From the NCBI GenBank assembly GCA_964476665.1, contig CAYZBO010000003.1, positions 887-64,886 of the forward strand: a stretch of 64,000 bases of DNA, read 5' to 3'. Source of the DNA: an uncultured Chryseobacterium sp. GTDB taxonomy: Bacteria > Bacteroidota > Bacteroidia > Flavobacteriales_F > PHOS-HE28. Under the pieces are notes generated by a model, which was given only the letters and a program-made list of their open reading frames with translations, was not told where the DNA came from and made no database searches. Of the stretch, positions 1 through 64,000 are shown in pieces (positions within the stretch are counted from its first letter, which is position 1; the number at the start of each line of letters is the position of its first letter). A program made the translations under genes and the position numbers.

Positions 1-413
1 TTGTTCTCGTATACTATTTTCGTTAGCACCTTGGCAACCTTTGTGACAGAGGATATTGTATCATTCGGTAGCGCTGTCGATTCATGAAAACATGCTGTCC
101 ATGATGCAAATTTTCCAGGAGAATAGAACTCTAGTTCGTCATTGTAGTCGGCGACTATGGCTGTCGGGTCGATTTTGGTTTGACCGTTTTGTAGTTCCTT
201 GATCAGGCTTTTCAGATCGGCCTTGCTCCACGTGTCTATATACCCATTGGTGATCAGATAGTTCTCAAATTTTGGTAGGACGCTGAACGCTTTTGCATTG
301 TTCTCCTTTAAACAAGTGAGTACTTGTTCTTCAGCTTGGGTAACAGGTGATGAACATGACGAAGCAATCAATGTAATAAGACTTGGGAATATGAGGGCTT
401 GTAGTTTCATGTT
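1..413 (-). CDS. hypothetical lipoprotein; 5' part of gene, continues beyond window start; low-GC
   Basis: Minus-strand ATG (cat at 411-413) opens the frame MKLQALIFPSLITLIASSCSSPVTQAEEQ... (signal peptide plus lipobox Cys), which runs to position 1 without a stop. It is absent from the ORF track because it has no in-window stop. About 40% GC versus ~66% in the rest of the window. Confidence 0.45.
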
Positions 414-416
414 TCG

Positions 417-530
417 CATCGCGCACAACTACTCAGTAAGCCCTATCGGTTTCTTTCCGCTTCATGCGGACCTGGGGAGTGTGTTATCCTTCACTGTAGG
501 GGAAGGCAAAACCACAGTGGCATGATCGAA
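417..530. repeat. copy 1 of ~95-bp conserved element (leader/promoter-like) immediately upstream of minus-strand low-GC ORF
   Basis: actcagtaagccctatcggtttctttccgcttcatgcggacctggggagtgtgttatcc... is ~80% identical in the same orientation to 1528-1625. It contains the hairpin tccgc-ttcat-gcgga. Confidence 0.6.
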
Positions 531-617
531 CTAGCTTGAACGAAACGCTGGCTTGCTGCATCAGCTTACCTGCCCGACGTCCAGCCCGAAGATAGCACGA
601 ATGGGTAGGCGCTCCAA

Positions 618-818
618 GTGGTAAGGCTCGTCTTCACGCCCTCCTATGCCTTCCCCCTGGTGGACCTGCTCGGCGAGGTAGGCGGCTTCCTCCCCAGCAA
701 AGGCGAGGCCCGCCGCGCCCTCAAGGAGAACAGCATCGCCGTGTACAAGGCCAAGGTGGCCGAGGACCGCTTGGTGACCACCGCCGACCTCCTGGGCGGC
801 CAGTTCATCCTGCTGTAA
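618..818 (+). pseudogene. tyrS: tyrosine--tRNA ligase C-terminal S4-like domain fragment (gene remnant)
   Basis: 66-aa ORF ...LPSKGEARRALKENSIAVYKAKVAEDRLVTTADLLGGQFILL matches the C-terminal S4 RNA-binding domain of TyrRS. There is no catalytic domain and an upstream in-frame stop at ~609. It is a high-GC (native composition) patch sandwiched between low-GC segments. Confidence 0.5.
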
Positions 819-957
819 CGTGGGAAGAAGAATTACTTCTTAGGGAGGGTGGGGTGACGTCGTTCTGGCTAAGCTTTCGGGCGGATTTTACAAACGCTAA
901 ACTGTCTGCTGTGACCAAAGGTAGCAGATAAGCAAAAACCTTGCGCCCGACTAAAAC

Positions 958-1221
958 TTAGGATTTGTTGTGCGTTCTTGCTTTTCTATTTTTAATCAAT
1001 ATTTTCAAATCAGCCCGTAAATAAGTTGATGCTATTAGTATTGCACCAATTCCGGCTCCTCGGCTTTTCCAATTCACTGGATTGATAATCATATAAATTC
1101 CGAGTCCGATTATAAAAAGACAGAATGGATAAGCAATAAACCTGATTATTATTCTTTTAAAAGTCCATTCTGAGGCATTTATGTCTTTGGGCTTGGTTTC
1201 GGTTTCTGCTTTCATTTTCAA
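958..1221 (-). CDS. small hypothetical membrane protein (2 predicted TM helices), low-GC
   Basis: 87-aa ORF with hydrophobic stretches FIAYPFCLFIIGLGIYMII and GAGIGAILIASTYL. Its start overlaps the stop of the upstream 95-aa ORF (1218-1221). Confidence 0.4.
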   Translation of the reverse strand: MKMKAETETKPKDINASEWTFKRIIIRFIAYPFCLFIIGLGIYMIINPVNWKSRGAGIGAILIASTYLRADLKILIKNRKARTHNKS

Positions 1222-1505
1222 TTGGGGATTTGATTTATAAATTCAATTCCTCCAATTCTTTTGTCTTTGAGCGCGTTGAGAACAATCGTTCCTTCAATTT
1301 CATGTTCCAGCACTACGCTTTCATCAAACTGCCATTCAGAATCAGGTTGATTTGGTTCAACGATTGAGACAAAATAGATGCAAGGTTGTCTAATCCATTT
1401 TTTTCTGTCAGCATTTTTTAATTGTTCAATTAGGTCAAGTCTGTAAAGTCCTTGCTCTTTAATTAATTCAATTATCCATTCTATTTCGAAGTACGGTTCT
1501 TTCAT
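1218..1505 (-). CDS. hypothetical protein (95 aa), low-GC
   Basis: ORF MKEPYFEIEWIIELIKEQ... lies directly downstream (on the minus strand) of repeat copy 2. It overlaps the next ORF by ATGA-type coupling. No recognisable family. Confidence 0.45.
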   Translation of the reverse strand: MKEPYFEIEWIIELIKEQGLYRLDLIEQLKNADRKKWIRQPCIYFVSIVEPNQPDSEWQFDESVVLEHEIEGTIVLNALKDKRIGGIEFINQIPN

Positions 1506-1527
1506 TTTTCAATCATGACGAAGAAAT

Positions 1528-1625
1528 ACTCAGCAAGCCCTATATGGTTTATTTCCGCTTCATGCGGACCCATGGAGTGTGTGTTATTTAACTATTGGGG
1601 AGGGTAGAACCACACTGGCTCCATT
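1528..1625. repeat. copy 2 of ~95-bp conserved element upstream of minus-strand low-GC ORF
   Basis: actcagcaagccctatatggtttatttccgcttcatgcggacccatggagtgtgtgttatt... aligns with 417-530 in the same orientation. The same hairpin (ccgc ttcat gcgg) is conserved. Confidence 0.6.
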
Positions 1626-1749
1626 TTGATGTCGTTGGAGTTAGCGGGCTGGGGTTCAATGAGCCTATCTCTAGTTGTGCGCACCTGGCACGAAATCAGG
1701 ACATGCGGCCGCATCGTTCATATGGCATGGCTCTGGTTCCATCCGCGGC

Positions 1750-2601
1750 TCACTCCGGCTTCACCACGCGGCTGTAGCGCACGCTGCCATCGGCACTGTG
1801 CAGGGTGATGAGGTAGATGCCGGCGGCGTGGCCGTGGAGGTCCAGCAGGTGGGTGGTGCTGCCAGCGCTCCAGGGGCTGCGGTGCAGGGGCTTGCCGGCG
1901 GCATCGGAGAGCTGCACGGTAAGGGCATCGGCGGCGGTGGCGGGGCGCAGCAGTTGCCACTGCTGGTAGCCGTGCAGGGGCAGCACGCGTACACCGGCGG
2001 CAGCGGCTTCGGTAAGGCCGGTGCCCACCTCCACATCAAAGCCGATGTCCTGCCAGGTGGAGGAGGTGGCGGTGCCGGTGGGCGCGTCCAGCGTGAGGCT
2101 GTAGAGCTTGCGGCCGGTGTTGTTGGTGCCCAGGGTGCCGAAGTTGGTGGTGCTGGAGCCAGTGAACCAGATGTCCAGGATCAGGGTTTGGCCGGCGTCG
2201 TACGCGAAGGGCGTCTGCAGCGGTATGCTGAACCAGTTGCCCTCGGTGCCCGGCGCGATGGTGTAGGAGGTGGCCATGAGCACCGTGTCCAGGTCGGTGA
2301 AGAAGGTGTTGCTGGCAAAGGCACCCGCGGTGGTCATGCCCAGGCGGATCATCAGCCCGGTGAGGGTGTTGCCCAGGTCCTCGCCCGTGCTGCCATAGCG
2401 GAAGTACAGCGTGGTGATGAGGCCGCTCACCTCGTTCTGCAGGTCACCCGGCAGGTAGAGGCTCTGGGTGTGCGGCGCAAAGCTGGTGTTGCCCAGCAGG
2501 AAGGTGCTGTTGCTGGTGCCGCAGCAGCGCTGCACGTCCTGCGCGCAGAGCGCAACGGGCAGTGCGAAGGCCAGCGCGAGGAGGGTGGTGCGGGTGTGCA
2601 T
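1750..2601 (-). CDS. secreted protein with T9SS (Por) type-A C-terminal sorting domain
   Basis: N-terminal signal peptide MHTRTTLLALAFALPVALCAQ. C-terminal ~80 aa (...LQLSDAAGKPLH...GIYLITLHSADGSVRYSRVVK) has T9SS CTD character. The antisense ORF 1675-2634 is a Gly/Ala-rich artefact. Confidence 0.7.
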   Translation of the reverse strand: MHTRTTLLALAFALPVALCAQDVQRCCGTSNSTFLLGNTSFAPHTQSLYLPGDLQNEVSGLITTLYFRYGSTGEDLGNTLTGLMIRLGMTTAGAFASNTFFTDLDTVLMATSYTIAPGTEGNWFSIPLQTPFAYDAGQTLILDIWFTGSSTTNFGTLGTNNTGRKLYSLTLDAPTGTATSSTWQDIGFDVEVGTGLTEAAAAGVRVLPLHGYQQWQLLRPATAADALTVQLSDAAGKPLHRSPWSAGSTTHLLDLHGHAAGIYLITLHSADGSVRYSRVVKPE

Positions 2602-2693
2602 GGTGGGCGGGTTTGGTCATTCAAACCTACGTAATGGTGCGCCTGTATGCAATGTCTGGGCCCTGCGTTCAGCGGCGCGTTCGGCGCCCTCGT

Positions 2694-3695
2694 TCACCCC
2701 ACCATCAAGTTGCACCCGCGCACCTGGCTGTGGTCGAAGCGGCCGAGCACTTCGAAGCTTCCGTCGGGGTGGGTGCGGCCGAGGTCCTGGGTGCTGATGA
2801 AGGGGCAGCTGGCGAGGTTGGCGAGGTCGGTGACGTCGATGCCACCGCTGCGGCCGGGCGGAGCGAGGCTCAGCGGGTCGTTGACGTCGCGCAGGCGGAC
2901 ACGCATCCAGGGGGGGCAGCGGTAGAGGCCACCGCCATCGCTCCAGGCCTGCGAGAGCAGCTCGGTCATGCCGTACTCGCTGTGGATGGCGGGCACCCCG
3001 AAGGCGTCCTGCAGGATGCGGTGCAGGGCCTCGCGCACCAGCTCGGGACGACGGCCTTTCATGCCGCCGGTCTCCATGATGGTGGTGTGGCGCAGCGGCA
3101 TGGGGTGCTGCTCGGCGAGGTCGAGCAGGGCGAAGGTGACGCCGAGCAGGAGGGTGCGCCGGCCTTCGGCCTCGGAGCGGCGTAGCACGTCGGCCAGTTG
3201 GTCGTAGCGGTACAGGTAGGTGCCGCTCAGCGGGTCGCCGCTTTCCCGGATCAGGTGCTGGGCCATGTACACCAGCGAGCTGCCTTCCCGCTCCAGGTAG
3301 GCCGGCAGCAGGGCCAGGATCCGCCACGTGTCGGGCGCGCCGTAACGGGAGGTGAAGGAGGTCATGAAGGAGCGCTCGTACACCCGCGGGTAGGGCACGA
3401 AATGCCTGCTGGTGATGGCCCCTGTGGTTCCGCTGCTGGTGAAGTGGCTGCCGGGGTCCAGGCCATTGAGCAACACCCGGTGGCTGCGGAACAGGGTGAT
3501 GGGCAGGTGCGGGATGTCGGCGGCGGTGCGCACCCGTGCGGGATCCACGCGCAGGGCCTCCACGAAGCGGCGGTAAATGGGGTTGCGCTGGCGGTGCAGG
3601 TGGAATAATTCGAGCGCCAGTGCGTTGAAGTCCTCGTCGGTGCGCACGGCGAAGGGGCGGTCCAGCAGCGGGGCGAGGAGGGCGGCGGTCGACAT
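2694..3695 (-). CDS. LuxE-like acyl-protein synthetase / adenylate-forming enzyme
   Basis: 333 aa with the TSSGTTG adenylation motif and overall similarity to the LuxE / F390-synthetase-like family annotated in Bacteroidetes. Confidence 0.6.
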   Translation of the reverse strand: MSTAALLAPLLDRPFAVRTDEDFNALALELFHLHRQRNPIYRRFVEALRVDPARVRTAADIPHLPITLFRSHRVLLNGLDPGSHFTSSGTTGAITSRHFVPYPRVYERSFMTSFTSRYGAPDTWRILALLPAYLEREGSSLVYMAQHLIRESGDPLSGTYLYRYDQLADVLRRSEAEGRRTLLLGVTFALLDLAEQHPMPLRHTTIMETGGMKGRRPELVREALHRILQDAFGVPAIHSEYGMTELLSQAWSDGGGLYRCPPWMRVRLRDVNDPLSLAPPGRSGGIDVTDLANLASCPFISTQDLGRTHPDGSFEVLGRFDHSQVRGCNLMVG

Positions 3696-3724
3696 GCGTA
3701 TGGACAGGCCTTAACTTTGGAACG

Positions 3725-4228
3725 ATGCTGACGCTTCGCTCATCGGCCACGAAATTAGGTCCCCTCGCTCTGGGCGCGGTCCTGCTGCTGAGCGCCTGCC
3801 TGAAGAAGGAGGAGTTCCCACCCGAGCCGACCATCGCCTTCAAGTCGCTGGAGCAGTTCGGCGACTCGGCCTCGCTCACGATCACGTTCACCGATGGCGA
3901 CGGTGACATCGGGTTGGACGATACTGATACAGAGGCCCCTTTCGAGCCGGGCTCCGACTATTATCACAACTTGTTCGTGGGTTTCGATCAGCTGAACAAT
4001 GGCGTCTGGCAGGAGGTGCAGCTGGCGCTCCCGCTCAATTACCGCGTTCCCCGCATCACCCCCTCGGGCCAGAACAAGGCGCTCTCGGGCGAGTTGGCGG
4101 TGGCCTTGAAGCCCTGGCCCATCATTCCCGGCAGTGCCGGTGACACTGTGCGCTTCGATGTGCGCCTGCTGGACCGCTCCCTCAATGCGAGCAACGAGGT
4201 GAGCAGTGGCGCGGTGGTGGTGGAGTGA
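3725..4228 (+). CDS. hypothetical lipoprotein
   Basis: Signal peptide with lipobox (LLLSAC) followed by an acidic Gly/Asp-rich region. No family recognised. Confidence 0.5.
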   Translation: MLTLRSSATKLGPLALGAVLLLSACLKKEEFPPEPTIAFKSLEQFGDSASLTITFTDGDGDIGLDDTDTEAPFEPGSDYYHNLFVGFDQLNNGVWQEVQLALPLNYRVPRITPSGQNKALSGELAVALKPWPIIPGSAGDTVRFDVRLLDRSLNASNEVSSGAVVVE

Positions 4229-5914
4229 TCACATCTCGCCGGCCATCGCCTCCGACACGTTGATCACGTGGTCGCCCACCTTCTCGCAGGAGGAGAAGAG
4301 GTCGTTGTAGATCAGTCCGCTCTTCACATTGTACACGCCGGATTCGATGCTCTTCAGGTGGCTGCGGCGCAGCTGATCGCGCTTGGTGTTGATGCGTTGT
4401 TCGGCCTCCACGGCCTCGTCCAGGAACACCTGTTCGGCATCCACATCAAGGTTGCGGTGCATCACCTCGAAGGCACGCTCCACCAGCGCGAGCATTTCCA
4501 GCAGCTGCTCGCGTTGCTCCGGGGTGAACCACAGCCGTTCATCGCGCTTGCGCTCCATCGCCTTGCCCATCTGGAAGAAGATGTCGCCCACCCGCTCCAG
4601 ATCGCCGACGATGGCGAGCATGCCCTGGATCCTGGCGGAGACCTCTTCATTGCGCACCTCGGTGCTGGTCTTGGTCAGGTACTTGCCCACCTCCACCTCG
4701 ATGCGGTCGGTGATCTGCTCGTATTTGGACAGGCGCTGCATGATCAGCTCGCACTGTTTGGGCTCCGTCGTGGTCACCAGGTCGCGCACCATGCGCAGCA
4801 TCTCGTGGGTCACTCGTCCGAACTTGGAGATCTCCTTGCGGGCTTCCATCAACGATACCTCGGGCGTCAACGGAATGTCGGCATCGAGGTATTCCAGGCG
4901 GTATTCCTCATCCAGTTCGTTGCGGGCGGGCACCATCCAGGTGATGATGCGCTCCAGGTAGGGCACCAGGCCGATGAGCAGGAGCGTGTTCAGCACGTTG
5001 AAGGAGATGTGCAGCAGGGTGAGCGCCCATTTGATGGAGCCTGCGTCGAGGTAGGGCGAGGCTCCGAAGGTTGCCGTGATGTACTGGTCGATGGCGCGCA
5101 GGTAGGGATGGAAGAGCAGCAGGGCCCACGAAGCGCCGATGAGGTTGAAGAGCAGGTGGGCGCGGGCGGTGCGCTTGGCCCATACGTTGGCCACCAGCGC
5201 GGCGATATTGGCGGTGATGGTGGTTCCGATGTTCTCTCCGATGACCAGGGCCGCGGCCATGTCGTAGCCGATGGTGCCGTTCTCGCAGAGCACCAGGGTG
5301 AGTGCGATGGAGGCGCTGGAGCTCTGGATGATCATGGTGAGCACGGTGCCCACGAGCACGAAGAGCAGCACGGACAGCATCCCCATGTCGCTGAGGTCGC
5401 GGAGGAAGGCGAGCGCCTGCGCGGATGGGTGCGGGATGGACTGCTTCATGAACTCCAGACCGAGGAAGAGCAGGGCCACGCCGATGAGCAGTTCGGCCAG
5501 TGCTTTGGCCCGTGCGGTGCGCAGGAACAACAGGGGGAAGGCCAGGCCCACGATGGGGATGGCCAGCTTGGTGATGCTCAGGTCCGTGAACACCGCCCAG
5601 CTGAAGAAGACCGCCTTGATGGTGGTGCCGATGTTGGCCCCCATGATCACGCTGATGGCCTGGCGCACGCTCAGGAGGCCTGCGTTGACGAAGCTCACCA
5701 CCATCACCGTGGCCGCACTGCTGCTCTGGATGACCGTGGTACTGACAAAGCCGGTGAACACGCCCATGAAACGATTGGCGGTCATGGCGCGCAGCACACT
5801 GCGCATGCGGCCGCCGGCCACCTTCTGCAGCCCTTCGCTGGTGACCTTCATGCCGTAGATGAAAAGGCCCAGAGATCCGGCGAGCGTGAGGAATTCGAGG
5901 AGGCCGAAGGACAT
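4229..5914 (-). CDS. Na+/phosphate cotransporter family protein (NptA type, with C-terminal PhoU-like domain)
   Basis: 561 aa with duplicated Na/Pi cotransporter membrane repeats (...IQSSSA... twice) and a C-terminal helical PhoU-like region. Confidence 0.85.
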   Translation of the reverse strand: MSFGLLEFLTLAGSLGLFIYGMKVTSEGLQKVAGGRMRSVLRAMTANRFMGVFTGFVSTTVIQSSSAATVMVVSFVNAGLLSVRQAISVIMGANIGTTIKAVFFSWAVFTDLSITKLAIPIVGLAFPLLFLRTARAKALAELLIGVALLFLGLEFMKQSIPHPSAQALAFLRDLSDMGMLSVLLFVLVGTVLTMIIQSSSASIALTLVLCENGTIGYDMAAALVIGENIGTTITANIAALVANVWAKRTARAHLLFNLIGASWALLLFHPYLRAIDQYITATFGASPYLDAGSIKWALTLLHISFNVLNTLLLIGLVPYLERIITWMVPARNELDEEYRLEYLDADIPLTPEVSLMEARKEISKFGRVTHEMLRMVRDLVTTTEPKQCELIMQRLSKYEQITDRIEVEVGKYLTKTSTEVRNEEVSARIQGMLAIVGDLERVGDIFFQMGKAMERKRDERLWFTPEQREQLLEMLALVERAFEVMHRNLDVDAEQVFLDEAVEAEQRINTKRDQLRRSHLKSIESGVYNVKSGLIYNDLFSSCEKVGDHVINVSEAMAGEM

Positions 5915-5958
5915 GGCGGAGCGAAGGGCGGCAAAAGTATGACCGCCATGTTAGGCCA

Positions 5959-7083
5959 GTGTTAGATCTGCGCGCGCTGAGGCCGCGCTGGATGCGGCGT
6001 CCAACGGCCGGTTACCTTTGGAGCGAACTTTCAGCGGCGCGTTCCATGGCACAATTATCTCCCAGACAGGTCAGCGTGATGGCCGGCCTGGTGGTGGCGG
6101 TGGCCGGTGGCCTGCTGGTGGCTGTTGCAGCCTCGCCGGTGGGTGTGCGGCTGCAGGCCTGGGTCGCCGTCATCACAGCCGTGCTCCTGTTCGGTGTGGC
6201 CTACGTGGTCTTCTCCTTCGGCATTGAACGCTTCATCCACAGCCGGATCAAGGCGCTGTACCGCACGGTGCACGATCTGCGTCGGCAACGGGCTGGAAGT
6301 GCGCTGCGTGAGCGTGGTGGCGATATCCTCGATGCGGTCAATGCCGAGGTGGCCGCCTGGGCCACCGAACGCCGCACGGAGATCCGTGAACTGCACGAAC
6401 GGGAGAAGTTCCGCCGGGAGTTCATCGGCAACCTGGCCCACGAACTGAAGACCCCCATCTTCAACATCCAAGGCTACATCCTCACGCTGCTCGAGGGCGG
6501 ATTGGAGGATGAGAAGGTGAACCGCGACTTCCTGGAACGCGCTTCCAAGAGCGTGGACCGGCTCACCAAGACCGTGGAGGACCTGGACTTGATCACCAAG
6601 CTGGAGGGCGGTGTGATGGACCTCCGCATGGCCCGGATGGACCTGCGCGAGCTCGTGGCCGATACGATGCGCGCCGTGGAGATCTCGGCCCGTGAGAAGG
6701 GTGTGCGCCTGGTGAACGAACTGCCTGCACCGACGTGGGTGCGCGCCGACCAGCACCGCATGGCACAGGTGTTCACCAACCTCATCGGCAATGCCATCAA
6801 CTACGGCCGGCCGGGAGGCAAGTGCGTGGTGCGCAGCTACGTGCTCGGCGATCAGGTGGTGGTGGAGGTGGCCGATGACGGCATCGGCATCAGCGAGGAG
6901 CACCTGCCCCGCCTGTTCGAGCGCTTCTACCGTGTGGGCAAGAGCCGCGCCCGCAACGAAGGAGGCAGCGGCCTGGGACTGGCCATCGTGAAGCACATCA
7001 TCGAAGCCCACGGACAGGGGATCACCGTGAAGAGCACGGAGGGTGAGGGCACGGTGTTCAGCTTCACCGTGGAGAGCGCCTGA
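5959..7083 (+). CDS. two-component sensor histidine kinase (orphan)
   Basis: HisKA H-box HELKTPIFNIQGY, HATPase_c N/G boxes (NLIGNAINYG, GSGLGLAIVKHI) and an N-terminal TM segment. The true start may lie internal to the ORF. Confidence 0.85.
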   Translation: MLDLRALRPRWMRRPTAGYLWSELSAARSMAQLSPRQVSVMAGLVVAVAGGLLVAVAASPVGVRLQAWVAVITAVLLFGVAYVVFSFGIERFIHSRIKALYRTVHDLRRQRAGSALRERGGDILDAVNAEVAAWATERRTEIRELHEREKFRREFIGNLAHELKTPIFNIQGYILTLLEGGLEDEKVNRDFLERASKSVDRLTKTVEDLDLITKLEGGVMDLRMARMDLRELVADTMRAVEISAREKGVRLVNELPAPTWVRADQHRMAQVFTNLIGNAINYGRPGGKCVVRSYVLGDQVVVEVADDGIGISEEHLPRLFERFYRVGKSRARNEGGSGLGLAIVKHIIEAHGQGITVKSTEGEGTVFSFTVESA

Positions 7084-7089
7084 GCCGGC

Positions 7090-8340
7090 TCACCGCACCG
7101 CTTCGTCGTAGAGCATCACCTCGTGCTCGTTGTTGATGCTTATCCTCGGGATATCGTCGAAGATGGTGACCTTCCCCGTCACGCAGATCTTCTTGTTGAG
7201 GAGGTACTGCTCCGGATCGTAACTGAAGTTGGGGCCGTTGTACTCCCAGATCGTCGCATAGAAATCCTGGTGGGGGTGCTGCCTGTCGAAATTCAGGTAG
7301 ATTGCCTTGGCCTTGGCGGTCTTGCGGGAGCTGACCACCGTGCCGCACACCGTGATGCTGCGACCGATGTGGTACTTGGCCTGCACGGTGTTGAACATGC
7401 CATTGGGCAGCGGTGCCTTCAGGGGCTCCTGCTCCCCGGCGAACGGGTCCCCCTCCGCATACCAGGCCAACGGATCGCGCATGGAACCGATCCGCGCCTC
7501 GAGTTCGTCCTCCAGTGCGGGGAAGAAGTCGATGCCGGTTACCTGCTCCACGCTGTCCACGCTCACGGCATAGCTGATCGTGGGGTATTCGTTCTTCCCG
7601 TTGCTCTGCAGGAAGGCGATGGCCTTGGGCTCCGGACCGTCGAGGTCGGCGATCACCTTGAAGAAGCGTTCGGGGATGCTCACTTCGTTCTTGCGCCCTT
7701 CCTTCTGCATGGTGGGCAGGCCGTCGCGTAGCACCGGACCGGTCACCACGAACACGCGACGCTTGCTGAAGGTCACGTACCGACGCACCCAGTCCTCCAG
7801 ATCGGCCCACGAACCCCGGTTGAGGTCGGGCAGCTGCGGGCTGATGTTGCTGTAGAGGTAGGTGGCGGCCAGTGCGGTCTGGTTCCACCGCATGTCCGCG
7901 CTCGGTACCAGGTGGCCCCGGTCGTAGCCGCTGTACCAATAGTCCGCCGTGACAGCCGTGCCGGTGCGCACCAGTGGGTCGGGCAGGAAGGAGTCGATGC
8001 GGGCCAGGTTCCCTTCGATCAGTTCGGGCGAGGCGATGTGGGCGACCCATCGCGGCTGTTCGTGCTTCTCTTCGTACACGAGCATGTGGCCCGGATGTTC
8101 GATCAGTTCATCGCCGGGCTTCAGGGCAGGCAGACCGATGGCCCGAAGGTCGCGTCGGATGATGGCCAGCTTCACCGAGTCGAGGCGCTCCTTCAGTGCC
8201 ACCTCCGATGCGTGCAGCGCGTCGTATTGCGCCTCCAGGGCCTTCTGCCTCGCCTCCAGGGGCGGTTGGCCGTTGACCTGGGCGTGCAGGGGGGCGGTTG
8301 CCGCCAGCAGAAGGTACGGTAGGAACAAGGAGCGAAGCAT
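7090..8340 (-). CDS. secreted DNA/RNA non-specific endonuclease (Serratia NUC family)
   Basis: Signal peptide plus the DRGHLVPSAD...N.SPQ catalytic motif (DRGH nuclease). Confidence 0.85.
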   Translation of the reverse strand: MLRSLFLPYLLLAATAPLHAQVNGQPPLEARQKALEAQYDALHASEVALKERLDSVKLAIIRRDLRAIGLPALKPGDELIEHPGHMLVYEEKHEQPRWVAHIASPELIEGNLARIDSFLPDPLVRTGTAVTADYWYSGYDRGHLVPSADMRWNQTALAATYLYSNISPQLPDLNRGSWADLEDWVRRYVTFSKRRVFVVTGPVLRDGLPTMQKEGRKNEVSIPERFFKVIADLDGPEPKAIAFLQSNGKNEYPTISYAVSVDSVEQVTGIDFFPALEDELEARIGSMRDPLAWYAEGDPFAGEQEPLKAPLPNGMFNTVQAKYHIGRSITVCGTVVSSRKTAKAKAIYLNFDRQHPHQDFYATIWEYNGPNFSYDPEQYLLNKKICVTGKVTIFDDIPRISINNEHEVMLYDEAVR

Positions 8341-8412
8341 CGAGCGCCAAGTTAGAGCCTGTTCAGGATCTCTTCACAGGCGCCCTCCGGCCTCTTTTCC
8401 GCTCATGCTTCA

Positions 8413-8456
8413 CCGAAAAATGGTCACGTAGGCACCGCTATGCTTCCATTTTTCGG
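8413..8456. repeat. perfect 11-bp inverted repeat (CCGAAAAATGG-N22-CCATTTTTCGG), possible terminator or operator
   Basis: Read directly in the intergenic region between the glycosyltransferase stop (8528) and the nuclease start (8340). Confidence 0.5.
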
Positions 8457-8527
8457 CTTCGCCTGAACGAAAAACAGTCTCGTAGGCCATCCTGCAAGTG
8501 ATCCCGAACAGGCTCCTGGAAGCGGCC

Positions 8528-9598
8528 TCAATGCAAGCGCCTTGCCAGATCTTCCAAGGCCTTATCCAGCAGCGCGTGCTGCATGGGTGTGGAGCGCGGC
8601 GTGTGAGCAGGAAGCGCGGCCAGGGCTTCGGTCAGCTCGAGGCGATCCTGGCTGCGCACCACATGGTGGCCGAGCGGCGCGTGCAGGCGGCCGAGGTATT
8701 CCTGCTCGGCCTGGCCCGGGGTGGGGATGAGCACCGCCGCGCGACCGAGCGCCTCGAGGTCCATGAGCGTGGTGTAGCCCGTGCGGGTGACGATGTGGCG
8801 GGCGTGCAGCAGGTGTGCGTTGAGCAGGGCGGCGGACAGGTGCGGCACCAGGTGCACGGCGCCGTGTACTTCGGCCGAACCACCATGCGGCAGTCCGCGC
8901 ACCAGGAGGTGGCGGCCGGGGATCTCCTTCAACTGCTGTACGAGGCGCTGCTCCAACAGTCCACGCTGCGGCTCCGGCCCGCTGATCACGGCCACCACAT
9001 CGTAGCGCTCGCCCGGTGCGGGTACATCGGTGCGCATGCGGCTGAGCGTGCCGATGTGCCGCGCGTTGGCGGGCATGTCGTTGCCGTGGGAGAGCGCTCC
9101 GGCGAGGCCCGGCGCGTGGGGATGGTCCACCACCCAGCACTGGTCGAAGGCGGCAAGGTGGTACCGGTTGATGCGTCGCAGCATCCCTTGGGCCGCTGGG
9201 GTGAAGGGGAAGACCTGGTGGGTGAGAACCACGTTGGGAAGTCCCGCGTCACGCAGCCCGAAGCGTTGGTCGCTGATCACGGCATCGAGACGCATCCGAC
9301 GTCGAAGGGCCTGCAGCAGGGCGCGTTCCTGGGACACGCTGCGTACCATGCGTGGGAACTGACGCACCATGCTCCACAGCTGCCGGTCACTGGCGCTGTA
9401 GCGGATCACCGGTCCGGGCAGTACCACGTGCTCCAGTGTGGGGAACTCATCGCGCAGCAAGACCAGTGGACCCCGGTCGGCACCGATCACCGGAACGGCG
9501 TCCAGCTCAAGCAGCCGACCGATGATGGGGATGCAGCGGGTGGCGTGCCCCAAGCCCCAATCGAGCGGGGCCACCAGGATGCGTGCACCGTGGAACAT
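8528..9598 (-). CDS. glycosyltransferase (MurG-like / GT28-like fold)
   Basis: N-terminal GLGHATR motif and C-terminal PTPGQAEQ sugar-nucleotide binding motif, 356 aa. Confidence 0.7.
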   Translation of the reverse strand: MFHGARILVAPLDWGLGHATRCIPIIGRLLELDAVPVIGADRGPLVLLRDEFPTLEHVVLPGPVIRYSASDRQLWSMVRQFPRMVRSVSQERALLQALRRRMRLDAVISDQRFGLRDAGLPNVVLTHQVFPFTPAAQGMLRRINRYHLAAFDQCWVVDHPHAPGLAGALSHGNDMPANARHIGTLSRMRTDVPAPGERYDVVAVISGPEPQRGLLEQRLVQQLKEIPGRHLLVRGLPHGGSAEVHGAVHLVPHLSAALLNAHLLHARHIVTRTGYTTLMDLEALGRAAVLIPTPGQAEQEYLGRLHAPLGHHVVRSQDRLELTEALAALPAHTPRSTPMQHALLDKALEDLARRLH

Positions 9599-9852
9599 GT
9601 TGCTGACAAAGGTGAGGGGTGCTGCTTCAAGCCAGTGTTAAGGCACTGCAATATCGTGCGCATCCCTTCACCCGTGCTTCACGCTATTTTCGCGGCCCTT
9701 GTGGGTGGGGTTCGGGGTTCGTTCATCGTTCATCGTTGTTCGTTGTTCGGGTTGCGCTCCGCTGGCGATCAGCGCCAACTGAACAGGTCAGCACGACCCT
9801 CGACCCTCGATCCTCCCCCTCGAACACCGACCAACGAACTCCGTCACCCTCC

Positions 9853-10533
9853 ATGGGCAAGAACAAGATCGCGCGTTTCGCCGAGAACCTGACCTTCACG
9901 CATGTGGTGCAGCCCACCTTCACCCAATTGGTGACCGAGGGACTGCCGCAGCGGGGGCGGTGGAACGCCATGTTGTTCGGTCGCGAAGCGCCCCTGGTGC
10001 TGGAACTGGGTTGTGGAGGTGGCGAGTACACGGTGGGCCTCGCCCGAATGCATCCGGAGCGCAATTACCTGGGCGTGGACATCAAGGGTGCGCGGTTGTG
10101 GCGGGGTGCGCGCACGGCCAAGGAGGAAGGGCTCACCAACGTGGGCTTCCTGCGCACCCACGTGGATCACCTGCTGAAGTGCTTCGGTCCGCAGGAGGTG
10201 GACGAGATCTGGCTCACCTTCAGTGACCCGCAGCTCGGCAAGCCACGCAAACGCCTCACCAGTCCGTTGTTCCTGGCGCGTTACAAGGAGGTGCTGAAGC
10301 CCGGTGGCGTCATCCACCTGAAGACCGACAGTCCCGACCTGTACGAATACACGTTGGAGATGATCGCGGAGCACAAGCTGCCCATCTTCGAGCAGAGCGC
10401 GAACGTGTACGCTGACCTGGTGCATCGTGTCCCAGCGGAGGAGCAGGCCGTGCTGAACATCCGGACGTACTATGAGCAGATGTGGTTGGAAGAGGGGAGG
10501 ACCATCCACTATGTGCGGTTCGGGTTGGGGTGA
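9853..10533 (+). CDS. trmB: tRNA (guanine46-N7)-methyltransferase
   Basis: LELGCGGGEYTVGLA SAM-binding motif and TrmB core. The track ORF begins at 9619, but the first plausible Met (MGKNKIARF) is at 9853. Confidence 0.85.
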   Translation: MGKNKIARFAENLTFTHVVQPTFTQLVTEGLPQRGRWNAMLFGREAPLVLELGCGGGEYTVGLARMHPERNYLGVDIKGARLWRGARTAKEEGLTNVGFLRTHVDHLLKCFGPQEVDEIWLTFSDPQLGKPRKRLTSPLFLARYKEVLKPGGVIHLKTDSPDLYEYTLEMIAEHKLPIFEQSANVYADLVHRVPAEEQAVLNIRTYYEQMWLEEGRTIHYVRFGLG

Positions 10534-10617
10534 ACGCACCAACATGGATCGCGGCAGCTGTAGTCGAGCAAATGGGTCGACCTTAGTAGGCGCCACAACA
10601 ACCGATACATCGATCCC

Positions 10618-10986
10618 ATGCCCAAGCGCAACGTCATAAACGATGCGGTCCAGGAACGCGACTTCTTCGCGGACGTGATGGCCGTTGTGCGCCGGATCCC
10701 CCGCGGCCGGGTGACCAGCTACGGCGCCATTGCGAAATACCTCGGTGCGGCCCGCAGCAGCCGCATGGTGGGCTATTGCATGAACAACAGCCACCGCGTG
10801 CGTCCGGCGGTCCCCGCGCACCGTGTGGTGAACCGCAACGGACTGCTCACCGGCAAGCACCACTTTTCCACGCCCACCCGCATGCAGGAATTGCTGCAAA
10901 AGGAAGGGGTGCGGGTGAAGGACGATCAGGTGGTGGACTTCGCGCGTCGCTTCTGGGACCCGGGGGTGGAACTGGAGCTTGAATGA
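10618..10986 (+). CDS. MGMT-family DNA-binding protein (methylated-DNA-protein-cysteine methyltransferase C-terminal domain-like / Atl-like)
   Basis: 122 aa with the ...RIPRGRVTSYGAIA...HRVV... helix-turn-helix region characteristic of the MGMT/YbaZ family. Confidence 0.75.
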   Translation: MPKRNVINDAVQERDFFADVMAVVRRIPRGRVTSYGAIAKYLGAARSSRMVGYCMNNSHRVRPAVPAHRVVNRNGLLTGKHHFSTPTRMQELLQKEGVRVKDDQVVDFARRFWDPGVELELE

Positions 10987-11040
10987 GTTTCCGCGCGTCA
11001 CGGCATTTGTGTATCTTCATGGTACCAAAATCCGTGGGCC

Positions 11041-11493
11041 ATGACCATCCGCATCGCGCATGACGACGAGGACGGCACGATCGAGGTACACCCCGATCAG
11101 CGCTTGGTCCGTCTGATCTGGAAGCGGCCGGTGACCGGACAAGCCTACCGGGACCTGCTCGATCGCCTGCTGGAGACCGTCCGTCAGGATGGCATCAAGC
11201 TGTGGCTCAGCGACGGCCGCCGGGCAGGTGCGATCCTCTACGCCGATCAGGTGTGGACCATGCAGGAATACACCCCACAGGTGATCGGCGCAGGCTTGGA
11301 GCGCATTGCCATTGTCAACAGCAAGGACGGCCTCAATCTCATCGCGGTGGACAAGCTGGTGAACGCCACGCCTTCCGAAGCCCCCTATGATGTGGCCTTC
11401 TTTGAGGATCCGGCCATCGCCCAGTTGTGGCTGATGGACCCAGCAAGGCGTTCACAACCGGTTGGTACGCCCTCCAGCGGCGGTCCAAAATGA
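11041..11493 (+). CDS. hypothetical protein
   Basis: 150-aa ORF with uniform native composition and no family recognised (possibly STAS-like). Confidence 0.45.
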   Translation: MTIRIAHDDEDGTIEVHPDQRLVRLIWKRPVTGQAYRDLLDRLLETVRQDGIKLWLSDGRRAGAILYADQVWTMQEYTPQVIGAGLERIAIVNSKDGLNLIAVDKLVNATPSEAPYDVAFFEDPAIAQLWLMDPARRSQPVGTPSSGGPK

Positions 11494-11532
11494 ACCCCTG
11501 TGCCTGGCAGGCGTTAATTTTGCGTTCCCATC

Positions 11533-12615
11533 ATGAGCATCAGCAAGGACGCCGTCCTCTCCGCCCTGTCCCGCATCATCGAACCCGACCTGAAGAAGGA
11601 CATCGTGGCGCTCGATCTGGTGCGCGACATCAAGATCTCAGGCAACACCGTGAGCGTGCACGTGGAGGTCAGCAACCCTGCCATGCACAGCCGAAAGCGC
11701 ATGGAGGAGGCGGTTACCTTCAACTTGAAGCAGGTGCTGGGACAGGAGGTGGCGGTGATGGCCACTGTGACGCCGCTGAGCGGTGAGCGCGGCAACCTGC
11801 GCAAGGTGCTGCCCGGTGTGAAGCACATCGTGGCCATCGCCAGCGGCAAGGGTGGTGTGGGCAAGAGCACGATCACGGCCAACCTCGCAGCGGGCCTGGC
11901 GGCGCGCGGTCTCAAGGTGGGCCTGGTGGATGCCGACATCTACGGCCCCAGCATGCCGCTGATGTTCGATGTGTTGCACGAGAGGCCCGGAACGACGGAG
12001 AAGAACGGCAAGCACTGGATCTTGCCTGTGGAGAGCTACGGCGTGAAGCTCCTGAGCATCGGCTTCTTCGCTCAGACCGACCAGGCCATCGCCTGGCGCG
12101 GGCCCATGGCCACCAAGGCGCTGGAGCAGATGATCAAGGATGTGGATTGGGGTGAACTGGACGTGATGCTCGTGGACCTGCCTCCCGGCACCGGGGACAT
12201 CCACCTCTCGCTGGTACAGGCCGTGCCGCTCACCGGTGCCATCATCGTAAGCACACCGCAGAACGTGGCGCTCATCGATGCACGCAAGGGTGTTGGCCTC
12301 TTCCGCCTGCCCAGCGTGAACGTGCCGGTGCTGGGCATCGTGGAGAACATGGCATGGTTCACTCCTGCGGAATTGCCGGAGAACAAGTACCACATCTTCG
12401 GCAAGGGTGGCGCAAAGGCCCTGGCCGAAGAGCTTCAGGTGCCTTTCCTCGCAGAGGTTCCGCTGGTGCAGAGCATCCGTGAGGCCGGTGATGTGGGCCG
12501 TCCGGCCGTATTGCAAGGAGATACCCCCGCCGCCCGGCCTTTTGCCGACCTTTGTGCGGCGTTCCAACAGCGTCTGCAGGCGCTTGAGCAGGAGCGCACA
12601 GCTGTCACCGCCTGA
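11533..12615 (+). CDS. apbC: Fe-S cluster carrier ATPase Mrp/ApbC/NBP35 family
   Basis: N-terminal DUF59-like domain plus the deviant Walker A motif AIASGKGGVGKSTIT. Confidence 0.9.
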   Translation: MSISKDAVLSALSRIIEPDLKKDIVALDLVRDIKISGNTVSVHVEVSNPAMHSRKRMEEAVTFNLKQVLGQEVAVMATVTPLSGERGNLRKVLPGVKHIVAIASGKGGVGKSTITANLAAGLAARGLKVGLVDADIYGPSMPLMFDVLHERPGTTEKNGKHWILPVESYGVKLLSIGFFAQTDQAIAWRGPMATKALEQMIKDVDWGELDVMLVDLPPGTGDIHLSLVQAVPLTGAIIVSTPQNVALIDARKGVGLFRLPSVNVPVLGIVENMAWFTPAELPENKYHIFGKGGAKALAEELQVPFLAEVPLVQSIREAGDVGRPAVLQGDTPAARPFADLCAAFQQRLQALEQERTAVTA

Positions 12616-12618
12616 ACC

Positions 12619-12873
12619 ATGGACCAACAGGAGACCATTGCACGCATCGAATCCGCGCTCGCGGACCTGCGTCCCTTTTTGGAGGCGGACGGTGGCAACA
12701 TCACCTTGGAGGAGGTGACCGGTGATGGCATCGCCCGCGTACGGCTGCACGGCGCTTGTACGAACTGTGCCATGAGCACCATGACCATGAAGGCCGGCGT
12801 GGAGGAGGCCATCAAACGCGTGGCCCCGCAGATCAAGGCCGTGGAGGCCGTGAACCTGGGAGCGGTGGTGTGA
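12619..12873 (+). CDS. NifU-like Fe-S cluster scaffold (Nfu C-terminal domain)
   Basis: 84 aa with the CTNCAMS... (CxxC) Nfu motif. It starts 4 bp after apbC. Confidence 0.85.
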   Translation: MDQQETIARIESALADLRPFLEADGGNITLEEVTGDGIARVRLHGACTNCAMSTMTMKAGVEEAIKRVAPQIKAVEAVNLGAVV

Positions 12874-12974
12874 GCGGTCGAACTTCAATGGCCCTCGCTT
12901 GTTCAACAGGGACGGTGTGACCGGCATCACGCCCCACCCACCCCCCCGCGCCTACCTTTGCGGCGCATTTCCCC

Positions 12975-14843
12975 ATGGAAACTCCCACCCGGACCAAGAC
13001 CGTCGAGGAACGACGCAACGTGGTCATCCTCTTCGCTGGCGACAGCGGTGACGGCATCCAGCTCACCGGCACCCAGTTCACCGACACCAACGCGCTGTTC
13101 GGCAACGACGTCAGCACCTTCCCCAATTTTCCCGCCGAGATCCGCGCACCGCAGGGCACCCTCGCCGGTGTGAGCGGCTACCAGCTCCACTTCGGAAGCA
13201 CCGAGATCTTCACGCCCGGCGACCAGTGCGACGTGCTGGTGGTGATGAACGCCGCCGCCCTCAAGGCCAACCTGGGCAAGCTCAAGAAGAGCGGCATCAT
13301 CATCGCCAACAGCGATGGCTTCGATGCCAAGAATCTGCGCCTGGCCGGCTACATCGACCAGCAGGACCCGCTCACCGACGGCACCCTGGCCAACTACACC
13401 GTGCATGCGGTGGACGTGACCAAGATGACCCGCAATGCCCTGGCGGACACCACCCTGGGCATGAAGGAGAAGGACCGCTGCAAGAACATGTTCGTGCTGG
13501 GCTTCATCAACTGGATGTTCAGCCGGAGCCTGGAGAACAGCGAACGGTTCCTTCAGGAGAAGTTCGGGAAGAAGCCGGAGCTGCTCGATGCCAACCGCCG
13601 GGCGCTGCTCGCTGGCTTCAACTACGGCGACACCAGCGAGACCTTCACCACGCGCTTCGATGTGCGTCCGGCACCGCTGCCCAAGGGCACCTACCGCAGC
13701 ATCACCGGCAACCAGGGCATCGCACTGGGGCTCGTCGCTGCGGCGCAGAAGGCCGGGCTCGACATGTTCTACGGGAGCTATCCCATCACGCCGGCCAGCG
13801 ACATCCTGCACGAACTGGCCCGCCACAAGAATTTCGGCGTGAAGACCTTCCAGGCCGAGGATGAGATCGCGGCGATCTGCTCGGCCATCGGCGCCAGCTA
13901 TGGTGGTGCGCTCGGTGTTACGGCCAGCAGCGGGCCGGGCATCGCGCTGAAGGGCGAAGCGATGGGGCTTGCCTTCATGCTGGAGATCCCGCTGGTGATC
14001 GTGAACGTGCAACGCGGAGGTCCCAGCACGGGTCTGCCCACGAAAACGGAACAAGCGGACCTCTGGCAGGCCATCCACGGCCGCAACGGCGAGGCGCCCA
14101 TCCCCGTGCTGGCCGCCAGCAGCCCCACGGATTGCTTCGAGATGGCCTTTGAGGCCGTGCGCATCGCCGTGGAGCACATGACGCCGGTGATCCTGCTCAG
14201 CGACGGCTACATCGCCAATGGTGCGGAGCCTTGGCGTTTTCCGCAGGCGAGCGACCTGCAGGCCATCACCCCGCCGTTCGCAGCTCCGCGCACGAACGAC
14301 GAGCAGGAGAAGTTCCTTCCGTACAAGCGGGATGGCAAAGGCGTCCGTCCCTGGGCCGTGCCCGGCATGAAGGGCCTGCAGCACCGCATCGGCGGCATCG
14401 AGAAGGAGGACGGCACCGGCAACATCAGCTACGAACCGCTGAACCACGAGAAGATGGTGCGCCTGCGGGCCGAGAAGGTGCGCAAGGTGGTGGAGGGCGT
14501 TCCTCCGCTGGACCTGAGCAATGGCGTGGAGAGCGGTGACCTGCTCATCCTCGGCTGGGGCAGCACCTACGGCGCCATCAAGACGGCCGTGAACGAGCTC
14601 TGCGCCGAAGGCCAGTGCGTGGGCCATGTGCACCTGCGCTACCTGTTCCCCTTCCGCAAGGAGCTGGGCGAGCTGATCTCCCGCTTCAAGCGCGTGCTGA
14701 TACCCGAGATGAACAGCGGCCAGCTCCGCCAGCTCATCCGCGCCGAGTTCCTCGTGGATGCCAAAGGCCTGAACAAGATCCAGGGCATGCCCTTCACCGC
14801 AGCGGAGATCAAGGCCGCCGCGCTCGAACACCTCAAGCAATGA
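12975..14843 (+). CDS. korA: 2-oxoglutarate/2-oxoacid:ferredoxin oxidoreductase subunit alpha
   Basis: 622 aa with full-length similarity to KorA/OorA (fused alpha-gamma type). Confidence 0.9.
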   Translation: METPTRTKTVEERRNVVILFAGDSGDGIQLTGTQFTDTNALFGNDVSTFPNFPAEIRAPQGTLAGVSGYQLHFGSTEIFTPGDQCDVLVVMNAAALKANLGKLKKSGIIIANSDGFDAKNLRLAGYIDQQDPLTDGTLANYTVHAVDVTKMTRNALADTTLGMKEKDRCKNMFVLGFINWMFSRSLENSERFLQEKFGKKPELLDANRRALLAGFNYGDTSETFTTRFDVRPAPLPKGTYRSITGNQGIALGLVAAAQKAGLDMFYGSYPITPASDILHELARHKNFGVKTFQAEDEIAAICSAIGASYGGALGVTASSGPGIALKGEAMGLAFMLEIPLVIVNVQRGGPSTGLPTKTEQADLWQAIHGRNGEAPIPVLAASSPTDCFEMAFEAVRIAVEHMTPVILLSDGYIANGAEPWRFPQASDLQAITPPFAAPRTNDEQEKFLPYKRDGKGVRPWAVPGMKGLQHRIGGIEKEDGTGNISYEPLNHEKMVRLRAEKVRKVVEGVPPLDLSNGVESGDLLILGWGSTYGAIKTAVNELCAEGQCVGHVHLRYLFPFRKELGELISRFKRVLIPEMNSGQLRQLIRAEFLVDAKGLNKIQGMPFTAAEIKAAALEHLKQ

Positions 14844-15883
14844 CCACCGCCACCGAAGTGATCAACGGCAGCAGTGCCCCTGCGAAACTGGACTATGCCT
14901 CCGACCAGGAGGTGCGCTGGTGTCCCGGCTGCGGCGACTATTCCATTCTGAAGCAGGTGGAGACCGTGCTCAAGGAGAAGGGTCTCCCGAAGGAGGACAT
15001 CGTGTTCATTAGTGGCATCGGCTGCAGCTCGCGCTTCCCATACTACCTGGACACCTTCGGCATGCACAGCATCCATGGCCGTGCACCCGCCATCGTCAGC
15101 GGCCTGCGCGCCGTGCGTCCCGACCTCAGCGTGTGGATGATCACCGGCGACGGTGACTCGCTCAGCATCGGCGGCAACCACCTCATCCACCTGCTGCGCC
15201 GCAACGTGGACGTGAACGTGCTGCTCTTCAACAACGAGATCTACGGCCTCACCAAGGGGCAGTACTCGCCCACCTCGCCCGAAGGCGCCGTGACGAAGAG
15301 CACGCCCATGGGCAGCGTGGACCATCCCTTCAACCCGCTTGCCCTGTGCAAGGGCGCCGATGCCACCTTCCTGGCCCGCGCCATGGACCGCGACCCCAAG
15401 CACCTGCGCGAGGTCCTGCTGGCCGCCGATGCACATCGCGGCACCAGCCTCATCGAGATCTACCAGAACTGCAACGTCTTCAACGACGGCGCCTTCGAGG
15501 TCTTCACCGAGAAGGCCAGCAAGCCCTTCCACACGCTCTTCGTGGAGCACGGCAAGCCGCTGGTCTTCGCCAATGGCACCAAGGGCATCAAGCTCGACGG
15601 CATGACGCCGGTGATCGTGGACCTCACCGATGGCACCGCCACCCTGGCGGACCTCTGGGTGCACGACCAGCACGACAGCTTCAAGGCCAGCATCCTGGTG
15701 CGTCTCTTCGAGGACCCGCGCCACGAGGGGGCCATGCCGCGGCCCTTCGGTGTGTTCTATGTGGCGCAACGTTCCACGGTGGAGGAGCGCATCAACGAGC
15801 AGGTGACGCAGGCCAAGGCGAAGAAGGGGGTGGGTGATCTGGATGCGTTGCTGCGCGGGGAGCGCACGTGGACGATCGGGTGA
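14840..15883 (+). CDS. korB: 2-oxoglutarate/2-oxoacid:ferredoxin oxidoreductase subunit beta (TPP-binding)
   Basis: MTTATEVINGS...WCPGCGDYSIL Cys motif and TPP-binding region. The ATGA overlap with the korA stop at 14840-14843 supports this start rather than the track start at 14615. Confidence 0.9.
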   Translation: MTTATEVINGSSAPAKLDYASDQEVRWCPGCGDYSILKQVETVLKEKGLPKEDIVFISGIGCSSRFPYYLDTFGMHSIHGRAPAIVSGLRAVRPDLSVWMITGDGDSLSIGGNHLIHLLRRNVDVNVLLFNNEIYGLTKGQYSPTSPEGAVTKSTPMGSVDHPFNPLALCKGADATFLARAMDRDPKHLREVLLAADAHRGTSLIEIYQNCNVFNDGAFEVFTEKASKPFHTLFVEHGKPLVFANGTKGIKLDGMTPVIVDLTDGTATLADLWVHDQHDSFKASILVRLFEDPRHEGAMPRPFGVFYVAQRSTVEERINEQVTQAKAKKGVGDLDALLRGERTWTIG

Positions 15884-15888
15884 ATGTC

Positions 15889-15909
15889 GAACAGGCATCC
15901 TGCCTGTTC
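15889..15909 (+). terminator. putative hairpin terminator after korB (9-bp stem GAACAGGCA/TGCCTGTTC, no T-tract)
   Basis: Hairpin read directly 6 bp after the korB stop. It lacks a U-run, so it is weak. Confidence 0.3.
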
Positions 15910-16006
15910 ACCGCTACGATCGGCCCTGTGCCATACCGGTTGCATGACCCAGGTGTAACGGATCAAGCTCGATGTTGGCGGTATTGTCGAAGGTGTATCG
16001 ACTAGC

Positions 16007-16291
16007 ATGATCGCATTGGCACGCCATATCTTTGATGTGGAAGCACTTGCCATGACCACCGCAGCACTCAAAAAGAGGATCAAGGCCCTTGTGGACAAGG
16101 AGACCAATGATCGCAAGCTCGACAACGTGCTGGCCATGTTCGAGTCGACCGGTATGAGTGCCTCGGACCGCAGGGTCATTGGAGAGGCTGTCGCAGCATC
16201 CGAGGCAGACTACCGTGCAGGCCGCTTCGTGAGCGGCACGGAAGCCCGAAAGCGTGCGAAGCGAACGCTGAAGCGGAAGCGAGCGGCCTAG
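16007..16291 (+). CDS. putative antitoxin of type II TA pair (true start possibly at 16052)
   Basis: Small basic-tailed protein (...RKRAKRTLKRKRAA) placed 4 bp upstream of a RelE/ParE-like ORF. Assignment is by position and size. Confidence 0.4.
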   Translation: MIALARHIFDVEALAMTTAALKKRIKALVDKETNDRKLDNVLAMFESTGMSASDRRVIGEAVAASEADYRAGRFVSGTEARKRAKRTLKRKRAA

Positions 16292-16295
16292 TGCT

Positions 16296-16613
16296 GTGCT
16301 GATGAAGAGGCCGCTGCGGCTGGATGTGTCCAACACAGCGCTCAAGTGTTTGGACGACCTCCTCACCGCGTGGCGCACCTACCATTCCGATGAGCGTGTG
16401 GAAGAACTGGTCGATGAGCTCTACGACCAGGCCGAATGGCTATGCGTCTATCCCCGTGCTGGGGCGGTGGAGGAGTGGTTGAACAAAGGACGATTCCAGT
16501 ACCGGCGATGGGTTGTCGGTCATTTGAAGATCATTTACCGGGTGACGAGGACGGCCGTACGTGTGACCGACTTCTTCGATAGCAGGCAGGATCCGAAGAA
16601 GATGAAGGGTTAG
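16296..16613 (+). CDS. RelE/ParE-family type II toxin
   Basis: 105 aa showing the RelE/ParE pattern (...KIIYRVT...VRVTDFFDSRQDPKKM). Confidence 0.55.
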   Translation: MLMKRPLRLDVSNTALKCLDDLLTAWRTYHSDERVEELVDELYDQAEWLCVYPRAGAVEEWLNKGRFQYRRWVVGHLKIIYRVTRTAVRVTDFFDSRQDPKKMKG

Positions 16614-17006
16614 TTGTACCGATAGGGAGACTCTCCTTCAGTTGGAGCATCCCCCCCCAACAAGGGAACACCACCGCCATCAACGCACTCCTGAACTCCT
16701 CCCTTCACGCCCGCGCCTCTTGCCGTTTCGCTTCCAACTCCATCCACTCCAAGTGCCGGGCCTGTTCCACCAGGTCGCTCACCAAGGAGGCTTGTCACAT
16801 GTGTTTCCGCACCATGCGTTCCACCTTGGGCAGATGCGCATAGAGCTTCACAAGGGCCTTGTGCTGTGGCCCTGATCGCAGTTGGCTGATGATCTCCTGG
16901 TCGCTCATCGGGATCCGTCTTTAACCCTTGATGCGGGAAGAACGGAAAGGTGACCCTCCATCTTTCCCACTGTCCCAAGTTCGACCTTTGCGCGGATCAT
17001 CCGTTC

Positions 17007-17990
17007 ATGCGCCGCCTCGCCACGCTGTTCCTCATCCTTGTGATCGGTGCAGCCTCCAGCGCCACCCACGCCCAATCCTTCGACCTGGAGCAGTTCGATC
17101 AACTCTTCCGCCCTCGGCTGCGGCTGGATGCGCGGTATACGCCCGGCGTGGCCTTCACCGACCGACCAGGGAGCTTCGAGGAGCGTTCGGCCACCGGGGT
17201 GCTCACCATTCCGCTGTGGAAGAAGTGGACCGCCGGCGTGGAGTTGAACCTGCTGGGCGATGGCTGGAAAGAGCTGCTCAAGAACAGTGTGCGCGTGCGG
17301 GCGTCGCAGGTGTTGCTCAATGCACGGTACACGCCGCGTGAACTGCGCATCGGTGATGAGCAGCATACGTTGCGCTCCGCATCCATCGGCGCCTTGGGCA
17401 TCAGCCTCACGAAGAAGTATCGCGTGCTGTTCTGGAGCGTGAACGCGAACGTGAGCGAGGCGGCTGCCACACTGGATCAAGCGGTGCCGCGCTTCAATGG
17501 CATCATCGGCAAGATGCAGGTGAAGGGCCTGCGCCGGCAGGTGTTCTACGGACTGGCCGTGTCGGCGAGCGATGGCTTGAACCTTCCGCTGCCCTTCGTG
17601 GGCGGACAGGAGCCGATGGGAGAGCGCTGGAGCTTCCAGTACATCCTGCCGGTGCAGCTGGCCGTGGGCTACAAGGCGTCGCAACGCACGCGTCTGCTGG
17701 TGGGCGTTGGCGCCGATGGGTTCCGAAGTGGCATCACCTTGGGCGATGAACGGGTGAACCTGAACTACACCGCGCTGCGCAGCTTCATCAACGTACGGCA
17801 CAAACTGTCCAACACGCTTCAGCTGCGTGCCGAGGTGAACGGCCTGCCCGTCCATGCGCTGCGCATCCCCGATGCGAACAAGGACCTGCAACGCTACCCC
17901 GTCGACGCCGGGGTCAACGTGGTTGTGGGCATGAACATCTTCTTTGGCGAAAGCACACTGGAGCGCATCCTGGACGATGTGCTGAAGTGA
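17007..17990 (+). CDS. hypothetical secreted/outer-membrane protein
   Basis: Signal peptide MRRLATLFLILVIGAASSATHAQ with alternating hydrophobic beta-strand-like segments. Preferred over the antisense ORF 16905-17891, which has no signal peptide and a biased composition. Confidence 0.5.
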   Translation: MRRLATLFLILVIGAASSATHAQSFDLEQFDQLFRPRLRLDARYTPGVAFTDRPGSFEERSATGVLTIPLWKKWTAGVELNLLGDGWKELLKNSVRVRASQVLLNARYTPRELRIGDEQHTLRSASIGALGISLTKKYRVLFWSVNANVSEAAATLDQAVPRFNGIIGKMQVKGLRRQVFYGLAVSASDGLNLPLPFVGGQEPMGERWSFQYILPVQLAVGYKASQRTRLLVGVGADGFRSGITLGDERVNLNYTALRSFINVRHKLSNTLQLRAEVNGLPVHALRIPDANKDLQRYPVDAGVNVVVGMNIFFGESTLERILDDVLK

Positions 17991-18008
17991 TCGCGGTGTG
18001 GTGGCTGC

Positions 18009-18800
18009 TCAGCGTTTCAGCTCAGCAGGAATGAGGCACACGGGGATCGGATCCATCTTGTGCCGGTTGGCAGCGCGTCGTTTGTCGAAGATGGAAAGCA
18101 CATGTTGCTGGCGCTCGCTGAGGCCTTCGGTGCTGCCCCCGTTGTCGCGCAGGTCCATGGCCCATTCCAGCTCGGGATAGCTTGCGCCGATCTGGTCCTC
18201 ATCGGTGCGGCTGTCGCCGAAGAGCCCATCGGTGGGTGCAGCGTCGAGGATGCTCTGCACGATGCCCAGTTCCCGTGCCACGGCACACACCTCGCTCTTG
18301 GTGAGGTCCGCGATGGGGGAGAGGTCCACGCCGCCATCGCCGTACTTGGTGAAGAAGCCCACGCCGAAGTCCTCGATCTTGTTGCCGGTGCCCGCCACCA
18401 GGTAGCCATGCACCCCGGCCAGGTAGTAGAGGGTGGTCATGCGCAGGCGGGCGCGTGTGTTGGCCAGCGCGAGTTGATGGGTGGCCTCGTTGGCACTGTC
18501 GGGCAGCGCACGTTCCAAGGTGTCGAAGGTGGGTGTGAGGTCGATGCGTTCGAGGACCACATTGCCATGTGACCCCTGGAGTCGAGCCACATGTTCAAGC
18601 GCACGGGTCACGTGGCTCCTGGCCTGGTGGATGGGCATTTCCACGCACAGGGTGTGCAGGCCGGTACGTGCACAAAGGGCGCTGGTGACCGCGCTGTCTA
18701 TGCCACCACTGACCCCCACCACGAAGCCGCGCTGGCGGTTGGTGGTGCAATAGTCCTTCAGCCAGTTGGTGATGTGGTCGATGACCGCTGCTGTCCTCAT
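18009..18800 (-). CDS. nadE: NH3-dependent NAD+ synthetase
   Basis: SGGIDS PP-loop motif (GVSGGIDSAVTSAL) and NadE core. Start at MRTAAVIDHI (ATG at 18800). Confidence 0.9.
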   Translation of the reverse strand: MRTAAVIDHITNWLKDYCTTNRQRGFVVGVSGGIDSAVTSALCARTGLHTLCVEMPIHQARSHVTRALEHVARLQGSHGNVVLERIDLTPTFDTLERALPDSANEATHQLALANTRARLRMTTLYYLAGVHGYLVAGTGNKIEDFGVGFFTKYGDGGVDLSPIADLTKSEVCAVARELGIVQSILDAAPTDGLFGDSRTDEDQIGASYPELEWAMDLRDNGGSTEGLSERQQHVLSIFDKRRAANRHKMDPIPVCLIPAELKR

Positions 18801-18866
18801 GGTGTAAAAATGCGAAGCCCCGACCATGTGTTCATGAACGGGGCTTCGTTGGACATGCCGTCCGTG

Positions 18867-19631
18867 TCAGAAGAACATGCCCAGGGTCAGCTCCAGGTAA
18901 TTGTTCAGGATGCGGGCCTTCTTGTCCACACCGGCATCGAAATTGGCGATGTTGGTGAAGCCGTTGTTGTACGTGATCCCGAAGAGCAGGCTGGTATTGC
19001 CGCTGAAGTTGTACTCCGCGCCAGCGCCCACCACGAGACCTGCCCTGAACAGGTTGATGTCATCCTGGATGTTCTCGTTCTCCAGCTCCTCGAACTTCTC
19101 CACCAGCGTTGGGGCGTTCTGGAAGTATACCGGAGTTACCATGTCGGCCTTTGCCCGGATATTGAATCCGGCACTGAACCCCACCTGGGCGAAGTAGCGC
19201 ATGTATCCGATCTCATTGGTCATCAGCTTGACGGTCAACGGGAGTTCGATGTACTGTAACTTGTACGTCGTTTCCAGTTCGCGGAGCAGCGTGTTCGTCT
19301 GCCCCGGCTCCGAGAAATAGCTGAAGTCCGAGGAAGTCTTGCCGCCTGTCTGGTTCAGGCTCAGGCCGGTCGCGAAGCGGTAGTTGCCGGTGCTCCCGAT
19401 CGGGAATTCGGCCATCAGCCCGAAGGTATAACCAAAGGTGTTGCCGGAGGCCTTGATGCCCTTGGTCTCTGAGCGCAGCATGGACAGGTTGGGGCTCAGC
19501 TTCAGTCCAAAGCGAACACCCACATCGTCCTGTGCGAGGAGCGACGGTGCGGTGAAAAGAGCAGTGGCCATCATCACAAGTACCGTTCCCACGGTACGGT
19601 GCAGCGGGGTCTTCATAGTTTTGGGGCTCAT
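18867..19631 (-). CDS. outer-membrane beta-barrel protein (porin-family/OmpA-like barrel)
   Basis: Signal peptide MKTPLHRTVGTVLVMMATALFTAPSLLAQ, alternating amphipathic strands and a C-terminal aromatic residue (...TLGMFF). The 573-aa track ORF is an artefactual upstream extension antisense to gldB. Confidence 0.65.
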   Translation of the reverse strand: MSPKTMKTPLHRTVGTVLVMMATALFTAPSLLAQDDVGVRFGLKLSPNLSMLRSETKGIKASGNTFGYTFGLMAEFPIGSTGNYRFATGLSLNQTGGKTSSDFSYFSEPGQTNTLLRELETTYKLQYIELPLTVKLMTNEIGYMRYFAQVGFSAGFNIRAKADMVTPVYFQNAPTLVEKFEELENENIQDDINLFRAGLVVGAGAEYNFSGNTSLLFGITYNNGFTNIANFDAGVDKKARILNNYLELTLGMFF

Positions 19632-19655
19632 TTTCGAACGCTCAAAGGTAAGCTG

Positions 19656-20675
19656 TTGAACACACGCGCTTCGTTCCTCTCCCTGGGTGCTCTGGTTTTG
19701 CTGTGGACGTCGTGCACACGCAGCGGTCACACCACCATCGATGCGGGCGACGTGCAACTGCATCTGCCCATCGAACGGCTGGATAAGGCGCTGTTCCATG
19801 CCGATACGGCCCGGTTCCAGCATGCCTTGCACAAAGCGCATGCCGCAACGGGCACGTTCTTCCGCCTTTACGTGGAGCATATCCTGCAAGGCCCTCCGCT
19901 GGAGGATCCGATGATGCCCCTCATGCTCCGCGCCTTCGTGGAGGATCCTGATTGGCGAAGTGTGCAACATGCCGCAGACAGTGTGCTGGGGGACCTGGTG
20001 CAGGAGCAACGGGCCTTCGAGGAAGCCTTTGCGCGGCTGAAGGTGGTCTTCCCGGACAGCATCACCCCGCGGCTGATCGCTTTCAACTCGGGCTTCAACT
20101 ACGGGCTTTTTCCCACGGACAGTGTGCTCGGTTTCGGAGTGGAATGGTTCGTGGGGAGTACGCATCCCGTGGTGGCCCGTCTCGCGCCTGAAGCCTTTCC
20201 ACAGTTCATGAAGCAACGCATGGTGCCCGCCATGCTGGTACCCAGCGCAGTGAAGGGGTGGCTGTTGGTGCATTATGCGCAACCCACGGGCGGCATGGAC
20301 CTGTTGACCAACCTGGTGGAGACCGGCAAGGTGATGGCCCTGCTCGATGCGTTGCTGCCTGACACCGAGCCTTATCTGAAGTTCGCCTTCACCCCCGAGC
20401 AGCTCGCCTGGTGCGAAGCCAACGAAGCGCTGGTCTGGCGCGAACTGGCCGGACGCGAGCTGCTCTTCAGCAAGAAGGCCGATGACATCGGGCGCATCAT
20501 GAACGATGGTCCGTTCACCAACGGCTTTCCGCGTGAAAGCCCCGGTCACATCGGTGAGTGGATCGGCTACCGCATGGTGATCAACCACCTGGAGGCGAAC
20601 CCAGGCACCACCTTTGCCGAACTGTTCAGCATCCGCGACCCCAATACCATCCTGAAAAGCTACCGTCCGCGGTGA
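19656..20675 (+). CDS. gldB: gliding motility lipoprotein GldB
   Basis: Similarity to Flavobacterium GldB (...NGFPRESPGHIGEWIGYRMV...). Lipoprotein signal LLWTSC with a probable TTG start at 19656. The nadE-gldB-gldC arrangement matches F. johnsoniae. Confidence 0.75.
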   Translation: MNTRASFLSLGALVLLWTSCTRSGHTTIDAGDVQLHLPIERLDKALFHADTARFQHALHKAHAATGTFFRLYVEHILQGPPLEDPMMPLMLRAFVEDPDWRSVQHAADSVLGDLVQEQRAFEEAFARLKVVFPDSITPRLIAFNSGFNYGLFPTDSVLGFGVEWFVGSTHPVVARLAPEAFPQFMKQRMVPAMLVPSAVKGWLLVHYAQPTGGMDLLTNLVETGKVMALLDALLPDTEPYLKFAFTPEQLAWCEANEALVWRELAGRELLFSKKADDIGRIMNDGPFTNGFPRESPGHIGEWIGYRMVINHLEANPGTTFAELFSIRDPNTILKSYRPR

Positions 20676-20701
20676 ACCCGGGCACCTGAACCGACCACCC
20701 C

Positions 20702-21031
20702 ATGAAGACCTCCGAGATCAAGTTGAGCGTGCAGTTGGATGAGAACAAGGTGCCCGAGCGCATCGATTGGGAGGCGGAGGATGGTGCCACGCGCAGCACC
20801 AGCAAGGCCGTGCTGTTGTCGCTTTGGGACGAGCAGGAACGCAACACGCTGCGCATCGATCTGTGGACGAAGGAGATGACCGTGGAAGAGATGAAGGCCT
20901 TCTTCCACCAGAACATCCTCACCATGGCCGATACGTTCGAGCGAGCCACGGGCGAGGGCAAGATGGCGGCACAGATGCGTGACTTCGCGAGCTACTTCGC
21001 GGAGCACATGCTGCCGGAGTTGAAGAAGTGA
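20702..21031 (+). CDS. gldC: gliding motility protein GldC
   Basis: 109-aa protein directly downstream of gldB, with the size and conserved pattern of GldC. Confidence 0.7.
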   Translation: MKTSEIKLSVQLDENKVPERIDWEAEDGATRSTSKAVLLSLWDEQERNTLRIDLWTKEMTVEEMKAFFHQNILTMADTFERATGEGKMAAQMRDFASYFAEHMLPELKK

Positions 21032-21149
21032 GCGCATCATGCGCTAATGGCCTGACGCTGCCGGCCACTCGTTCTTAAGCGAGAACGATCGGTGGTCGGG
21101 GACGGATGGCCGACAGCCTGCAGCCAATGGTTGGAGGCCACCAGCATGC

Positions 21150-21770
21150 TCAATCGCTCCAACCCTGGTTCACCTCTTCAATGAACTGAAGCAGCTCGTC
21201 ACGGCCTTTTGAGGTCTCCGAACTGGTGATGAAGACGGGTGGCAGCTCCTCCCACGTCTCTTTCAGTTTGCGCTTGAACTGGGCCACATTGCTATCCACC
21301 TTCGGGCCCTTCAGCTTGTCGCTCTTGGTGAACACGATGCTGAAGGGAATGCCGTTCTCGCCCAACCACTGCACCATGTCGAGGTCGTTCTGCTGGGGCT
21401 CCAGGCGTGAGTCGACAAGGAGGAACACGTTCTGCAGGCTTTCCCGCTCCTTCAGGTAGGTCTGGATCATCTTCTCCCACACGGCGCGTTCGGCCTTGCT
21501 GGCCTTGGCAAAACCGTAGCCTGGCAGGTCTGCCAGCATCCACGGGCGTTTGCTGGTGAGGGTACCCTCCACCCGGAAGTGCTCCACGTTGCGGGTGCGG
21601 CCGGGTGTATTGCTCACGCGTGCCAGCTTGTTGATGTGGCAGAGCATGTTGATCAGCGAGCTCTTGCCCACGTTGCTGCGGCCGATGAAGGCGTACTCCG
21701 GCAGGTTGGGCGCTGGCCAGTCCTTTGCGGTGCGTCCGCTGGTCAGGTGCTGTGCGAGGAGCGCTTTCAT
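21150..21770 (-). CDS. engB: ribosome biogenesis GTP-binding protein YihA/YsxC
   Basis: G1 box GRSNVGKSS, G3 DLPGYG and G4 TKSDK. Confidence 0.85.
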   Translation of the reverse strand: MKALLAQHLTSGRTAKDWPAPNLPEYAFIGRSNVGKSSLINMLCHINKLARVSNTPGRTRNVEHFRVEGTLTSKRPWMLADLPGYGFAKASKAERAVWEKMIQTYLKERESLQNVFLLVDSRLEPQQNDLDMVQWLGENGIPFSIVFTKSDKLKGPKVDSNVAQFKRKLKETWEELPPVFITSSETSKGRDELLQFIEEVNQGWSD

Positions 21771-21866
21771 GGGGGGCGAGTAGTGCGTGGTGATCGGCGA
21801 GCGAATTGCTGCCTCCGAAATGTCGATCAGCTGGCATTCACTCGCCGATCACTGCATCATGCATCA

Positions 21867-22634
21867 TCAGCCCAAGGTCTTCCCGAGCCATTTGTCCGCG
21901 ATGGCATTGAATTCGTCGGGATGTTCCATCATGGCGGCGTGCCCACAGTTGTCGATCCAGAACAGCTCACTGTGCGGGATGAGGCTATGGAACTCTTCGG
22001 CCACATGGGGTGGGGTGATTGTATCCTGCCGGCCCCAGATAAGGCATACGGGCATCTTCAGGTTCGGCAGGTCCTTGGCCATGTTGTGGCGGATGGCGCT
22101 CTTGGCGAGGGAGAGTATGCGGATGAGCTTGGCCTTGTCGTTCACCGTTACGTAGCATTCCTCCACCAGGTCGTCCGTGGCATGCCTGGGGTCGTGGAAG
22201 GTGAGGGCGATCTTCTTGCGCAGGTATTCCTTGTCCTCGCGGCGGGGGAAGCTGCCACCGAAAGCGTTCTCATACAGTCCACTGCTGCCGGTGAGGGTGA
22301 GCGTGCGCACGGTGGCCGCGTGCTTGGTGCAATAGACCAATGCCACATGCCCACCGAGGGAATTGCCCAACAGGTTCACTTCGTGCAATCCCTTGTGTTT
22401 GATGAAACGGTCCAGGAAGTCGGCCAGTGCCGGCACGTTGGTGTTCAACATGGGCAGGGTATACAGCGGCAACATCGGCATCAGCACCCGGTAACGACCA
22501 CCGAAGTGCCTGATGGGTCCTTCGAAGTTGCTCAGTGCGCCGAACAGGCCGTGCAGGAAGATCAGGGGAGGGCCTTCCCCCACATCGATGTAGGTGAATT
22601 CGCCCTCGCGCTTCAGGTGTGCTTCGTTCGCCAT
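21867..22634 (-). CDS. alpha/beta-fold hydrolase
   Basis: Nucleophile elbow GNSLGG and a HGLFG oxyanion-hole region. Start at MANEAHLK (ATG at 22634); the track ORF is extended upstream. Confidence 0.8.
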   Translation of the reverse strand: MANEAHLKREGEFTYIDVGEGPPLIFLHGLFGALSNFEGPIRHFGGRYRVLMPMLPLYTLPMLNTNVPALADFLDRFIKHKGLHEVNLLGNSLGGHVALVYCTKHAATVRTLTLTGSSGLYENAFGGSFPRREDKEYLRKKIALTFHDPRHATDDLVEECYVTVNDKAKLIRILSLAKSAIRHNMAKDLPNLKMPVCLIWGRQDTITPPHVAEEFHSLIPHSELFWIDNCGHAAMMEHPDEFNAIADKWLGKTLG

Positions 22635-23151
22635 GCGTTCCGACCAAAGGTAGAAGCTGTGCCGGATGGTGTTCCTCCCATACCGGCATGTTAGCCGCAG
22701 CGCACTGTGCATAACGCGGATGTGGACCGTTGCGGCGGATGTGGCCGGTCCGGGCGGCCGCCAAGTGGTGAGCGCCCTCACCACCCGGATGATGCAGGTG
22801 GGGACGGTGCCCCCCCCATTTCCCCACCAAGCCCCACCACAGGCTTGCACACATCGCTCTGTTGATCATTAAGTCCTTGAGGGACAGGCGATGGAAGAGG
22901 GGCTTGGATCTTTGGCGGATCGTTCATGAAGGGTGCTTACCGGGTGGGCGTGGGTGGTCGGTGTGTTCATAAGCCTCCCACTTCCTCCCACCTCCAAATG
23001 CCCCGATTTTCAAGCCTGTTGCGGAGGTGTGACAACTTTTACACACCTTCGCCGTTGAAGATTTATCAACAAAGGGGCAAAAACGGGGGAGATCGTGGGA
23101 ATAAGTGGGTGACCTGACCTACTTTCGCGACCATTCCGGCCTGCATGCACC

Positions 23152-23616
23152 ATGCTGAACCTGCTCGGGGAGTACCCATCCACCTTGGACGCCAAGAGCC
23201 GTGTGCTCTTGCCTGCCGCGCTGAAGAAGCAGCTCGGTGGGGAGGAGTCCAAGGGGTTCGTGGTGAACCGCGACGTGTTCAGCGAGTGCCTCGTGCTCTA
23301 TCCCATGGAGGAGTGGAACAGGACGAGCGCCGAAGTGCGCCGCCTCAACCGCTTCGATCCGGAGAACGTGGAGTTCATTCGGCGCTTCCTCAATGGAGCC
23401 ACGCCGCTCGAGCTCGACGCCAACGGACGGCTGCTCATTCCCAAGTCACTGATGGTCCATGCTCGCCTCGAGAAGGACATCGTGTTCACGGGCATGGGCG
23501 ATCGCATCGAGATCTGGAGCGAGGCGCTTCACAAGGATGCATTGGGCGGGAACGTGGACTTCAAGTCACTGGCTGCGAAAGTGATGGGCGGGAAGCCTAA
23601 AGCCAATGATCAATGA
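23152..23616 (+). CDS. mraZ: division/cell wall cluster transcriptional regulator MraZ
   Basis: 154 aa with the duplicated SpoVT/AbrB-like halves typical of MraZ. First gene of the dcw cluster. Confidence 0.9.
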   Translation: MLNLLGEYPSTLDAKSRVLLPAALKKQLGGEESKGFVVNRDVFSECLVLYPMEEWNRTSAEVRRLNRFDPENVEFIRRFLNGATPLELDANGRLLIPKSLMVHARLEKDIVFTGMGDRIEIWSEALHKDALGGNVDFKSLAAKVMGGKPKANDQ

Positions 23617-24511
23617 GTATCACGACCCCGTTCTTTTACAAGCCTGTCTTGACGGATTGAACATCCGCCCCGATGGCGTTTATGTGGACGCCACCTTCGG
23701 CGGCGGGGGCCACAGCAGGGCCATCCTCCAACGCCTCGGTCCCCGCGGCCGCCTGATCGCCTTCGACCGCGATCGCGACGCCTGGGCCAACGCCATCGAT
23801 GACGACCGTTTCACCTTGGTGCGCTCCGACTTCCGCTGGATGCGCAACCACCTGCGCTTCCTGCATGCGCTGCCGGTGAACGGCCTGCTCGCCGACCTGG
23901 GGGTCAGCAGCCATCAGTTCGACACCGGTGCCCGCGGGTTCAGCTTCCGCTTCGATGGTCCGCTCGATATGCGCATGGACCACCGCGCCAAACGCACGGC
24001 ATCACAGCTGCTGCGCGATCTGGACGAAGCGGCGCTCACCCACCTGCTCCGCACCTACGGCGAAGTGGACGGTGCGCACCGCGTGGCGCGTCAACTGGTG
24101 AAGGCCAACGCGCAGACGCGCATCGGGACCACCCTGCAGCTCGTGGACGCTCTGAAGCCCGTGACCCCACGCGCCAAGGAGAGCACCTTTCTCGCCCAGG
24201 TCTTCCAAGCCCTGCGCATCGCAGTGAACGATGAACTCGGCTCGCTTGAAGCCTTGCTGAAGCAGAGCGCGGAGGTGATCGCACCTGGTGGCATGCTGGT
24301 GATCATGAGCTACCACAGCCTCGAGGACCGCCTGGTGAAGAACTGGATGCGCAGCGGTGACCTCGGTGGTGTGGAGACCAAGGACCTCTACGGCAACCGC
24401 ACGCGACCGTTCAATCCGACAAGCAACAAGGCGATCCAACCAACGGACGAAGAGATCACCATCAACCCCCGGGCCCGCAGTGCCCGGCTCAGAATCGCAG
24501 AACGCACGTGA
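23606..24511 (+). CDS. rsmH: 16S rRNA (cytosine1402-N4)-methyltransferase
   Basis: DATFGGGGHS SAM motif. Overlaps the mraZ end. Confidence 0.9.
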   Translation: MINEYHDPVLLQACLDGLNIRPDGVYVDATFGGGGHSRAILQRLGPRGRLIAFDRDRDAWANAIDDDRFTLVRSDFRWMRNHLRFLHALPVNGLLADLGVSSHQFDTGARGFSFRFDGPLDMRMDHRAKRTASQLLRDLDEAALTHLLRTYGEVDGAHRVARQLVKANAQTRIGTTLQLVDALKPVTPRAKESTFLAQVFQALRIAVNDELGSLEALLKQSAEVIAPGGMLVIMSYHSLEDRLVKNWMRSGDLGGVETKDLYGNRTRPFNPTSNKAIQPTDEEITINPRARSARLRIAERT

Positions 24512-24921
24512 ACAAGTTGCGCGAACAGAAGGAAGAGACCACCGCGAAGCCCTCCAAGGCCGGGCAAAGGGGGGGTGCGCGCCTGCCCGGTGGCTTCATC
24601 AGCGTGCTCAATGGCACGTTCCTCACGCGCGAACGAGTGCTCGGCAACATGCCATTCATCCTCTTCTGTGCCGCGGTGATGATCGTCTACATCGCCTATG
24701 GCTATCACACCGAGCGCGTTGTGCGCGACCTCGATCGCAGTGGTGCCGAACTGAAGGAACTGCGCTCGGAGTACATCACCGTGCGTGCCCAGCTGGAAAA
24801 GCGCGAGCAGCAGAGCCAGGTCGCCGCTGGCATCGGTGCGCTTGGTCTGCGCGAAAGCCGTGTGCCGCCAGTGAAGGTGGAGGTGAGCGAACGTGAACTC
24901 AACAAGACCCGCACACCCTGA
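24508..24921 (+). CDS. ftsL: cell division protein FtsL-like
   Basis: Small bitopic protein with one TM helix (FILFCAAVMIVYIAYGY) followed by a coiled-coil region. Position between rsmH and ftsI, with a GTGA overlap onto the rsmH stop. Confidence 0.6.
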   Translation: MNKLREQKEETTAKPSKAGQRGGARLPGGFISVLNGTFLTRERVLGNMPFILFCAAVMIVYIAYGYHTERVVRDLDRSGAELKELRSEYITVRAQLEKREQQSQVAAGIGALGLRESRVPPVKVEVSERELNKTRTP

Positions 24922-27026
24922 TGGACACCAAGCAGCTGCGGGCCCGGGCGAACATCATCTACCTGTTGATGGTGGTGTTCGCGGGTGCCATCGCGGTGAA
25001 GCTCTTCACCATCCAACTGCTGGAGGGTGACAAGTGGCGCGCCAAAGCGGAACAGGTGAGCACCACCTACCGCACCGTGCAGCCCGATCGCGGGCACATC
25101 TACAGTGAGGATGGGCGCCTGCTGGCCACCAGTGTTCCCGAATACGATGTGCGCATGGACATGGCGGCCGATGCGCTCACCGATGAGCTGTTCAACGCCC
25201 ACGTGGATTCGCTGGCCTGGCACCTGGCGCAGCTTTTCGGCGATCGCACCGCTGCTGATTACGAACGTGATCTGCGGCAGGCTCGTGCACGGCGCGAACG
25301 CTACCACCTGGTGAAGCGCAAGGCCGATCACACGCAGGTGCAACAGTTGCGCACCTTTCCGCTCTTCCGCCTGGGTCGTTACAAGAGCGGTCTGGTCACT
25401 GAGAAGCGCACGGTGCGTGTGCGCCCGTTCGGCCGTTTGGCGGCCCGTACCGTGGGCTATGTGCTGCGCGACAGCAACATGGTGGGGTTGGAGGCTGGTT
25501 ACGACAAGTGGTTGAAGGGTACCACCGGCCGCCGGTTGGAGCGCCGCCTGGCGGGTGGTGTGTGGATGCCCATTGATGATGGCGAGGGCGTGGATCCTGT
25601 TCCGGGAACCGACATCCATGCCACCATCGACATCAACCTGCAGGACGTTGCCGATGCGGCCCTCGAACGGCAGTTGCGGAAGCATGGTGCTCAGTACGGC
25701 TGTGTGGTGGTGATGGAGGTGGCCACCGGCAAGATCAAGGCCATCAGCAATCTCATGAAGAGCAGTGACAGCACCTACACCGAAGGGCTGAACCACGCCA
25801 TCGCCGAAGCCACCGAGCCGGGCTCCACCTTCAAGCTCGCATCGCTCCTCGTGGGCATCGAGGATGGACTGATCGACCCGTTGGACACGGTGAACACGAA
25901 CGGTGGCAAGGTGAAGTTCCGCGACCGCTGGATGCACGACTCACATGAAGGTGGCTACGGCCGCATCACGGTGGAGCGTGCTTTGGAGGTCTCGTCCAAT
26001 ACAGGCATCAGCCTGGCTGTCACCAAGGCCTACGGCGACAAGCCGAAGCAGTTCATTGAAGGCCTGCGCCGCATGGGACTCCACCAGCCTTCGGGGGTGA
26101 TGATACCCGGGGAACCCGTGCCAACGCTGCGTGGACCAGGCGAGAAAGGCTGGAGCGGTGTGAGCCTGCCCTGGATCAGCATCGGATACGAGACGCTGTT
26201 CACTCCGCTCCAGATCCTGACCTTCTACAATGCGGTGGCCAACCAAGGCCGCATGATGCAGCCCTACCTGGTGGAGCGTGTGTCGCGCAATGGCCGTACC
26301 ATGAAGTCCTTTGAGCCGGTCGTGCTCAACGAGCGCATCGCCTCTCCCCGCACTCTGGAGGTGGCACACCGCATGCTCGTGAACGTGGTGGATACCGGCA
26401 CGGCAACGAACCTCAAGGGCGCGCATTTCCGCATTGCGGGCAAGACCGGCACGGCGCAGATCGCACGTCAGGGTGGCTACAAGCAGCACGGGGTGAGCTA
26501 TCAGGCGTCGTTCGCCGGCTACTTCCCCGCCGATGCGCCCAAGTACAGCTGCATCGTGGTGGTGAACGGTCCCACGATGAGCGGCTACTACGGCAATGTG
26601 GTGGCGGGTCCCATCTTCAAGGAGATCGCGGACAAGATCTACAGCAACCGCCTGGAGCTGCAGCAGCCAACGCAACTCGCGGCCGTGGACCAACGTCGCA
26701 TGCCGGTGAGCCTGAGCGGGCACGCCGGTGATCTGCGTGTGGCCTTGGAAGGCCTCGGGCTTCCCGTTCAGGTGCAGGGCGATGCGCAATGGGTGACCAC
26801 ACAGGCCGCGGACAGTGCGGTGGTGCTGGCGCCGCGCGGCATTCCCGAGCCCGGCATGGAGCGCGTGCCCAATGTGCTCGGCATGGGGCTGAAGGACGCG
26901 CTCTTCCTGCTGGAGAACGCTGGTCTGCGGGTGCGCGTAGCCGGCAATGGCATGGTGAAACGACAATCCATCCTGCCCGGCAGTACGGCACGTGCGGGTA
27001 CCACCATCCTCATCGAACTGACATGA
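24921..27026 (+). CDS. ftsI: peptidoglycan D,D-transpeptidase FtsI (PBP3-type class B PBP)
   Basis: N-terminal TM, dimerisation domain and transpeptidase motifs STFK, SSN and KTGT. Confidence 0.9.
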   Translation: MDTKQLRARANIIYLLMVVFAGAIAVKLFTIQLLEGDKWRAKAEQVSTTYRTVQPDRGHIYSEDGRLLATSVPEYDVRMDMAADALTDELFNAHVDSLAWHLAQLFGDRTAADYERDLRQARARRERYHLVKRKADHTQVQQLRTFPLFRLGRYKSGLVTEKRTVRVRPFGRLAARTVGYVLRDSNMVGLEAGYDKWLKGTTGRRLERRLAGGVWMPIDDGEGVDPVPGTDIHATIDINLQDVADAALERQLRKHGAQYGCVVVMEVATGKIKAISNLMKSSDSTYTEGLNHAIAEATEPGSTFKLASLLVGIEDGLIDPLDTVNTNGGKVKFRDRWMHDSHEGGYGRITVERALEVSSNTGISLAVTKAYGDKPKQFIEGLRRMGLHQPSGVMIPGEPVPTLRGPGEKGWSGVSLPWISIGYETLFTPLQILTFYNAVANQGRMMQPYLVERVSRNGRTMKSFEPVVLNERIASPRTLEVAHRMLVNVVDTGTATNLKGAHFRIAGKTGTAQIARQGGYKQHGVSYQASFAGYFPADAPKYSCIVVVNGPTMSGYYGNVVAGPIFKEIADKIYSNRLELQQPTQLAAVDQRRMPVSLSGHAGDLRVALEGLGLPVQVQGDAQWVTTQAADSAVVLAPRGIPEPGMERVPNVLGMGLKDALFLLENAGLRVRVAGNGMVKRQSILPGSTARAGTTILIELT

Positions 27027-28486
27027 AGCTGCTGAAGGACATCCTCTACAAGGTCCGCATCGAGCAGGTGGTGGGTTCGACCAACACGGCGGTGGAGCAT
27101 CTCGCCTTCGACAGCCGCGTGGTCACGGCGTTCACGGCCTTCGTGGCCACGCGCGGAACGCAGGTCGATGGACACGCCTTCATTGACAAGGCCCTGGCAG
27201 CAGGGGCGGTGGCCGTCATCTGCGAAACACTTCCCGCAGAACTCAAGGAGGGCATCACCTACGTGCGCGTTCCCGACGCAGCCGAGGCGTTGGGTCTGAT
27301 GGCGGACAACTTTCACGACCAGCCCTCGCGCAAGTTGAAGCTGGTGGGCATCACCGGCACCAATGGCAAGACCAGCACGGCCACCCTCCTGTTCCGCCTG
27401 TTCCGTGCGCTCGGCTACAAATGCGGTCTTATCAGCACGGTTGAGGTCCGCATCGGTCAGCGCACCATTCCCAGCACGCACACCACGCCCGATGCCGTGC
27501 GCGTGAACGAGCTCCTGGCGGAGATGGTGGCCGAAAAGGTCACGCACTGCTTCATGGAAGTGAGCTCGCACAGCGTGGTGCAGCAGCGCATTGCCGGCTT
27601 GCACTTCGCCGGTGCCGTGTTCACCAACATCACCCACGACCACCTCGACTACCACGGCACGTTCGATGCCTACATCAAGGCCAAGAAGGGCTTCTTCGAT
27701 GTGCTGCCTGCCTCCGCTTTTGCACTGGTGAACGCCGACGATGTACACAGTGGGGTGATGGTGCAGAACACGAAGGCCACCAAGCGCTCCTTCGCGGTGA
27801 AGGGCATGGCCGACCACCGTGCGCGCATCGTGGAGAACCAGCTGACAGGCCTGCACCTGAACATCGACGGGCACGATCTGTACGCCCGGTTGATCGGTGA
27901 GTTCAATGCGAGCAACCTGCTTGCCGTGTATGCCGTGGCCGTGCTCTTGGGCGAACCGGTGATGAACGTGCTCACGGCCCTGAGCGATCTGGAGCCGCCG
28001 CGCGGACGCTTCCAGATCGTGCGCAGTTCCACCGGCATCATTGGCATTGTTGACTATGCGCATACGCCTGATGCGTTGAAGAACGTGCTCAGCACCATCA
28101 ACGAGGTGTGTGGTGAGCATGAGCAGGTGATCACCGTGGTGGGTTGTGGTGGCGACCGTGACCGCGCCAAACGGCCGGTGATGGCGCGCATCGCTGTGGA
28201 GCTGAGCGCACAGGTGGTGCTCACCAGCGACAACCCGCGCAGTGAGGACCCGATGGTCATTCTCAATGAGATGCGCGCGGGCATCGCACCGGGCGATGCG
28301 GCGCGCACCTGGGTGAACCCCGACCGTCGTGAGGCGATCCGACAAGCCGTGGGCATGGCGCGCCCCGGTGATGTGGTGCTGCTTGCAGGTAAAGGGCATG
28401 AGACCTACCAGGAGGTGCAGGGTGTGAAGCACCCCTTTGACGATGTGGCCGTGCTGAAGGAAACCCTTGAACTGCTGCACAAGTAA
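27023..28486 (+). CDS. murE: UDP-N-acetylmuramoyl-L-alanyl-D-glutamate--2,6-diaminopimelate ligase
   Basis: Mur ligase P-loop [11 protein letters not shown] and the DNPR motif ([10 protein letters not shown]) typical of MurE. ATGA overlap with the ftsI stop. Confidence 0.9.
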
Positions 28487-29736
28487 TGCTGTACCACCTC
28501 TTCGATAGCATCGGTGCGGGCATCCCGGGAGCAGGGGTGTTCAACTACATCTCGTTCCGGGCGGCCATGGCAGTCTTCGTCTCGTTGCTCATCTCGCTGT
28601 GGTGGGGCCAGGGGATCATCGGTCTGCTGCGCCGGCTCCAGGTGGGAGAGACCGTGCGCGATCTGGGTCTCGAGGGGCAACTGCAGAAGCAGGGTACGCC
28701 CACGATGGGTGGACTGATCATCCTCTCCGCCACCATCATTCCCACGCTGCTCTTCGCCAAGCTGAACAACATTTACATCATTCTGCTGCTGGTGAGCACG
28801 GTTTGGCTGGGGCTCATCGGCTTCCTCGACGACTACATCAAGGTCTTCAAGAAGGACAAGCGCGGCCTGGCCGGCAAGTTCAAGGTGGTGGGGCAGGTGG
28901 GGCTCGGCATCATCATCGGTGCGACCGTCTACTTCCACCCCGAGATACGTACCCGCGTGGAAGTTCCCGAGGTGCTGGCCGAACAGCTCGATCCGGCGGA
29001 GATCCACACGATCACCGAGGATGATGGCACGGTGCACTACATGCTCAACCGGAAGTCGCCGAACACGACGATCCCCTTCGTGAAGGATAATGAGTTCAAC
29101 TACTCGTCCATCCTGGGCAAGCTCTTCGGCAACGAGGCGCGCCGCTACACCTGGGTCGTCTACATCCTCGTGGTGATCTTCATCATCACGGCTGTCAGCA
29201 ACGGCGCCAACATCACCGATGGTGTGGACGGTCTCGCCACCGGGACATCGGCGATCATCGTGCTCACGCTGGGCATCCTGGCCTATGTGAGCGGCAACAT
29301 CGTCTTCGCGCACTACCTCGACATCATGTACATCCCCGGCTCGGGTGAACTGGCGGTGTTCATCGGCGCGCTGCTCGGGGCCTGCATCGGCTTCCTCTGG
29401 TACAATGCCTATCCGGCCCAGGTCTTCATGGGTGATACCGGCAGTCTGGCCTTGGGTGGGATCATCGCCACGCTGGCCATCCTGGTGCGCAAGGAGCTGC
29501 TCATTCCGGTGCTGTGCGGGATCTTCCTCGTGGAGAACCTGAGCGTGATGATGCAGGTCTCCTGGTTCAAGTACACCCGGAGGAAGTACGGCGAGGGTCG
29601 TCGGATCTTCCTCATGTCGCCGTTGCACCACCACTTCCAGAAGAAGGGCATCCACGAGAGCAAGATCGTGTCGCGCTTCTGGATCTTGGGGATCATGCTG
29701 GCCGTGCTGTCCATCGTAACCCTCAAGCTGCGTTGA
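28486..29736 (+). CDS. mraY: phospho-N-acetylmuramoyl-pentapeptide-transferase
   Basis: Polytopic membrane protein with conserved MraY motifs (NxxNxTDGxDGL, HHHF). TAATG overlap with murE. Confidence 0.9.
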
Positions 29737-29741
29737 TCGGG

Positions 29742-31091
29742 ATGATGCAACGGAGCACATATCCCCTGGTGGTGCTGGGCGCGCAGGAAAGCGGTGTGGG
29801 TGCCGCCAAGCTCGCACAGCGCAAGGGTATTGATGTGTTCGTGAGCGATGCCGGTATCATCAAGCCGGACTATCGCGAGGAACTGGAGCGGCTGGGCATT
29901 CCCTTCGAAGAGCGCGGCCACACGGCCGAACGCGTGCTTGCAGCGCAGGAGATCATCAAGAGCCCGGGCATCCCCGATACCGCGTCGCTCGTGATGGCCG
30001 CAACGCAGCAGGGTATTCCGGTGATCAGCGAGATCGAGTTCGCCTATCGTTATTGCAACGGTCGCATCATCGGCATCACCGGCAGCAATGGAAAGACCAC
30101 CACCACGCTGCTCACCCATCATATCCTGAAGCGCGCAGGGCTCCATGTGGCACTCGGTGGCAACGTGGGCACCAGCTTCGCCGGGCTCGTCGCTGAAGGT
30201 GATCACGACTGGTACGTGCTTGAGCTGAGCAGCTTCCAGCTTGACGGCATCCGTGCGTTCCGTCCGCACATCGCCATCCTTCTGAACATCACGCCGGACC
30301 ACCTGGATCGATACCAGTACCGCATGGAGAATTATGTCTCCAGCAAGTTCCGCATTGCGATGAACCAGTCCGCAGCGGATCACTTCATCCATTGTGCCGA
30401 TGACCCGGAGACCGCCAACTGGTTGTCAGGCCATGCCGTGAAGGCTCAGCGCTGGCCCTTCTCCACCGAACGCATCCTGACCCGTGGTGCCTGGCTACAG
30501 GACCAGCACATCCACATCACCATCGACCAAACCACCTTCCACATGTCCATCATCGAACTCGCGCTCAAAGGCCGCCACAACGTCTACAACTCCATGGCCG
30601 CTGGCATCGCCGCCCGTGTGCTGGAGCTGCGCAATGATGTGGTGCGCGAAAGTCTGAGCGACTTCCAGAACGTGGAGCACCGCCTGGAACATGTGGCCCA
30701 GGTGAACGGGGTGGACTTCATCAACGACTCGAAGGCCACCAATGTGAACTCCGCGTGGTACGCGCTGGAGAGCATGGACAAGCCGGTGATCTGGGTGGCC
30801 GGTGGTGTTGACAAGGGCAATGATTACGCGTCGCTGCTGCCGCTGGTGAAGAGCAAGGTGAAGGCGCTGGTGTGCCTGGGCAAGGATAACGAGAAGCTGC
30901 ACAAGGCCTTCGGTGGACTGGTGAAGGACGTGGTGGACGCCGATAGTGCCGAGCAGGCCGTGCTGGCCGCCTACGCGCTCTCGGAGCCCGGTGATGTGGT
31001 GCTGTTGAGCCCTGCCTGCGCCAGCTTCGATCTGTTCGTGAATTACGAGGAACGCGGCCGTCGCTTCAAGGCAGCGGTGCGCGCCCTTTGA
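29742..31091 (+). CDS. murD: UDP-N-acetylmuramoylalanine--D-glutamate ligase
   Basis: Start MMQRSTYPLVVLG (the track ORF begins upstream in the mraY overlap). GITGSNGKTTTT P-loop plus the C-terminal Mur ligase domain. Confidence 0.9.
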   Translation: MMQRSTYPLVVLGAQESGVGAAKLAQRKGIDVFVSDAGIIKPDYREELERLGIPFEERGHTAERVLAAQEIIKSPGIPDTASLVMAATQQGIPVISEIEFAYRYCNGRIIGITGSNGKTTTTLLTHHILKRAGLHVALGGNVGTSFAGLVAEGDHDWYVLELSSFQLDGIRAFRPHIAILLNITPDHLDRYQYRMENYVSSKFRIAMNQSAADHFIHCADDPETANWLSGHAVKAQRWPFSTERILTRGAWLQDQHIHITIDQTTFHMSIIELALKGRHNVYNSMAAGIAARVLELRNDVVRESLSDFQNVEHRLEHVAQVNGVDFINDSKATNVNSAWYALESMDKPVIWVAGGVDKGNDYASLLPLVKSKVKALVCLGKDNEKLHKAFGGLVKDVVDADSAEQAVLAAYALSEPGDVVLLSPACASFDLFVNYEERGRRFKAAVRAL

Positions 31092-31103
31092 TACCGCATC
31101 GCC

Positions 31104-31607
31104 ATGGAACGCGCCAAGAACAACACACCGCATCTGCACCTCGCCGGTGGTCAACTGCTGGAAGCCCGGCGGTCAGGCCTGCTGCACATGCAGGGATCGG
31201 CGCACAGCCTCGAGCCGGTGCGCGAACTGGATGGTGTGCGCTACATCAACGACAGCCGTGCAACATTCCTCGATGCCTCACTGGCATCCATTGCCGAGGT
31301 GCAGGAGCCCTTGGTGTGGATCGCTGGGGCCTGGAGCGATGAGCTCACCGAAGGGCTCACCCAGGAACTGCTCGGCGACCGTCTGCGTGCCGTGGTGCTC
31401 TTCGGCACCGGTCATGACCGACACGCCTTCAGGGACGGCGGCCGTGTGTTCGTGGCCGATGACGTGCGCATGGCTGCGTTCCTGGCCCGCGAGATCGCCC
31501 AGGCGGGCGAAGTGGTGCTCTTCAGCCCTGCCTGCCCGAGCGGCAATGGCTTCGCCAACTACGAGGAGCGTGGGGTCGAATTCAAACGTGCGGTGAACGA
31601 CCTCTGA
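31104..31607 (+). CDS. standalone Mur-ligase C-terminal-domain protein, paralogous to the MurD C-terminus (possible duplicated remnant)
   Basis: The 167-aa ORF aligns with the last ~140 aa of the adjacent MurD: INDSRAT / INDSKAT, PLVWIAGA / PVIWVAGG, EVVLFSPACPSGNGFANYEERGVEFKRAV / DVVLLSPACASFDLFVNYEERGRRFKAAV. It has no ATP-binding or central domain. Confidence 0.6.
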   Translation: MERAKNNTPHLHLAGGQLLEARRSGLLHMQGSAHSLEPVRELDGVRYINDSRATFLDASLASIAEVQEPLVWIAGAWSDELTEGLTQELLGDRLRAVVLFGTGHDRHAFRDGGRVFVADDVRMAAFLAREIAQAGEVVLFSPACPSGNGFANYEERGVEFKRAVNDL

Positions 31608-31615
31608 GCAACACC

Positions 31616-32791
31616 ATGAGCAACTTGATCCATAAGCTCCGCGGCGATCGCGTGATCTGGATGACGGTCCTGTTCCTGGGACTGATCAGCCTGCTCGCCG
31701 TGTACAGCTCGATCAGCTCGCTCGCCTTCAAACGGGAGGGCGGAAGTACGCTTCATTTCCTCTTCAAGCATGGGCTCATGCTCGCATCCGGTGGCGCCAT
31801 CATGTACTACGCGTCCACCCTGCGTTACACCTACTATTCACGCCTTTCGATGCTGGCCATTCCGGTGACGGCGGGGTTGTTGCTGCTTACGCTGCTGCTC
31901 GGCTCCAACATCAATGATGCCAGCCGCTGGATCACCATCCCCATCATCAACCAGAGCTTTCAAACGAGCGATCTGGCCAAGGTGGTGCTGGTGGTCTACC
32001 TGGCCCGTGTGATCGCCAAGCAGAAGGACCTGGAGTGGACCCTGCGCGACGTGGTGGTGAAGTTGATGGTGCCCGTTGGTGCGATCTGCGGGCTCATCCT
32101 GCCCGCCAACTTCTCCACCGCTGCGTTGCTGTTCCTCATCAGTGTGCTTATCATGTTCATCGGCCAGGTGCCGGTGCGACATCTGTTCGTGGTGCTCGGT
32201 TCGGCGGTGTTCGCGTTCGTGCTCCTGTTGCTCATCGCCAAGAGCCAGCCCGGTCTGCTGCCGCGCCTCGATACATGGGTCGCCCGTCTGGAGAGCTTCG
32301 GTACGGCCGACAGCGATGCCAACTACCAGGTGGAGCATGCCAAGATCGCCATCGCTTCAGGCGGGCTTCTGCCCAATGGTCCCGGCAGCGGGGCCTCGCG
32401 CAACTGGCTTCCGCATCCGTATTCCGACATGATCTACGCGTTCATCATCGAAGAATACGGCAGCATCATCGGCGGGCTGGGTCTGCTTTTGCTCTACCTC
32501 ATCCTGCTCTTCCGTTCCGTGCGCATCGCCGGCCGTGTGGAGAAGCCCTTTGGTGCGCTTGCCGCCGTGGGCCTCAGCCTCATGCTCGTGCTGCAGGCGA
32601 TGATCAACATGGCGGTCGCGGTGAACCTCGTTCCCGTCACCGGTCAACCGCTGCCCCTGGTAAGCATGGGCGGTACTTCCATCTGGTTCACCAGCCTCGC
32701 GGTGGGCATCGTGCTCAGCGTGAGCCGCAGCCTCGAGGAACCTCTTTCGAACACCACCGATGAACAACGCCCACGCACAGCAGCAGCTTAG
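31616..32791 (+). CDS. ftsW: peptidoglycan glycosyltransferase FtsW (SEDS family)
   Basis: 10-TM SEDS protein with conserved loops (...ASGGLLPNGPGSG...). Confidence 0.9.
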   Translation: MSNLIHKLRGDRVIWMTVLFLGLISLLAVYSSISSLAFKREGGSTLHFLFKHGLMLASGGAIMYYASTLRYTYYSRLSMLAIPVTAGLLLLTLLLGSNINDASRWITIPIINQSFQTSDLAKVVLVVYLARVIAKQKDLEWTLRDVVVKLMVPVGAICGLILPANFSTAALLFLISVLIMFIGQVPVRHLFVVLGSAVFAFVLLLLIAKSQPGLLPRLDTWVARLESFGTADSDANYQVEHAKIAIASGGLLPNGPGSGASRNWLPHPYSDMIYAFIIEEYGSIIGGLGLLLLYLILLFRSVRIAGRVEKPFGALAAVGLSLMLVLQAMINMAVAVNLVPVTGQPLPLVSMGGTSIWFTSLAVGIVLSVSRSLEEPLSNTTDEQRPRTAAA

Positions 32792-33908
32792 GGTGATGAT
32801 CGCCGGTGGAGGCACCGGTGGGCACATCTTCCCGGCCATCGCCATCGCCAATGCGGTGCGCGAGCGGGAGGCCGCCGCCGAGTTCCTTTTCGTGGGTGCG
32901 GAGGGCAAGATGGAGATGACCAAGGTTCCAGCTGCGGGATACCGCATCGAAGGGCTTCCCATCCGTGGCTTCCAGCGGGGCAGCATTGTGAAGAACCTCG
33001 CACTGCCGTGGCTGCTGTTGCGCAGCATGCTCAAGGCCCGCAAGCTGGTCCGCACCTTCCGTCCGCAGGTGGCCGTGGGTGTGGGTGGCTACGCCAGCGG
33101 TCCGCTGCTCGCCGCCGCGCAGCGTATGGGCGTACCCACCCTGATCCAGGAACAGAACAGTTTCCCCGGAAAGACCAACATCCATCTGGCACAGCGTGCA
33201 CAGCGCATCTGTGTGGCCTATGCCGGCATGGAGCGATTCTTCCCCAAGGAGAAGCTGTTGCTCACAGGCAATCCGGTGCGCTCAGAGGTGGTGCGCCTCA
33301 CGGGCAAGCGTCCGCGTGGCATGGAGCACTTCGGGCTCGCCGACGATCGTCCGGTGCTGTTCATCACCGGTGGCAGCCTTGGTGCACGGGGCATCAACCG
33401 CGGCGCCGAAGCGGCACTTCAACAGTGGAAGGACGCCGGTATCCAGGTGATCTGGCAGACCGGCACACCCTACCTCGCACAGGCACGCGCAGCGGTGGAG
33501 ACCCTGGGCTACACCGATTGCAAGGTGCTGGAGTTCGTGGACCGGATGGACCTGGCCTACGCCGTGGCCGACCTGGTGGTGGCCCGTGCCGGTGCCATCA
33601 GCGTGAGCGAGCTCTGCCTCGTGGAGCGTCCCGCCATCCTCGTGCCGCTTCCCACCGCCGCCGAAGACCACCAGACGCACAATGCACGCGCCCTCACCGA
33701 TCGCGGTGCGGCCGTGCTGCTACCCGATACGGCTGCAGTGGAGCAACTTGGTCCGAAGGTGATCGAACTGCTGCACGATCCCGCCAGCTTGGAGCGCCTG
33801 CGGCGGGCCATCGCAGGACTTGGCACCCACAACGCGGCAGAGGCCATCGCCCAGGAAGTGATCCGACTCGCCCGCATTCCGTCCGCAACCAAGGCCACCG
33901 ACGCATAG
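32760..33908 (+). CDS. murG: UDP-N-acetylglucosamine--N-acetylmuramyl-(pentapeptide) pyrophosphoryl-undecaprenol N-acetylglucosamine transferase
   Basis: GGTGGHIFP N-terminal motif and C-terminal GT28 domain. An alternative start MIAGGG at 32796 would avoid the overlap with ftsW. Confidence 0.9.
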   Translation: MNNAHAQQQLRVMIAGGGTGGHIFPAIAIANAVREREAAAEFLFVGAEGKMEMTKVPAAGYRIEGLPIRGFQRGSIVKNLALPWLLLRSMLKARKLVRTFRPQVAVGVGGYASGPLLAAAQRMGVPTLIQEQNSFPGKTNIHLAQRAQRICVAYAGMERFFPKEKLLLTGNPVRSEVVRLTGKRPRGMEHFGLADDRPVLFITGGSLGARGINRGAEAALQQWKDAGIQVIWQTGTPYLAQARAAVETLGYTDCKVLEFVDRMDLAYAVADLVVARAGAISVSELCLVERPAILVPLPTAAEDHQTHNARALTDRGAAVLLPDTAAVEQLGPKVIELLHDPASLERLRRAIAGLGTHNAAEAIAQEVIRLARIPSATKATDA

Positions 33909-33911
33909 CAC

Positions 33912-35291
33912 ATGAGCACACTCAGCGGACATAAGCTCTTCTTCATCGGCATCGGCGGCATCGGCATGAGCGGCCTGGCGCGCTATTTCCGTCGTCGTGG
34001 TGCCGAGGTGGCCGGTTACGATCGCACGCCGAGCGAGCTCACCGCCCAGTTGATGGCCGAAGGCATCGAAGTGCAGTTCAGTGAGGATGCGCGCTTGATC
34101 CCAACCGACTTCATCGCAGCGCCGGCCTCTGAGGTGATGGTCGTGCGCACACCTGCCGTGCCCACAACAAGCCCGCTGCTGAAGCACTGGGAGGAACGCG
34201 GTGCACGCATCCTGAAGCGCGCTGAGGTGCTTGGCATCATCACCCGCGACAAGCCCACCATTGCTGTGGCAGGCACCCACGGCAAGACCACGGTGAGCAC
34301 CATGATCGCGCACCTGCTCACCGCAGGCGGCGTGAAGTGCAATGCATTCCTCGGAGGCATCGCAGCCAACTATGGCACCAACGTACTGCTGAACGACGAT
34401 GCCGTGGTGAACGTGGTGGAGGCCGATGAGTACGATCGCAGCTTCCTGCAGCTGTGCCCCACGCAGTCGGTCATCACGGCAATGGACCCCGATCACCTCG
34501 ACATCTACGGCACAGCCGAAGCGATGTTCGATGCCTATACCCAGTTCGCCATCCAATGCGATGGTCCGTTGCTCGTGCATGAGCGCATCGCCGGCCACTT
34601 CAGCGAACGCAGCCAGATGCGCACCTATGCGCTGGGCAGCAGCGGCGAGCCTTCAGCATCCAACGTCCGCGTGGTCAACGGCGCCTATGTGTTCGATCTG
34701 CACGCCGAGGGCTGCGTGCTGAAGGACCTGCAGCTGGGCATGCCGGGACGACATAATGTGGAGAACGCCATTGCGGCCTCCACTGTGGCCCTGCGGATGG
34801 GCGTGGGCGAGGATCGGTTGCGCGCCGGTCTGGCGAACTTCCGCGGCGTGGCACGTCGCTTCGAGGTGCGTGTGAACAGTGCCAAGGCCGTGTTCATTGA
34901 CGACTATGCGCACCACCCGAAGGAACTGGACGCCTGCATCGCCAGCGTGCGGGAACTGTATCCGGGACGCCGCATCACCGGTGTCTTCCAACCGCATCTC
35001 TTCAGTCGTACCCGCGACCTGGCACCTGAGTTCGCACGCAGCCTGTCCGCACTGGATGAGCTGATCCTGCTGGAGATCTACCCCGCCCGCGAAGAGCCGA
35101 TCGCCGGCATCACATCCGCCTGGTTGCTGGAACAGGTGCCCATGGCCAACAAGGTGCTCGCCACACGCGACGGGCTCCTCGACCTGCTCGCCGACCGTGC
35201 CACGGATGTGCTGGTGACCATGGGTGCGGGCGACATCGATCGTGTGCTGCCCGATCTGGAACGTCTCATCAACCAACGTGTCGAACCATGA
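33912..35291 (+). CDS. murC: UDP-N-acetylmuramate--L-alanine ligase
   Basis: GIGGIGMSGLA N-terminal Rossmann region and GTHGKTT P-loop. Confidence 0.9.
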   Translation: MSTLSGHKLFFIGIGGIGMSGLARYFRRRGAEVAGYDRTPSELTAQLMAEGIEVQFSEDARLIPTDFIAAPASEVMVVRTPAVPTTSPLLKHWEERGARILKRAEVLGIITRDKPTIAVAGTHGKTTVSTMIAHLLTAGGVKCNAFLGGIAANYGTNVLLNDDAVVNVVEADEYDRSFLQLCPTQSVITAMDPDHLDIYGTAEAMFDAYTQFAIQCDGPLLVHERIAGHFSERSQMRTYALGSSGEPSASNVRVVNGAYVFDLHAEGCVLKDLQLGMPGRHNVENAIAASTVALRMGVGEDRLRAGLANFRGVARRFEVRVNSAKAVFIDDYAHHPKELDACIASVRELYPGRRITGVFQPHLFSRTRDLAPEFARSLSALDELILLEIYPAREEPIAGITSAWLLEQVPMANKVLATRDGLLDLLADRATDVLVTMGAGDIDRVLPDLERLINQRVEP

Positions 35292-36091
35292 GCAAGTGGA
35301 AGCGATACATCCGACCGTCCGGGATGCTGCTCGGCCTGCTGGCCATTGTGCTGGCGCTTGGATTCGTGGAACGCAACGCCGACCGAACACCCCTGCACGA
35401 CCTGCGTGTGAGGGTGAGCGGTGCGGAGGGTGTGCGGTTCATCGACGAGGCCAGCGTTCGTCGCGAAGTGCTCGAGCAGGGCATTGCCGTGATGGGCACC
35501 ACCCTGGGCGAGGTGGATGAGACGCGCATCGAGGAACGGCTGCGCAGCATTCCATGTGTGGCCAGGGCCGAAGCCTACCACACCATGGATGGAGTGCTGC
35601 ATGTGAGCGTGGTCCAGCGCGATCCCATCGTGCGTGTGATCAACAGTGACGGGACAGGTTTCTACATTGACAAGGAGGGGTGGACCATGCCCACCGAACT
35701 GGCCCATCCCGCCCGTGTGCTGGTGGTCACAGGCGCGCTGAACGAACCAGGTGCCCGTGACGGCGTCATCGACATCCTGGGTAGCGACAGCCTGCGGTCC
35801 CGGTTCCTGTCAGATGACATCCATCGCATCGCCACGTTCATTCAGCGCGACCCGTTCTGGGATGCACTCGTCGACCAGTTGGTGGTGCGCGCCGATGGAC
35901 AGTTCGAACTGGTCCCCAAGGTGGGCGGCCAACGCATCCTCATCGGCGATGGCAGCAGCCTTGAACAGCGCTTCGCCAAGCTCCGGTTGTTCTACGCCAA
36001 AGGCATGCCCATGACCGACTGGCGCCGCTATGACCGCATCGACCTGCGCTTCGCCGACCAGGTCGTATGCACCGAACGAAAAATGCCCTAA
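35288..36091 (+). CDS. ftsQ: cell division protein FtsQ/DivIB-like
   Basis: Single N-terminal TM (LLGLLAIVLALGFV) followed by POTRA-like and beta domains. ATGA overlap with the murC stop. Position before ftsA. Confidence 0.7.
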   Translation: MSKWKRYIRPSGMLLGLLAIVLALGFVERNADRTPLHDLRVRVSGAEGVRFIDEASVRREVLEQGIAVMGTTLGEVDETRIEERLRSIPCVARAEAYHTMDGVLHVSVVQRDPIVRVINSDGTGFYIDKEGWTMPTELAHPARVLVVTGALNEPGARDGVIDILGSDSLRSRFLSDDIHRIATFIQRDPFWDALVDQLVVRADGQFELVPKVGGQRILIGDGSSLEQRFAKLRLFYAKGMPMTDWRRYDRIDLRFADQVVCTERKMP

Positions 36092-36105
36092 CCCCCCCAC
36101 AGACC

Positions 36106-37410
36106 ATGGACCAACACCAAGACATCGTGGCCGGCCTTGACATTGGCACGACCAAGATCGCCTGCATCGTCGGGCGCAAGAACGAACAAGGCAAGATCGA
36201 GATACTCGGAATGGGCAAGTCGCGCAGCGACGGTGTCAGCCGGGGCGTGGTCGCCAACATCCAGAAGACCGTGGAAAGCATCGTCGCCGCGGTGAAGATG
36301 GCAGAGGACAGTGCCGGTGTGGAGATCGGTACCGTGAACGTGGGCATCGCCGGCCAGCACATCCGCAGCATGCAGCACCGCGGCATGAAGATGCGCGAAA
36401 GCCTTGAGGAGGAGATCGCACAGAACGACATCGATCAGCTCATTGAGGAGACCTACCGGTTGGTGATGCCGCCCGGTGAGGAGATCATCCATGTGCTGCC
36501 CCAGGAGTACATCATCGACAACGAGCAGGGCATCCGTGATCCCATCGGAATGAGCGGTATCCGCATGGAGGCCAACTTCCACATCATCAGCGGCCAGGTG
36601 ACCGCGGCCCGTAACATCAACAAGTGCGTGCATCGTGCGGGGCTCAATGTCACCGAGCTGATCCTGGAGCCGCTCGCCAGTGCGGATGCCGTGCTGAGCC
36701 AGGAGGAGAAGGAGGCAGGTGTGGTGCTGGTGGACATCGGTGGTGGCACCACGGACATCGCCATTTTCTTCGACAACATCATCCGACACACCGCTGTGAT
36801 CCCCTTCGGCGGCAATGTGGTCACCGAAGACATCCGCCAGGGCTGTGGTATCATGCGTGAGCAGGCGGAGCAGCTCAAGACCAAGTTCGGCAGCGCGCTC
36901 GCTTCGGAGAACAAGGACAACGAGGTGGTGTGCATTCCCGGTCTGCGCGGTCGCGACCCCAAGGAGATCAGCCTGCGAACACTGGCGCAGATCATCCAAA
37001 GCCGCATGGAGGAGATCCTTGAGCATGTGCACTTCGAGATCAAGAATTCCGGCATGGAAAAGCAATTGATCGCGGGCATCGTGCTCACCGGTGGTGGAGC
37101 CCAGCTCAAGCACCTGAAGCACCTCGTGGAGCTGATGACCGGCATGAGCACGCGCATCGGTTATCCCAATGAGCACATTGCCAAGAGCGCTGTGGAGGAC
37201 GTTACCAGCCCGCTCCATGCCACCGGCGTTGGCCTGGTGATGAAGGGATTCGACTACCTGGAGCGCCACCGCAGCCGAACTTCCGTGGAATCCCGCGCCA
37301 ACGCCGCCGCCCGCACTCCTGTCAAGGGCCACTCCAAGGGCCTGCTCGGAGGACTGTTGGACAGCGTGATGAACGGCGCAAGCAACCTGCTCAAGGAGGA
37401 CGAGATCTGA
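36106..37410 (+). CDS. ftsA: cell division protein FtsA
   Basis: Actin-fold motifs (GLDIGTTKIACIVG; ...LVDIGGGTTDIAIF). Start MDQHQDIV at 36106. Confidence 0.9.
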   Translation: MDQHQDIVAGLDIGTTKIACIVGRKNEQGKIEILGMGKSRSDGVSRGVVANIQKTVESIVAAVKMAEDSAGVEIGTVNVGIAGQHIRSMQHRGMKMRESLEEEIAQNDIDQLIEETYRLVMPPGEEIIHVLPQEYIIDNEQGIRDPIGMSGIRMEANFHIISGQVTAARNINKCVHRAGLNVTELILEPLASADAVLSQEEKEAGVVLVDIGGGTTDIAIFFDNIIRHTAVIPFGGNVVTEDIRQGCGIMREQAEQLKTKFGSALASENKDNEVVCIPGLRGRDPKEISLRTLAQIIQSRMEEILEHVHFEIKNSGMEKQLIAGIVLTGGGAQLKHLKHLVELMTGMSTRIGYPNEHIAKSAVEDVTSPLHATGVGLVMKGFDYLERHRSRTSVESRANAAARTPVKGHSKGLLGGLLDSVMNGASNLLKEDEI

Positions 37411-37455
37411 GCTGTCAGATACACCCCTATCAACAACCGACCAATCCCCCCAACA

Positions 37456-39048
37456 ATGAAATTCGACATCCCCCAGGAGCTCAACTCGATCATCAAGGTG
37501 ATCGGCGTGGGCGGTGGCGGCAGCAACGCCGTCAATCACATGTACGAACAGGGCATTCGTGGCGTGGACTTCATCGTCTGCAACACGGACCGCCAGGCAC
37601 TCGACATCAGCCCGGTGCCCGTGAAGGTGCAGCTCGGTGTGGCCCTCACCGAGGGCCTGGGCGCCGGCGCCGTGCCGGATCGCGGCAGGGAGGCCGTGCA
37701 GGAGAACCTCGATGAACTGCGCCAGTTGCTCAGCACCCGCACGAAGATGGTGTTCATCACCGCAGGCATGGGTGGAGGCACCGGCACGGGTGCTGCGCCG
37801 GTCATCGCCCAGCTTGCCCGCGAAATGGGCATCCTCACGGTGGGCATCGTAACAAGCCCCTTCATGTGGGAGGGCCGCCGTCGCAAGCAGCAGGCCGTGA
37901 GCGGCGTGGAGGAACTGCGAAATGCAGTGGATACCCTGCTCGTGATCAACAACGACCGGCTCCGCGACCTCTTCGGCAACCTCTCTGTCGACAACGCCTT
38001 CGAACATGCCGACAATGTGCTCACCACTGCGGCACGCGGCATCGCCGAGATCATCACCAAGACCGGCAAGGTGAACGTCGACTTCGAGGATGTGAAGACC
38101 GTCATGACCCGCAGTGGAAATGCCATCATGGGCATGGCCGAAGCCGAAGGTGAGGACCGCGCCATGCGTGCGGCCCAGGAGGCGCTCGACTCACCCCTGC
38201 TGAACGATAACAACATCGCCGGAGCCAAGTTCGTGCTGCTCAACATCACTCATGGTACGCGCGAGATCCTCATGGACGAGATCGGCGAGATCACCGATCA
38301 CATCCAGGATGCAGCCGGAAGTGGTGCGGATGTGATCTGGGGCTATGGCAAGGATGAGAGCCTTGGCGACAAGGTGCGCATCACCGTCATCGCCACCGGA
38401 TTTGAGACCAGTGCCGTCACCGGTGCCATCGTGCGCGCTTCCGAAGCCCGCACCGTGATCCCCTTGGACGCCGACCGGCCCACCATGATCACCCAACCCA
38501 TCGTGAACCCGGTCGCCATGGCTGCACCTGCGGCTCCGGTGATGCCGCCGGTACCACCTGCTTTCGAGGAGCCGTACATCAAGCAGGTGCCCGAAGCGAC
38601 CCAAGAGGAGGAGAGGACCACCCCCGCAGCCCCGCAGGCTACCATCGAGTTCGAGGTCGAGACACGCCAAACGCGAGTTGAACAGCCCGAAGCACCAGTG
38701 GCAGAGGAGAAGATCGTGCACGGGCTGTGGGATGAAATGGAGCCTCGGGCCGATTCCCCAGCGGTGGTTTCCGAGGCCCGCCTGAGCCCGCAGCAGCACC
38801 AGGCCCGCGTGGAGGAGCGGCAGGCCCGCATGCGTGAGATCACCCAGCGTCTCCGTTCTCCCAACGGATTGGCGGACATGGAGCACGTGCCCGCTTACAA
38901 GCGCAAGAACATCCACATCAGCGATGTGCAGCACAGCGCCGATTCCAACGTGAGCCGATACACGCTCAACGAGGAGGTCGACGAACATGGTGAGCGGCGT
39001 GTGGAGATCAAGCGCAACAACCCCTTCCTGCACGACAACGTGGACTGA
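37456..39048 (+). CDS. ftsZ: cell division GTPase FtsZ (long C-terminal linker)
   Basis: Tubulin signature GGGTGTG (FITAGMGGGTGTGAAPV) with a T7 loop. The ~200-aa Pro/Glu/Ala-rich C-terminal extension ends with the conserved C-terminal peptide. Confidence 0.95.
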   Translation: MKFDIPQELNSIIKVIGVGGGGSNAVNHMYEQGIRGVDFIVCNTDRQALDISPVPVKVQLGVALTEGLGAGAVPDRGREAVQENLDELRQLLSTRTKMVFITAGMGGGTGTGAAPVIAQLAREMGILTVGIVTSPFMWEGRRRKQQAVSGVEELRNAVDTLLVINNDRLRDLFGNLSVDNAFEHADNVLTTAARGIAEIITKTGKVNVDFEDVKTVMTRSGNAIMGMAEAEGEDRAMRAAQEALDSPLLNDNNIAGAKFVLLNITHGTREILMDEIGEITDHIQDAAGSGADVIWGYGKDESLGDKVRITVIATGFETSAVTGAIVRASEARTVIPLDADRPTMITQPIVNPVAMAAPAAPVMPPVPPAFEEPYIKQVPEATQEEERTTPAAPQATIEFEVETRQTRVEQPEAPVAEEKIVHGLWDEMEPRADSPAVVSEARLSPQQHQARVEERQARMREITQRLRSPNGLADMEHVPAYKRKNIHISDVQHSADSNVSRYTLNEEVDEHGERRVEIKRNNPFLHDNVD

Positions 39049-39051
39049 GCC

Positions 39052-39507
39052 ATGGACCTGCCACAACGGATCGATACGGACATCAAGGCGGCCATGCTCG
39101 CCCGCGAAAAGGAGCGCTTGAACGCCCTGCGGGCCATCAAGAGCGCCATCCTTCTGGAGTTGACCAAGGAGGGTGCCGGCGGCGGGCTGGATGAAGCCAC
39201 GGGGCTGCGCATCCTGCAAAAGATGCACAAGCAACGGATGGAGAGCGCCGCCATCTACCGCGAGCAGGGCAGACCTGAGCTTGCCGCGGAGGAGGATGCC
39301 CAGGCTGCGGTCATCGAGGCTTATCTGCCCCAACGAATGGGTGAAGCTGAGCTGGAGACCACCGTTCGCGCCCTCATCGGCGCCAGCGGTGCCCAGGGTA
39401 TGAAGGATATGGGCCGTGTGATGGGCCTGGCCACCAAAGAGCTCGCTGGAAAGGCGGATGGATCGGCCATTGCGGCCATGGTGCGCAAGTTGCTCGCAGC
39501 CAGCTGA
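39052..39507 (+). CDS. GatB/YqeY domain-containing protein
   Basis: 151-aa helical protein of the YqeY/GatB C-terminal-like family, 4 bp after ftsZ. Confidence 0.8.
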   Translation: MDLPQRIDTDIKAAMLAREKERLNALRAIKSAILLELTKEGAGGGLDEATGLRILQKMHKQRMESAAIYREQGRPELAAEEDAQAAVIEAYLPQRMGEAELETTVRALIGASGAQGMKDMGRVMGLATKELAGKADGSAIAAMVRKLLAAS

Positions 39508-39528
39508 GCATCAGCGGGTAAGTGAGTG

Positions 39529-39561
39529 GAAGGGGTGTCCGGGGGGGCACCCCTTCTTTTT
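39529..39561 (+). terminator. rho-independent terminator closing the dcw operon
   Basis: GAAGGGGTG-tccggggggg-CACCCCTTC, a 9-bp GC-rich stem followed by TTTTT, 22 bp after the yqeY stop. Confidence 0.75.
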
Positions 39562-39653
39562 ATCCCGTCCAGGGCCTGTCCCGCCCCTGTCCACCGTATT
39601 TTCGCCAACTTCGCGGCCAGCCTGTGGCTGGATGCCAACCGATCGCTGAATTG

Positions 39654-40937
39654 ATGCTGCGTTCCCTGTCCCTCCTCGTGTTGTTGCTTCCCGGCCTGCT
39701 GTGGGCTCAACCTGAATGCGATGTGACCCTGGTGGTGACCCCGGTCAGCTGCGCTGGTGAGGCCGATGGGGCCATTTCCGTGATCACTGGCTCGGGTGGG
39801 CCGTTCCTGTACTCCCTTAATGGCAGCTTTCCCCCGGTCAATGTGGGCACCTGGGCCGACCTCGAGGCAGGGGCCTACTCCGTGGTCGTGACCGACACTG
39901 CACAGGCCTCGGAATGCCTTTCGATCATCGACACGCTCATCTTCGAACCGTCCATCTCCATCCTCGGAAATGCCATCTATTGTCCTTCCGACCCGCCTGT
40001 GCTGTCGGTGATCCCGTTCGCCGGGTTCCAAGGCCTGTACTACGCATGGTCCACAGGAGATACAGCCCAGGTGTTATCCCTGCCGCCAGGCTCCGCCGGC
40101 ACCTTCACCGTCAACTCCATTGATGCCAATGGTTGCGAACTGGATGCCGAGGTGGAGGTGGAGGAGCTCCCCAGCCCAACGGCCGTGATGGGTATACCCG
40201 ATACGGCCTGCCAGAACGTACCCGTACAGATCCTCACGGTAGCGACCACCGGTGATTCCATCGTCTGGCGTTGGCAGACCGCCGGCTACAGCAACGCGTT
40301 CAACGACCTGATCAGCTTCACTCAGAGCGGTTACCAACCGATCAGCATCCAGGCCTTTGATACCGCGGATGGGTGCGGAGGATTGCCTGTGCTCGACAGC
40401 ATCTACATCGAAGCCCAGGTGCCCGCGATCTTCTCCGCCACCCAGATCCCCTGCACGACCGAACTGGAGATCCTCCTCGGAAGCGTTGCCGATTCGTGCG
40501 CATTCTTCATCAACGACAGCCTGTATGTGAACGACTGCAGCGGATTCATCCGCTATGATATCGAGCGGTACGACTTCCACACCTTCACCCTCTACGCCAC
40601 GCAGGCCAATGGCTGCAACGACACGCTGGAAGTGATCGTCGATGTGCGTACCGAACCGACCCTTTTCCTGGCCAATGCGTTCACCCCCGACGGTGATGGC
40701 ATCAATGAGTTCTGGCCTGTCAGGGTGGACATCCCGGCATTGGGCTATGAAGTGGTGATCTACGATCGGTGGGGACGCCAGGTCTGGGTCAGTAATGATC
40801 CCCTGGCACAGTGGGACGGCACCCTGAACGGCGACCCCGTGCCCATTGGTGTGTATGCATACACCATGCGACATCGGGACCCCTGTCAGGCGACCGATGA
40901 GATCACCACCACCGGTCACGTGACAGTGATCCGATAG
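39654..40937 (+). CDS. T9SS type-B sorting domain-containing protein (gliding-motility-associated C-terminal domain)
   Basis: Signal peptide MLRSLSLLVLLLPGLLWAQ. The C-terminus carries the hallmark ...FTPDGDGINEFWPV...YDRWGRQVW... of the type-B (CHU_C / TIGR04131-like) CTD. Confidence 0.7.
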   Translation: MLRSLSLLVLLLPGLLWAQPECDVTLVVTPVSCAGEADGAISVITGSGGPFLYSLNGSFPPVNVGTWADLEAGAYSVVVTDTAQASECLSIIDTLIFEPSISILGNAIYCPSDPPVLSVIPFAGFQGLYYAWSTGDTAQVLSLPPGSAGTFTVNSIDANGCELDAEVEVEELPSPTAVMGIPDTACQNVPVQILTVATTGDSIVWRWQTAGYSNAFNDLISFTQSGYQPISIQAFDTADGCGGLPVLDSIYIEAQVPAIFSATQIPCTTELEILLGSVADSCAFFINDSLYVNDCSGFIRYDIERYDFHTFTLYATQANGCNDTLEVIVDVRTEPTLFLANAFTPDGDGINEFWPVRVDIPALGYEVVIYDRWGRQVWVSNDPLAQWDGTLNGDPVPIGVYAYTMRHRDPCQATDEITTTGHVTVIR

Positions 40938-40959
40938 CACGGCTGCGGCCGTTCGGTCC

Positions 40960-43155
40960 ATGGGCAAGGACCTTCACATACAACGCAGCTTTCCCGTGGA
41001 GGGAATGACCTGTGCCAGCTGTGTGCTCGGTGTGGAGCAGGCATTGGCCACTGTACCGGGTGTCGCCCGGGTGCGGGTGAACCTTGCCGACCATAGTGCC
41101 ACGGTGGTGCTCGATGACCCTGCAGTGGAGAACGGCCAACTGCGACAAGCCGTGCGCAAGGCCGGTTACGACCTGGTCATCACCGATGCCATGGACCTCA
41201 TGGCGGCCCTGGAGAAGGCGCAGGAGGCACGGATGCGCGATCTGCGGCTGCGGTTCATTGTCGCTGCGGCATTGACCCTGCCGCTCGTGGTAGTTGCCAT
41301 GTTCCTGCCGCACGGCCCGATCACGCGCTGGGCCCAGTTGGTCCTTGCCGCTCCGGTCATCCTGGGTACCGGCTTCCCCTTCTTCCGCAATGCGTGGCGG
41401 CAGGCCCGGCATGGGCAGGCCAACATGGACAGCCTCGTGGCCCTGAGCTCAAGCGCAGCCTTCCTCTACAGCCTATACCAGCTCCTCGGCTCGACCGATG
41501 GGCATGGCCACCTCCATTTCGAGTCGGCCGCCGTGGTGATCACCTTCGTCTGGCTGGGACGGTACCTCGAGGGGCGTGCCAAGACCAGCGCCGGAGGTGC
41601 CATCCGGAAGCTCATGGGCATGAGGCCCGATCGGGTGCTGCGGATCGGCCCGGACGGGCGTGTGCGGGAAGTGCCCCTGACCGATGTGGTGCCCGGTGAC
41701 GAAGTACAGGTGCGAGCGGGTGAGCGTGTGGCGGTGGATGGTACCGTGCTGGATGGTGCTGCGGCCGTGGATGAATCGATGTTCACGGGCGAGCCGATAC
41801 CCGTGGAGCGCCTGCCTGGCATGCGGGTATTGGCCGGATCCATGGTGCAGCAGGGTGGACTTCGGATACGGACGGCCCAGGTGGGCGCGGGTACCTACCT
41901 GTCGCGTGTGGCCAGGGCGGTTCAGGAAGCACAGGGCAGCAAGGCTCCGGTGCAGCTGCTCGTGGATCGCGTGGCCGCGCGCTTCGTGCCCGCCGTGCTC
42001 GCCATCGCATTGCTTGCCGCCGCCGCTTGGTGGCTGCTGGGAGGGCCGACCGGCGCAGAGCGCGGGCTGCAGGCGTTCATCACCGTCCTCATCATTGCCT
42101 GCCCATGCGCGTTGGGGCTCGCCACGCCCACCGCGATCATGGCCGGTATCGGCAAAGGTGCGGAACAGGGTATCCTGATCAGGGGGGCTGACAGCCTTGA
42201 GCGCGCACATCGGGTGAATGCAGTAGTGCTCGATAAGACCGGGACGCTCACTGTCGGCCGCCCACGCGTGGTGGAGCGATGGAGCGTGCTCTCCGATCGT
42301 GAGCTGGCTATCATGGCCGCATTGGAGCAGCGCAGCACGCATCCATTGGCGGTCGCTCTGGTGGAGGCGCTCCCCACAACGGATGGGTCATTCTTGCTGG
42401 AACGTGTCAGTGAGGTTCCTGGCGAAGGCATGCACGCGCTCTGCGAAGGACGCTCGTGGACCATCGGTAACAGACGTGCATTGGAATCCGCTGGTATCCG
42501 CATCGAGCGGGAGCGGAGCATGCTGGAGCGCACCTGGCAGGAGGCCGGCCGCAGTACGGTCTGGGTGGCGGTGGACGGGCAGGTCCGCGGACTCTTCGCG
42601 CTGGAGGATGTCGTTCGCGGCTCGGCACGGGGCGCGATCGCAGCCATGGAGCAGGCCGGGCTCACCGTCTACATGCAGACCGGTGACGGGCAGCGGGTGG
42701 CCCGCAGCGTGGCTTCCGCAGTGGGCATCGCACAGCTCCGGGCGGAGGTCTCTCCCAAGGACAAGGCCGCCTTCGTCCGCGGATTGCAGGCCAAGGGTGA
42801 TGTGGTGGCGATGGTGGGGGATGGGGTGAACGATGCCGAGGCGCTCGCTGTGGCGGATGTGAGTTTCGCCATGGGCCAGGGAAGTGACGTGGCCATGGGC
42901 ATAGCGCACATCACGGTCCTCGGCGGCGATCTCGATGCGCTGCCCAAGGCGATCATCCTCTCCCGTCGCACCATGGCGACGATCCGACAGAACCTGTTCT
43001 GGGCCTTCGTCTACAATGTGGTCAGCATCCCGGTGGCTGCCGGTGTGCTGCAGCCGGTGCTGGGCTTCACACTGGACCCCGTATGGGCCGGGATGGCCAT
43101 GGCCTTCAGCAGCGTCAGCGTGGTGCTCAACAGCCTGCGCCTCCGCATGGGTTGA
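40960..43155 (+). CDS. copA: heavy-metal (Cu+) translocating P1B-type ATPase
   Basis: N-terminal HMA domain GMTCASCV, CPC transmembrane motif (IIACPCALGLA), DKTGT phosphorylation site and GDGVND hinge. Confidence 0.9.
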   Translation: MGKDLHIQRSFPVEGMTCASCVLGVEQALATVPGVARVRVNLADHSATVVLDDPAVENGQLRQAVRKAGYDLVITDAMDLMAALEKAQEARMRDLRLRFIVAAALTLPLVVVAMFLPHGPITRWAQLVLAAPVILGTGFPFFRNAWRQARHGQANMDSLVALSSSAAFLYSLYQLLGSTDGHGHLHFESAAVVITFVWLGRYLEGRAKTSAGGAIRKLMGMRPDRVLRIGPDGRVREVPLTDVVPGDEVQVRAGERVAVDGTVLDGAAAVDESMFTGEPIPVERLPGMRVLAGSMVQQGGLRIRTAQVGAGTYLSRVARAVQEAQGSKAPVQLLVDRVAARFVPAVLAIALLAAAAWWLLGGPTGAERGLQAFITVLIIACPCALGLATPTAIMAGIGKGAEQGILIRGADSLERAHRVNAVVLDKTGTLTVGRPRVVERWSVLSDRELAIMAALEQRSTHPLAVALVEALPTTDGSFLLERVSEVPGEGMHALCEGRSWTIGNRRALESAGIRIERERSMLERTWQEAGRSTVWVAVDGQVRGLFALEDVVRGSARGAIAAMEQAGLTVYMQTGDGQRVARSVASAVGIAQLRAEVSPKDKAAFVRGLQAKGDVVAMVGDGVNDAEALAVADVSFAMGQGSDVAMGIAHITVLGGDLDALPKAIILSRRTMATIRQNLFWAFVYNVVSIPVAAGVLQPVLGFTLDPVWAGMAMAFSSVSVVLNSLRLRMG

Positions 43156-43157
43156 CC

Positions 43158-44252
43158 CTACTCGCAGGCAGGCCCCAGGCTTTGGATCCAATCCGCCAGC
43201 AGCGCCGCACCCTGCTCGTCCACGATGCTCCGCCCGATCAAGGGCATTCGTATGGCCTCCTCATTGGTGGTGAGCCGGTGGTACATCGCCGAACGCCCCA
43301 GGTTGCCACGCGCCACCAGGTGTGAATAAGGCTCGATCGGCTCCTCCGGAACAACGCAGACCCCAAGGTTCACCGGGTCCTCCGTGCGCTCGTATGCCAG
43401 GCGGATGGCCCGGTAGGAACAACTGCGCCCCTCGTCGTGGCAGTGCGCGCAATTGATGTCCAGATACGAGCGTACACGCTGTTCCAGGTTCTCGGTGGTG
43501 TCGTCCCAGCGCACCAGCGTCAGAAAGTCCTTCGGATAGCCCGGCTGCAGGAAGCCATGGGCCACCCACTGCGCCAACTGATTGTTCGGTCCCGTACCAT
43601 ACCACAGCGGTCCGTTCAAGTTCTGCGGCTCCGGCCCGATCGGTGCGTTCGCACCATACTTCCGATGGCAGCTTTGGCATTCCACCAGGGAGGGGATGCG
43701 GTACTGGATGGAACGTGGATCACCTTCCTCATCGGTCCAGCTCACAGGTATCGTGCTGCCTGTAAGGTCCAGGTATGCCTCGCTCTGTTCGCTGTTCCAT
43801 ACATAGTTCGCGATCTCCCACTGTCCGGCACGTTTGAAGAGCATCCGCGTTTCGATGATCCGCCGACCACCTCCGGCAAGTGCTTTGTCGTAGTAGAAGT
43901 TCTTCAGCAACACGGCCCCGTTCGGAAAGTCGAGGACCTCGTGCGCACCATTGAAACGTGCCTTCCTGCCAGACGGCATCCACACAAAGCGCGCCTTGTG
44001 CGCCTCATCGGTGAACAACGGGGTGATGGGCGCGAAAGGCAGCACCTCTGCCACCGGTTCCATGGCGGCCAGCTTGCCCGCAAAGAACCCATATTCGGAG
44101 AGCGTGTTGTAGGGCACCTCATCCAGGTCGAAGTTGACCTTTGTGCCACCGACAGGGATCGGAGCAACGCCTTCATCCAAACGCTCCTTGCGACATGCAA
44201 TGAGCGTGGCGAGCAGGATCAGCAGGGTGAGGAAGTGACGGGAAGGTGACAT
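43158..44252 (-). CDS. lipoprotein with two conserved CXXCH heme-c binding motifs (putative di-heme c-type cytochrome, family unassigned), cassette copy 1
   Basis: Lipobox LIAC after the signal peptide. CQSCH at ~aa 193 and CAHCH at ~aa 277. ~55% identical to the paralog at 46379-47512, with both motifs conserved. Confidence 0.6.
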   Translation of the reverse strand: MSPSRHFLTLLILLATLIACRKERLDEGVAPIPVGGTKVNFDLDEVPYNTLSEYGFFAGKLAAMEPVAEVLPFAPITPLFTDEAHKARFVWMPSGRKARFNGAHEVLDFPNGAVLLKNFYYDKALAGGGRRIIETRMLFKRAGQWEIANYVWNSEQSEAYLDLTGSTIPVSWTDEEGDPRSIQYRIPSLVECQSCHRKYGANAPIGPEPQNLNGPLWYGTGPNNQLAQWVAHGFLQPGYPKDFLTLVRWDDTTENLEQRVRSYLDINCAHCHDEGRSCSYRAIRLAYERTEDPVNLGVCVVPEEPIEPYSHLVARGNLGRSAMYHRLTTNEEAIRMPLIGRSIVDEQGAALLADWIQSLGPACE

Positions 44253-44360
44253 GGTCGCTCTGATACGGGTGGTGAATACGTGGCCATCGGCGCTGGTCCC
44301 CCAAAGTAACGAAGGTCCGGCCCTGAGGACCGGACCTTCGTCATGGACATGATCGGAACC

Positions 44361-46346
44361 TTATTCCTTGGTGAAGCTGCGCTGGGTGGTGCCGTTGGGG
44401 GTGAACACCTGCAGGACGTAAGCGCCGGGTGTCAGTGCACGCACGTCAAGCCGCTCATTGAGCACGCTGCCCCGCAGCACCAGCCGACCTGTTGCATCAA
44501 GCACACGGACCGGCACCTGACCATTGCCCAGTCCGGAAATGGTGAGAACATCCTGCGCCGGCACCGGGAACAGGCGCAGCTGCGACTCGCTGGCGTCAGA
44601 GAGACCGGTGGATACACCTTCCACGATCACCTCCGTCGTGTTCACTGCGATGCCTTCCAGCACGTCCACGATGCCCGAGGGCCAGCGGACCGTTACGGCC
44701 GTGATCTCGGTCTCCTCGCCCAGACCGAAGTGGGCGGTCATGGTGCTCATGTATCGGAAGCCATCACCGCTGCGCACTTCGCGCGTGAACGTGCCGCTGG
44801 GCGTTTCAACCGTAATGCGCGCGCCGATGCCATTGCTGTTGCTCAACACCCCCACCGTGGCGATCTTCAGCCAGTTGTTGTCGTTGCCCGCGTTCCTGCG
44901 GATGGTGCCCGAGGTGTACACGTCGAGGAACCCATCGTTGTTCAGGTCGCCGATGGGGCCGTTGCCGGGGGAGGTGCCGTTGGGAACGAAGGTCATGTCA
45001 CCCATGTTCATCAGCAGGCCACCGCCACCAAGGATGTCGAGGTAACCGTTGTTGTCGAAGTCATGGGTGGTCCATTCGATGCTCTGACCGGTGAACAGGT
45101 CGATGCCTGAACCCGCCGTGATGTTCGTGAAGGTGCCGTCGCCATTGTTCTCAAGCAGCTTGTGGTAGCCGCTGCTGCTGGCGCCGATGAGCACGTCCAT
45201 ATCCCCATCGTTGTCAAAGTCGCCCCAGGCACTGCTCCAGCTCTGGTGATTGTCCGCCATGCCCAGTTCGGGAGCAACGTTGGTGAAGGTGCCATCCCCA
45301 TTGTTGCGCATCAACAGGTCCACCGGGTCGCAGCCACACTTGGCCACGAACAGGTCGATATCGCCGTCGTTGTCATGATCGGTCCAGATGGAACCATAGT
45401 TGCCACAGGTGAGACCGAGCAGTCCCTGGTTGAAGGTGAGGTTGCCGTTGCCGTCATTAAAGAAGGCGACATTGGCATCCACATCGTGGCATACGAAGGC
45501 GTCCAGGTTGCCATCATTGTTGATGTCCACCATGTTGGTCCGCTGGCTGAAGATGTAGTTCGGGAAGGACACCTCTGTGAAGCCCGTGCCCGTGTTGTTG
45601 GCCATCATGAAGGTGGAGCCGCTGCCACCGCCATAGAGCAGGTCGTTGTACCCATTGCCATCGATGTCGCCGGCAGCAATGCTCCAGGAAGCCGTGTGGT
45701 CAGCAGGGGTGGTGATGATGTTCACGGATTGGAACGTGCCGTTGGCCTGCTGGTACAGGATGTTCACATTGCTGGTGCTCGTGCCCACGATGTCGTCCAG
45801 CTGGTCATTGTTCATGTCCACCACGCAGTAACCGCTGCCGCTCACACCCTGGGTAACGTTGGTGAAGGAGATGATCGACGGCGGAGGGGGCGGAGGCGGG
45901 GGGGCAGGCTGAACGAACGCCAACTCGAAACTGAAGCCTGCGGTGGTCCAGCGGTTGTCAAAACCGATGGTGTAGGTCTGTCCGGCGGTCACCGGAAAGG
46001 TCACCAGCGAGGTCAGGTTCGATCCGCTGTCATCATCCCCGGCCAGGCAGCTGAGGCTGCCGCAGGTGCCCGTGTAAACGTGCACCCGGGTATCCACCCA
46101 ACTGGTGCCTGGAACATCCGTGTTGAGGCGCATCGTGGTGTCCACCGTCGCGGTGTAGGTGAACCATTCCGCCATGCTCCCCGGGTTGCCATTGGTGGCG
46201 CAGGTCACGGGCAGTGGCTCGGTACCATTCACCGCATCCACCACATGCACCCCGATGCCAACGTTCAGCGCCGTGGCGCACGTGTTCTGGCCGTAAGTAT
46301 GGTACGAGAGCGATAAGAGCGTGAAGGAGAGCAGGGTTGAACGCAT
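44361..46346 (-). CDS. FG-GAP/VCBS-repeat beta-propeller protein with ASPIC/UnbV domain and T9SS C-terminal sorting domain, cassette copy 1
   Basis: Signal peptide. N-terminal Cys-pair beta-sandwich-like domain followed by a poly-Pro linker. Multiple DxDxDGxxD / FG-GAP-like repeats (DINNDGNLD, DHDNDGDID, DFDNDGDMD...). UnbV_ASPIC signature ARITVETPSGTFTREVRSGDGFRYMSTMTAHFGLG. C-terminal T9SS CTD (...LRLFPVPAQD...YVLQVFTPNG...). Confidence 0.8.
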   Translation of the reverse strand: MRSTLLSFTLLSLSYHTYGQNTCATALNVGIGVHVVDAVNGTEPLPVTCATNGNPGSMAEWFTYTATVDTTMRLNTDVPGTSWVDTRVHVYTGTCGSLSCLAGDDDSGSNLTSLVTFPVTAGQTYTIGFDNRWTTAGFSFELAFVQPAPPPPPPPPSIISFTNVTQGVSGSGYCVVDMNNDQLDDIVGTSTSNVNILYQQANGTFQSVNIITTPADHTASWSIAAGDIDGNGYNDLLYGGGSGSTFMMANNTGTGFTEVSFPNYIFSQRTNMVDINNDGNLDAFVCHDVDANVAFFNDGNGNLTFNQGLLGLTCGNYGSIWTDHDNDGDIDLFVAKCGCDPVDLLMRNNGDGTFTNVAPELGMADNHQSWSSAWGDFDNDGDMDVLIGASSSGYHKLLENNGDGTFTNITAGSGIDLFTGQSIEWTTHDFDNNGYLDILGGGGLLMNMGDMTFVPNGTSPGNGPIGDLNNDGFLDVYTSGTIRRNAGNDNNWLKIATVGVLSNSNGIGARITVETPSGTFTREVRSGDGFRYMSTMTAHFGLGEETEITAVTVRWPSGIVDVLEGIAVNTTEVIVEGVSTGLSDASESQLRLFPVPAQDVLTISGLGNGQVPVRVLDATGRLVLRGSVLNERLDVRALTPGAYVLQVFTPNGTTQRSFTKE

Positions 46347-46378
46347 GGGCTTTCAGGGTGACTGGTTTTCGGTTGGTT

Positions 46379-47512
46379 CTAGGGACAGGTGCCTGGGAGG
46401 CTGGCGATCCATTCGCGGATCATTTCCGCTCCTTCGTCATGGGCAATGGTCCGCCCCAACAGGGGCATGCGGACCGTCTCATCCGTGGAGGTGAGCCGGA
46501 AGTGCATCATGGACCGTCCCGGATTGCCCCGGGCCACGATCTCCGTGTATTCCGGAGCGATGGGGTCATCTGGCGGAACGCACACACCAAGGTTCACAAG
46601 GTCCTCGCTCTCGTTGTAGGCGAAGCGCATGGGCCTGTAGTTGCAATGGCGCTCGTCCGCATGGCAGTGGGCGCAGTTCATGTCGAGATAACTACGTACC
46701 CGCAGGTCCAGTGGTTGGGTCGCGTCGTCCCAGCGCACGGTCGTCATGATGTTCGACGGGTACCCGCTCTGCAGGTAACCCACCTCCACCCATTTCTCCA
46801 GCTGGTTCCGCACACCGTCCTGGTAGGCCAGGTCCGCGTTCAGGTTCTGGGGCTTCGGACCGATGGGGATGGGGTCGAAGTTGACCTTGTGGCACGTCTG
46901 GCACTCGGCCGCACTGGGTATCCTGTACAGGATATTGCGCTGCTCACCGTTCTGGTCCACCCACGATACAGGCGTGTTGCTGCCGTTCAGGTCCAGGTAG
47001 GCTTCCGTTTGCTCCGCGTTCCACACATAATCAGCGAAGTACCAGCTGCCGTTCCGCTTGAAGAGCAGTCGGGTCTCAAGGATCCGCCGCTCATCGTTGG
47101 GCAGCACATGGTCATAGTAGAAGGTCTTGATGAGCACCGCTCCATCCGGAAAGTCCAGTACCTGATGATCGCCGGCATAGGTGGCCTTCACCCCGCTCGG
47201 CATCCACACGAAGCGTTTTTTCTTCGCATAGTCCGAAAAGAGCGATGTGATGGGCTCATACGGCAGCACTCCGGCATTCGGCGCCTGCTCCTTCAACGCA
47301 CCGGTGAAGAAGCGGTAGGCGGACAAGGTCTGGTAGGGTGCCAGGGTCGCATCAAAGTAAATGCCATCCCCTGCCGGCGGCGTGGGCAGCACAGGTGCAG
47401 GCGTCTCGGGTTCCGGCTCACGCTCCTTCCTGCAGCCCGGCGCAAGCAGAAGGCCGGTCAGCACCAAGGGTAGAAGGCGCAGCTTGCCAACGGGGTGCAC
47501 TCCAGATCGCAT
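46379..47512 (-). CDS. lipoprotein with two conserved CXXCH heme-c binding motifs, cassette copy 2
   Basis: Start MRSGVHPVGKLRLLPLVLTGLLLAPGC (the track ORF is extended to 47620). Carries CQTCH and CAHCH, and is collinear with 43158-44252. Confidence 0.6.
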   Translation of the reverse strand: MRSGVHPVGKLRLLPLVLTGLLLAPGCRKEREPEPETPAPVLPTPPAGDGIYFDATLAPYQTLSAYRFFTGALKEQAPNAGVLPYEPITSLFSDYAKKKRFVWMPSGVKATYAGDHQVLDFPDGAVLIKTFYYDHVLPNDERRILETRLLFKRNGSWYFADYVWNAEQTEAYLDLNGSNTPVSWVDQNGEQRNILYRIPSAAECQTCHKVNFDPIPIGPKPQNLNADLAYQDGVRNQLEKWVEVGYLQSGYPSNIMTTVRWDDATQPLDLRVRSYLDMNCAHCHADERHCNYRPMRFAYNESEDLVNLGVCVPPDDPIAPEYTEIVARGNPGRSMMHFRLTSTDETVRMPLLGRTIAHDEGAEMIREWIASLPGTCP

Positions 47513-47561
47513 GGTCGTTCGTAAGACGTTCAAGGGCGTTGATGCGGTTGCCTGAACCTGC

Positions 47562-49553
47562 TTACTCCCTGGTGAAGGGCAGGCGCTGAACTCCGGTGGC
47601 ATCGTGCATCTCCAGCACATAGAAGCCGGGCTGCACCTGTGAAAGGTCCAGCCGGCCTCCTTGCAGTCGGGTGTTCATCACCAAACGGCCTGAGGCTCCG
47701 AAGACCCGCACCAGGGCGTTGCCGGTGTTCGTCCCCTGCACCATCAGCTCATTCCCAGCCGGCACGGGGAACAGCCGGAGTACGGCCATTTCCTGCTCTG
47801 CCACGTTGGTGCCCACCTCCTCCACGAGGGTGATCGTACCGTTCACGGCTACGTCGTTCAGCACGTTCACGATGCCGGAAGGCCAGCGTACATGCACCTG
47901 CTCCACCACCTCGTCCATGCCCAGGCCGAAGTGCGCCGTGATGGTGCTCATGTATCGGAAGCCGTCGCCACTGCGCACATCCCGGATCTGCTGGCCCGAT
48001 GCCGTGGTGATGGTGATCCGCGCTCCGATACCCTCGCTGTTGCTTACCGTACCCACCGTGCGGATGCGCAGCCAGTTGTTGTCGTTGCCATTGTTCATGC
48101 GTGCGGTGGAACTACTGATGACGTCAAGGAAGCCATCGTTGTTGAGGTCGCCCACGGCACCCACTTCGAAGCCGACAGGGTTCTCCTCGAAGATCATGTT
48201 CCCCATGTTCACCATGATGGTGCCGCCGCCGCCCATCACATCCAGCAAGCCGTCATTGTTGAAGTCGTGGGTGACATGCTCGACACTGGTGCCCGTGAAC
48301 ACATCCCAGCCCGATCCCGCCGTGATGTCCGTGAAGGTGGTGCCATCGTTCCGCATCAGCTTGTGGCCGCCGGCCGTAAAGGAGCTGGCACCCACCAGGG
48401 CGTCCATGTCACCGTCATTGTCAAAGTCGCCCCATGCGGCGCTCCAGGTCTGGACCGGATCGGCAAGGTTATACAGGGCCGCCACCTCCGTGTAAGTGCC
48501 GTCACCGTTGTTGCGGTGCAGCTGGTTGGTGCTCACCACCGGGTTCCCTCCGCGGCATTTGGCGATGAACAAGTCCACGTCACCATCGTTGTCGAAGTCC
48601 GTCCAGATGGAGCCATAGTTCCCACCTCCTTGCGTGTCACCCAGACCTCCCTGGTTCCAGCCGAACTGCCCGTTGCCATCGTTCAGCAGGTACACGTTCG
48701 GTGCCACATCGTGGCATACGAAGGCGTCCAGCCGACCATCGTTGTTGATGTCCACCATGTTGGTCCGCTGGCAGAAGACGTATTGTGCATAGCTGCTGTC
48801 GCGGAACGAAGTGCCGTCCTCATTGGCGAACATGACCGTCACACCGCTGCCCCCTCCATAGACGAGGTCCCGCTGGCCGTTCCCATCCAGGTCACCCGCG
48901 CACAGGCTCCAGCTCGGTGAGTTCGCCACGGTATCGTTCGGCAGGTTCACCGTATTGAACCCACCGCCGGGCAGTTGATAGTTGATGTTGATGTTGGAGG
49001 TCGTCACCGAGACCACATCGTCAAGGCCGTCGTTGTTCATGTCCACAGCGGCCCTGACGGTCCCTGCTGTGGCCAGTGATTGGTTGGTGAAGCTGATCAA
49101 TTCAAGGAACGGCGGCTCCTCCGTGACGGAGAACGTGAATCCGTTGGCATCCCAACGATCATCGAAGGCGATGTAATAGGTGGTGCCGCCGATCATGTTC
49201 ACGTGAAGCCAGCTCAGGTAGCCGCTTCCGGAATCATCGTCACCGCCAATGCAGGTGAGGGCGCCGCAGCTGCCGCTGTAGACGTGCACACGGGTATCCC
49301 GGCCCGTGTTCTCCACCAGGTCCGTGGTGATCACCAGGCTGATGTCGGTGGATGGCGTGTACGTGTACCACTCGCCATTGGAGGCGAGATTGCCTCCTGT
49401 TGCGCAGACCGGCAGGGGGATCTCGGTGCCGTCCACGGTGTCGACCACATGGATGCCGGCCGTGATGGCGAGGGCAGTGGCACAGTCGTTCTGCGCAAAG
49501 GCTGCGGAACCGAATAGGAACAAAGGGAGCAAAGCGGCGTACGTGTGTTTCAT
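47562..49553 (-). CDS. FG-GAP/VCBS-repeat beta-propeller protein with ASPIC/UnbV domain and T9SS C-terminal sorting domain, cassette copy 2
   Basis: Start MKHTYAALLPLFLFGSAAFAQ (ATG at 49553). Same architecture as 44361-46346 (ARITITTASGQQIRDVRSGDGFRYMSTITAHFGLG), with a T9SS CTD at the C-terminus. Confidence 0.8.
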   Translation of the reverse strand: MKHTYAALLPLFLFGSAAFAQNDCATALAITAGIHVVDTVDGTEIPLPVCATGGNLASNGEWYTYTPSTDISLVITTDLVENTGRDTRVHVYSGSCGALTCIGGDDDSGSGYLSWLHVNMIGGTTYYIAFDDRWDANGFTFSVTEEPPFLELISFTNQSLATAGTVRAAVDMNNDGLDDVVSVTTSNININYQLPGGGFNTVNLPNDTVANSPSWSLCAGDLDGNGQRDLVYGGGSGVTVMFANEDGTSFRDSSYAQYVFCQRTNMVDINNDGRLDAFVCHDVAPNVYLLNDGNGQFGWNQGGLGDTQGGGNYGSIWTDFDNDGDVDLFIAKCRGGNPVVSTNQLHRNNGDGTYTEVAALYNLADPVQTWSAAWGDFDNDGDMDALVGASSFTAGGHKLMRNDGTTFTDITAGSGWDVFTGTSVEHVTHDFNNDGLLDVMGGGGTIMVNMGNMIFEENPVGFEVGAVGDLNNDGFLDVISSSTARMNNGNDNNWLRIRTVGTVSNSEGIGARITITTASGQQIRDVRSGDGFRYMSTITAHFGLGMDEVVEQVHVRWPSGIVNVLNDVAVNGTITLVEEVGTNVAEQEMAVLRLFPVPAGNELMVQGTNTGNALVRVFGASGRLVMNTRLQGGRLDLSQVQPGFYVLEMHDATGVQRLPFTRE

Positions 49554-49702
49554 CTTGCTGGTCCAGGTCAGGGTGGTGAATGGTCGGGTGGCAGGTCTTG
49601 CAGGTCCCTGCTCCATAGCGAAGTTAGCGGGAACGCGGCGCTTGTGTGCAAGGCGGGCGCTCGTCGACGCAACCCTGCTGCTCATCGGGGGGCTTGCGTC
49701 CG

Positions 49703-50401
49703 TCAGCGATCGACAACGAGCTTGAACCCCACCCCATGGACGTTCACGATCTGCACGTTGGGGTCCGGCTTCAGGTACTTCCGCAGGCGACTGATGAACA
49801 CATCCAGGCTGCGACCCAGGAAGTACGTGTCATCACCCCAGACCATGTTCAACACAAGTTCCCGCGGCAGCACCTGCTCGCGGTGCAGGCACAGCAGGCG
49901 CAGCACGTCAGCCTCCTTGCGGGTGAGCTTGCGCTCTTCGGTGGGGTGGCTGAGCACCAGGTTGCGATGGTCGAAGGTGAACTCCCCCAGGTCGAAGCGT
50001 TCACGCCCCTTCTCGGGTTCGCGGCTATGTGTGCGGCGCAGGATCGCTTCGATCCGCAGGATCAACTCCTCGTGACTGAACGGTTTTGTGAGGTAATCGT
50101 CACCACCTGCCTTGAAGCCCGCGATTCGATCGTCCACCTGGCTTTTTGCTGTGAGGAACACGATCGGCACCGCACGGTCCACAAGACGGATGTCCTCGGC
50201 GAGGCTGAATCCATCCTTTAGCGGAAGCATCACGTCCAGCACACATAGGTCGTGTGTCATTTCGTTGAACCTTCGCAGCCCTTCCTTGCCATCCCTGCAC
50301 AGGGTCACCTGGTATCCCTTGCGCTTGAGGGCGTCCTGAACGACGAAGCCGAGGTTCTGGTCGTCCTCCACGAGCAGGATGCGTACGGGGTCGGTGTTCA
50401 T
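49703..50401 (-). CDS. two-component response regulator, OmpR/PhoB family (winged-helix DNA-binding)
   Basis: Receiver domain with phospho-accepting Asp (ILLVEDD...LCVLDVMLP) and a C-terminal winged helix. The start overlaps the HK stop (ATGA at 50398-50401). Confidence 0.9.
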   Translation of the reverse strand: MNTDPVRILLVEDDQNLGFVVQDALKRKGYQVTLCRDGKEGLRRFNEMTHDLCVLDVMLPLKDGFSLAEDIRLVDRAVPIVFLTAKSQVDDRIAGFKAGGDDYLTKPFSHEELILRIEAILRRTHSREPEKGRERFDLGEFTFDHRNLVLSHPTEERKLTRKEADVLRLLCLHREQVLPRELVLNMVWGDDTYFLGRSLDVFISRLRKYLKPDPNVQIVNVHGVGFKLVVDR

Positions 50402-51738
50402 GATCGGTACTTGTTCTTGCCCTGGGGTAGACAAAGTGTGAAGGTGCTGCCCCTGCCAGGCTCGCTGCGGACCTCCACCCGGCCGCCATGGGCCGAAGTG
50501 ATCTGTTGCACGTAATGAAGTCCAAGGCCGAAGCCCTTTACATCGTGTCGGTTGCCGGTATGCACCCGATAGAAGCGTTCAAAGATGTGCTTCAGGTCCT
50601 CCTTGTCGATGCCGATGCCCTTGTCGCTCACGGCCACATGAAGTCCACCCTCGGTGTTGAAGGTCCGGATGGTGATGGTGCCTCCCTCCGGCCCGTACTT
50701 CAGCGCGTTGTCCACCAGGTTCGTCAATGCATTGGTCAGGTGCACGCGATCGCCGACAACGATCTCATTGGTGGCATCCAGCTGCAATGCCAGTGAGCTG
50801 TTGCGCTCACGAAGTGGAAGGAGGAAGTGGTCGCGCACCTCCTGCACGACGGCATGCATCTGCACCGGTTCCCGGGCCAGTTCCAGTTCGCCTTTGTCCA
50901 GCGTGGATAATTGGAGGACGCGCTCAACCTGGACACGCAAGCGCTCGTTCTCCGTACGGATGATGTGTGCGTAAGCCTGCAGCCGGTCGGGCTCATGCAC
51001 GATGTCCGGGTCACTGATGACCTCGCTGCTCAACGCGATCGTGCTGATCGGGGTCTTCAGCTCATGGGTCATGTTGCCGATGAAGTCGTTCTTCATTTCG
51101 CTCAGCTTCTTCTGCTGCAGAATGACCCACACACTGTAGGCGAAGAAGCTGAATACGATGAGCGTGACCACGGCGGGGAAGACCCATGTCCAACTGCTCG
51201 CGGCAGGTTCCTCCCATAGGCTGCTTTGCCGTTTGGGGAAATAGACCCCGAAATAGTGCCCGTCCTTGTCGAGCTTCTGCAATTTGGTGTGTGGAACGGT
51301 GTCCGTCCCCGCTGTGTCCAGGCTTACATAATTCCCGTAGACCACGCTGTCCGTGAAACAATCGTAGATGCCGTACTCAAAGTCCTCCAGGATGTTGCGG
51401 CGACTGAACTCCTTGCGCAGCAGGGCTTCCAACAGATAAGGGTGCAGCGTGTCGTTGATCGTGACAGCAAAGTAGTTCGGCCGCTCCTGTTTCACCGCGT
51501 CGTAGAGATCGCTCGGGTCCTTGGTGATGGAGAGGATCTGTTCTGTCACGTCCGTGAGCGCGATCACCACCCGGTCGTTGAACTGCTTCTCCAGCTGCCG
51601 GGCCTGTTCGCGGTTCAGTTCCAGTTGGTCCTTGTGCGTGCGACGAGCCTGCTGCAGCCATAGCAGCTGCGTGATGACAACGCCGAATACGCTCAACGTG
51701 GCCAGCAGCAGCAGGGTTCCGATCGCCTTACGTCCCAT
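50398..51738 (-). CDS. two-component sensor histidine kinase
   Basis: N-terminal TMs, H-box HELKTPISTIALSSE and HATPase_c (GFGLGLHYVQQI). Confidence 0.9.
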   Translation of the reverse strand: MGRKAIGTLLLLATLSVFGVVITQLLWLQQARRTHKDQLELNREQARQLEKQFNDRVVIALTDVTEQILSITKDPSDLYDAVKQERPNYFAVTINDTLHPYLLEALLRKEFSRRNILEDFEYGIYDCFTDSVVYGNYVSLDTAGTDTVPHTKLQKLDKDGHYFGVYFPKRQSSLWEEPAASSWTWVFPAVVTLIVFSFFAYSVWVILQQKKLSEMKNDFIGNMTHELKTPISTIALSSEVISDPDIVHEPDRLQAYAHIIRTENERLRVQVERVLQLSTLDKGELELAREPVQMHAVVQEVRDHFLLPLRERNSSLALQLDATNEIVVGDRVHLTNALTNLVDNALKYGPEGGTITIRTFNTEGGLHVAVSDKGIGIDKEDLKHIFERFYRVHTGNRHDVKGFGLGLHYVQQITSAHGGRVEVRSEPGRGSTFTLCLPQGKNKYRS

Positions 51739-51865
51739 GATCCGTCCGCTCCTTTAGCGGATGGACAATGTTACAGCGTGGCAGCATATGCGACATGGCC
51801 TCTTAACAAGCCTTATCGTTCGAGGGACGCGGTCCTTCCCTCCGCACCGCCGATCTTGCGGCCCC

Positions 51866-53464
51866 ATGGAACGAACGCCGTTCACCCTTCCCCGGATCCC
51901 GGTGCACCTGTGGCTGGTGTGGCTGGCGGTGATCGTGGCCGGGTCGCTCCTGGATGTGATGGAAGTGGATGCGGCCCAGTACGCCACCATGGCCCGCGAT
52001 ATGCTCTTCCAGGAAGACCCGCTGAAGCTGTATTTCCGCGGCGCTGATTACCTGGACAAGCCACCGCTGCTGTTCTGGACCTCGGCCCTTTCCTATTGGA
52101 TCTTCGGGGTCCAGAACTGGAGCTACAAGCTGCCCAGTATCCTTGCGGCATTGGTGGCCGTTCATGCCACCTATCGCTATGCCCGCCTCCATCATGGCGC
52201 CGCCGCTGGGAGCTGGGCCGCATTCATCTTCGCCACATCGGTCTCCTTTGTGCTCATGACCAACGATGTGCGGACGGATACGCTCCTCACCGCAGCCATC
52301 ATCGTGGCCGTCTGGACAGGCAGTGAGTTCCTCGCCAATGGGCGCACCGGCTGGCTCCTGGCCGCTTCCGCATCGGTGGCCTTTGGGATGTTGGCCAAGG
52401 GCCCCATGGGTGCCGTTGCTCCCTGCACCGTCCTGGGCATCCAAGTATTGCTCGACCGCCGTTGGAGCGTCTTCCGTGATTCCCGCCTTCTCCTGGTGCC
52501 GTTGGTGATCGGCCTCCTGCTCACGCCCATGCTGATCGGGCTCTACGAACAGCATGGCATGCATGGCATCCGCTTCTTTTTCTGGGAACAGAGTTTTGGA
52601 CGTATCACGGGAGAGAACCGCTGGAAGGATGATTCATCCGTCCTGTACTTCACGCATGAACTGCCCTGGCTGATGTTGCCCTGGACCCTGGTCGTCATCC
52701 ATGGCTGGTGGAACGGTGTCCGAAAAGCCCTGCGCATGCATGGCCCGGAGGAGCGTGGTGGGCCCTTGGGCGCGCTCCTCCTGTTCGCAGCGCTGTCCTT
52801 ATCCCAGTTCAAACTGCCCCATTACATCTATCCCATCCTGCCTCTTGTGGCAGTACAGGGTGGCCGCGCATTGAGCGAGGGGCTTCCAGTTGCCTTGGTC
52901 AAGGCTCAGCGTTATGTCTGGTCGGCCCTGGCCCTGTTCGCCGCGGCCATCCTGCTTTGGGCGTTCCCGGATGGCAGGCTGTGGACGCTGCTCCTGTTCT
53001 GTGGCCTTCTCGTGGTGCTCAAGTTGCGCGGTGCCAAGGGCGACCGGACGGGCCTGTTGTTGGGCGCTGCGCTGTGGCTGTCCATTGCCTGGGGCATCAA
53101 CACCCAGTTCTATCCGGTATTGCTCCGCTACCAATCGAATGCGCAGGTGGGCAGGTGGATGGTTGCGCACCGTATCTCCCCCGATCGGTTGATCAGTGTG
53201 GGCGTGGGGGGCACCTCGCTCGAATTCTATGCGGGTGGCAAGGGCCCCTACGTGGCCGAGGTCGCTGAGCTGGCGACCGGCCCCGCGCCGGGTCAGTATG
53301 CATTGGTGGAGGCCGAGCAACTGGCGGCCATGGTCCAGCGCTTTCCGCCAAGGGACACCGTGCTCGTACTGGAGGACCTGCCCGTGCAGATGCTGAGCGT
53401 GGAGATGGTCCTGCCGGGAAGCCGCTCCCATGCTGCGGATAAGCGCTATCTGCTGGCCTATTGA
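51866..53464 (+). CDS. glycosyltransferase family 39 protein (ArnT/PMT-like undecaprenyl-phosphate-linked sugar transferase)
   Basis: Polytopic membrane protein with an N-terminal ...DAAQYATMARDM...YLDKPPLLFW... motif region typical of GT39/ArnT. Start MERTPF at 51866. Confidence 0.7.
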   Translation: MERTPFTLPRIPVHLWLVWLAVIVAGSLLDVMEVDAAQYATMARDMLFQEDPLKLYFRGADYLDKPPLLFWTSALSYWIFGVQNWSYKLPSILAALVAVHATYRYARLHHGAAAGSWAAFIFATSVSFVLMTNDVRTDTLLTAAIIVAVWTGSEFLANGRTGWLLAASASVAFGMLAKGPMGAVAPCTVLGIQVLLDRRWSVFRDSRLLLVPLVIGLLLTPMLIGLYEQHGMHGIRFFFWEQSFGRITGENRWKDDSSVLYFTHELPWLMLPWTLVVIHGWWNGVRKALRMHGPEERGGPLGALLLFAALSLSQFKLPHYIYPILPLVAVQGGRALSEGLPVALVKAQRYVWSALALFAAAILLWAFPDGRLWTLLLFCGLLVVLKLRGAKGDRTGLLLGAALWLSIAWGINTQFYPVLLRYQSNAQVGRWMVAHRISPDRLISVGVGGTSLEFYAGGKGPYVAEVAELATGPAPGQYALVEAEQLAAMVQRFPPRDTVLVLEDLPVQMLSVEMVLPGSRSHAADKRYLLAY

Positions 53465-53567
53465 TCCTGGTCCTTTTCCTGCGCCGAACCTTTTTCAACA
53501 GGTCGGTGTTATCTTCATCGTTGTGGAATTCCCTGTTCCACACTTACCAGAACCAACCCTAACGAGC

Positions 53568-56500
53568 ATGGAACACATTTTATCCCACGCAGCGCGCAAT
53601 GCGCTCCTATCGGCAGCCACAGCGGTGGGCCTGCTGGTGTCGGCCTTGGTGCCATCATCCCGGGCGGTGGCGCAGCAGGGTGAATGCCTCGCACAAGCAG
53701 GAACCCTTTCCGGCTTCAAGCCCACTGATTGCCTCCAGGAGGGTGGCACGCAGATCGGTGGTGTGCCCAACGGCGACCACTTCACCCCTCCGGGTTTCAT
53801 CCGCAACTGGGTGCTCACCAAAGGTCCTGAACTGGTCATCGTCGATGCTGGCTATTCCAACATCTTCACGGTGACCGAGACAGGGCTCTACACGATCCAC
53901 ACGCTGATCTTCGACCCAAGCACGTTGGACCTCGGCATCATTCAGCCGGGTATTACCACGGGCTTCGATGTGAACAGCTTGTTGATCCAGGGAGGTGGCA
54001 GCATCTGCGCCAGCCTCGATGTCACCGGCACCTCTGTCTTGGTGGACAACCCGGATGCAGGTTCTCTGACCGCCATGTCAGCGAGCCTTTGCCTCACGGA
54101 AGGAGAGGCGACCCTCTCGGCCATGCCGAACGGCAATGCCTACGTACCGGCTGGTTACAGTGTGGCCTATGTGCTCACTCAGGGGCCTGGCCTGGTGATC
54201 GTGAACGCGGGTGGTGAGCCATCCTTCACCGTTTCCGAGCCGGGCGATTATACCATCCATACGCTGGTGTATGACCCCGCCACCCTCGACCTCGGGGTCG
54301 TGGAACTGGGGGTGACCACCGGCTTTGATGTGAACGGCCTGCTCATTCAAGGTGGTGGCGGTATCTGCGCGGCACTCGATGTGCCGGGTGCGCAGTTCGA
54401 AGTGGCTGCCGATTGCCCCTGTGTCGCTGACGCTGGAACGCTTGCTGGATTCAAGCCCACGGACTGCCTGCAGGAGGGCGGAACGATGATCGGAGGTGTG
54501 CCCAATGGCGATGCCGTGGTTCCCGCCGGGTACTCCACCCTGTACGTGCTCACCCAAGGGCCTGGACTGGTGATCGTGGATGCCGGCCCATCGCCCATCT
54601 TCACGGTGAACAGCATCGGTTCCTACACCGTGCACACCCTGGTCTACGATCCCGCCACGCTCGACCTGAGCATCGTGGAGTTCGGTGTGACCACCGGCTT
54701 CGATGTGAACAGCCTGCTCATCCAGGGGGGCGGCAGTATTTGTGCAAGCCTTGACGTGACCGGCACCACCATCCTGGTGGACAACCCGGATGCTGGCAGC
54801 CTCTCTGCCGTCCTTGCTGAAGTGTGCTTGAACGATGGTGGTGCCACCGTGGCCGCCACTGTGAGCAGTGCACCTTATGTGCCCGCTGGTTACCAGGTGG
54901 CCTACGTGCTCACCCAGGGCCCCGGTCTGGTGATCGTGAACGCTGGTGCGGAACCCTCCTTCGTGGTGGAAGCCAGCGGTGATTACACTGTCCATACGTT
55001 GGTGTACGACCCGGCCACCCTCGATCTGGGCATCGTGCAGCCTGGTATCACCACCGGGTTCGACGTCAATTCACTGCTTATCCAAGGCGGTGGTGAGATC
55101 TGTGCTGCGCTCGATGTGGTCGGTGCTCCGGTGTCGGTGATCGTATGCGATGAGCCCTGCACTGCCAACGCGGGTACCCTCACCGCTGACATGTACGAGC
55201 TGTGCCTTCAGGATGGTGGTGCCACTGTCTCGGCCACGGCCAATGGTGACGCCCTGGTCCCTGACGGTTACAGTGTGCTGTATGTGCTGACCCAGGGCTC
55301 CGACCTCGTCATCGTTGATGCGGCCGCTGACCCTGCATTCACGGTGAGCGCCGCTGGCATCTACACGGTCCATACGCTGGTCTATGATCCCGCCACCCTC
55401 GACCTCGGTATCGTGGAGTTCGGTGTGACCACCGGTGTTGACGTGAACGGCCTGCTCATTCAGGGAGGAGGTTCCATTTGTGCGAGCCTCGATGTGGCAG
55501 GAGCGCAGGTGGTGGTGTTGGACTGCGAACCTGTCTGCGCCGCGAACGCAGGAACCCTGACCGCTGCAACCACCGACATCTGCCTTGTCGATGGACAGGC
55601 AACGCTGACCGCTTCCCCTAACGGCGATGCGTTCGTGCCGGCCGGGTTCATGACCATCCATGTGCTGACCCAGGGTCCCGAACTGGTGATCATCAATGCC
55701 GGTGCAACGCCCTCATTCACGGTAGATGAGCCCGGCTCCTACACCATCCACACACTCGTCTTCGATCCCGCCACTGTCGACCTGGGCATCGTTCAACTCG
55801 GTGTGACCACCGGTTTCGATGTGAACGCACTGCTCATCCAGGGTGGAGGTACCATCTGCGCAAGCCTGGATGTGCCCGGTGCGGCCTTCCAGGTGAATGC
55901 CTGCGGCGACGTGTGTGACGCACAAGCGGGTACGCTCAGTGCAACGGCTGGCCAGGTGTGCCTGACAGCGACCGGTGCATCCATTTCTGCCACGGCCAAT
56001 GGCGATGCCAGCGTGCCGGCCGGTTACCAGCAGGTCTATGTCCTCACGGAAGGCCCAGGGCTCGTGATCGTCAATGCCGGGCCAGCGCCTGCCTTTGATG
56101 TGATCGCAGAGGGAACCTACACCATCCACTCCCTGGTCTATGACCCTGCAACCCTTGATCTTGGTATCGTGGAATTCGGCACCACCACCGGCTTTGATGT
56201 GAATGGACTGCTGATCCAAGGCGGAGGTTCCATTTGTGCCAGCCTTGATGTGGCCGGCGCTACGGTGAGCGTCATCGCATGCGGTAATGCCTGTGTGGCG
56301 GATGCCGGTACCCTGACCCCCTTTGAGCAGGCCGTGTGCCTGACCGATGCCGGAGCCACCTTCGGTGCCGAGCCCAACGGCGACGCCCTCGTGCCGCCAG
56401 GATATGAAGTGGTGTACGTGCTCACCAGCGGTGATGGTCTTGTCATCGAACAGGTGAACGCCAGCCCTGTCTTCACCGTGGCCAATACCGGCAACTACAC

Positions 56501-57290
56501 CATCCACACGTTGGTGTACGACCCGGCCACGCTCGACCTGAGCATCGTGGAGTTCGGCACCACCTCGGGTGTCGATGTGAACGGTCTGCTCATCCAAGGC
56601 GGTGGAACCATCTGTGCCAGCCTTGACGTGGCCGGTGCACCCACGCAGGTGGTGGACTGCAACACCATCTGCAACGTGAACGCCGGTACGCTCAGCGCCG
56701 ATGCAGCTGAAGTGTGCCTGGTCAACGGTTCCGCCGCCATCGGTGCGAGCCCGAACAACGATGCCTTCAAGCCCGCCGGCTTCGAGACCATCTTCGTGCT
56801 CACTCAAGGTCCGGGTCTGGTGATCGTGAACGCGAGCGTGACACCCGATTTCGTGGTGGACGCCCCGGGTCTCTACACCATCCACACCCTCGCGTTCAAC
56901 CCCAGCACCATCGATCTCAGCCTCGTGGAATTCGGTGTGACAACCGGCTTCGATGTGAACGCGCTCCTGGTCCAGGGTGGCGGTACCATTTGCGGTAGCC
57001 TTGATGTGGCCGGTGCACCGGTCCTGGTGAGCGACTGCAACGCTCTTGTCGCATGGCCGAACCCCGCCACCGCCGATCTGACCCTTGAGCTGGAAGGCAT
57101 GGGTTCCGGTCGTCTGGAGGTGGATATCCTCGACATGCAGGGTGCGCGCACCACGTTGAGCACTTCCATCGCCGCCGACCAGCCGATGCACCGCATCGAT
57201 GTGTCCGATCTGCGGCCTGGCCAGTATATCCTGCGAGTGACCTCCAGCAGCGGCGTACGTACCGTGCGCTTCTCGAAGGTCGATCGCTGA
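53568..57290 (+). CDS. large T9SS-sorted surface protein made of ~10 tandem ~122-aa Cys-containing repeat modules
   Basis: Signal peptide MEHILSHAARNALLSAATAVGLLVSALVPSSRAVAQ. Repeats have the pattern C.A.AGTL...CL..G.AT..A.PNGDA.VPAGY..YVLTQGPGLVIV.AG..P.FTV...G.YTIHTLVYDPATLDLGIVEFGVTTGFDVN.LLIQGGG.ICASLDV.GA. C-terminal T9SS CTD (...LEVDILDMQG...YILRVTSSSGVRTVRFSKVDR). Confidence 0.8.
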   Translation: MEHILSHAARNALLSAATAVGLLVSALVPSSRAVAQQGECLAQAGTLSGFKPTDCLQEGGTQIGGVPNGDHFTPPGFIRNWVLTKGPELVIVDAGYSNIFTVTETGLYTIHTLIFDPSTLDLGIIQPGITTGFDVNSLLIQGGGSICASLDVTGTSVLVDNPDAGSLTAMSASLCLTEGEATLSAMPNGNAYVPAGYSVAYVLTQGPGLVIVNAGGEPSFTVSEPGDYTIHTLVYDPATLDLGVVELGVTTGFDVNGLLIQGGGGICAALDVPGAQFEVAADCPCVADAGTLAGFKPTDCLQEGGTMIGGVPNGDAVVPAGYSTLYVLTQGPGLVIVDAGPSPIFTVNSIGSYTVHTLVYDPATLDLSIVEFGVTTGFDVNSLLIQGGGSICASLDVTGTTILVDNPDAGSLSAVLAEVCLNDGGATVAATVSSAPYVPAGYQVAYVLTQGPGLVIVNAGAEPSFVVEASGDYTVHTLVYDPATLDLGIVQPGITTGFDVNSLLIQGGGEICAALDVVGAPVSVIVCDEPCTANAGTLTADMYELCLQDGGATVSATANGDALVPDGYSVLYVLTQGSDLVIVDAAADPAFTVSAAGIYTVHTLVYDPATLDLGIVEFGVTTGVDVNGLLIQGGGSICASLDVAGAQVVVLDCEPVCAANAGTLTAATTDICLVDGQATLTASPNGDAFVPAGFMTIHVLTQGPELVIINAGATPSFTVDEPGSYTIHTLVFDPATVDLGIVQLGVTTGFDVNALLIQGGGTICASLDVPGAAFQVNACGDVCDAQAGTLSATAGQVCLTATGASISATANGDASVPAGYQQVYVLTEGPGLVIVNAGPAPAFDVIAEGTYTIHSLVYDPATLDLGIVEFGTTTGFDVNGLLIQGGGSICASLDVAGATVSVIACGNACVADAGTLTPFEQAVCLTDAGATFGAEPNGDALVPPGYEVVYVLTSGDGLVIEQVNASPVFTVANTGNYTIHTLVYDPATLDLSIVEFGTTSGVDVNGLLIQGGGTICASLDVAGAPTQVVDCNTICNVNAGTLSADAAEVCLVNGSAAIGASPNNDAFKPAGFETIFVLTQGPGLVIVNASVTPDFVVDAPGLYTIHTLAFNPSTIDLSLVEFGVTTGFDVNALLVQGGGTICGSLDVAGAPVLVSDCNALVAWPNPATADLTLELEGMGSGRLEVDILDMQGARTTLSTSIAADQPMHRIDVSDLRPGQYILRVTSSSGVRTVRFSKVDR
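53690..57050 (+). repeat. intragenic tandem repeat array, period ~361-379 bp, ~10 copies
   Basis: The conserved codon block for (P/A)NGDA recurs at ~53766, 54127, 54502, 55240, 55618, 55995, 56377 and 56752. One degenerate unit at ~54870 lacks the motif. Units are highly similar at both DNA and protein level. Confidence 0.8.
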
Positions 57291-57461
57291 CCGCGTCCGG
57301 TGAAGGTGGGGCCTGGGGATCAGGGTGCATGGCACCCTGTGACCCGGGCCCCACTGATCTTGTGACAGTGATGTGACCGTTCAGAGGTCTTTCACATGAT
57401 CAAGGTATTGGTCTGCGGTGTTCCTCCCATGTTGCTTTGCAGCACCTTGTTCAGAACCCAC

Positions 57462-58706
57462 ATGAGAACGCTCGCTACGCTCGCTTTCCTCCTCCCCGGC
57501 GCATCCCTCCTCGCTCAGACAGAGGTCACCATTGCCACCGGTCCCGCCAACGCCCAACAGGTGTGGTACAGCCTTCAGAACGGTATCCAGGCCACCGCGG
57601 ACCTTGACGCCTGGGACCTCGCGTTCGAGATCAACTCCTTTACGTCCTCCATCCTGGTGAACACAGCAAAGGGCCTGTCCGTCTACGAGACACCGGTGGC
57701 CATCGCCGACTGGGCTTCCCTCACCACCCCCAACGAGGGTGCATGGACGGCCGTGCACAACTCCGAGCTGAGCTGGTTCGAGGGTGCCCTCACCCACGGG
57801 AACAACCTCGACCAACCCGATGGCTTCAACCTCGGTTGGGGTGCCTACAGCTTCATCACCCACACTGTAGCAGGGACCAAGGTGTACGTGATCGCGGATG
57901 GCGAAGGGAACTACCGCAAGTTGCGCATCAACAGCTTGGCATCCAATACGTACAACTTCACCTACGCCGACCTGGATGGTTCCAATGAGGTCACCGCCAC
58001 CCTCAACAAGAGCAATTTCGTCGGAAAGAATTTCGGCTACTTCAGCTTCGCCACCAACAGCACCGCGGACCTTGAGCCCGCAGCTAATGGCTGGGACCTG
58101 CTTTTCACCAAGTATACCTCCATCATTCCGGCTCCTGAACCAACGGCCTACAGTGTGGCCGGCGTCCTTCAGAACAAACAGGTGGATGCCGTGCAGGTGG
58201 ATGGCATTCCGGTGGCCGCCGCACAATGGGAAGGCCAGCAGCTCGATAGTGCGATGAACATCATCGGCTACGACTGGAAGACCTTCAACATGACCACCTT
58301 CTCCTATGAATACGCAGAGGACCGCACCTACTTCGTAAGTGACCGCGCCGGCAACGTGTGGAAGCTCGTCTTCATCGGCTACGGCGGATCGGCCACCGGC
58401 ACCATGACCTTCACGCAGGAACTGGTGAGCGCCACTTCCGTGGACGAGGTCAACACCGGAGCCCTGGCCGTGTTCCCGGTGCCCGTTACCAATGGCATCC
58501 TCAACATCCGCGCGGACCAGCTGTTCCGCGGTGCCCGTGTGGAGGTGCTCGATGCCAGCGGTCGCTCCCTGCTTACGACCAGCGTGACGGACCTTGAAGC
58601 AGGCGCGACCGCCGCTGTGGATCTGACCGGTATGCCAGCCGGCTTGTACCTGGTGCGTCTTCAGGCCGCCGGCACGCTCCGCACCGCTCGTGTGGTGGTG
58701 GAGTGA
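57462..58706 (+). CDS. putative HmuY-like (heme-binding family) protein fused to a T9SS C-terminal sorting domain
   Basis: Signal peptide MRTLATLAFLLPGASLLAQ and a WDLAFE motif. Paralogous to the 60995-61960 protein. The C-terminus ...LAVFPVPVTNGILNIRAD...GLYLVRLQAAGTLRTARVVVE is a T9SS type-A CTD. The family call is tentative. Confidence 0.5.
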   Translation: MRTLATLAFLLPGASLLAQTEVTIATGPANAQQVWYSLQNGIQATADLDAWDLAFEINSFTSSILVNTAKGLSVYETPVAIADWASLTTPNEGAWTAVHNSELSWFEGALTHGNNLDQPDGFNLGWGAYSFITHTVAGTKVYVIADGEGNYRKLRINSLASNTYNFTYADLDGSNEVTATLNKSNFVGKNFGYFSFATNSTADLEPAANGWDLLFTKYTSIIPAPEPTAYSVAGVLQNKQVDAVQVDGIPVAAAQWEGQQLDSAMNIIGYDWKTFNMTTFSYEYAEDRTYFVSDRAGNVWKLVFIGYGGSATGTMTFTQELVSATSVDEVNTGALAVFPVPVTNGILNIRADQLFRGARVEVLDASGRSLLTTSVTDLEAGATAAVDLTGMPAGLYLVRLQAAGTLRTARVVVE

Positions 58707-58727
58707 AGCGGCATCCGCTGAACGAGC

Positions 58728-60998
58728 ATGGACCTGGTATACAGTGTCAACAGGGTGGGGGCGGTCCTTCTTGGACTGGCCCTTCCCTGCCTGCTGTCCG
58801 CGCAGATCACGCTCGAGGTGCGCAACGCGAACGATGACCCGGTATCCTATGCCCACGTCCTCTGGCAGGTGCTCGATGGTTCCTCGCTGGGCGGCATGGA
58901 AGTGCTGGATGCAACGGGTCGAGGACGCATTGATCCACCGGTCACCGCTCAGCGCATTGCGTTGCGCCTCTCCTTCGTGGGCTATCGCACCATCACCGAT
59001 ACGGTTGCTGCCGGAGCGGCCGTACTGCGCTACATCCTGGTGCCCGATGCGCAGGCGCTTCCCGAGTTCGTGGTCACCGGCCAGTATGCGCCGGCCTCAC
59101 CGGACAAGGCCGTGCACCGCGTGCGTGTGCTCGACGCAACCACCATCCAGCGCATGGCCGCCAACAACCTCGGCGATGTGCTGCGCAATGAACTGAACAT
59201 CCGTCTCTCGCAGGATAACATGCTCGGCACCTCCCTGTCCATGCAGGGGCTCGGCGGTCAGAACGTGAAGATCCTTGTCGACGGTGTGCCGGTCATCGGC
59301 CGGCAGGATGGCAACATCGACCTGGCCCAGATCGACCTCACCGGTATCGAGCGGGTCGAGGTGGTGGAGGGGCCGCTCAGCGTGAACTATGGCACCAACG
59401 CGCTCGCAGGCACGATCAACCTCATCACGCGCAAGCGGGGTGGTGCACCGGCCACGCTCAAGGCATCTGCATACGCCGAGCATATAGGCAGGCTCAACAC
59501 CACCGTGTCCGCCTCACGACAATGGGGGCGCAACGACATCGTGTTGACCGCTGGGCGCAACTTCTTTGCAGGCTGGGATCCCCGCCATACTGGAATGGTC
59601 GACCTGTCGCCTGCGCTGGCGGATACGAACCGATTCCAACAGTGGAAGCCCCGTGAACAGTACTTCGGTCGCTTCAGTTATCGCCATGCCACGGATCGCT
59701 GGGACCTGGGCTACAAGGCGGAAGCCATGCACGATGTCATCCTGAACCGGGGGCTCCCACGGGCACCTTACTTCGAGACCGCGTTCGACGAGCAGTACAC
59801 GACCCTGCGGCTCGACAATGCGGTCACGGCCGAGCATCGCATGGCAGCCGGCCGGAAGCTCAATGCCCTGGTGGCCCACAATCGCTACCTCCGCCACAGC
59901 AACCGCTGGTTCCGTGACCTCACCACCCTCAGTGAACAGCTCGTGGGTGGCGATGCCGAGCAGGATACTTCCGGCTTCACGCTCACCAACGTCCGGGCCA
60001 ACTTCATCCAGGCGCGGGACAGTGCGCGTGTCAACTACGAAGTGGGGGTCGACCTCAACCTCGAGACAGGGTCGGGGCCACGGATCGGTGATGGGCGCGA
60101 GGACATTGGTGACTACGCCGTGCTCGCCAGTGCGGAGTACCGCGTGGATGAGCGCCTCACCCTGCGGCCGGGTTTGCGCTATGCCTTCAACACGCGCTAC
60201 GGTGCGCCCCTGGTTCCCTCCTTCAACATGCGGTGGCAGCTGACCAAAGGCTTCACCCTCCGCGCTTCCTACGCCAAAGGCTTCAGGGCACCCTCCCTCA
60301 AAGAGCTCTATCTCTTCTTCGTGGACGTGAACCACGACATCCAAGGCAACACCGAGCTGGCAGCCGAGCGTTCGCATCACTGGTCCACCGCGCTGAACTA
60401 TCGCCACGCCAAGGACAAGGGTGTCTACACCAGTGAGATCTCCCTGTTCCACAACCGGATGTCGGACCTGATCACGCTCGTACAGGTCTCGGCCACCCGC
60501 TTCACCTATGCCAACATCGCCTCCTTCCAGACCACCGGGGGTAGCATTGGGGCTGGCTGGGATAACGGCCATTGGGTGGTCTCCACCGGTGTGGCGGTAA
60601 CGGGTCGATACGATGCCATCGCCATGGAGGCGGATCGGCCGTACCTCTTCACCACGGAAGTGCGAGCATCACTTACCAAGCAGTGGCTCCGTAAGGGCTG
60701 GAGCGGGTCCATCTTCTGGAAGTGGCAGGACCGTCAGGTGAACTATGTGCAGCAGGAGGACGGCAGTGTGGATCAGACCTTCATCGGTGCGTTCCACATG
60801 GCCGATGCCACGCTGACCAAACGCGTGTGGAACGGAAGGCTCGCGGTATCTGCTGGTGCGAAGAACCTCTTCAACGTGATGAACATCGCCGCCACCATGA
60901 ACGGTGGAGCACACAGTGGGGGCGCAACGAGCGTCCCAATGGCCACGGGACGTGTGGCGTTCGCACGGCTGGAATTGGACCTGAAGCGATCGAAATGA
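58728..60998 (+). CDS. TonB-dependent receptor with N-terminal carboxypeptidase-regulatory-like domain
   Basis: Plug domain with a TonB box-like region (EFVVTG), ...NLGDVLRNELNIR... and a C-terminal barrel ending in an aromatic residue. 756 aa. Confidence 0.85.
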   Translation: MDLVYSVNRVGAVLLGLALPCLLSAQITLEVRNANDDPVSYAHVLWQVLDGSSLGGMEVLDATGRGRIDPPVTAQRIALRLSFVGYRTITDTVAAGAAVLRYILVPDAQALPEFVVTGQYAPASPDKAVHRVRVLDATTIQRMAANNLGDVLRNELNIRLSQDNMLGTSLSMQGLGGQNVKILVDGVPVIGRQDGNIDLAQIDLTGIERVEVVEGPLSVNYGTNALAGTINLITRKRGGAPATLKASAYAEHIGRLNTTVSASRQWGRNDIVLTAGRNFFAGWDPRHTGMVDLSPALADTNRFQQWKPREQYFGRFSYRHATDRWDLGYKAEAMHDVILNRGLPRAPYFETAFDEQYTTLRLDNAVTAEHRMAAGRKLNALVAHNRYLRHSNRWFRDLTTLSEQLVGGDAEQDTSGFTLTNVRANFIQARDSARVNYEVGVDLNLETGSGPRIGDGREDIGDYAVLASAEYRVDERLTLRPGLRYAFNTRYGAPLVPSFNMRWQLTKGFTLRASYAKGFRAPSLKELYLFFVDVNHDIQGNTELAAERSHHWSTALNYRHAKDKGVYTSEISLFHNRMSDLITLVQVSATRFTYANIASFQTTGGSIGAGWDNGHWVVSTGVAVTGRYDAIAMEADRPYLFTTEVRASLTKQWLRKGWSGSIFWKWQDRQVNYVQQEDGSVDQTFIGAFHMADATLTKRVWNGRLAVSAGAKNLFNVMNIAATMNGGAHSGGATSVPMATGRVAFARLELDLKRSK

Positions 60999-61960
60999 GG
61001 AACGGTATCATCGTGGGCTCCCTGGCGGCACTTCTGCTCACCGCCTGCATGAAGGAGGAACTGCCTGTTCCGGTCGCCCCCCGTGGCGAGGCAAGGAAGC
61101 TACAGCAGTGCATGGGGCCTGGCTATCAGGACCAGCTCTGGATCGATCTGGGCAGCGCGACCGTGGTGAACACCAACCACAAGGAAGCCTGGGACCTTGC
61201 GTTCGAAAGCGCACCTGACGGCTGGCGCATCTGGCTGAACGGTGCCAAACTCATGACAGCGTGGGACCGCGGTGCCGTGGATATCGCCCTGCCGCACGAC
61301 ACCGTGGGCATGGCGGCAGGCCGCCGCATCGACGCTCCCAGCGGGCACCGCGACAGCACTGCATTCGGCGATTGGCGTGGTCGTGATGCCGTGTTCGTGG
61401 TGGACATGGGGTTCAATACGCTTGGACAATCCCTTGGTTACCGCAAGTTCCGTTTCCGTGAGGTGAACGCTTCATCCTACACCTTCGACGTTGCGCTGAT
61501 GGACGGCTCCCAGCTGCAGACGGTCACGCTCCCCAAGGACCCCTCGCGGCACCACACATGCTACAAGCTCGGCACAGGCGTTCAGGCCATTGAGCCGCAG
61601 CGCAATGCATGGGACATGGTCCTCACCCAGTACACGCACCAGTTCTACGAGCCGTTCATGCCCTACCTGGTGGTCGGCATGTTGTCGGCACCGGGGGTTC
61701 GCATCGCTCAAGTGAGCGGAGGCGAGTTCGCTGCTGTGCAGCTCAACGATACATTGCAGCATCCCTTCATTTCGAACCGTGATGCCATCGGTTACGACTG
61801 GAAATACTACTCCTTCGATCAGGCATCCTATACGGTCGATCAGGGTGCTGTCTACATTGTTCAGGATGCCGAGGGCTACTACTACAAGGTCAACTTCCTT
61901 GACTTCTATGGTGGACAGGGGCAGGTGGGCTGCCCATTGATGCAGGTGGCCCCCTTGTAG
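60995..61960 (+). CDS. putative HmuY-like lipoprotein
   Basis: Start MRNGIIVGSLAALLLTAC (lipobox) with an ATGA overlap onto the receptor stop. Carries WDLAFES and IGYDWKYYSF motifs shared with the 57462 protein. Confidence 0.5.
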   Translation: MRNGIIVGSLAALLLTACMKEELPVPVAPRGEARKLQQCMGPGYQDQLWIDLGSATVVNTNHKEAWDLAFESAPDGWRIWLNGAKLMTAWDRGAVDIALPHDTVGMAAGRRIDAPSGHRDSTAFGDWRGRDAVFVVDMGFNTLGQSLGYRKFRFREVNASSYTFDVALMDGSQLQTVTLPKDPSRHHTCYKLGTGVQAIEPQRNAWDMVLTQYTHQFYEPFMPYLVVGMLSAPGVRIAQVSGGEFAAVQLNDTLQHPFISNRDAIGYDWKYYSFDQASYTVDQGAVYIVQDAEGYYYKVNFLDFYGGQGQVGCPLMQVAPL

Positions 61961-62024
61961 CCATCGCCTGATCCTGGCGCGGCTCCCTTGATCGGTGCGT
62001 GGCCTTGCCGCACTTGCCGCTGCG

Positions 62025-64000
62025 CTACATGTCCATGTCCCCTCCGCCACCGTTCCCCGGCTCACGGCGTTGCTGCTCACCACGGCGGCGGAAGAGGGAG
62101 GTGTTCTGTTCACCGAACTTCCAGGTGAGCGTGAACCGAACGAAACGCATCTCACGCCGACGGAAATTCTCCTGGTAAAGCGCCGGCGTGTCCAGGATGT
62201 TGCCCCAGCGACGCGTGAAGAACACGTCGTTCACAGAGACCACGGCGGAAAGCTTGCGCGTGATGTCGTGCCCAAGGGAGGCATCCACGCCGTACTGCGC
62301 AACGGTGAGCCCCTGCGGCTGTATTTCCGGACTTTCGTATTCCCCGTTCACCTGCGCGTTCCAATTGCTCTGGCTTCCAAAGCGGTAGGCCAGCAGCAGC
62401 TTCGTTTCCCAATTGTACCCCTCGTTGCGTGTGCTGCCATTGTTGCTGGAGAGCGCGATGTTCGTGTAGCGCACCGATCCGCTCAACGTCACCTGGAACT
62501 TCGCGAAGGGCTCCACCTTCACCACATGCTCCCATCCGGCACTGGTGCTGTAGCTCCCGTTCACGAAAGTGTTCAGCAGGATCGTGCTGTCGCTTTCCAG
62601 CGGTGCGCTGAACCCGGTGATGACATCCTCGGTGAAGCGCCCGTAAAGGCTGGTGAACCAGCTCGCCTTGCCCTTCATGAACGGCAGCAGGTGGTTGATC
62701 TCCGCAATGTTGCTGAACTCCGGTGAGATCGTCGGGTTGCCGATCCGCAGGTTCCGTGCATCGCTGAACATGATGAACGGCATGATCTGCCAGAACCGCG
62801 GGCGTTGGATCTTGCGGGAGAAGTTGACCTGGAGCTCGCGCATGCTGCCATCCCACTTGCGGCTCAGGTAAAGGCCCGGGAACAGTGCCTTCACAAGGTC
62901 ATCGCCACCGTTCGGATACTTGTAGCTGAAGGTCTGGTCCCTGCCGCGCAGCTCGGTCACGAACCAGGTCTGTTCGAAGCGCAGTCCCGCCTGCATGGAC
63001 CACCGTTCGGTGAGCTTCCGGGACCAGTTCACATAGGCCGCATTGACAATGTCCGTGATGTCGTAATCGTTGCTCAAGGCACTGTCCCGCGTGGCCACCG
63101 ATGCAGGAGGAGTGAGCACTGACACGTACAACCAGGTATGGTCCAGCTTGTAGCTGCCCTTCAGGCCCCATTCCAGCTTGTTGTTGCCCATCGGGCGTAT
63201 CACATCCAACTGCCCGCCGAACTGGTGAAGGTCCGATCCGCCGATGTTCTCCTGCGCACGCTGCAATCCCTCCAGGCCGCCCCCGTAACCGAACAGCTCG
63301 AACAATGAACGGCTGTCGCGGTCCCACCGGTTGTAATTCACATCGGCCGTCCACTCCCGCCCCTCCGGCCCCTGATGCCGCCAGGCCAGCTGGGTGGTGT
63401 AGCTGGCGTTGTTCATGTCGCTGCTGTTCACCTGTGCGCCGTAATTGACAAGCTCCCCATTGAGGTCCTCGTTGCTGTAGCGCTGCTCGTCGCGGCCATC
63501 ACGGTCGCGGAAACGCAGGTTCTGCGACAGGCTGATGGTGTTGCGGTTGTTCACCTGGTAGTCGATGCCGAAACGACCTCCTTGCATCCTGCCACGGTCG
63601 CTGCTGGTGCTGTTCTGCTCAAAGGTGGAAAGCACGCTACCCCCCAGCAGGTCCTCCCGAAGCGTGCGGCCGTCGGTAACGTTCCGGTTGGTGTTGTAAT
63701 TGTAGGACAGGTTCAGACCCAGGCGACCTTCCCGCATGTTGAGGTTCAGCCCACCCTGATAGCGGTCGTTGCTGCCCACACCGGCCTGCAGTTGACCACT
63801 GTAGCCTGGTTTGGTGTTCTTCTTGAGCACCACATTGATGATGCCCCCCGTGGTGCTGGCATCGAACGCCACCGACGGGTTGGTGATCACTTCAACCCGC
63901 TCGATCTCCTCGGCCGGCAGCTGGTCGAGGGTGATGGTGGTGGGCCGCCCGTCGATCAACACCTGGGGGTTGGAACCCCGCATTTCCACATTCCCGTCCA
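62025..64000 (-). CDS. TonB-dependent receptor, C-terminal ~650 aa; N-terminus beyond window end
   Basis: The frame is open to the window edge. It holds the end of the plug domain (GGIINVVLKKN) plus 22-strand barrel-like alternation, ending ...RFVRFTLTWKF. Confidence 0.8.
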   Translation of the reverse strand, partial: DGNVEMRGSNPQVLIDGRPTTITLDQLPAEEIERVEVITNPSVAFDASTTGGIINVVLKKNTKPGYSGQLQAGVGSNDRYQGGLNLNMREGRLGLNLSYNYNTNRNVTDGRTLREDLLGGSVLSTFEQNSTSSDRGRMQGGRFGIDYQVNNRNTISLSQNLRFRDRDGRDEQRYSNEDLNGELVNYGAQVNSSDMNNASYTTQLAWRHQGPEGREWTADVNYNRWDRDSRSLFELFGYGGGLEGLQRAQENIGGSDLHQFGGQLDVIRPMGNNKLEWGLKGSYKLDHTWLYVSVLTPPASVATRDSALSNDYDITDIVNAAYVNWSRKLTERWSMQAGLRFEQTWFVTELRGRDQTFSYKYPNGGDDLVKALFPGLYLSRKWDGSMRELQVNFSRKIQRPRFWQIMPFIMFSDARNLRIGNPTISPEFSNIAEINHLLPFMKGKASWFTSLYGRFTEDVITGFSAPLESDSTILLNTFVNGSYSTSAGWEHVVKVEPFAKFQVTLSGSVRYTNIALSSNNGSTRNEGYNWETKLLLAYRFGSQSNWNAQVNGEYESPEIQPQGLTVAQYGVDASLGHDITRKLSAVVSVNDVFFTRRWGNILDTPALYQENFRRREMRFVRFTLTWKFGEQNTSLFRRRGEQQRREPGNGGGGDMDM

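Follow-up and report, generated by a model that had tools for sequence, protein, structure and literature searches.

A Flavobacteriales branch of the TIGR03806 di-haem cytochromes paired with secreted FG-GAP/ASPIC propellers: a possible two-protein redox module

Genes and motifs at the locus

The window, which is the whole 64,000-nucleotide stretch of uncultured Chryseobacterium sp. DNA analysed here, carries two paralogous minus-strand genes, cytA and cytB, for predicted c-type cytochrome lipoproteins (Table 1). The encoded proteins are 57% identical across 351 amino acids (E 2e-148). An earlier note on this DNA had reported CQ(S/T)CH and CAHCH in both paralogs; the motifs indeed start at residues 192 and 268 of cytA and at residues 204 and 280 of cytB, and their spacing measures 76 residues rather than the approximately 85 given in the note. 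The blocks FVWMPSG, ETR.LFKR, YRIPS, NLGVCV.P and VARGN.GRS and the cysteine motif RSCSYR/RHCNYR, also listed there, each recur in cytA and cytB. The CXXCH motifs of the two proteins are far beyond chance expectation and, together with the lipoboxes and the retention of the motifs across homologs, they fit the earlier description of the products as probable di-haem c-type cytochrome lipoproteins. The open frame of cytB extends to position 47620; a proper signal peptide and lipobox are obtained with the MRSGV start, and Cys27 is the predicted lipid-anchored residue.

The neighbouring genes fgA and fgB encode secreted FG-GAP/ASPIC beta-propellers. The fgA product matches the Pfam families FG-GAP_3 (8e-35), UnbV_ASPIC (4e-19) and Por_Secre_tail (1.6e-6). 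For the type A sorting domain (TIGR04183/PF18962), the model TIGR04183 scores 30.1 bits on fgA and 29.0 bits on fgB against a cut-off of 23, and the respective signal peptides end in YGQ and AFAQ; by these signals, both propellers are predicted T9SS cargo. The gene order along the minus strand is histidine kinase, response regulator, fgB, cytB, fgA and cytA. Only 32 nt separate the stop of cytB from the start of fgA, which makes the two a canonical cytochrome-then-propeller pair. A strong terminator-like hairpin lies between the cytB–fgA unit and cytA, and cytA itself has no propeller downstream of it in the window. A scan for sigma-70 promoters returned nothing; Bacteroidota promoters are unlike the sigma-70 consensus.

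Table 1. Positions of the genes and motifs of the cytochrome–propeller locus in the window
Feature	Position	Strand	Basis or details
cytA, predicted TIGR03806-like di-haem c-type cytochrome lipoprotein, 364 aa	43158..44252	(-)	ORF; profile; AlphaFold2 (AF2) model
cytA Met336 (RMPL motif), putative sixth ligand of haem 2	43245..43247	(-)	Conservation; profile alignments of relatives
cytA haem motif 2, CAHCH, aa 268-272	43437..43451	(-)	Motif and family alignment
cytA haem motif 1, CQSCH, aa 192-196	43665..43679	(-)	Immediately C-terminal of the N-terminal beta-domain
cytA lipobox LIAC (Cys20), then RKERLDE	44193..44204	(-)	Partial surface-export-like motif
Terminator-like strong hairpin	44303..44343	(-)	Just 3' of the fgA stop; -34.3 kcal/mol, z = -5.0
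fgA, secreted FG-GAP/ASPIC-UnbV (CRTAC1-like) beta-propeller with T9SS C-terminal domain, 661 aa	44361..46346	(-)	
cytB, paralog of cytA, 377 aa, lipobox LAPGC	46379..47512	(-)	ORF; profile; alignment with cytA
cytB haem motif 2, CAHCH, aa 280-284	46661-46675	(-)	
cytB haem motif 1, CQTCH, aa 204-208	46889-46903	(-)	
fgB, second FG-GAP/ASPIC/T9SS propeller, 663 aa from the MKHTY start	47562..49553	(-)	Upstream of cytB
OmpR-type response regulator	49703-50401/50434	(-)	Pfam; directly upstream, same strand
Histidine kinase	50398-51738	(-)	Pfam; directly upstream, same strand

Family assignment, conserved residues and predicted structure

Both cytochromes match the NCBIfam model TIGR03806 ("SO2930 family diheme c-type cytochrome") over positions 3-314 of 314, cytA with an E-value of 3.5e-79 and 266.2 bits and cytB with 5e-89 and 298.6 bits. 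These scores lie slightly lower than the curated cut-off of 313.3 bits. Core members of the family score 349-406 bits on the same model and other Flavobacteriales members score 287-304 bits; by profile similarity, cytA and cytB belong to a Flavobacteriales sub-branch of the TIGR03806/SO2930 superfamily. Near-identical cluster mates of the two proteins are named "hypothetical protein" at NCBI because the sub-branch scores below the TIGR03806 cut-off. The suggestion of a new family in the earlier note gives way to this full-length colinear match, and IMG already names homologs "uncharacterized repeat protein (TIGR03806 family)".

No Pfam family covers the cytochromes in a Pfam profile scan, in which cytA and cytB display only sub-threshold local cytochrome c matches around the CXXCH motifs. 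The note had also proposed kinship to DUF1111, which is not borne out: none of 60 family members matches DUF1111 at E<=1. Its argument against bacterial CCP/MauG-type peroxidases fares better, as CCP_MauG (PF03150) likewise matches 0/60 members at E<=1 and motif 1 is situated at residue 192. A comparison with the PSCyt families, recommended in the same place, yields sub-threshold PSCyt3 matches in 7/60 members (best E 0.033) and no significant match. Cytochrome P460 gives weak matches in 11/60 members (best E 0.0052), and was set aside as unsupported after the inspection of 22 individual members, cytA and cytB included, none of which showed it, and the absence of P460 structures from the Foldseek results.

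The family is very large. A profile search against 1.84 billion cluster representatives retrieves 7,876 clusters at 50% identity with E <= 1e-3, and 2,209 with E <= 1e-30. The Flavobacteriales branch has at least 596 matching stretches in a one-genome-per-species set; the best 80 of these, the species-level loci referred to below, are nearly all from Flavobacteriales, with a few record titles naming other Bacteroidota. We found no functional study of the TIGR03806 family in the literature, which was also searched for SO2930, HNE_0200, the beta-helix pairing and CRTAC1/ASPIC.

The two CXXCH motifs are retained by 120/120 close homologs and by 143/150 representatives of the 50%-identity clusters. 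Of the seven proteins that depart from this, five are fragments and two are near-full-length: P0220 reads CISYH at motif 1, and P0149 has a deletion over motif 2. In a 200-sequence superfamily alignment, every one of the six motif residues is invariant (100%); the sequences had been pre-selected for two CXXCH motifs, which makes this figure non-independent evidence. The same alignment shows conservation of Met336 (99%), Pro337 (100%) and His270 (93%). Cytochrome c profiles align locally in 57/60 family members. In relatives, alignments to the Cytochrome_CBB3 and Cytochrom_C profiles begin at motif 2 and extend as far as the Met or the C-terminus: residues 430-509 of P0176 correspond to positions 6-89 of 90 in a class-I cytochrome profile, and residues 263-336 of P0025 and P0036 to positions 8-61 of 68. 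Since Met336 and Pro337 are conserved and the class-I profiles run from motif 2 to the Met, haem 2 is probably His/Met-ligated, with Met336 as the sixth ligand. The structure models contain no haem, so ligand assignments are read from conservation.

The remaining candidate residues differ in how widely they are shared. Cys278, the cysteine of RSCSYR/RHCNYR, marks the branch: only 19% of the wider family has Cys at this position and the rest has Ala, which makes a core catalytic role unlikely. Cys278, Cys299 and Cys363 can be set aside as family-wide haem ligands or catalytic residues, since Cys occupies these positions in just 19%, 55% and 52% of the family, respectively; Cys299 and Cys363 may form a disulfide. 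His345 is discounted as an essential ligand for a similar reason: cytA and 20% of the family have Asp at that position. The beta-domain contains a set of near-invariant polar residues in the 200-sequence alignment: Asp82, Lys86, Arg88, Lys117, Glu134-Thr135-Arg136, Tyr150 and Trp152. They are constant across clades with differing partner proteins, and this independence of the partner argues for an intrinsic functional site beside haem 1 rather than a partner interface. Their near-invariance also points to specific chemistry over generic electron shuttling.

The AlphaFold2 model of cytA, built from a 60-sequence alignment, has a pLDDT of 89.4 and a pTM of 0.84. Long antiparallel strands occupy residues 71-186, and the C-terminal half is mostly helical or loop-rich; residues 187-364 modelled separately give a pLDDT of 84.5. 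The earlier note had proposed structure prediction as a way of placing the CXXCH sites in cytochrome-c-like folds, yet these confident models match no solved cytochrome fold. The best Foldseek match of the full model in the PDB has an E-value of 0.037 with TM <= 0.13 (Hcp and Ig-like noise), and the model of the di-haem C-terminal part has 0 matches at E <= 10. Nothing significant is found among PDB sequences with the single protein, the 60-sequence profile or the C-terminal profile. The TIGR03806 family is thus without a detectable solved relative, and the term class-I-like for the haem 2 unit derives from weak profile alignments.

Partner proteins and export signals

The pairing of the Flavobacteriales cytochromes with FG-GAP/ASPIC propellers is the new part of the finding. 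Among the best 80 loci, the propeller gene starts between -37 and +69 nt past the cytochrome stop in 65 cases. The propeller is the sole conserved neighbour in these loci, the other neighbours being housekeeping genes common to at most 19 of them, and pairing at operon-like spacing spans genera from Chryseobacterium to Dokdonia. All scanned partners (58/58) possess the FG-GAP and ASPIC domains and the T9SS tail. Five of the 80 loci have no propeller match, including three (L059, L068 and L075) for which several kilobases downstream were read. The nearest solved relatives of the propeller partners are human CRTAC1, integrin alpha-V and the PVL lectin. Invariant residues of the propellers are mostly Asp and Asn of Ca2+ loops, plus two Cys, and their inspection revealed no recognisable redox cofactor site, including the PQQ signature. 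The partner could consequently be purely structural or adhesive.

The two-component pair upstream of fgB possibly regulates the system. The response regulator is matched in L001 and L002, the two closest relatives, with the kinase match absent from both fetched stretches, and the remaining 78 of the 80 loci yielded no such pair. We do not count it as a part of the system, as the regulator is matched only in those two relatives. A convergent gene for a CopA-type ATPase, which would have provided a link to metals, is excluded on the same grounds, being matched only in L002 of the two.

Other parts of the family have different partners. In the family description, TIGR03806 proteins are paired as two genes, or fused, with the parallel beta-helix TIGR03805, and core members bear this out. 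No beta-helix gene adjoins cytA or cytB in the window, and the FG-GAP/ASPIC/T9SS propeller is the partner there. A NosD-like beta-helix gene adjoins the cytochrome in two of three Planctomycete contexts, and the third (P0312) has no nearby partner. The beta-helix partners in the family are NosD-like, one of them pectate-lyase-like. Fusions among the top 150 representatives include TIGR03805 beta-helices in eight proteins, Ig, cadherin or Fn3 N-terminal extensions in three, a PQQ glucose/sorbosone-dehydrogenase (GSDH) joined to the TIGR03806 domain in one (P0260), and a separate N-terminal PSCyt1 domain in another, the distant relative P0222. Permanent fusion to all-beta domains, a known dehydrogenase among them, is the chief reason for seeing the di-haem unit as a redox module of its partner. 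The Ig, cadherin and Fn3 extensions would fit a surface protein.

A lipobox is found in 116/122 branch members, and a lipobox-like Cys in 88/119 Planctomycete members. Downstream of the Cys, the branch has Lys at +3 in 70%, Asp or Glu at +4 in 97% and Asp or Glu at +5 in 44% of members. Other Bacteroidota-type members read CSDDDD, CKDDD, CSDDF or CSKDD from the anchor, and Planctomycete members read C-G-S-R, with no acidic enrichment. The Bacteroidetes lipoprotein export signal has been defined experimentally as C-X-K-(D/E)2-X in Capnocytophaga, SDDDD in Bacteroides and SDDFE in Flavobacterium (PMC5080379), and the motifs of the Bacteroidota members appear to match it. In cytA and cytB, the sequence CRKER is a partial signal with one acidic residue where two are optimal, so that the surface location of these two proteins remains a prediction. 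An export-like motif on the cytochrome and a T9SS-exported partner suggest that the two may meet at the cell surface.

Candidate roles of the cytochrome and its propeller

Membership in the family, conservation of the motifs, gene pairing and the presence of secretion and lipidation signals are established. From these we infer haem ligation, a location at the surface and electron exchange with the partner or alongside it. We give an even chance to the reading that cytA or cytB forms, with a T9SS-secreted propeller, a two-protein extracytoplasmic redox module, probably at the cell surface. In such a module, a beta-rich N-terminal domain of approximately 140 residues would precede two covalent haem sites. 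Haem 2 (CAHCH) would belong to a small, loosely class-I-like unit with Met336 as the sixth ligand and act as an electron relay, and haem 1 (CQ[ST]CH), at the junction with the beta-domain, would be the functional site, either facing the substrate or catalytic. The cytochrome would work with the co-transcribed, Ca2+-binding, seven-bladed FG-GAP/ASPIC propeller after its secretion by the T9SS, and the propeller would bind or process the substrate. That the substrate is a glycan or another extracellular compound is a guess, prompted by the partners found in the family: NosD-like beta-helices, a PQQ sugar dehydrogenase and lectin- or integrin-like propellers. A bolder version, which we regard as doubtful, is a so far unrecognised surface redox machine of Flavobacteriia in which the cytochrome, flipped outward via lipoprotein export, is joined with the T9SS-exported Ca2+-propeller and has a fold with no solved relative; with such a machine, ordinary aerobic Bacteroidota would be able to transfer electrons or carry out oxidations outside the cell, acting for instance on glycans, metals or humic material.

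The cytochrome might instead be a self-sufficient periplasmic redox protein, such as a small-molecule oxidoreductase, a detoxifier or a respiratory carrier, its adjacency to the propeller reflecting co-regulation only. The position of cytA beyond the terminator-like hairpin, with no downstream partner of its own, is compatible with this, as are the five loci with no propeller match, the solitary P0312 among the three Planctomycete homologs and the identity of the invariant beta-domain residues whatever the partner. We nevertheless consider it unlikely, given that the propeller is the only neighbour conserved at operon-like spacing from Chryseobacterium to Dokdonia, and that domains of the partner type are fused to the cytochrome elsewhere in the family.

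A catalytic role directed at the partner itself is less probable still. T9SS cargo must fold in the periplasm prior to export, and a cytochrome acting as a MauG- or MbnH-like maturase could oxidatively modify the propeller or beta-helix there, before the propeller leaves. The tight one-to-one gene pairing would be expected of a maturase and its target, the conserved polar pocket of the beta-domain suggests catalysis over simple electron shuttling, and a lipoprotein and a secreted protein may finish in different compartments. Against this, neither sequence nor profile comparison reveals kinship to CCP/MauG, and the partners represent three unrelated folds, for which a common target residue is hard to envisage. 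Permanent fusions to beta-helices and to a PQQ dehydrogenase are commonly seen in electron-transfer modules and would be out of the ordinary for a maturase with its substrate, and the surface-export-like motif favours a final location beyond the periplasm.

Two further alternatives carry very little weight. The idea that the proteins form a di-haem family not recognised before, with possible kinship to DUF1111, would accord with the missing Pfam coverage, the "hypothetical protein" label of the cluster mates, the sub-cut-off TIGR03806 scores and the lack of a structural relative in the PDB, but is highly improbable in view of the colinear full-length TIGR03806 match at E-values of 3.5e-79 and 5e-89, the existing IMG name and the absence of DUF1111 matches. 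The CXXCH motifs could scarcely be non-haem metal-binding or disulfide sites, a reading that the mismatch of the predicted fold with solved cytochromes would favour, since the His and both Cys are invariant in the two motifs and accompanied by a conserved Met-Pro, each of the two proteins is furnished with a signal for export, nearly all members show local alignment to cytochrome c profiles, and members count as c-type cytochromes both in the family name and in the Shewanella cytochrome lists.

The two-protein redox module can be compared with several known systems. The closest is the TIGR03806 core (chp_HNE_0200; namesake SO_2930 of Shewanella oneidensis), with which cytA and cytB share nearly the whole 314-position model, both CXXCH motifs, Met336-Pro337, the beta-domain residues, a lipoprotein or secretory signal and an arrangement in which a large all-beta partner is encoded next to the cytochrome or fused to it. 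The core, however, is partnered by the TIGR03805 beta-helix and the Flavobacteriales branch by the FG-GAP/ASPIC propeller with its T9SS tail; the beta-helix comes first in Planctomycetes, whereas the cytochrome comes first in the branch, and Cys278 and the Bacteroidota surface-export-like motif set the branch further apart. CCP/MauG proteins (PF03150) also contain two c-type haems per periplasmic polypeptide, possibly one relay and one functional haem, but their first haem lies near the N-terminus, whereas motif 1 of cytA at residue 192 follows the beta-domain, and no CCP/MauG structure in the PDB matches the cytA models in fold. The resemblance to DUF1111 (PF06537) consists in secretion, two CXXCH motifs and the shared lack of an assigned function. 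Fusions of PQQ sugar dehydrogenases to cytochromes offer another parallel, in that P0260 combines a GSDH propeller with the TIGR03806 domain and supports an electron-relay role beside an all-beta catalytic or binding domain; unlike in such fusions, the window encodes the two parts as separate proteins with distinct routes of export, and shows no signature of PQQ or another cofactor in the propeller.

We regard cytA and cytB, on the profile and signal evidence, as a Flavobacteriales variant of a catalogued family that differs from the core in its partner and in a surface-export-like signal. TIGR03806, for all its size, has no Pfam model, solved structure or assigned function. The Flavobacteriales branch offers a tractable entry through cultured carriers, such as Dokdonia pacifica DSM 25597, Chryseobacterium taichungense DSM 17453 and Flavobacterium arsenatis, and through predictable export signals on both proteins, and the conserved pairing and predicted surface location make the large family experimentally approachable. 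Should the cytochrome prove to be surface-exposed, aerobic Bacteroidota would have an unusual example of a c-type cytochrome on the outer face, and the enigmatic bacterial CRTAC1-like propellers would gain a functional context. Otherwise, the result reduces to a correct re-annotation within a known uncharacterised family.

A genetic link between FG-GAP/ASPIC propellers and c-type haem proteins is also seen outside of this family: CRTAC1-type FG-GAP genes sit among haem-c enzyme genes in hydrazine-synthase-like clusters (PMC12758564). The haem proteins of those clusters are, however, homologs of HZS alpha and beta-gamma, unrelated to TIGR03806, and their hosts are Planctomycetota and other non-Bacteroidota taxa. 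In Shewanella, published work lists SO_2930 and SO_2931 among outer-membrane or extracellular cytochromes, and SO2931 has been deleted together with the outer-membrane multihaem cytochromes. The literature regards SO2931, which by its gene number adjoins the namesake SO2930, as a homolog of outer-membrane cytochromes.

Duplication and transcription of the module

Several of the 80 best-matching loci in a one-genome-per-species scan carry cytochrome–propeller–propeller arrays or two cytochrome copies (L014, L036, L045 and L047; L028, L033, L048 and L064). The cytochrome–propeller module is therefore repeatedly duplicated, including in the window, where the duplicated arrangement reads fgB-cytB-fgA-cytA (fg, FG-GAP/ASPIC propeller genes; cyt, di-haem cytochrome lipoprotein genes). 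A very stable hairpin lies directly 3' of the fgA stop codon, 50–90 nt upstream of the cytA start. It resembles a terminator that lacks a clear U-tract, which suggests that cytB-fgA and cytA form separate transcription units.

Features surrounding the cytochrome and propeller genes
Feature	Position	Strand	Details
Two small ORFs of the low-GC islet	958-1221 and 1218-1505	-	
Apparent division and cell-wall (dcw) cluster, to ftsZ (37456-39048)	23152-39048		ORF order and translations
SprB-repeat protein	39654-40937	+	CHU_C (type B) T9SS sorting domain
CopA-type P1B heavy-metal ATPase	40960-43155	+	HMA domain GMTCASC, E1-E2 ATPase
Hairpin	44303-44343	-	-34.3 kcal/mol, z = -5.0

Conserved and variant residues

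In the propeller partners (44361-46346 and 47562-49553), two cysteines, Cys286 (FVCHD) and Cys337 (AKC), are invariant in the alignment bearing on these proteins (A2). The same alignment contains seven Asp/Asn clusters resembling Ca2+ loops, and Gln is likewise invariant where signal peptidase is predicted to cut. A variant haem motif is found in the wider cytochrome family: P0220, a near-full-length cluster representative of 333 aa, reads CISYH at the first CXXCH position, Tyr replacing the second Cys. Haem 1 may be held there by a single thioether or may have been lost, or the change may stem from a sequencing error.

Genomic surroundings

The CopA-type ATPase gene is convergent with cytA, and only 2 nt separate their stop codons. 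A matching ATPase neighbours the cytochrome in a single related locus (L002), so the adjacency is probably coincidental. The SprB-repeat protein carries a CHU_C domain, and thus the window encodes T9SS cargo of type A and of type B less than 10 kb apart. Positions 23152-39048 appear to hold a complete dcw cluster, its gene names being read from ORF order and translations rather than assigned by a tool, and this indicates an ordinary chromosomal setting. The whole 64 kb window yielded neither a tRNA nor an Rfam RNA. At window positions 800-1600, the GC content falls to 35–44%, compared with about 62% elsewhere; this low-GC islet, which may be a horizontally acquired insertion, adjoins a short ORF (618-818) that carries an S4-like motif and appears to be a remnant.

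Follow-up and report, generated by a model that had tools for sequence, protein, structure and literature searches.

In the T9SS systems that have been studied, the PorU sortase removes the type A sorting domain, after which the cargo is either attached to the outer membrane or set free; in Flavobacteria, cargo with such a domain can be released and is not only anchored. SprB, the gliding adhesin of Flavobacterium johnsoniae, is a large, repetitive surface cargo of the T9SS in Bacteroidota that carries SprB repeats (PF13573) and a sorting domain of type B and relies on a dedicated partner, SprF. Arrays of PKD domains (PF00801) are tandem Ig-like beta-sandwiches in extracellular proteins. The extenders of giant RTX adhesins, such as the BIg repeats of Marinomonas MpIBP, and the cadherin ectodomains are runs of beta-sandwiches joined by short linkers into acidic rods that keep something at a distance from the cell and owe their stiffness to Ca2+ in the linkers; they are type I-secreted or eukaryotic, and the repeats are often nearly identical. 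Finally, the grappling-hook protein GhpA (PDB 9g8b) of Aureispira, a genus of Bacteroidota, has a solved fragment that is a string of beta-sandwich domains.

Here we analyze a gene of an uncultured Chryseobacterium sp. that lies in a window of 64,000 nucleotides (the whole stretch of DNA that was analyzed, in which all positions are numbered). In the encoded protein, a signal peptide is followed by nine modules of 120-126 aa in tandem, and the C-terminus carries a T9SS sorting domain of type A. Like SprB, it is a large and repetitive cargo of the T9SS but its sorting domain belongs to the other type; it shares the acidic composition, the short linkers and the predicted rod of beta-sandwiches with the RTX extenders and the cadherins, whereas no sequence similarity to these proteins was found. 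We favor, with moderate confidence, the reading of this protein as an extremely acidic, rod-like surface fiber that acts as an adhesin or a spacer.

Gene, export signals and modular architecture

The gene occupies a single forward-strand ORF (Table 1), and it is real. Read from the ATG at 53568, it is the gene called on two public metagenome contigs: the product on ENA contig ERZ28593885 scaffold_20 (P0001) is 100% identical to that of the present gene, and the other (P0254) is 99.9% identical. An alternative in-frame ATG lies upstream, at 53430; a start there would make the gene run into that for PMT_2, whose end is at 53464. Two long ORFs on the minus strand inside the gene, 54078-54995 and 55713-57335, were taken as by-products of the 62% GC content and the repeat structure. 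A preliminary description of this DNA had announced a 1,240-aa T9SS surface protein built from about 10 near-identical, Cys-containing modules; the length and the secretion system hold, and the modules number nine.

Table 1. Features of the repeat-protein gene and its 3' flank (positions in the window)
Feature	Position	Strand	Remarks
CDS of the 1240-aa repeat protein	53568..57290	+	stop codon included; from the ORF list
Sec signal peptide, aa 1-35	53568..53672	+	MEHILSHAARNALLSAATAVGLLVSALVPSSRAVA|QQ; read directly from the sequence
Module 1, aa 37-156	53676..54035	+	type A; GFKPTDCLQEGG motif; without C-terminal junction Cys
Module 2, aa 157-281	54036..54410	+	type B; entered via the Cys-free linker TGTSVLVDNPDAGSL
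Module 3, aa 282-401	54411..54770	+	type A; old duplicate of module 1
Module 4, aa 402-527	54771..55148	+	type B; old duplicate of module 2
Module 5, aa 528-653	55149..55526	+	126 aa; two-Cys junctions (C-x3-C) on each side
Module 6, aa 654-779	55527..55904	+	unit chosen for modeling
Module 7, aa 780-905	55905..56282	+	
Module 8, aa 906-1031	56283..56660	+	
Module 9, aa 1032-1157	56661..57038	+	
T9SS type A C-terminal sorting domain, aa 1163-1237	57054..57278	+	TIGR04183, PF18962
GC-rich hairpin	57305..57355	+	13-bp and 8-bp stems; 15 nt past the stop codon

At the N-terminus, a basic n-region is combined with a hydrophobic stretch of 18 residues and the cleavage motif AVA-Q; by reading of the sequence, the protein thus has the Sec signal peptide expected of T9SS type A cargo. 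The leaders of the homologues are similar in length: among 253 members of the module family, a median of 44 aa precedes the first module and a median of 91 aa follows the last one, which is the layout of signal peptide, array and sorting domain found in the present protein. The C-terminal domain of the present protein exceeds both curated cut-offs (TIGR04183, 32.5 bits, cut-off 23; PF18962, 33.2 bits, cut-off 27), which identifies the protein as T9SS cargo, and the presence of Por_Secre_tail on two other proteins of the window (the products of gene 44361-46346 and of the HmuY-like gene 57396-58706) indirectly suggests that the host possesses the T9SS machinery. The protein would cross the inner membrane by means of its signal peptide and then pass through the T9SS by means of its sorting domain; since type A cargo can be released in Flavobacteria, anchoring at the surface is probable but not certain.

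The preliminary description had also suggested gliding cargo of the SprB class, that is, an adhesin that the gliding motor moves over the cell. In favor of this, the protein is a large and repetitive T9SS cargo from a member of the Bacteroidota, and one member of the present module family, P0210, also contains SprB repeats. However, the sorting domain here is of type A, with no type B domain reported; the protein has no match to the SprB repeat at E <= 1; no PorP/SprF-family domain is recorded for any neighboring gene (the neighbors encode PMT_2, the HmuY-like protein and the TonB-dependent receptor); and, with 1240 aa, the protein is far shorter than SprB. Having failed these tests, the SprB-class assignment appears extremely unlikely.

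Protein motifs and a repeat search served to delimit the nine units, and the periodicity that had been described is evident, with start-to-start spacings of 360, 375 and 360 nt followed by five of 378 nt. The core motif YTIHTLVYDPATLDLGIVEFGVTTGFDVN.LLIQGGG.ICASLDV that had been reported is present, and so is a PNGDA.VPAGY-like motif. As for the four conserved Cys attributed to each module, two (module positions 19 and 111) occur in nine of the nine units, whereas the other two sit at the junctions and occur at most of them. The junction Cys are absent together at the junctions of modules 1/2 and 3/4 and, across 1546 junctions, co-occur with phi = 0.70, compared to at most 0.27 for any within-unit pair; the Cys may be paired in disulfides. 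The mature protein (~112 kDa) is made solely of the nine modules, of about 123 aa each, and the array has a pI of 4.05, with 110 Asp and Glu against 5 Lys and Arg, and 32 Cys, in 1122 residues. The Bacteroidota O-glycosylation motif D(S/T)(A/I/L/V/M/T) does not occur in the mature protein, so that a link with the PMT_2 glycosyltransferase encoded upstream is unsupported.

The RNA fold of the region 57288-57395, past the end of the gene, has an energy of -59.8 kcal/mol (z = -5.0), and none of 200 shuffled sequences was as stable. The hairpin in this region is likely to be a terminator or an mRNA-stabilizing element between the repeat gene and the HmuY-like gene; it has no T-run and is therefore missing from the consensus terminator scan.

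Divergence and age of the array

The modules are not near-identical. In pairwise comparisons of the nine units, amino-acid identity averages 61% (53-72%) and codon-aligned DNA identity 63% (54-71%), the longest exact DNA word common to any two units is 9-32 nt, and Tandem Repeats Finder reported no array in 52000-59000 because the units are too diverged. Identity at codon positions 1, 2 and 3 is 70, 76 and 44%, respectively, with a chance level of 33% at position 3; the synonymous sites are near saturation among the units.

Comparison with the syntenic orthologue P0007 shows that eight of the nine units have their best match there in colinear order, with 71-87% identity (87% for module 1; 81% between module 9 and the last module of P0007), and only unit 7 is without a clear counterpart. 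The best match within the protein reaches only 66-73% (73% between modules 1 and 3, which are also 81% identical in DNA across 88 nt, repeat family D2; 72% between modules 2 and 4). Concerted evolution, whereby paralogous units would be closer to each other than orthologous ones, is thus not seen relative to P0007; being closer to their positional orthologues than to their own neighbors, the units indicate that the array is old and is not being homogenized. We suggest that it arose by ancient duplications, one of them a duplication of a two-module block, and that it is held by purifying selection, the copy number shifting slowly between lineages without frequent recombination in this gene.

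Orthologues were located through the contigs encoding the homologues; a scan of genome contigs with the whole protein gave a single, unrelated sorting-domain match, in a Lentimicrobiaceae MAG. The module copy number at the syntenic locus is 7, 9, 9 and 10 across the relatives, and the Olleya and Seonamhaeicola orthologues contain 8 versus 10 modules. The preliminary description had held variation between strains to be possible, from a high inter-unit DNA identity that would make the array prone to expansion or contraction by recombination; the copy number does vary among relatives, whereas the mechanism does not fit, as neither the high DNA identity nor the long exact matches on which homologous recombination would act are found in the array. 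It is not a recombination hot spot.

Elsewhere in the family, copy-number polymorphism does occur: P0046 (1128 aa) and P0261 (882 aa) differ by exactly 246 aa, and units 1-2 and 3-4 of P0046 are 99-100% identical, a clean two-module polymorphism in another species, while P0080-type proteins have recently expanded units with 82-89% identity. These cases would be in line with a contingency locus, at which frequent expansion and contraction by homologous recombination generate antigenic or length variation among strains. For the present gene, this explanation is very unlikely, given the DNA identity and the short exact matches of its units, the near saturation of their synonymous sites, the positional orthology kept with P0007, and the fact that both known sequences of the species cluster are 1240 aa long and 99.9% identical. 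The array is instead a clean case of an old repeat that is not homogenized and yet continues to drift in copy number from one lineage to the next.

Module family and predicted fold

Searches of Pfam and NCBIfam with the whole protein, a single unit and the homologues identified the sorting domain only, the remaining matches being sub-threshold noise (PKD, DUF4321, DUF7490, CppA_C, GO-like_E_set and PA14 were dismissed as such, and GbpA_D3 is a faint precomputed match only). Sequence searches of the PDB with both profiles yielded nothing beyond noise (DARPin, ParM and adenosine deaminase, with E >= 0.018), the DARPin match being a chance likeness of LDLGIVE.G..TGFDVN to the ankyrin consensus. 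When the module profile was aligned with single PKD, Ig_7 and HYR sequences using hhalign, the probabilities were 0.2-1.2%. A literature search on T9SS tandem Ig-like proteins yielded nothing on this module family. These results agree with the earlier impression that the module matches no domain family that could be named.

The repeat protein has more than 632 homologues, and a profile search of 1.84 billion representatives detected the module in 939 protein clusters; the 150 best-scoring proteins listed contain 3-24 copies each. A T9SS sorting domain is present in 17 of the 20 members that were scanned against Pfam/NCBIfam or have a Pfam record. Members with a named host belong to Flavobacteriales, Saprospiraceae and Chitinophagales, and many are marine; P0022 is an Algibacter homologue, and there is no model organism among the named hosts. 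Since tandem Ig-like T9SS surface proteins are common, the class of the protein is ordinary, and the nine-module protein opens no long-standing question. Neither Pfam nor NCBIfam has a model for the module, and no relative has a solved structure, yet it is present in about 940 protein clusters; a domain definition would improve the annotation of hundreds of proteins labeled just "T9SS type A sorting domain-containing".

A high-confidence predicted fold now exists for this uncatalogued module. The AlphaFold2 model of module 6 (pLDDT 94.9, pTM 0.88) shows a beta-sandwich that contains a strongly conserved helical insertion of ~30 residues, DPxTLDL..G.TTG.DVN.LL.QGGG.IC, which is specific to the module family and follows the last long strand, ahead of the two strands at the C-terminus. 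The model of three modules (pLDDT 90.6, pTM 0.62) has no low-confidence linker; its pTM allows some inter-module flexibility.

In Foldseek comparisons with the PDB, one module gave weak, generic Ig/PKD/Fn3 matches, the best being the PKD domain 2e7m (E 4.8e-3), and the strand motif PG.YT..L.V.D resembles the F-strand of PKD; the summed PKD score of the whole protein is 36.4 bits. Nevertheless, the PKD profile yields no significant stretches, a lone unit is without any Pfam match even at E <= 10, hhalign gives a probability of 0.2% with a PKD sequence, and the TM-score is only 0.35-0.40. The module is also larger than PKD (about 123 aa versus about 80-90), has the insertion and conserved Cys, and lacks a motif of the WDFGDG type. 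Its model is thus best described as an Ig-like, distantly PKD-like beta-sandwich. A match to a well-known Ig-like, PKD or cadherin family with a fixed copy number had been put forward as grounds for rejecting the preliminary description; the fold is indeed weakly PKD-like, but the copy number is not fixed. The three-module model matched rods of tandem sandwiches, namely the pb4 fiber of phage T5, GhpA and E-cadherin EC1-5. GhpA, the second-best match (E 4.5e-6), is far larger and has no sequence-level match to the protein; with a TM-score of 0.25 and 12% identity, this likeness is generic to tandem sandwiches. A NEAT-like heme-binding domain had been suggested by the module size, the sandwich-plus-helix fold and the HmuY neighbors, and was dropped because NEAT is not among the fold matches and the YxxxY motif is missing.

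Candidate roles of the array

Because the modules are joined by short linkers with predicted order, the array is most likely a fairly stiff rod, which would be strongly acidic and extend a few tens of nanometers off the cell as an adhesin or spacer fiber. An adhesin is plausible. The strongest conservation lies in the insertion and not in the sandwich core, a hint that this part may be a specific site for binding or for a metal; a function purely as a spacer would leave this conservation unexplained.

The gene neighborhood offers one candidate for such binding. At four loci, the gene order is RR-HK(-) / PMT_2 / repeat protein / HmuY-like T9SS protein / TonB-dependent receptor / HmuY; the best, sub-threshold similarities of the downstream receptor are to heme/hemoglobin/transferrin and B12 receptors; and, in each module, a His that hardly varies and several Asp are located within or beside the insertion. 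The protein might accordingly be a nutrient-capture fiber, in which the insertion binds heme, a corrinoid, a metal or a polymer and the ligand is passed to the HmuY-like T9SS protein, the TonB-dependent receptor and the HmuY proteins, whose genes follow directly downstream. This role seems quite improbable, considering that the four syntenic loci belong to close relatives (64-71% identity), so that the common order may only mirror ancestry, that a 1879-aa gene intervenes at one of them, and that the neighborhood differs in Olleya, Seonamhaeicola, Sanyastnella, a Saprospiraceae MAG and a Bacteroidia MAG. Furthermore, the very stable hairpin parts the repeat gene from the HmuY-like gene, and the fold matches include no heme-binding (NEAT, HmuY) or carbohydrate-binding fold. 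In a more novel reading, the module is an undescribed extracellular domain family with the tightly conserved insertion and the adjacent invariant His as its hallmark, and the insertion is a ligand or metal site, repeated ninefold in a multivalent capture fiber; we are equally doubtful of this reading. If true, such a fiber might, in this lineage, supply the HmuY-like/TonB-dependent receptor system encoded next to it and would not be an inert Ig-like spacer.

The extreme composition, with the low pI, the near absence of Lys and Arg and the many Cys, the lack of a head domain in a protein built of modules only, and the possible release of type A cargo in Flavobacteria would also suit a passive coat or a released decoy. 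Such an acidic, protease-resistant sheath or shed protein would have no specific target and would shield the cell against phage, grazers or fouling, or condition surfaces. We consider this unlikely, although we give it some weight, because the insertion is conserved far more tightly than a bulk coat needs, and because of the way the array is combined with other domains, which fits better with the adhesin or spacer fiber favored here. The partner domains found in other members are GEVED, SdrD_B, SpaA, SprB, FG-GAP, Kelch, HYR, DUF11, Ig_7, NHL, GBD_T9SS_assoc and 5'-nucleotidase_C, which are typical of adhesins and enzymes among T9SS cargo; Por_Secre_tail is also present in 9 of the 13 proteins with partner domains. 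The array forms one contiguous block within a multi-domain protein in 8 of 12 such proteins, and in P0218 and P0219 it separates the sorting domain from the other domains, a placement that looks like that of an extender.

A nine-module array of ancient duplications

The repeat protein is encoded by a single long plus-strand open reading frame and comprises 1240 aa when read from ATG 53568; an ENA metagenome contig encodes the identical product (P0001, 100%), and an NCBI contig encodes one that is 99.9% identical (P0254). An alternative in-frame ATG at position 53430 was set aside because it overlaps the preceding PMT_2 glycosyltransferase gene. By inspection, residues 1-35 can be read as a Sec signal peptide (AVA/QQ), and the final 75 residues form a T9SS type A sorting domain (TIGR04183, 32.5 bits against a curated cut-off of 23; PF18962, 33.2 bits against a cut-off of 27). 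This architecture and the export route are predicted with high confidence. Two ORFs lie wholly within the repeat gene in antisense orientation; most likely, these are not genes but by-products of the 62% GC content and the periodic codon structure.

The array was preliminarily described as consisting of about 10 near-identical modules. The motif L[LV][IV]QGGG occurs in the protein nine times, with spacings of 120, 125, 120 and then five times 126 residues, and an independent DNA repeat search detected nine copies of a 300-nt core, with spacings of 360, 375, 360 and then five times 378 nt; the number of modules is therefore nine. Nor are the modules nearly identical: the mean identity between module pairs is 61% for amino acids (53-72%) and 63% for codon-aligned DNA (54-71%), the longest exact DNA word common to any two units is 9-32 nt, and Tandem Repeats Finder reported nothing for the array. 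Between units, codon positions 1, 2 and 3 are identical in 70%, 76% and 44% of the cases (from the composition, 33% would be expected by chance at position 3), and the same codon is used at only 49% of the identical residues, so that synonymous sites are close to saturation. On these comparisons, the module duplications are old and the protein sequence is under purifying selection. The best matches within the protein are reciprocal for units 1 and 3 (73%) and for units 2 and 4 (72%), a pairing indicative of an old event in which a block of two modules was duplicated.

Along the syntenic orthologue P0007, the best matches of eight window units out of nine fall in colinear order (w1-o1, 87%; w2-o2, 75%; w3-o3, 84%; w4-o4, 73%; w5-o5, 72%; w6-o7, 72%; w8-o9, 71%; w9-o10, 81%), with unit 7 lacking a clear counterpart; the best matches within the protein are lower, at 66-73%. 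This positional orthology shows that the array predates the split between the two species and has not been homogenised; it differs from P0007 by one unit. Given the diverged units, the near-saturated synonymous sites and the positional orthology, the earlier view of this array as recombination-prone does not hold. The copy-number variation envisaged along with it is observed among the four syntenic Flavobacteriales loci (nine modules in the window, 10 in P0007, nine, with extra domains, in P0020 and seven in P0043) but not within the window's own cluster, where both sequences are 1240 aa long. Olleya and Seonamhaeicola have another conserved locus in common, with 8 and 10 modules, respectively.

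Elsewhere in the family, recent copy-number change does appear to occur. Apart from a clean 246-aa, two-module difference, P0046 (1128 aa) shares 99.6% identity with P0261 (882 aa), and units 1-2 of P0046 are 99-100% identical to its units 3-4; this polymorphism stems either from a block that was duplicated very recently or from an assembly collapse. The pair belongs to another Flavobacteriales species cluster, in which the shorter form is found on several separate contigs. In addition, P0019 and P0333 differ in length by 369 aa, and P0323 contains expanded units with 82-89% identity.

Module fold, cysteines and the predicted rod

As the preliminary description had it, the module fits no domain family that can be named: Pfam and NCBIfam models produced no match to a single unit, and PDB sequence searches with the module returned only noise. 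The PKD model scored 36.4 bits only as a sum over the whole protein, with no single stretch significant, 'GbpA_D3' is only a faint precomputed match, and hhalign comparison of the module with single PKD, Ig_7 and HYR sequences was negative. The AlphaFold2 model of module 6, built from a 71-unit alignment (pLDDT 94.9, pTM 0.88), consists of about nine strands and a short helical segment which, when the secondary structure is read against the sequence, corresponds to the most conserved stretch, DPATVDLGIVQLGVTTGFDVNALLIQGGGTIC, and forms an insertion that follows the long 'YTIHTLVF' strand and precedes the two C-terminal strands. A Foldseek search of the PDB with this model retrieved nothing at E <= 0.001; the best match was the PKD domain 2e7m (E 4.8e-3, TM 0.35/0.40), and the other top matches were Fn3 and Ig V-type domains. 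The module can thus be described as a sandwich of Ig-like, loosely PKD-like type that belongs to an uncurated family; that its fold is Ig-like is very probable.

The module was also thought to contain four conserved cysteines. Two of these, at module positions 19 and 111, are indeed present in all nine units; the remaining two flank the module junctions as C-x(1-3)-C but are both missing at the u1/u2 and u3/u4 junctions, which instead contain the Cys-free linker TGTS(V/I)LVDNPDAGSL. Among 120 homologues, two junction cysteines are present at 426 junctions, none at 191 and one at 49. The presence of the two is coupled (phi = 0.70 for 1546 junctions in 253 proteins), compared with a phi that never exceeds 0.27 for Cys pairs inside one unit in the same set of proteins, which fits a putative junction disulfide or a shared role. 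The predicted pairing would join C19 to C111 within each module and, across a junction, C126 of one module to C4 of the next.

The three-module model (aa 37-405; pLDDT 90.6, pTM 0.62) shows no low confidence in the linkers, and the folds that it matches are sandwiches arranged in tandem, including the phage T5 pb4 fibre, an Aureispira GhpA fragment, E-cadherin EC1-5, and the insulin-receptor and titin Fn3 tandems, with low TM (0.2-0.33) throughout. The model and these matches support an extended, fairly stiff rod, for which typical Ig-domain dimensions would give a length of 35-40 nm. The mature array (about 112 kDa, pI 4.05, 32 Cys) contains no Bacteroidota O-glycosylation motif, and the mature protein (aa 36-1157) has only 5 Lys+Arg in 1122 residues, as opposed to 110 Asp+Glu. 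With Lys and Arg so nearly absent, trypsin-like proteases would hardly be able to cut the protein, and standard tryptic proteomics would have difficulty detecting it. Our best description of the protein is an extremely acidic rod, exported by the T9SS, whose nine ancient Ig-like modules belong to a domain family that has not been catalogued, a domain variant inside a well-known kind of surface protein. A role as an adhesin or a spacer fibre is a tentative prediction that we regard with some doubt; the combined statement of architecture, export, fold and such a role is one that we favor slightly.

Distribution of the module family

A word-indexed search detected at least 632 homologous proteins at E <= 1e-5, and a profile of 71 diverse units retrieved 939 clusters at E <= 1e-3 from 1.84 billion representatives; the 150 best-scoring proteins listed contain 3-24 module copies each. 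The named carriers include Flavobacteriales MAGs, Sanyastnella, Saprospiraceae/Haliscomenobacter, Chitinophagales and the marine Flavobacteriaceae Olleya, Seonamhaeicola, Lacinutrix, Hyunsoonleella, Psychroserpens and Algibacter. A 1709-aa member (P0326) that shares 99% identity with Saprospiraceae-type sequences bears the label of a 'Cyanothece sp. SIO1E1' MAG in its database entry, probably due to bin contamination because, to our knowledge, T9SS is not a cyanobacterial system. Some automatic JGI names of family members ('plastocyanin', 'MraZ', 'YlzI') are clearly wrong, and the family thus lacks a proper model.

The commonest layout in the family is that of the repeat protein, namely, a short leader with a median length of 44 aa, an uninterrupted array and a sorting-domain tail of about 91 aa. 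In low-copy members, the modules are combined with GEVED, SdrD_B, SpaA, SprB repeats, FG-GAP, Kelch, HYR, DUF11, Ig_7, NHL, GBD_T9SS_assoc or the 5'-nucleotidase C-domain. A T9SS sorting domain is present in 9 of the 13 partner-domain proteins and, in several of these proteins (e.g. P0218 and P0219), the array is located directly N-terminal to it, a placement suggesting that the array behaves as an extender in surface proteins.

Genomic context of the repeat gene

Features in and around the repeat gene
Feature	Position	Strand	Remark
FG-GAP/UnbV_ASPIC proteins (two paralogues)	44361-46346, 47562-49685	minus
OmpR-type response regulator and histidine kinase	within 49703-53464	minus	divergent from PMT_2
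ArnT-like PMT_2 glycosyltransferase	51866-53464		upstream of repeat gene
Repeat gene	53568-57290	plus	1240 aa
Antisense ORF	54078-54995	minus	305 aa
Antisense ORF	55713-57335	minus	540 aa
GC-rich hairpin	57305-57355 (extended stem 57295-57366)		13-bp and 8-bp stems; 15 nt past repeat-gene stop
HmuY-like protein	57396-58706	plus	own T9SS type A sorting domain
TonB-dependent receptor	58728-60998	plus
Second HmuY-family protein	60995-61960	plus

Four Flavobacteriales loci have in common a gene order in which the response regulator, the histidine kinase (minus strand) and PMT_2 precede the repeat gene, and the genes for the HmuY-like T9SS protein, the TonB-dependent receptor and HmuY follow it. 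The downstream cluster looks like a heme- or corrinoid-type uptake locus; the best similarities of the receptor, all below threshold, are to heme/transferrin and B12 receptors. The very stable hairpin that separates the repeat gene from this cluster (dG of the folded stretch, -59.8 kcal/mol; z = -5.0) was missed by the consensus terminator scan because it lacks a T-run, and may be a terminator of the Bacteroidota type or else a repeated palindromic element. Adjacency of the repeat gene and the uptake genes is limited to close relatives, being absent from five more distant genomes, and, given also the intervening hairpin, a functional link between the two carries low weight.

On the 5' side, the trio of the response regulator, the histidine kinase and PMT_2, which immediately precedes the repeat gene in all four syntenic loci, resembles a PmrAB/ArnT-style envelope-modification unit. 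Further upstream, one of the two FG-GAP/UnbV_ASPIC paralogues contains a T9SS sorting domain, and the region is thus rich in T9SS cargo.
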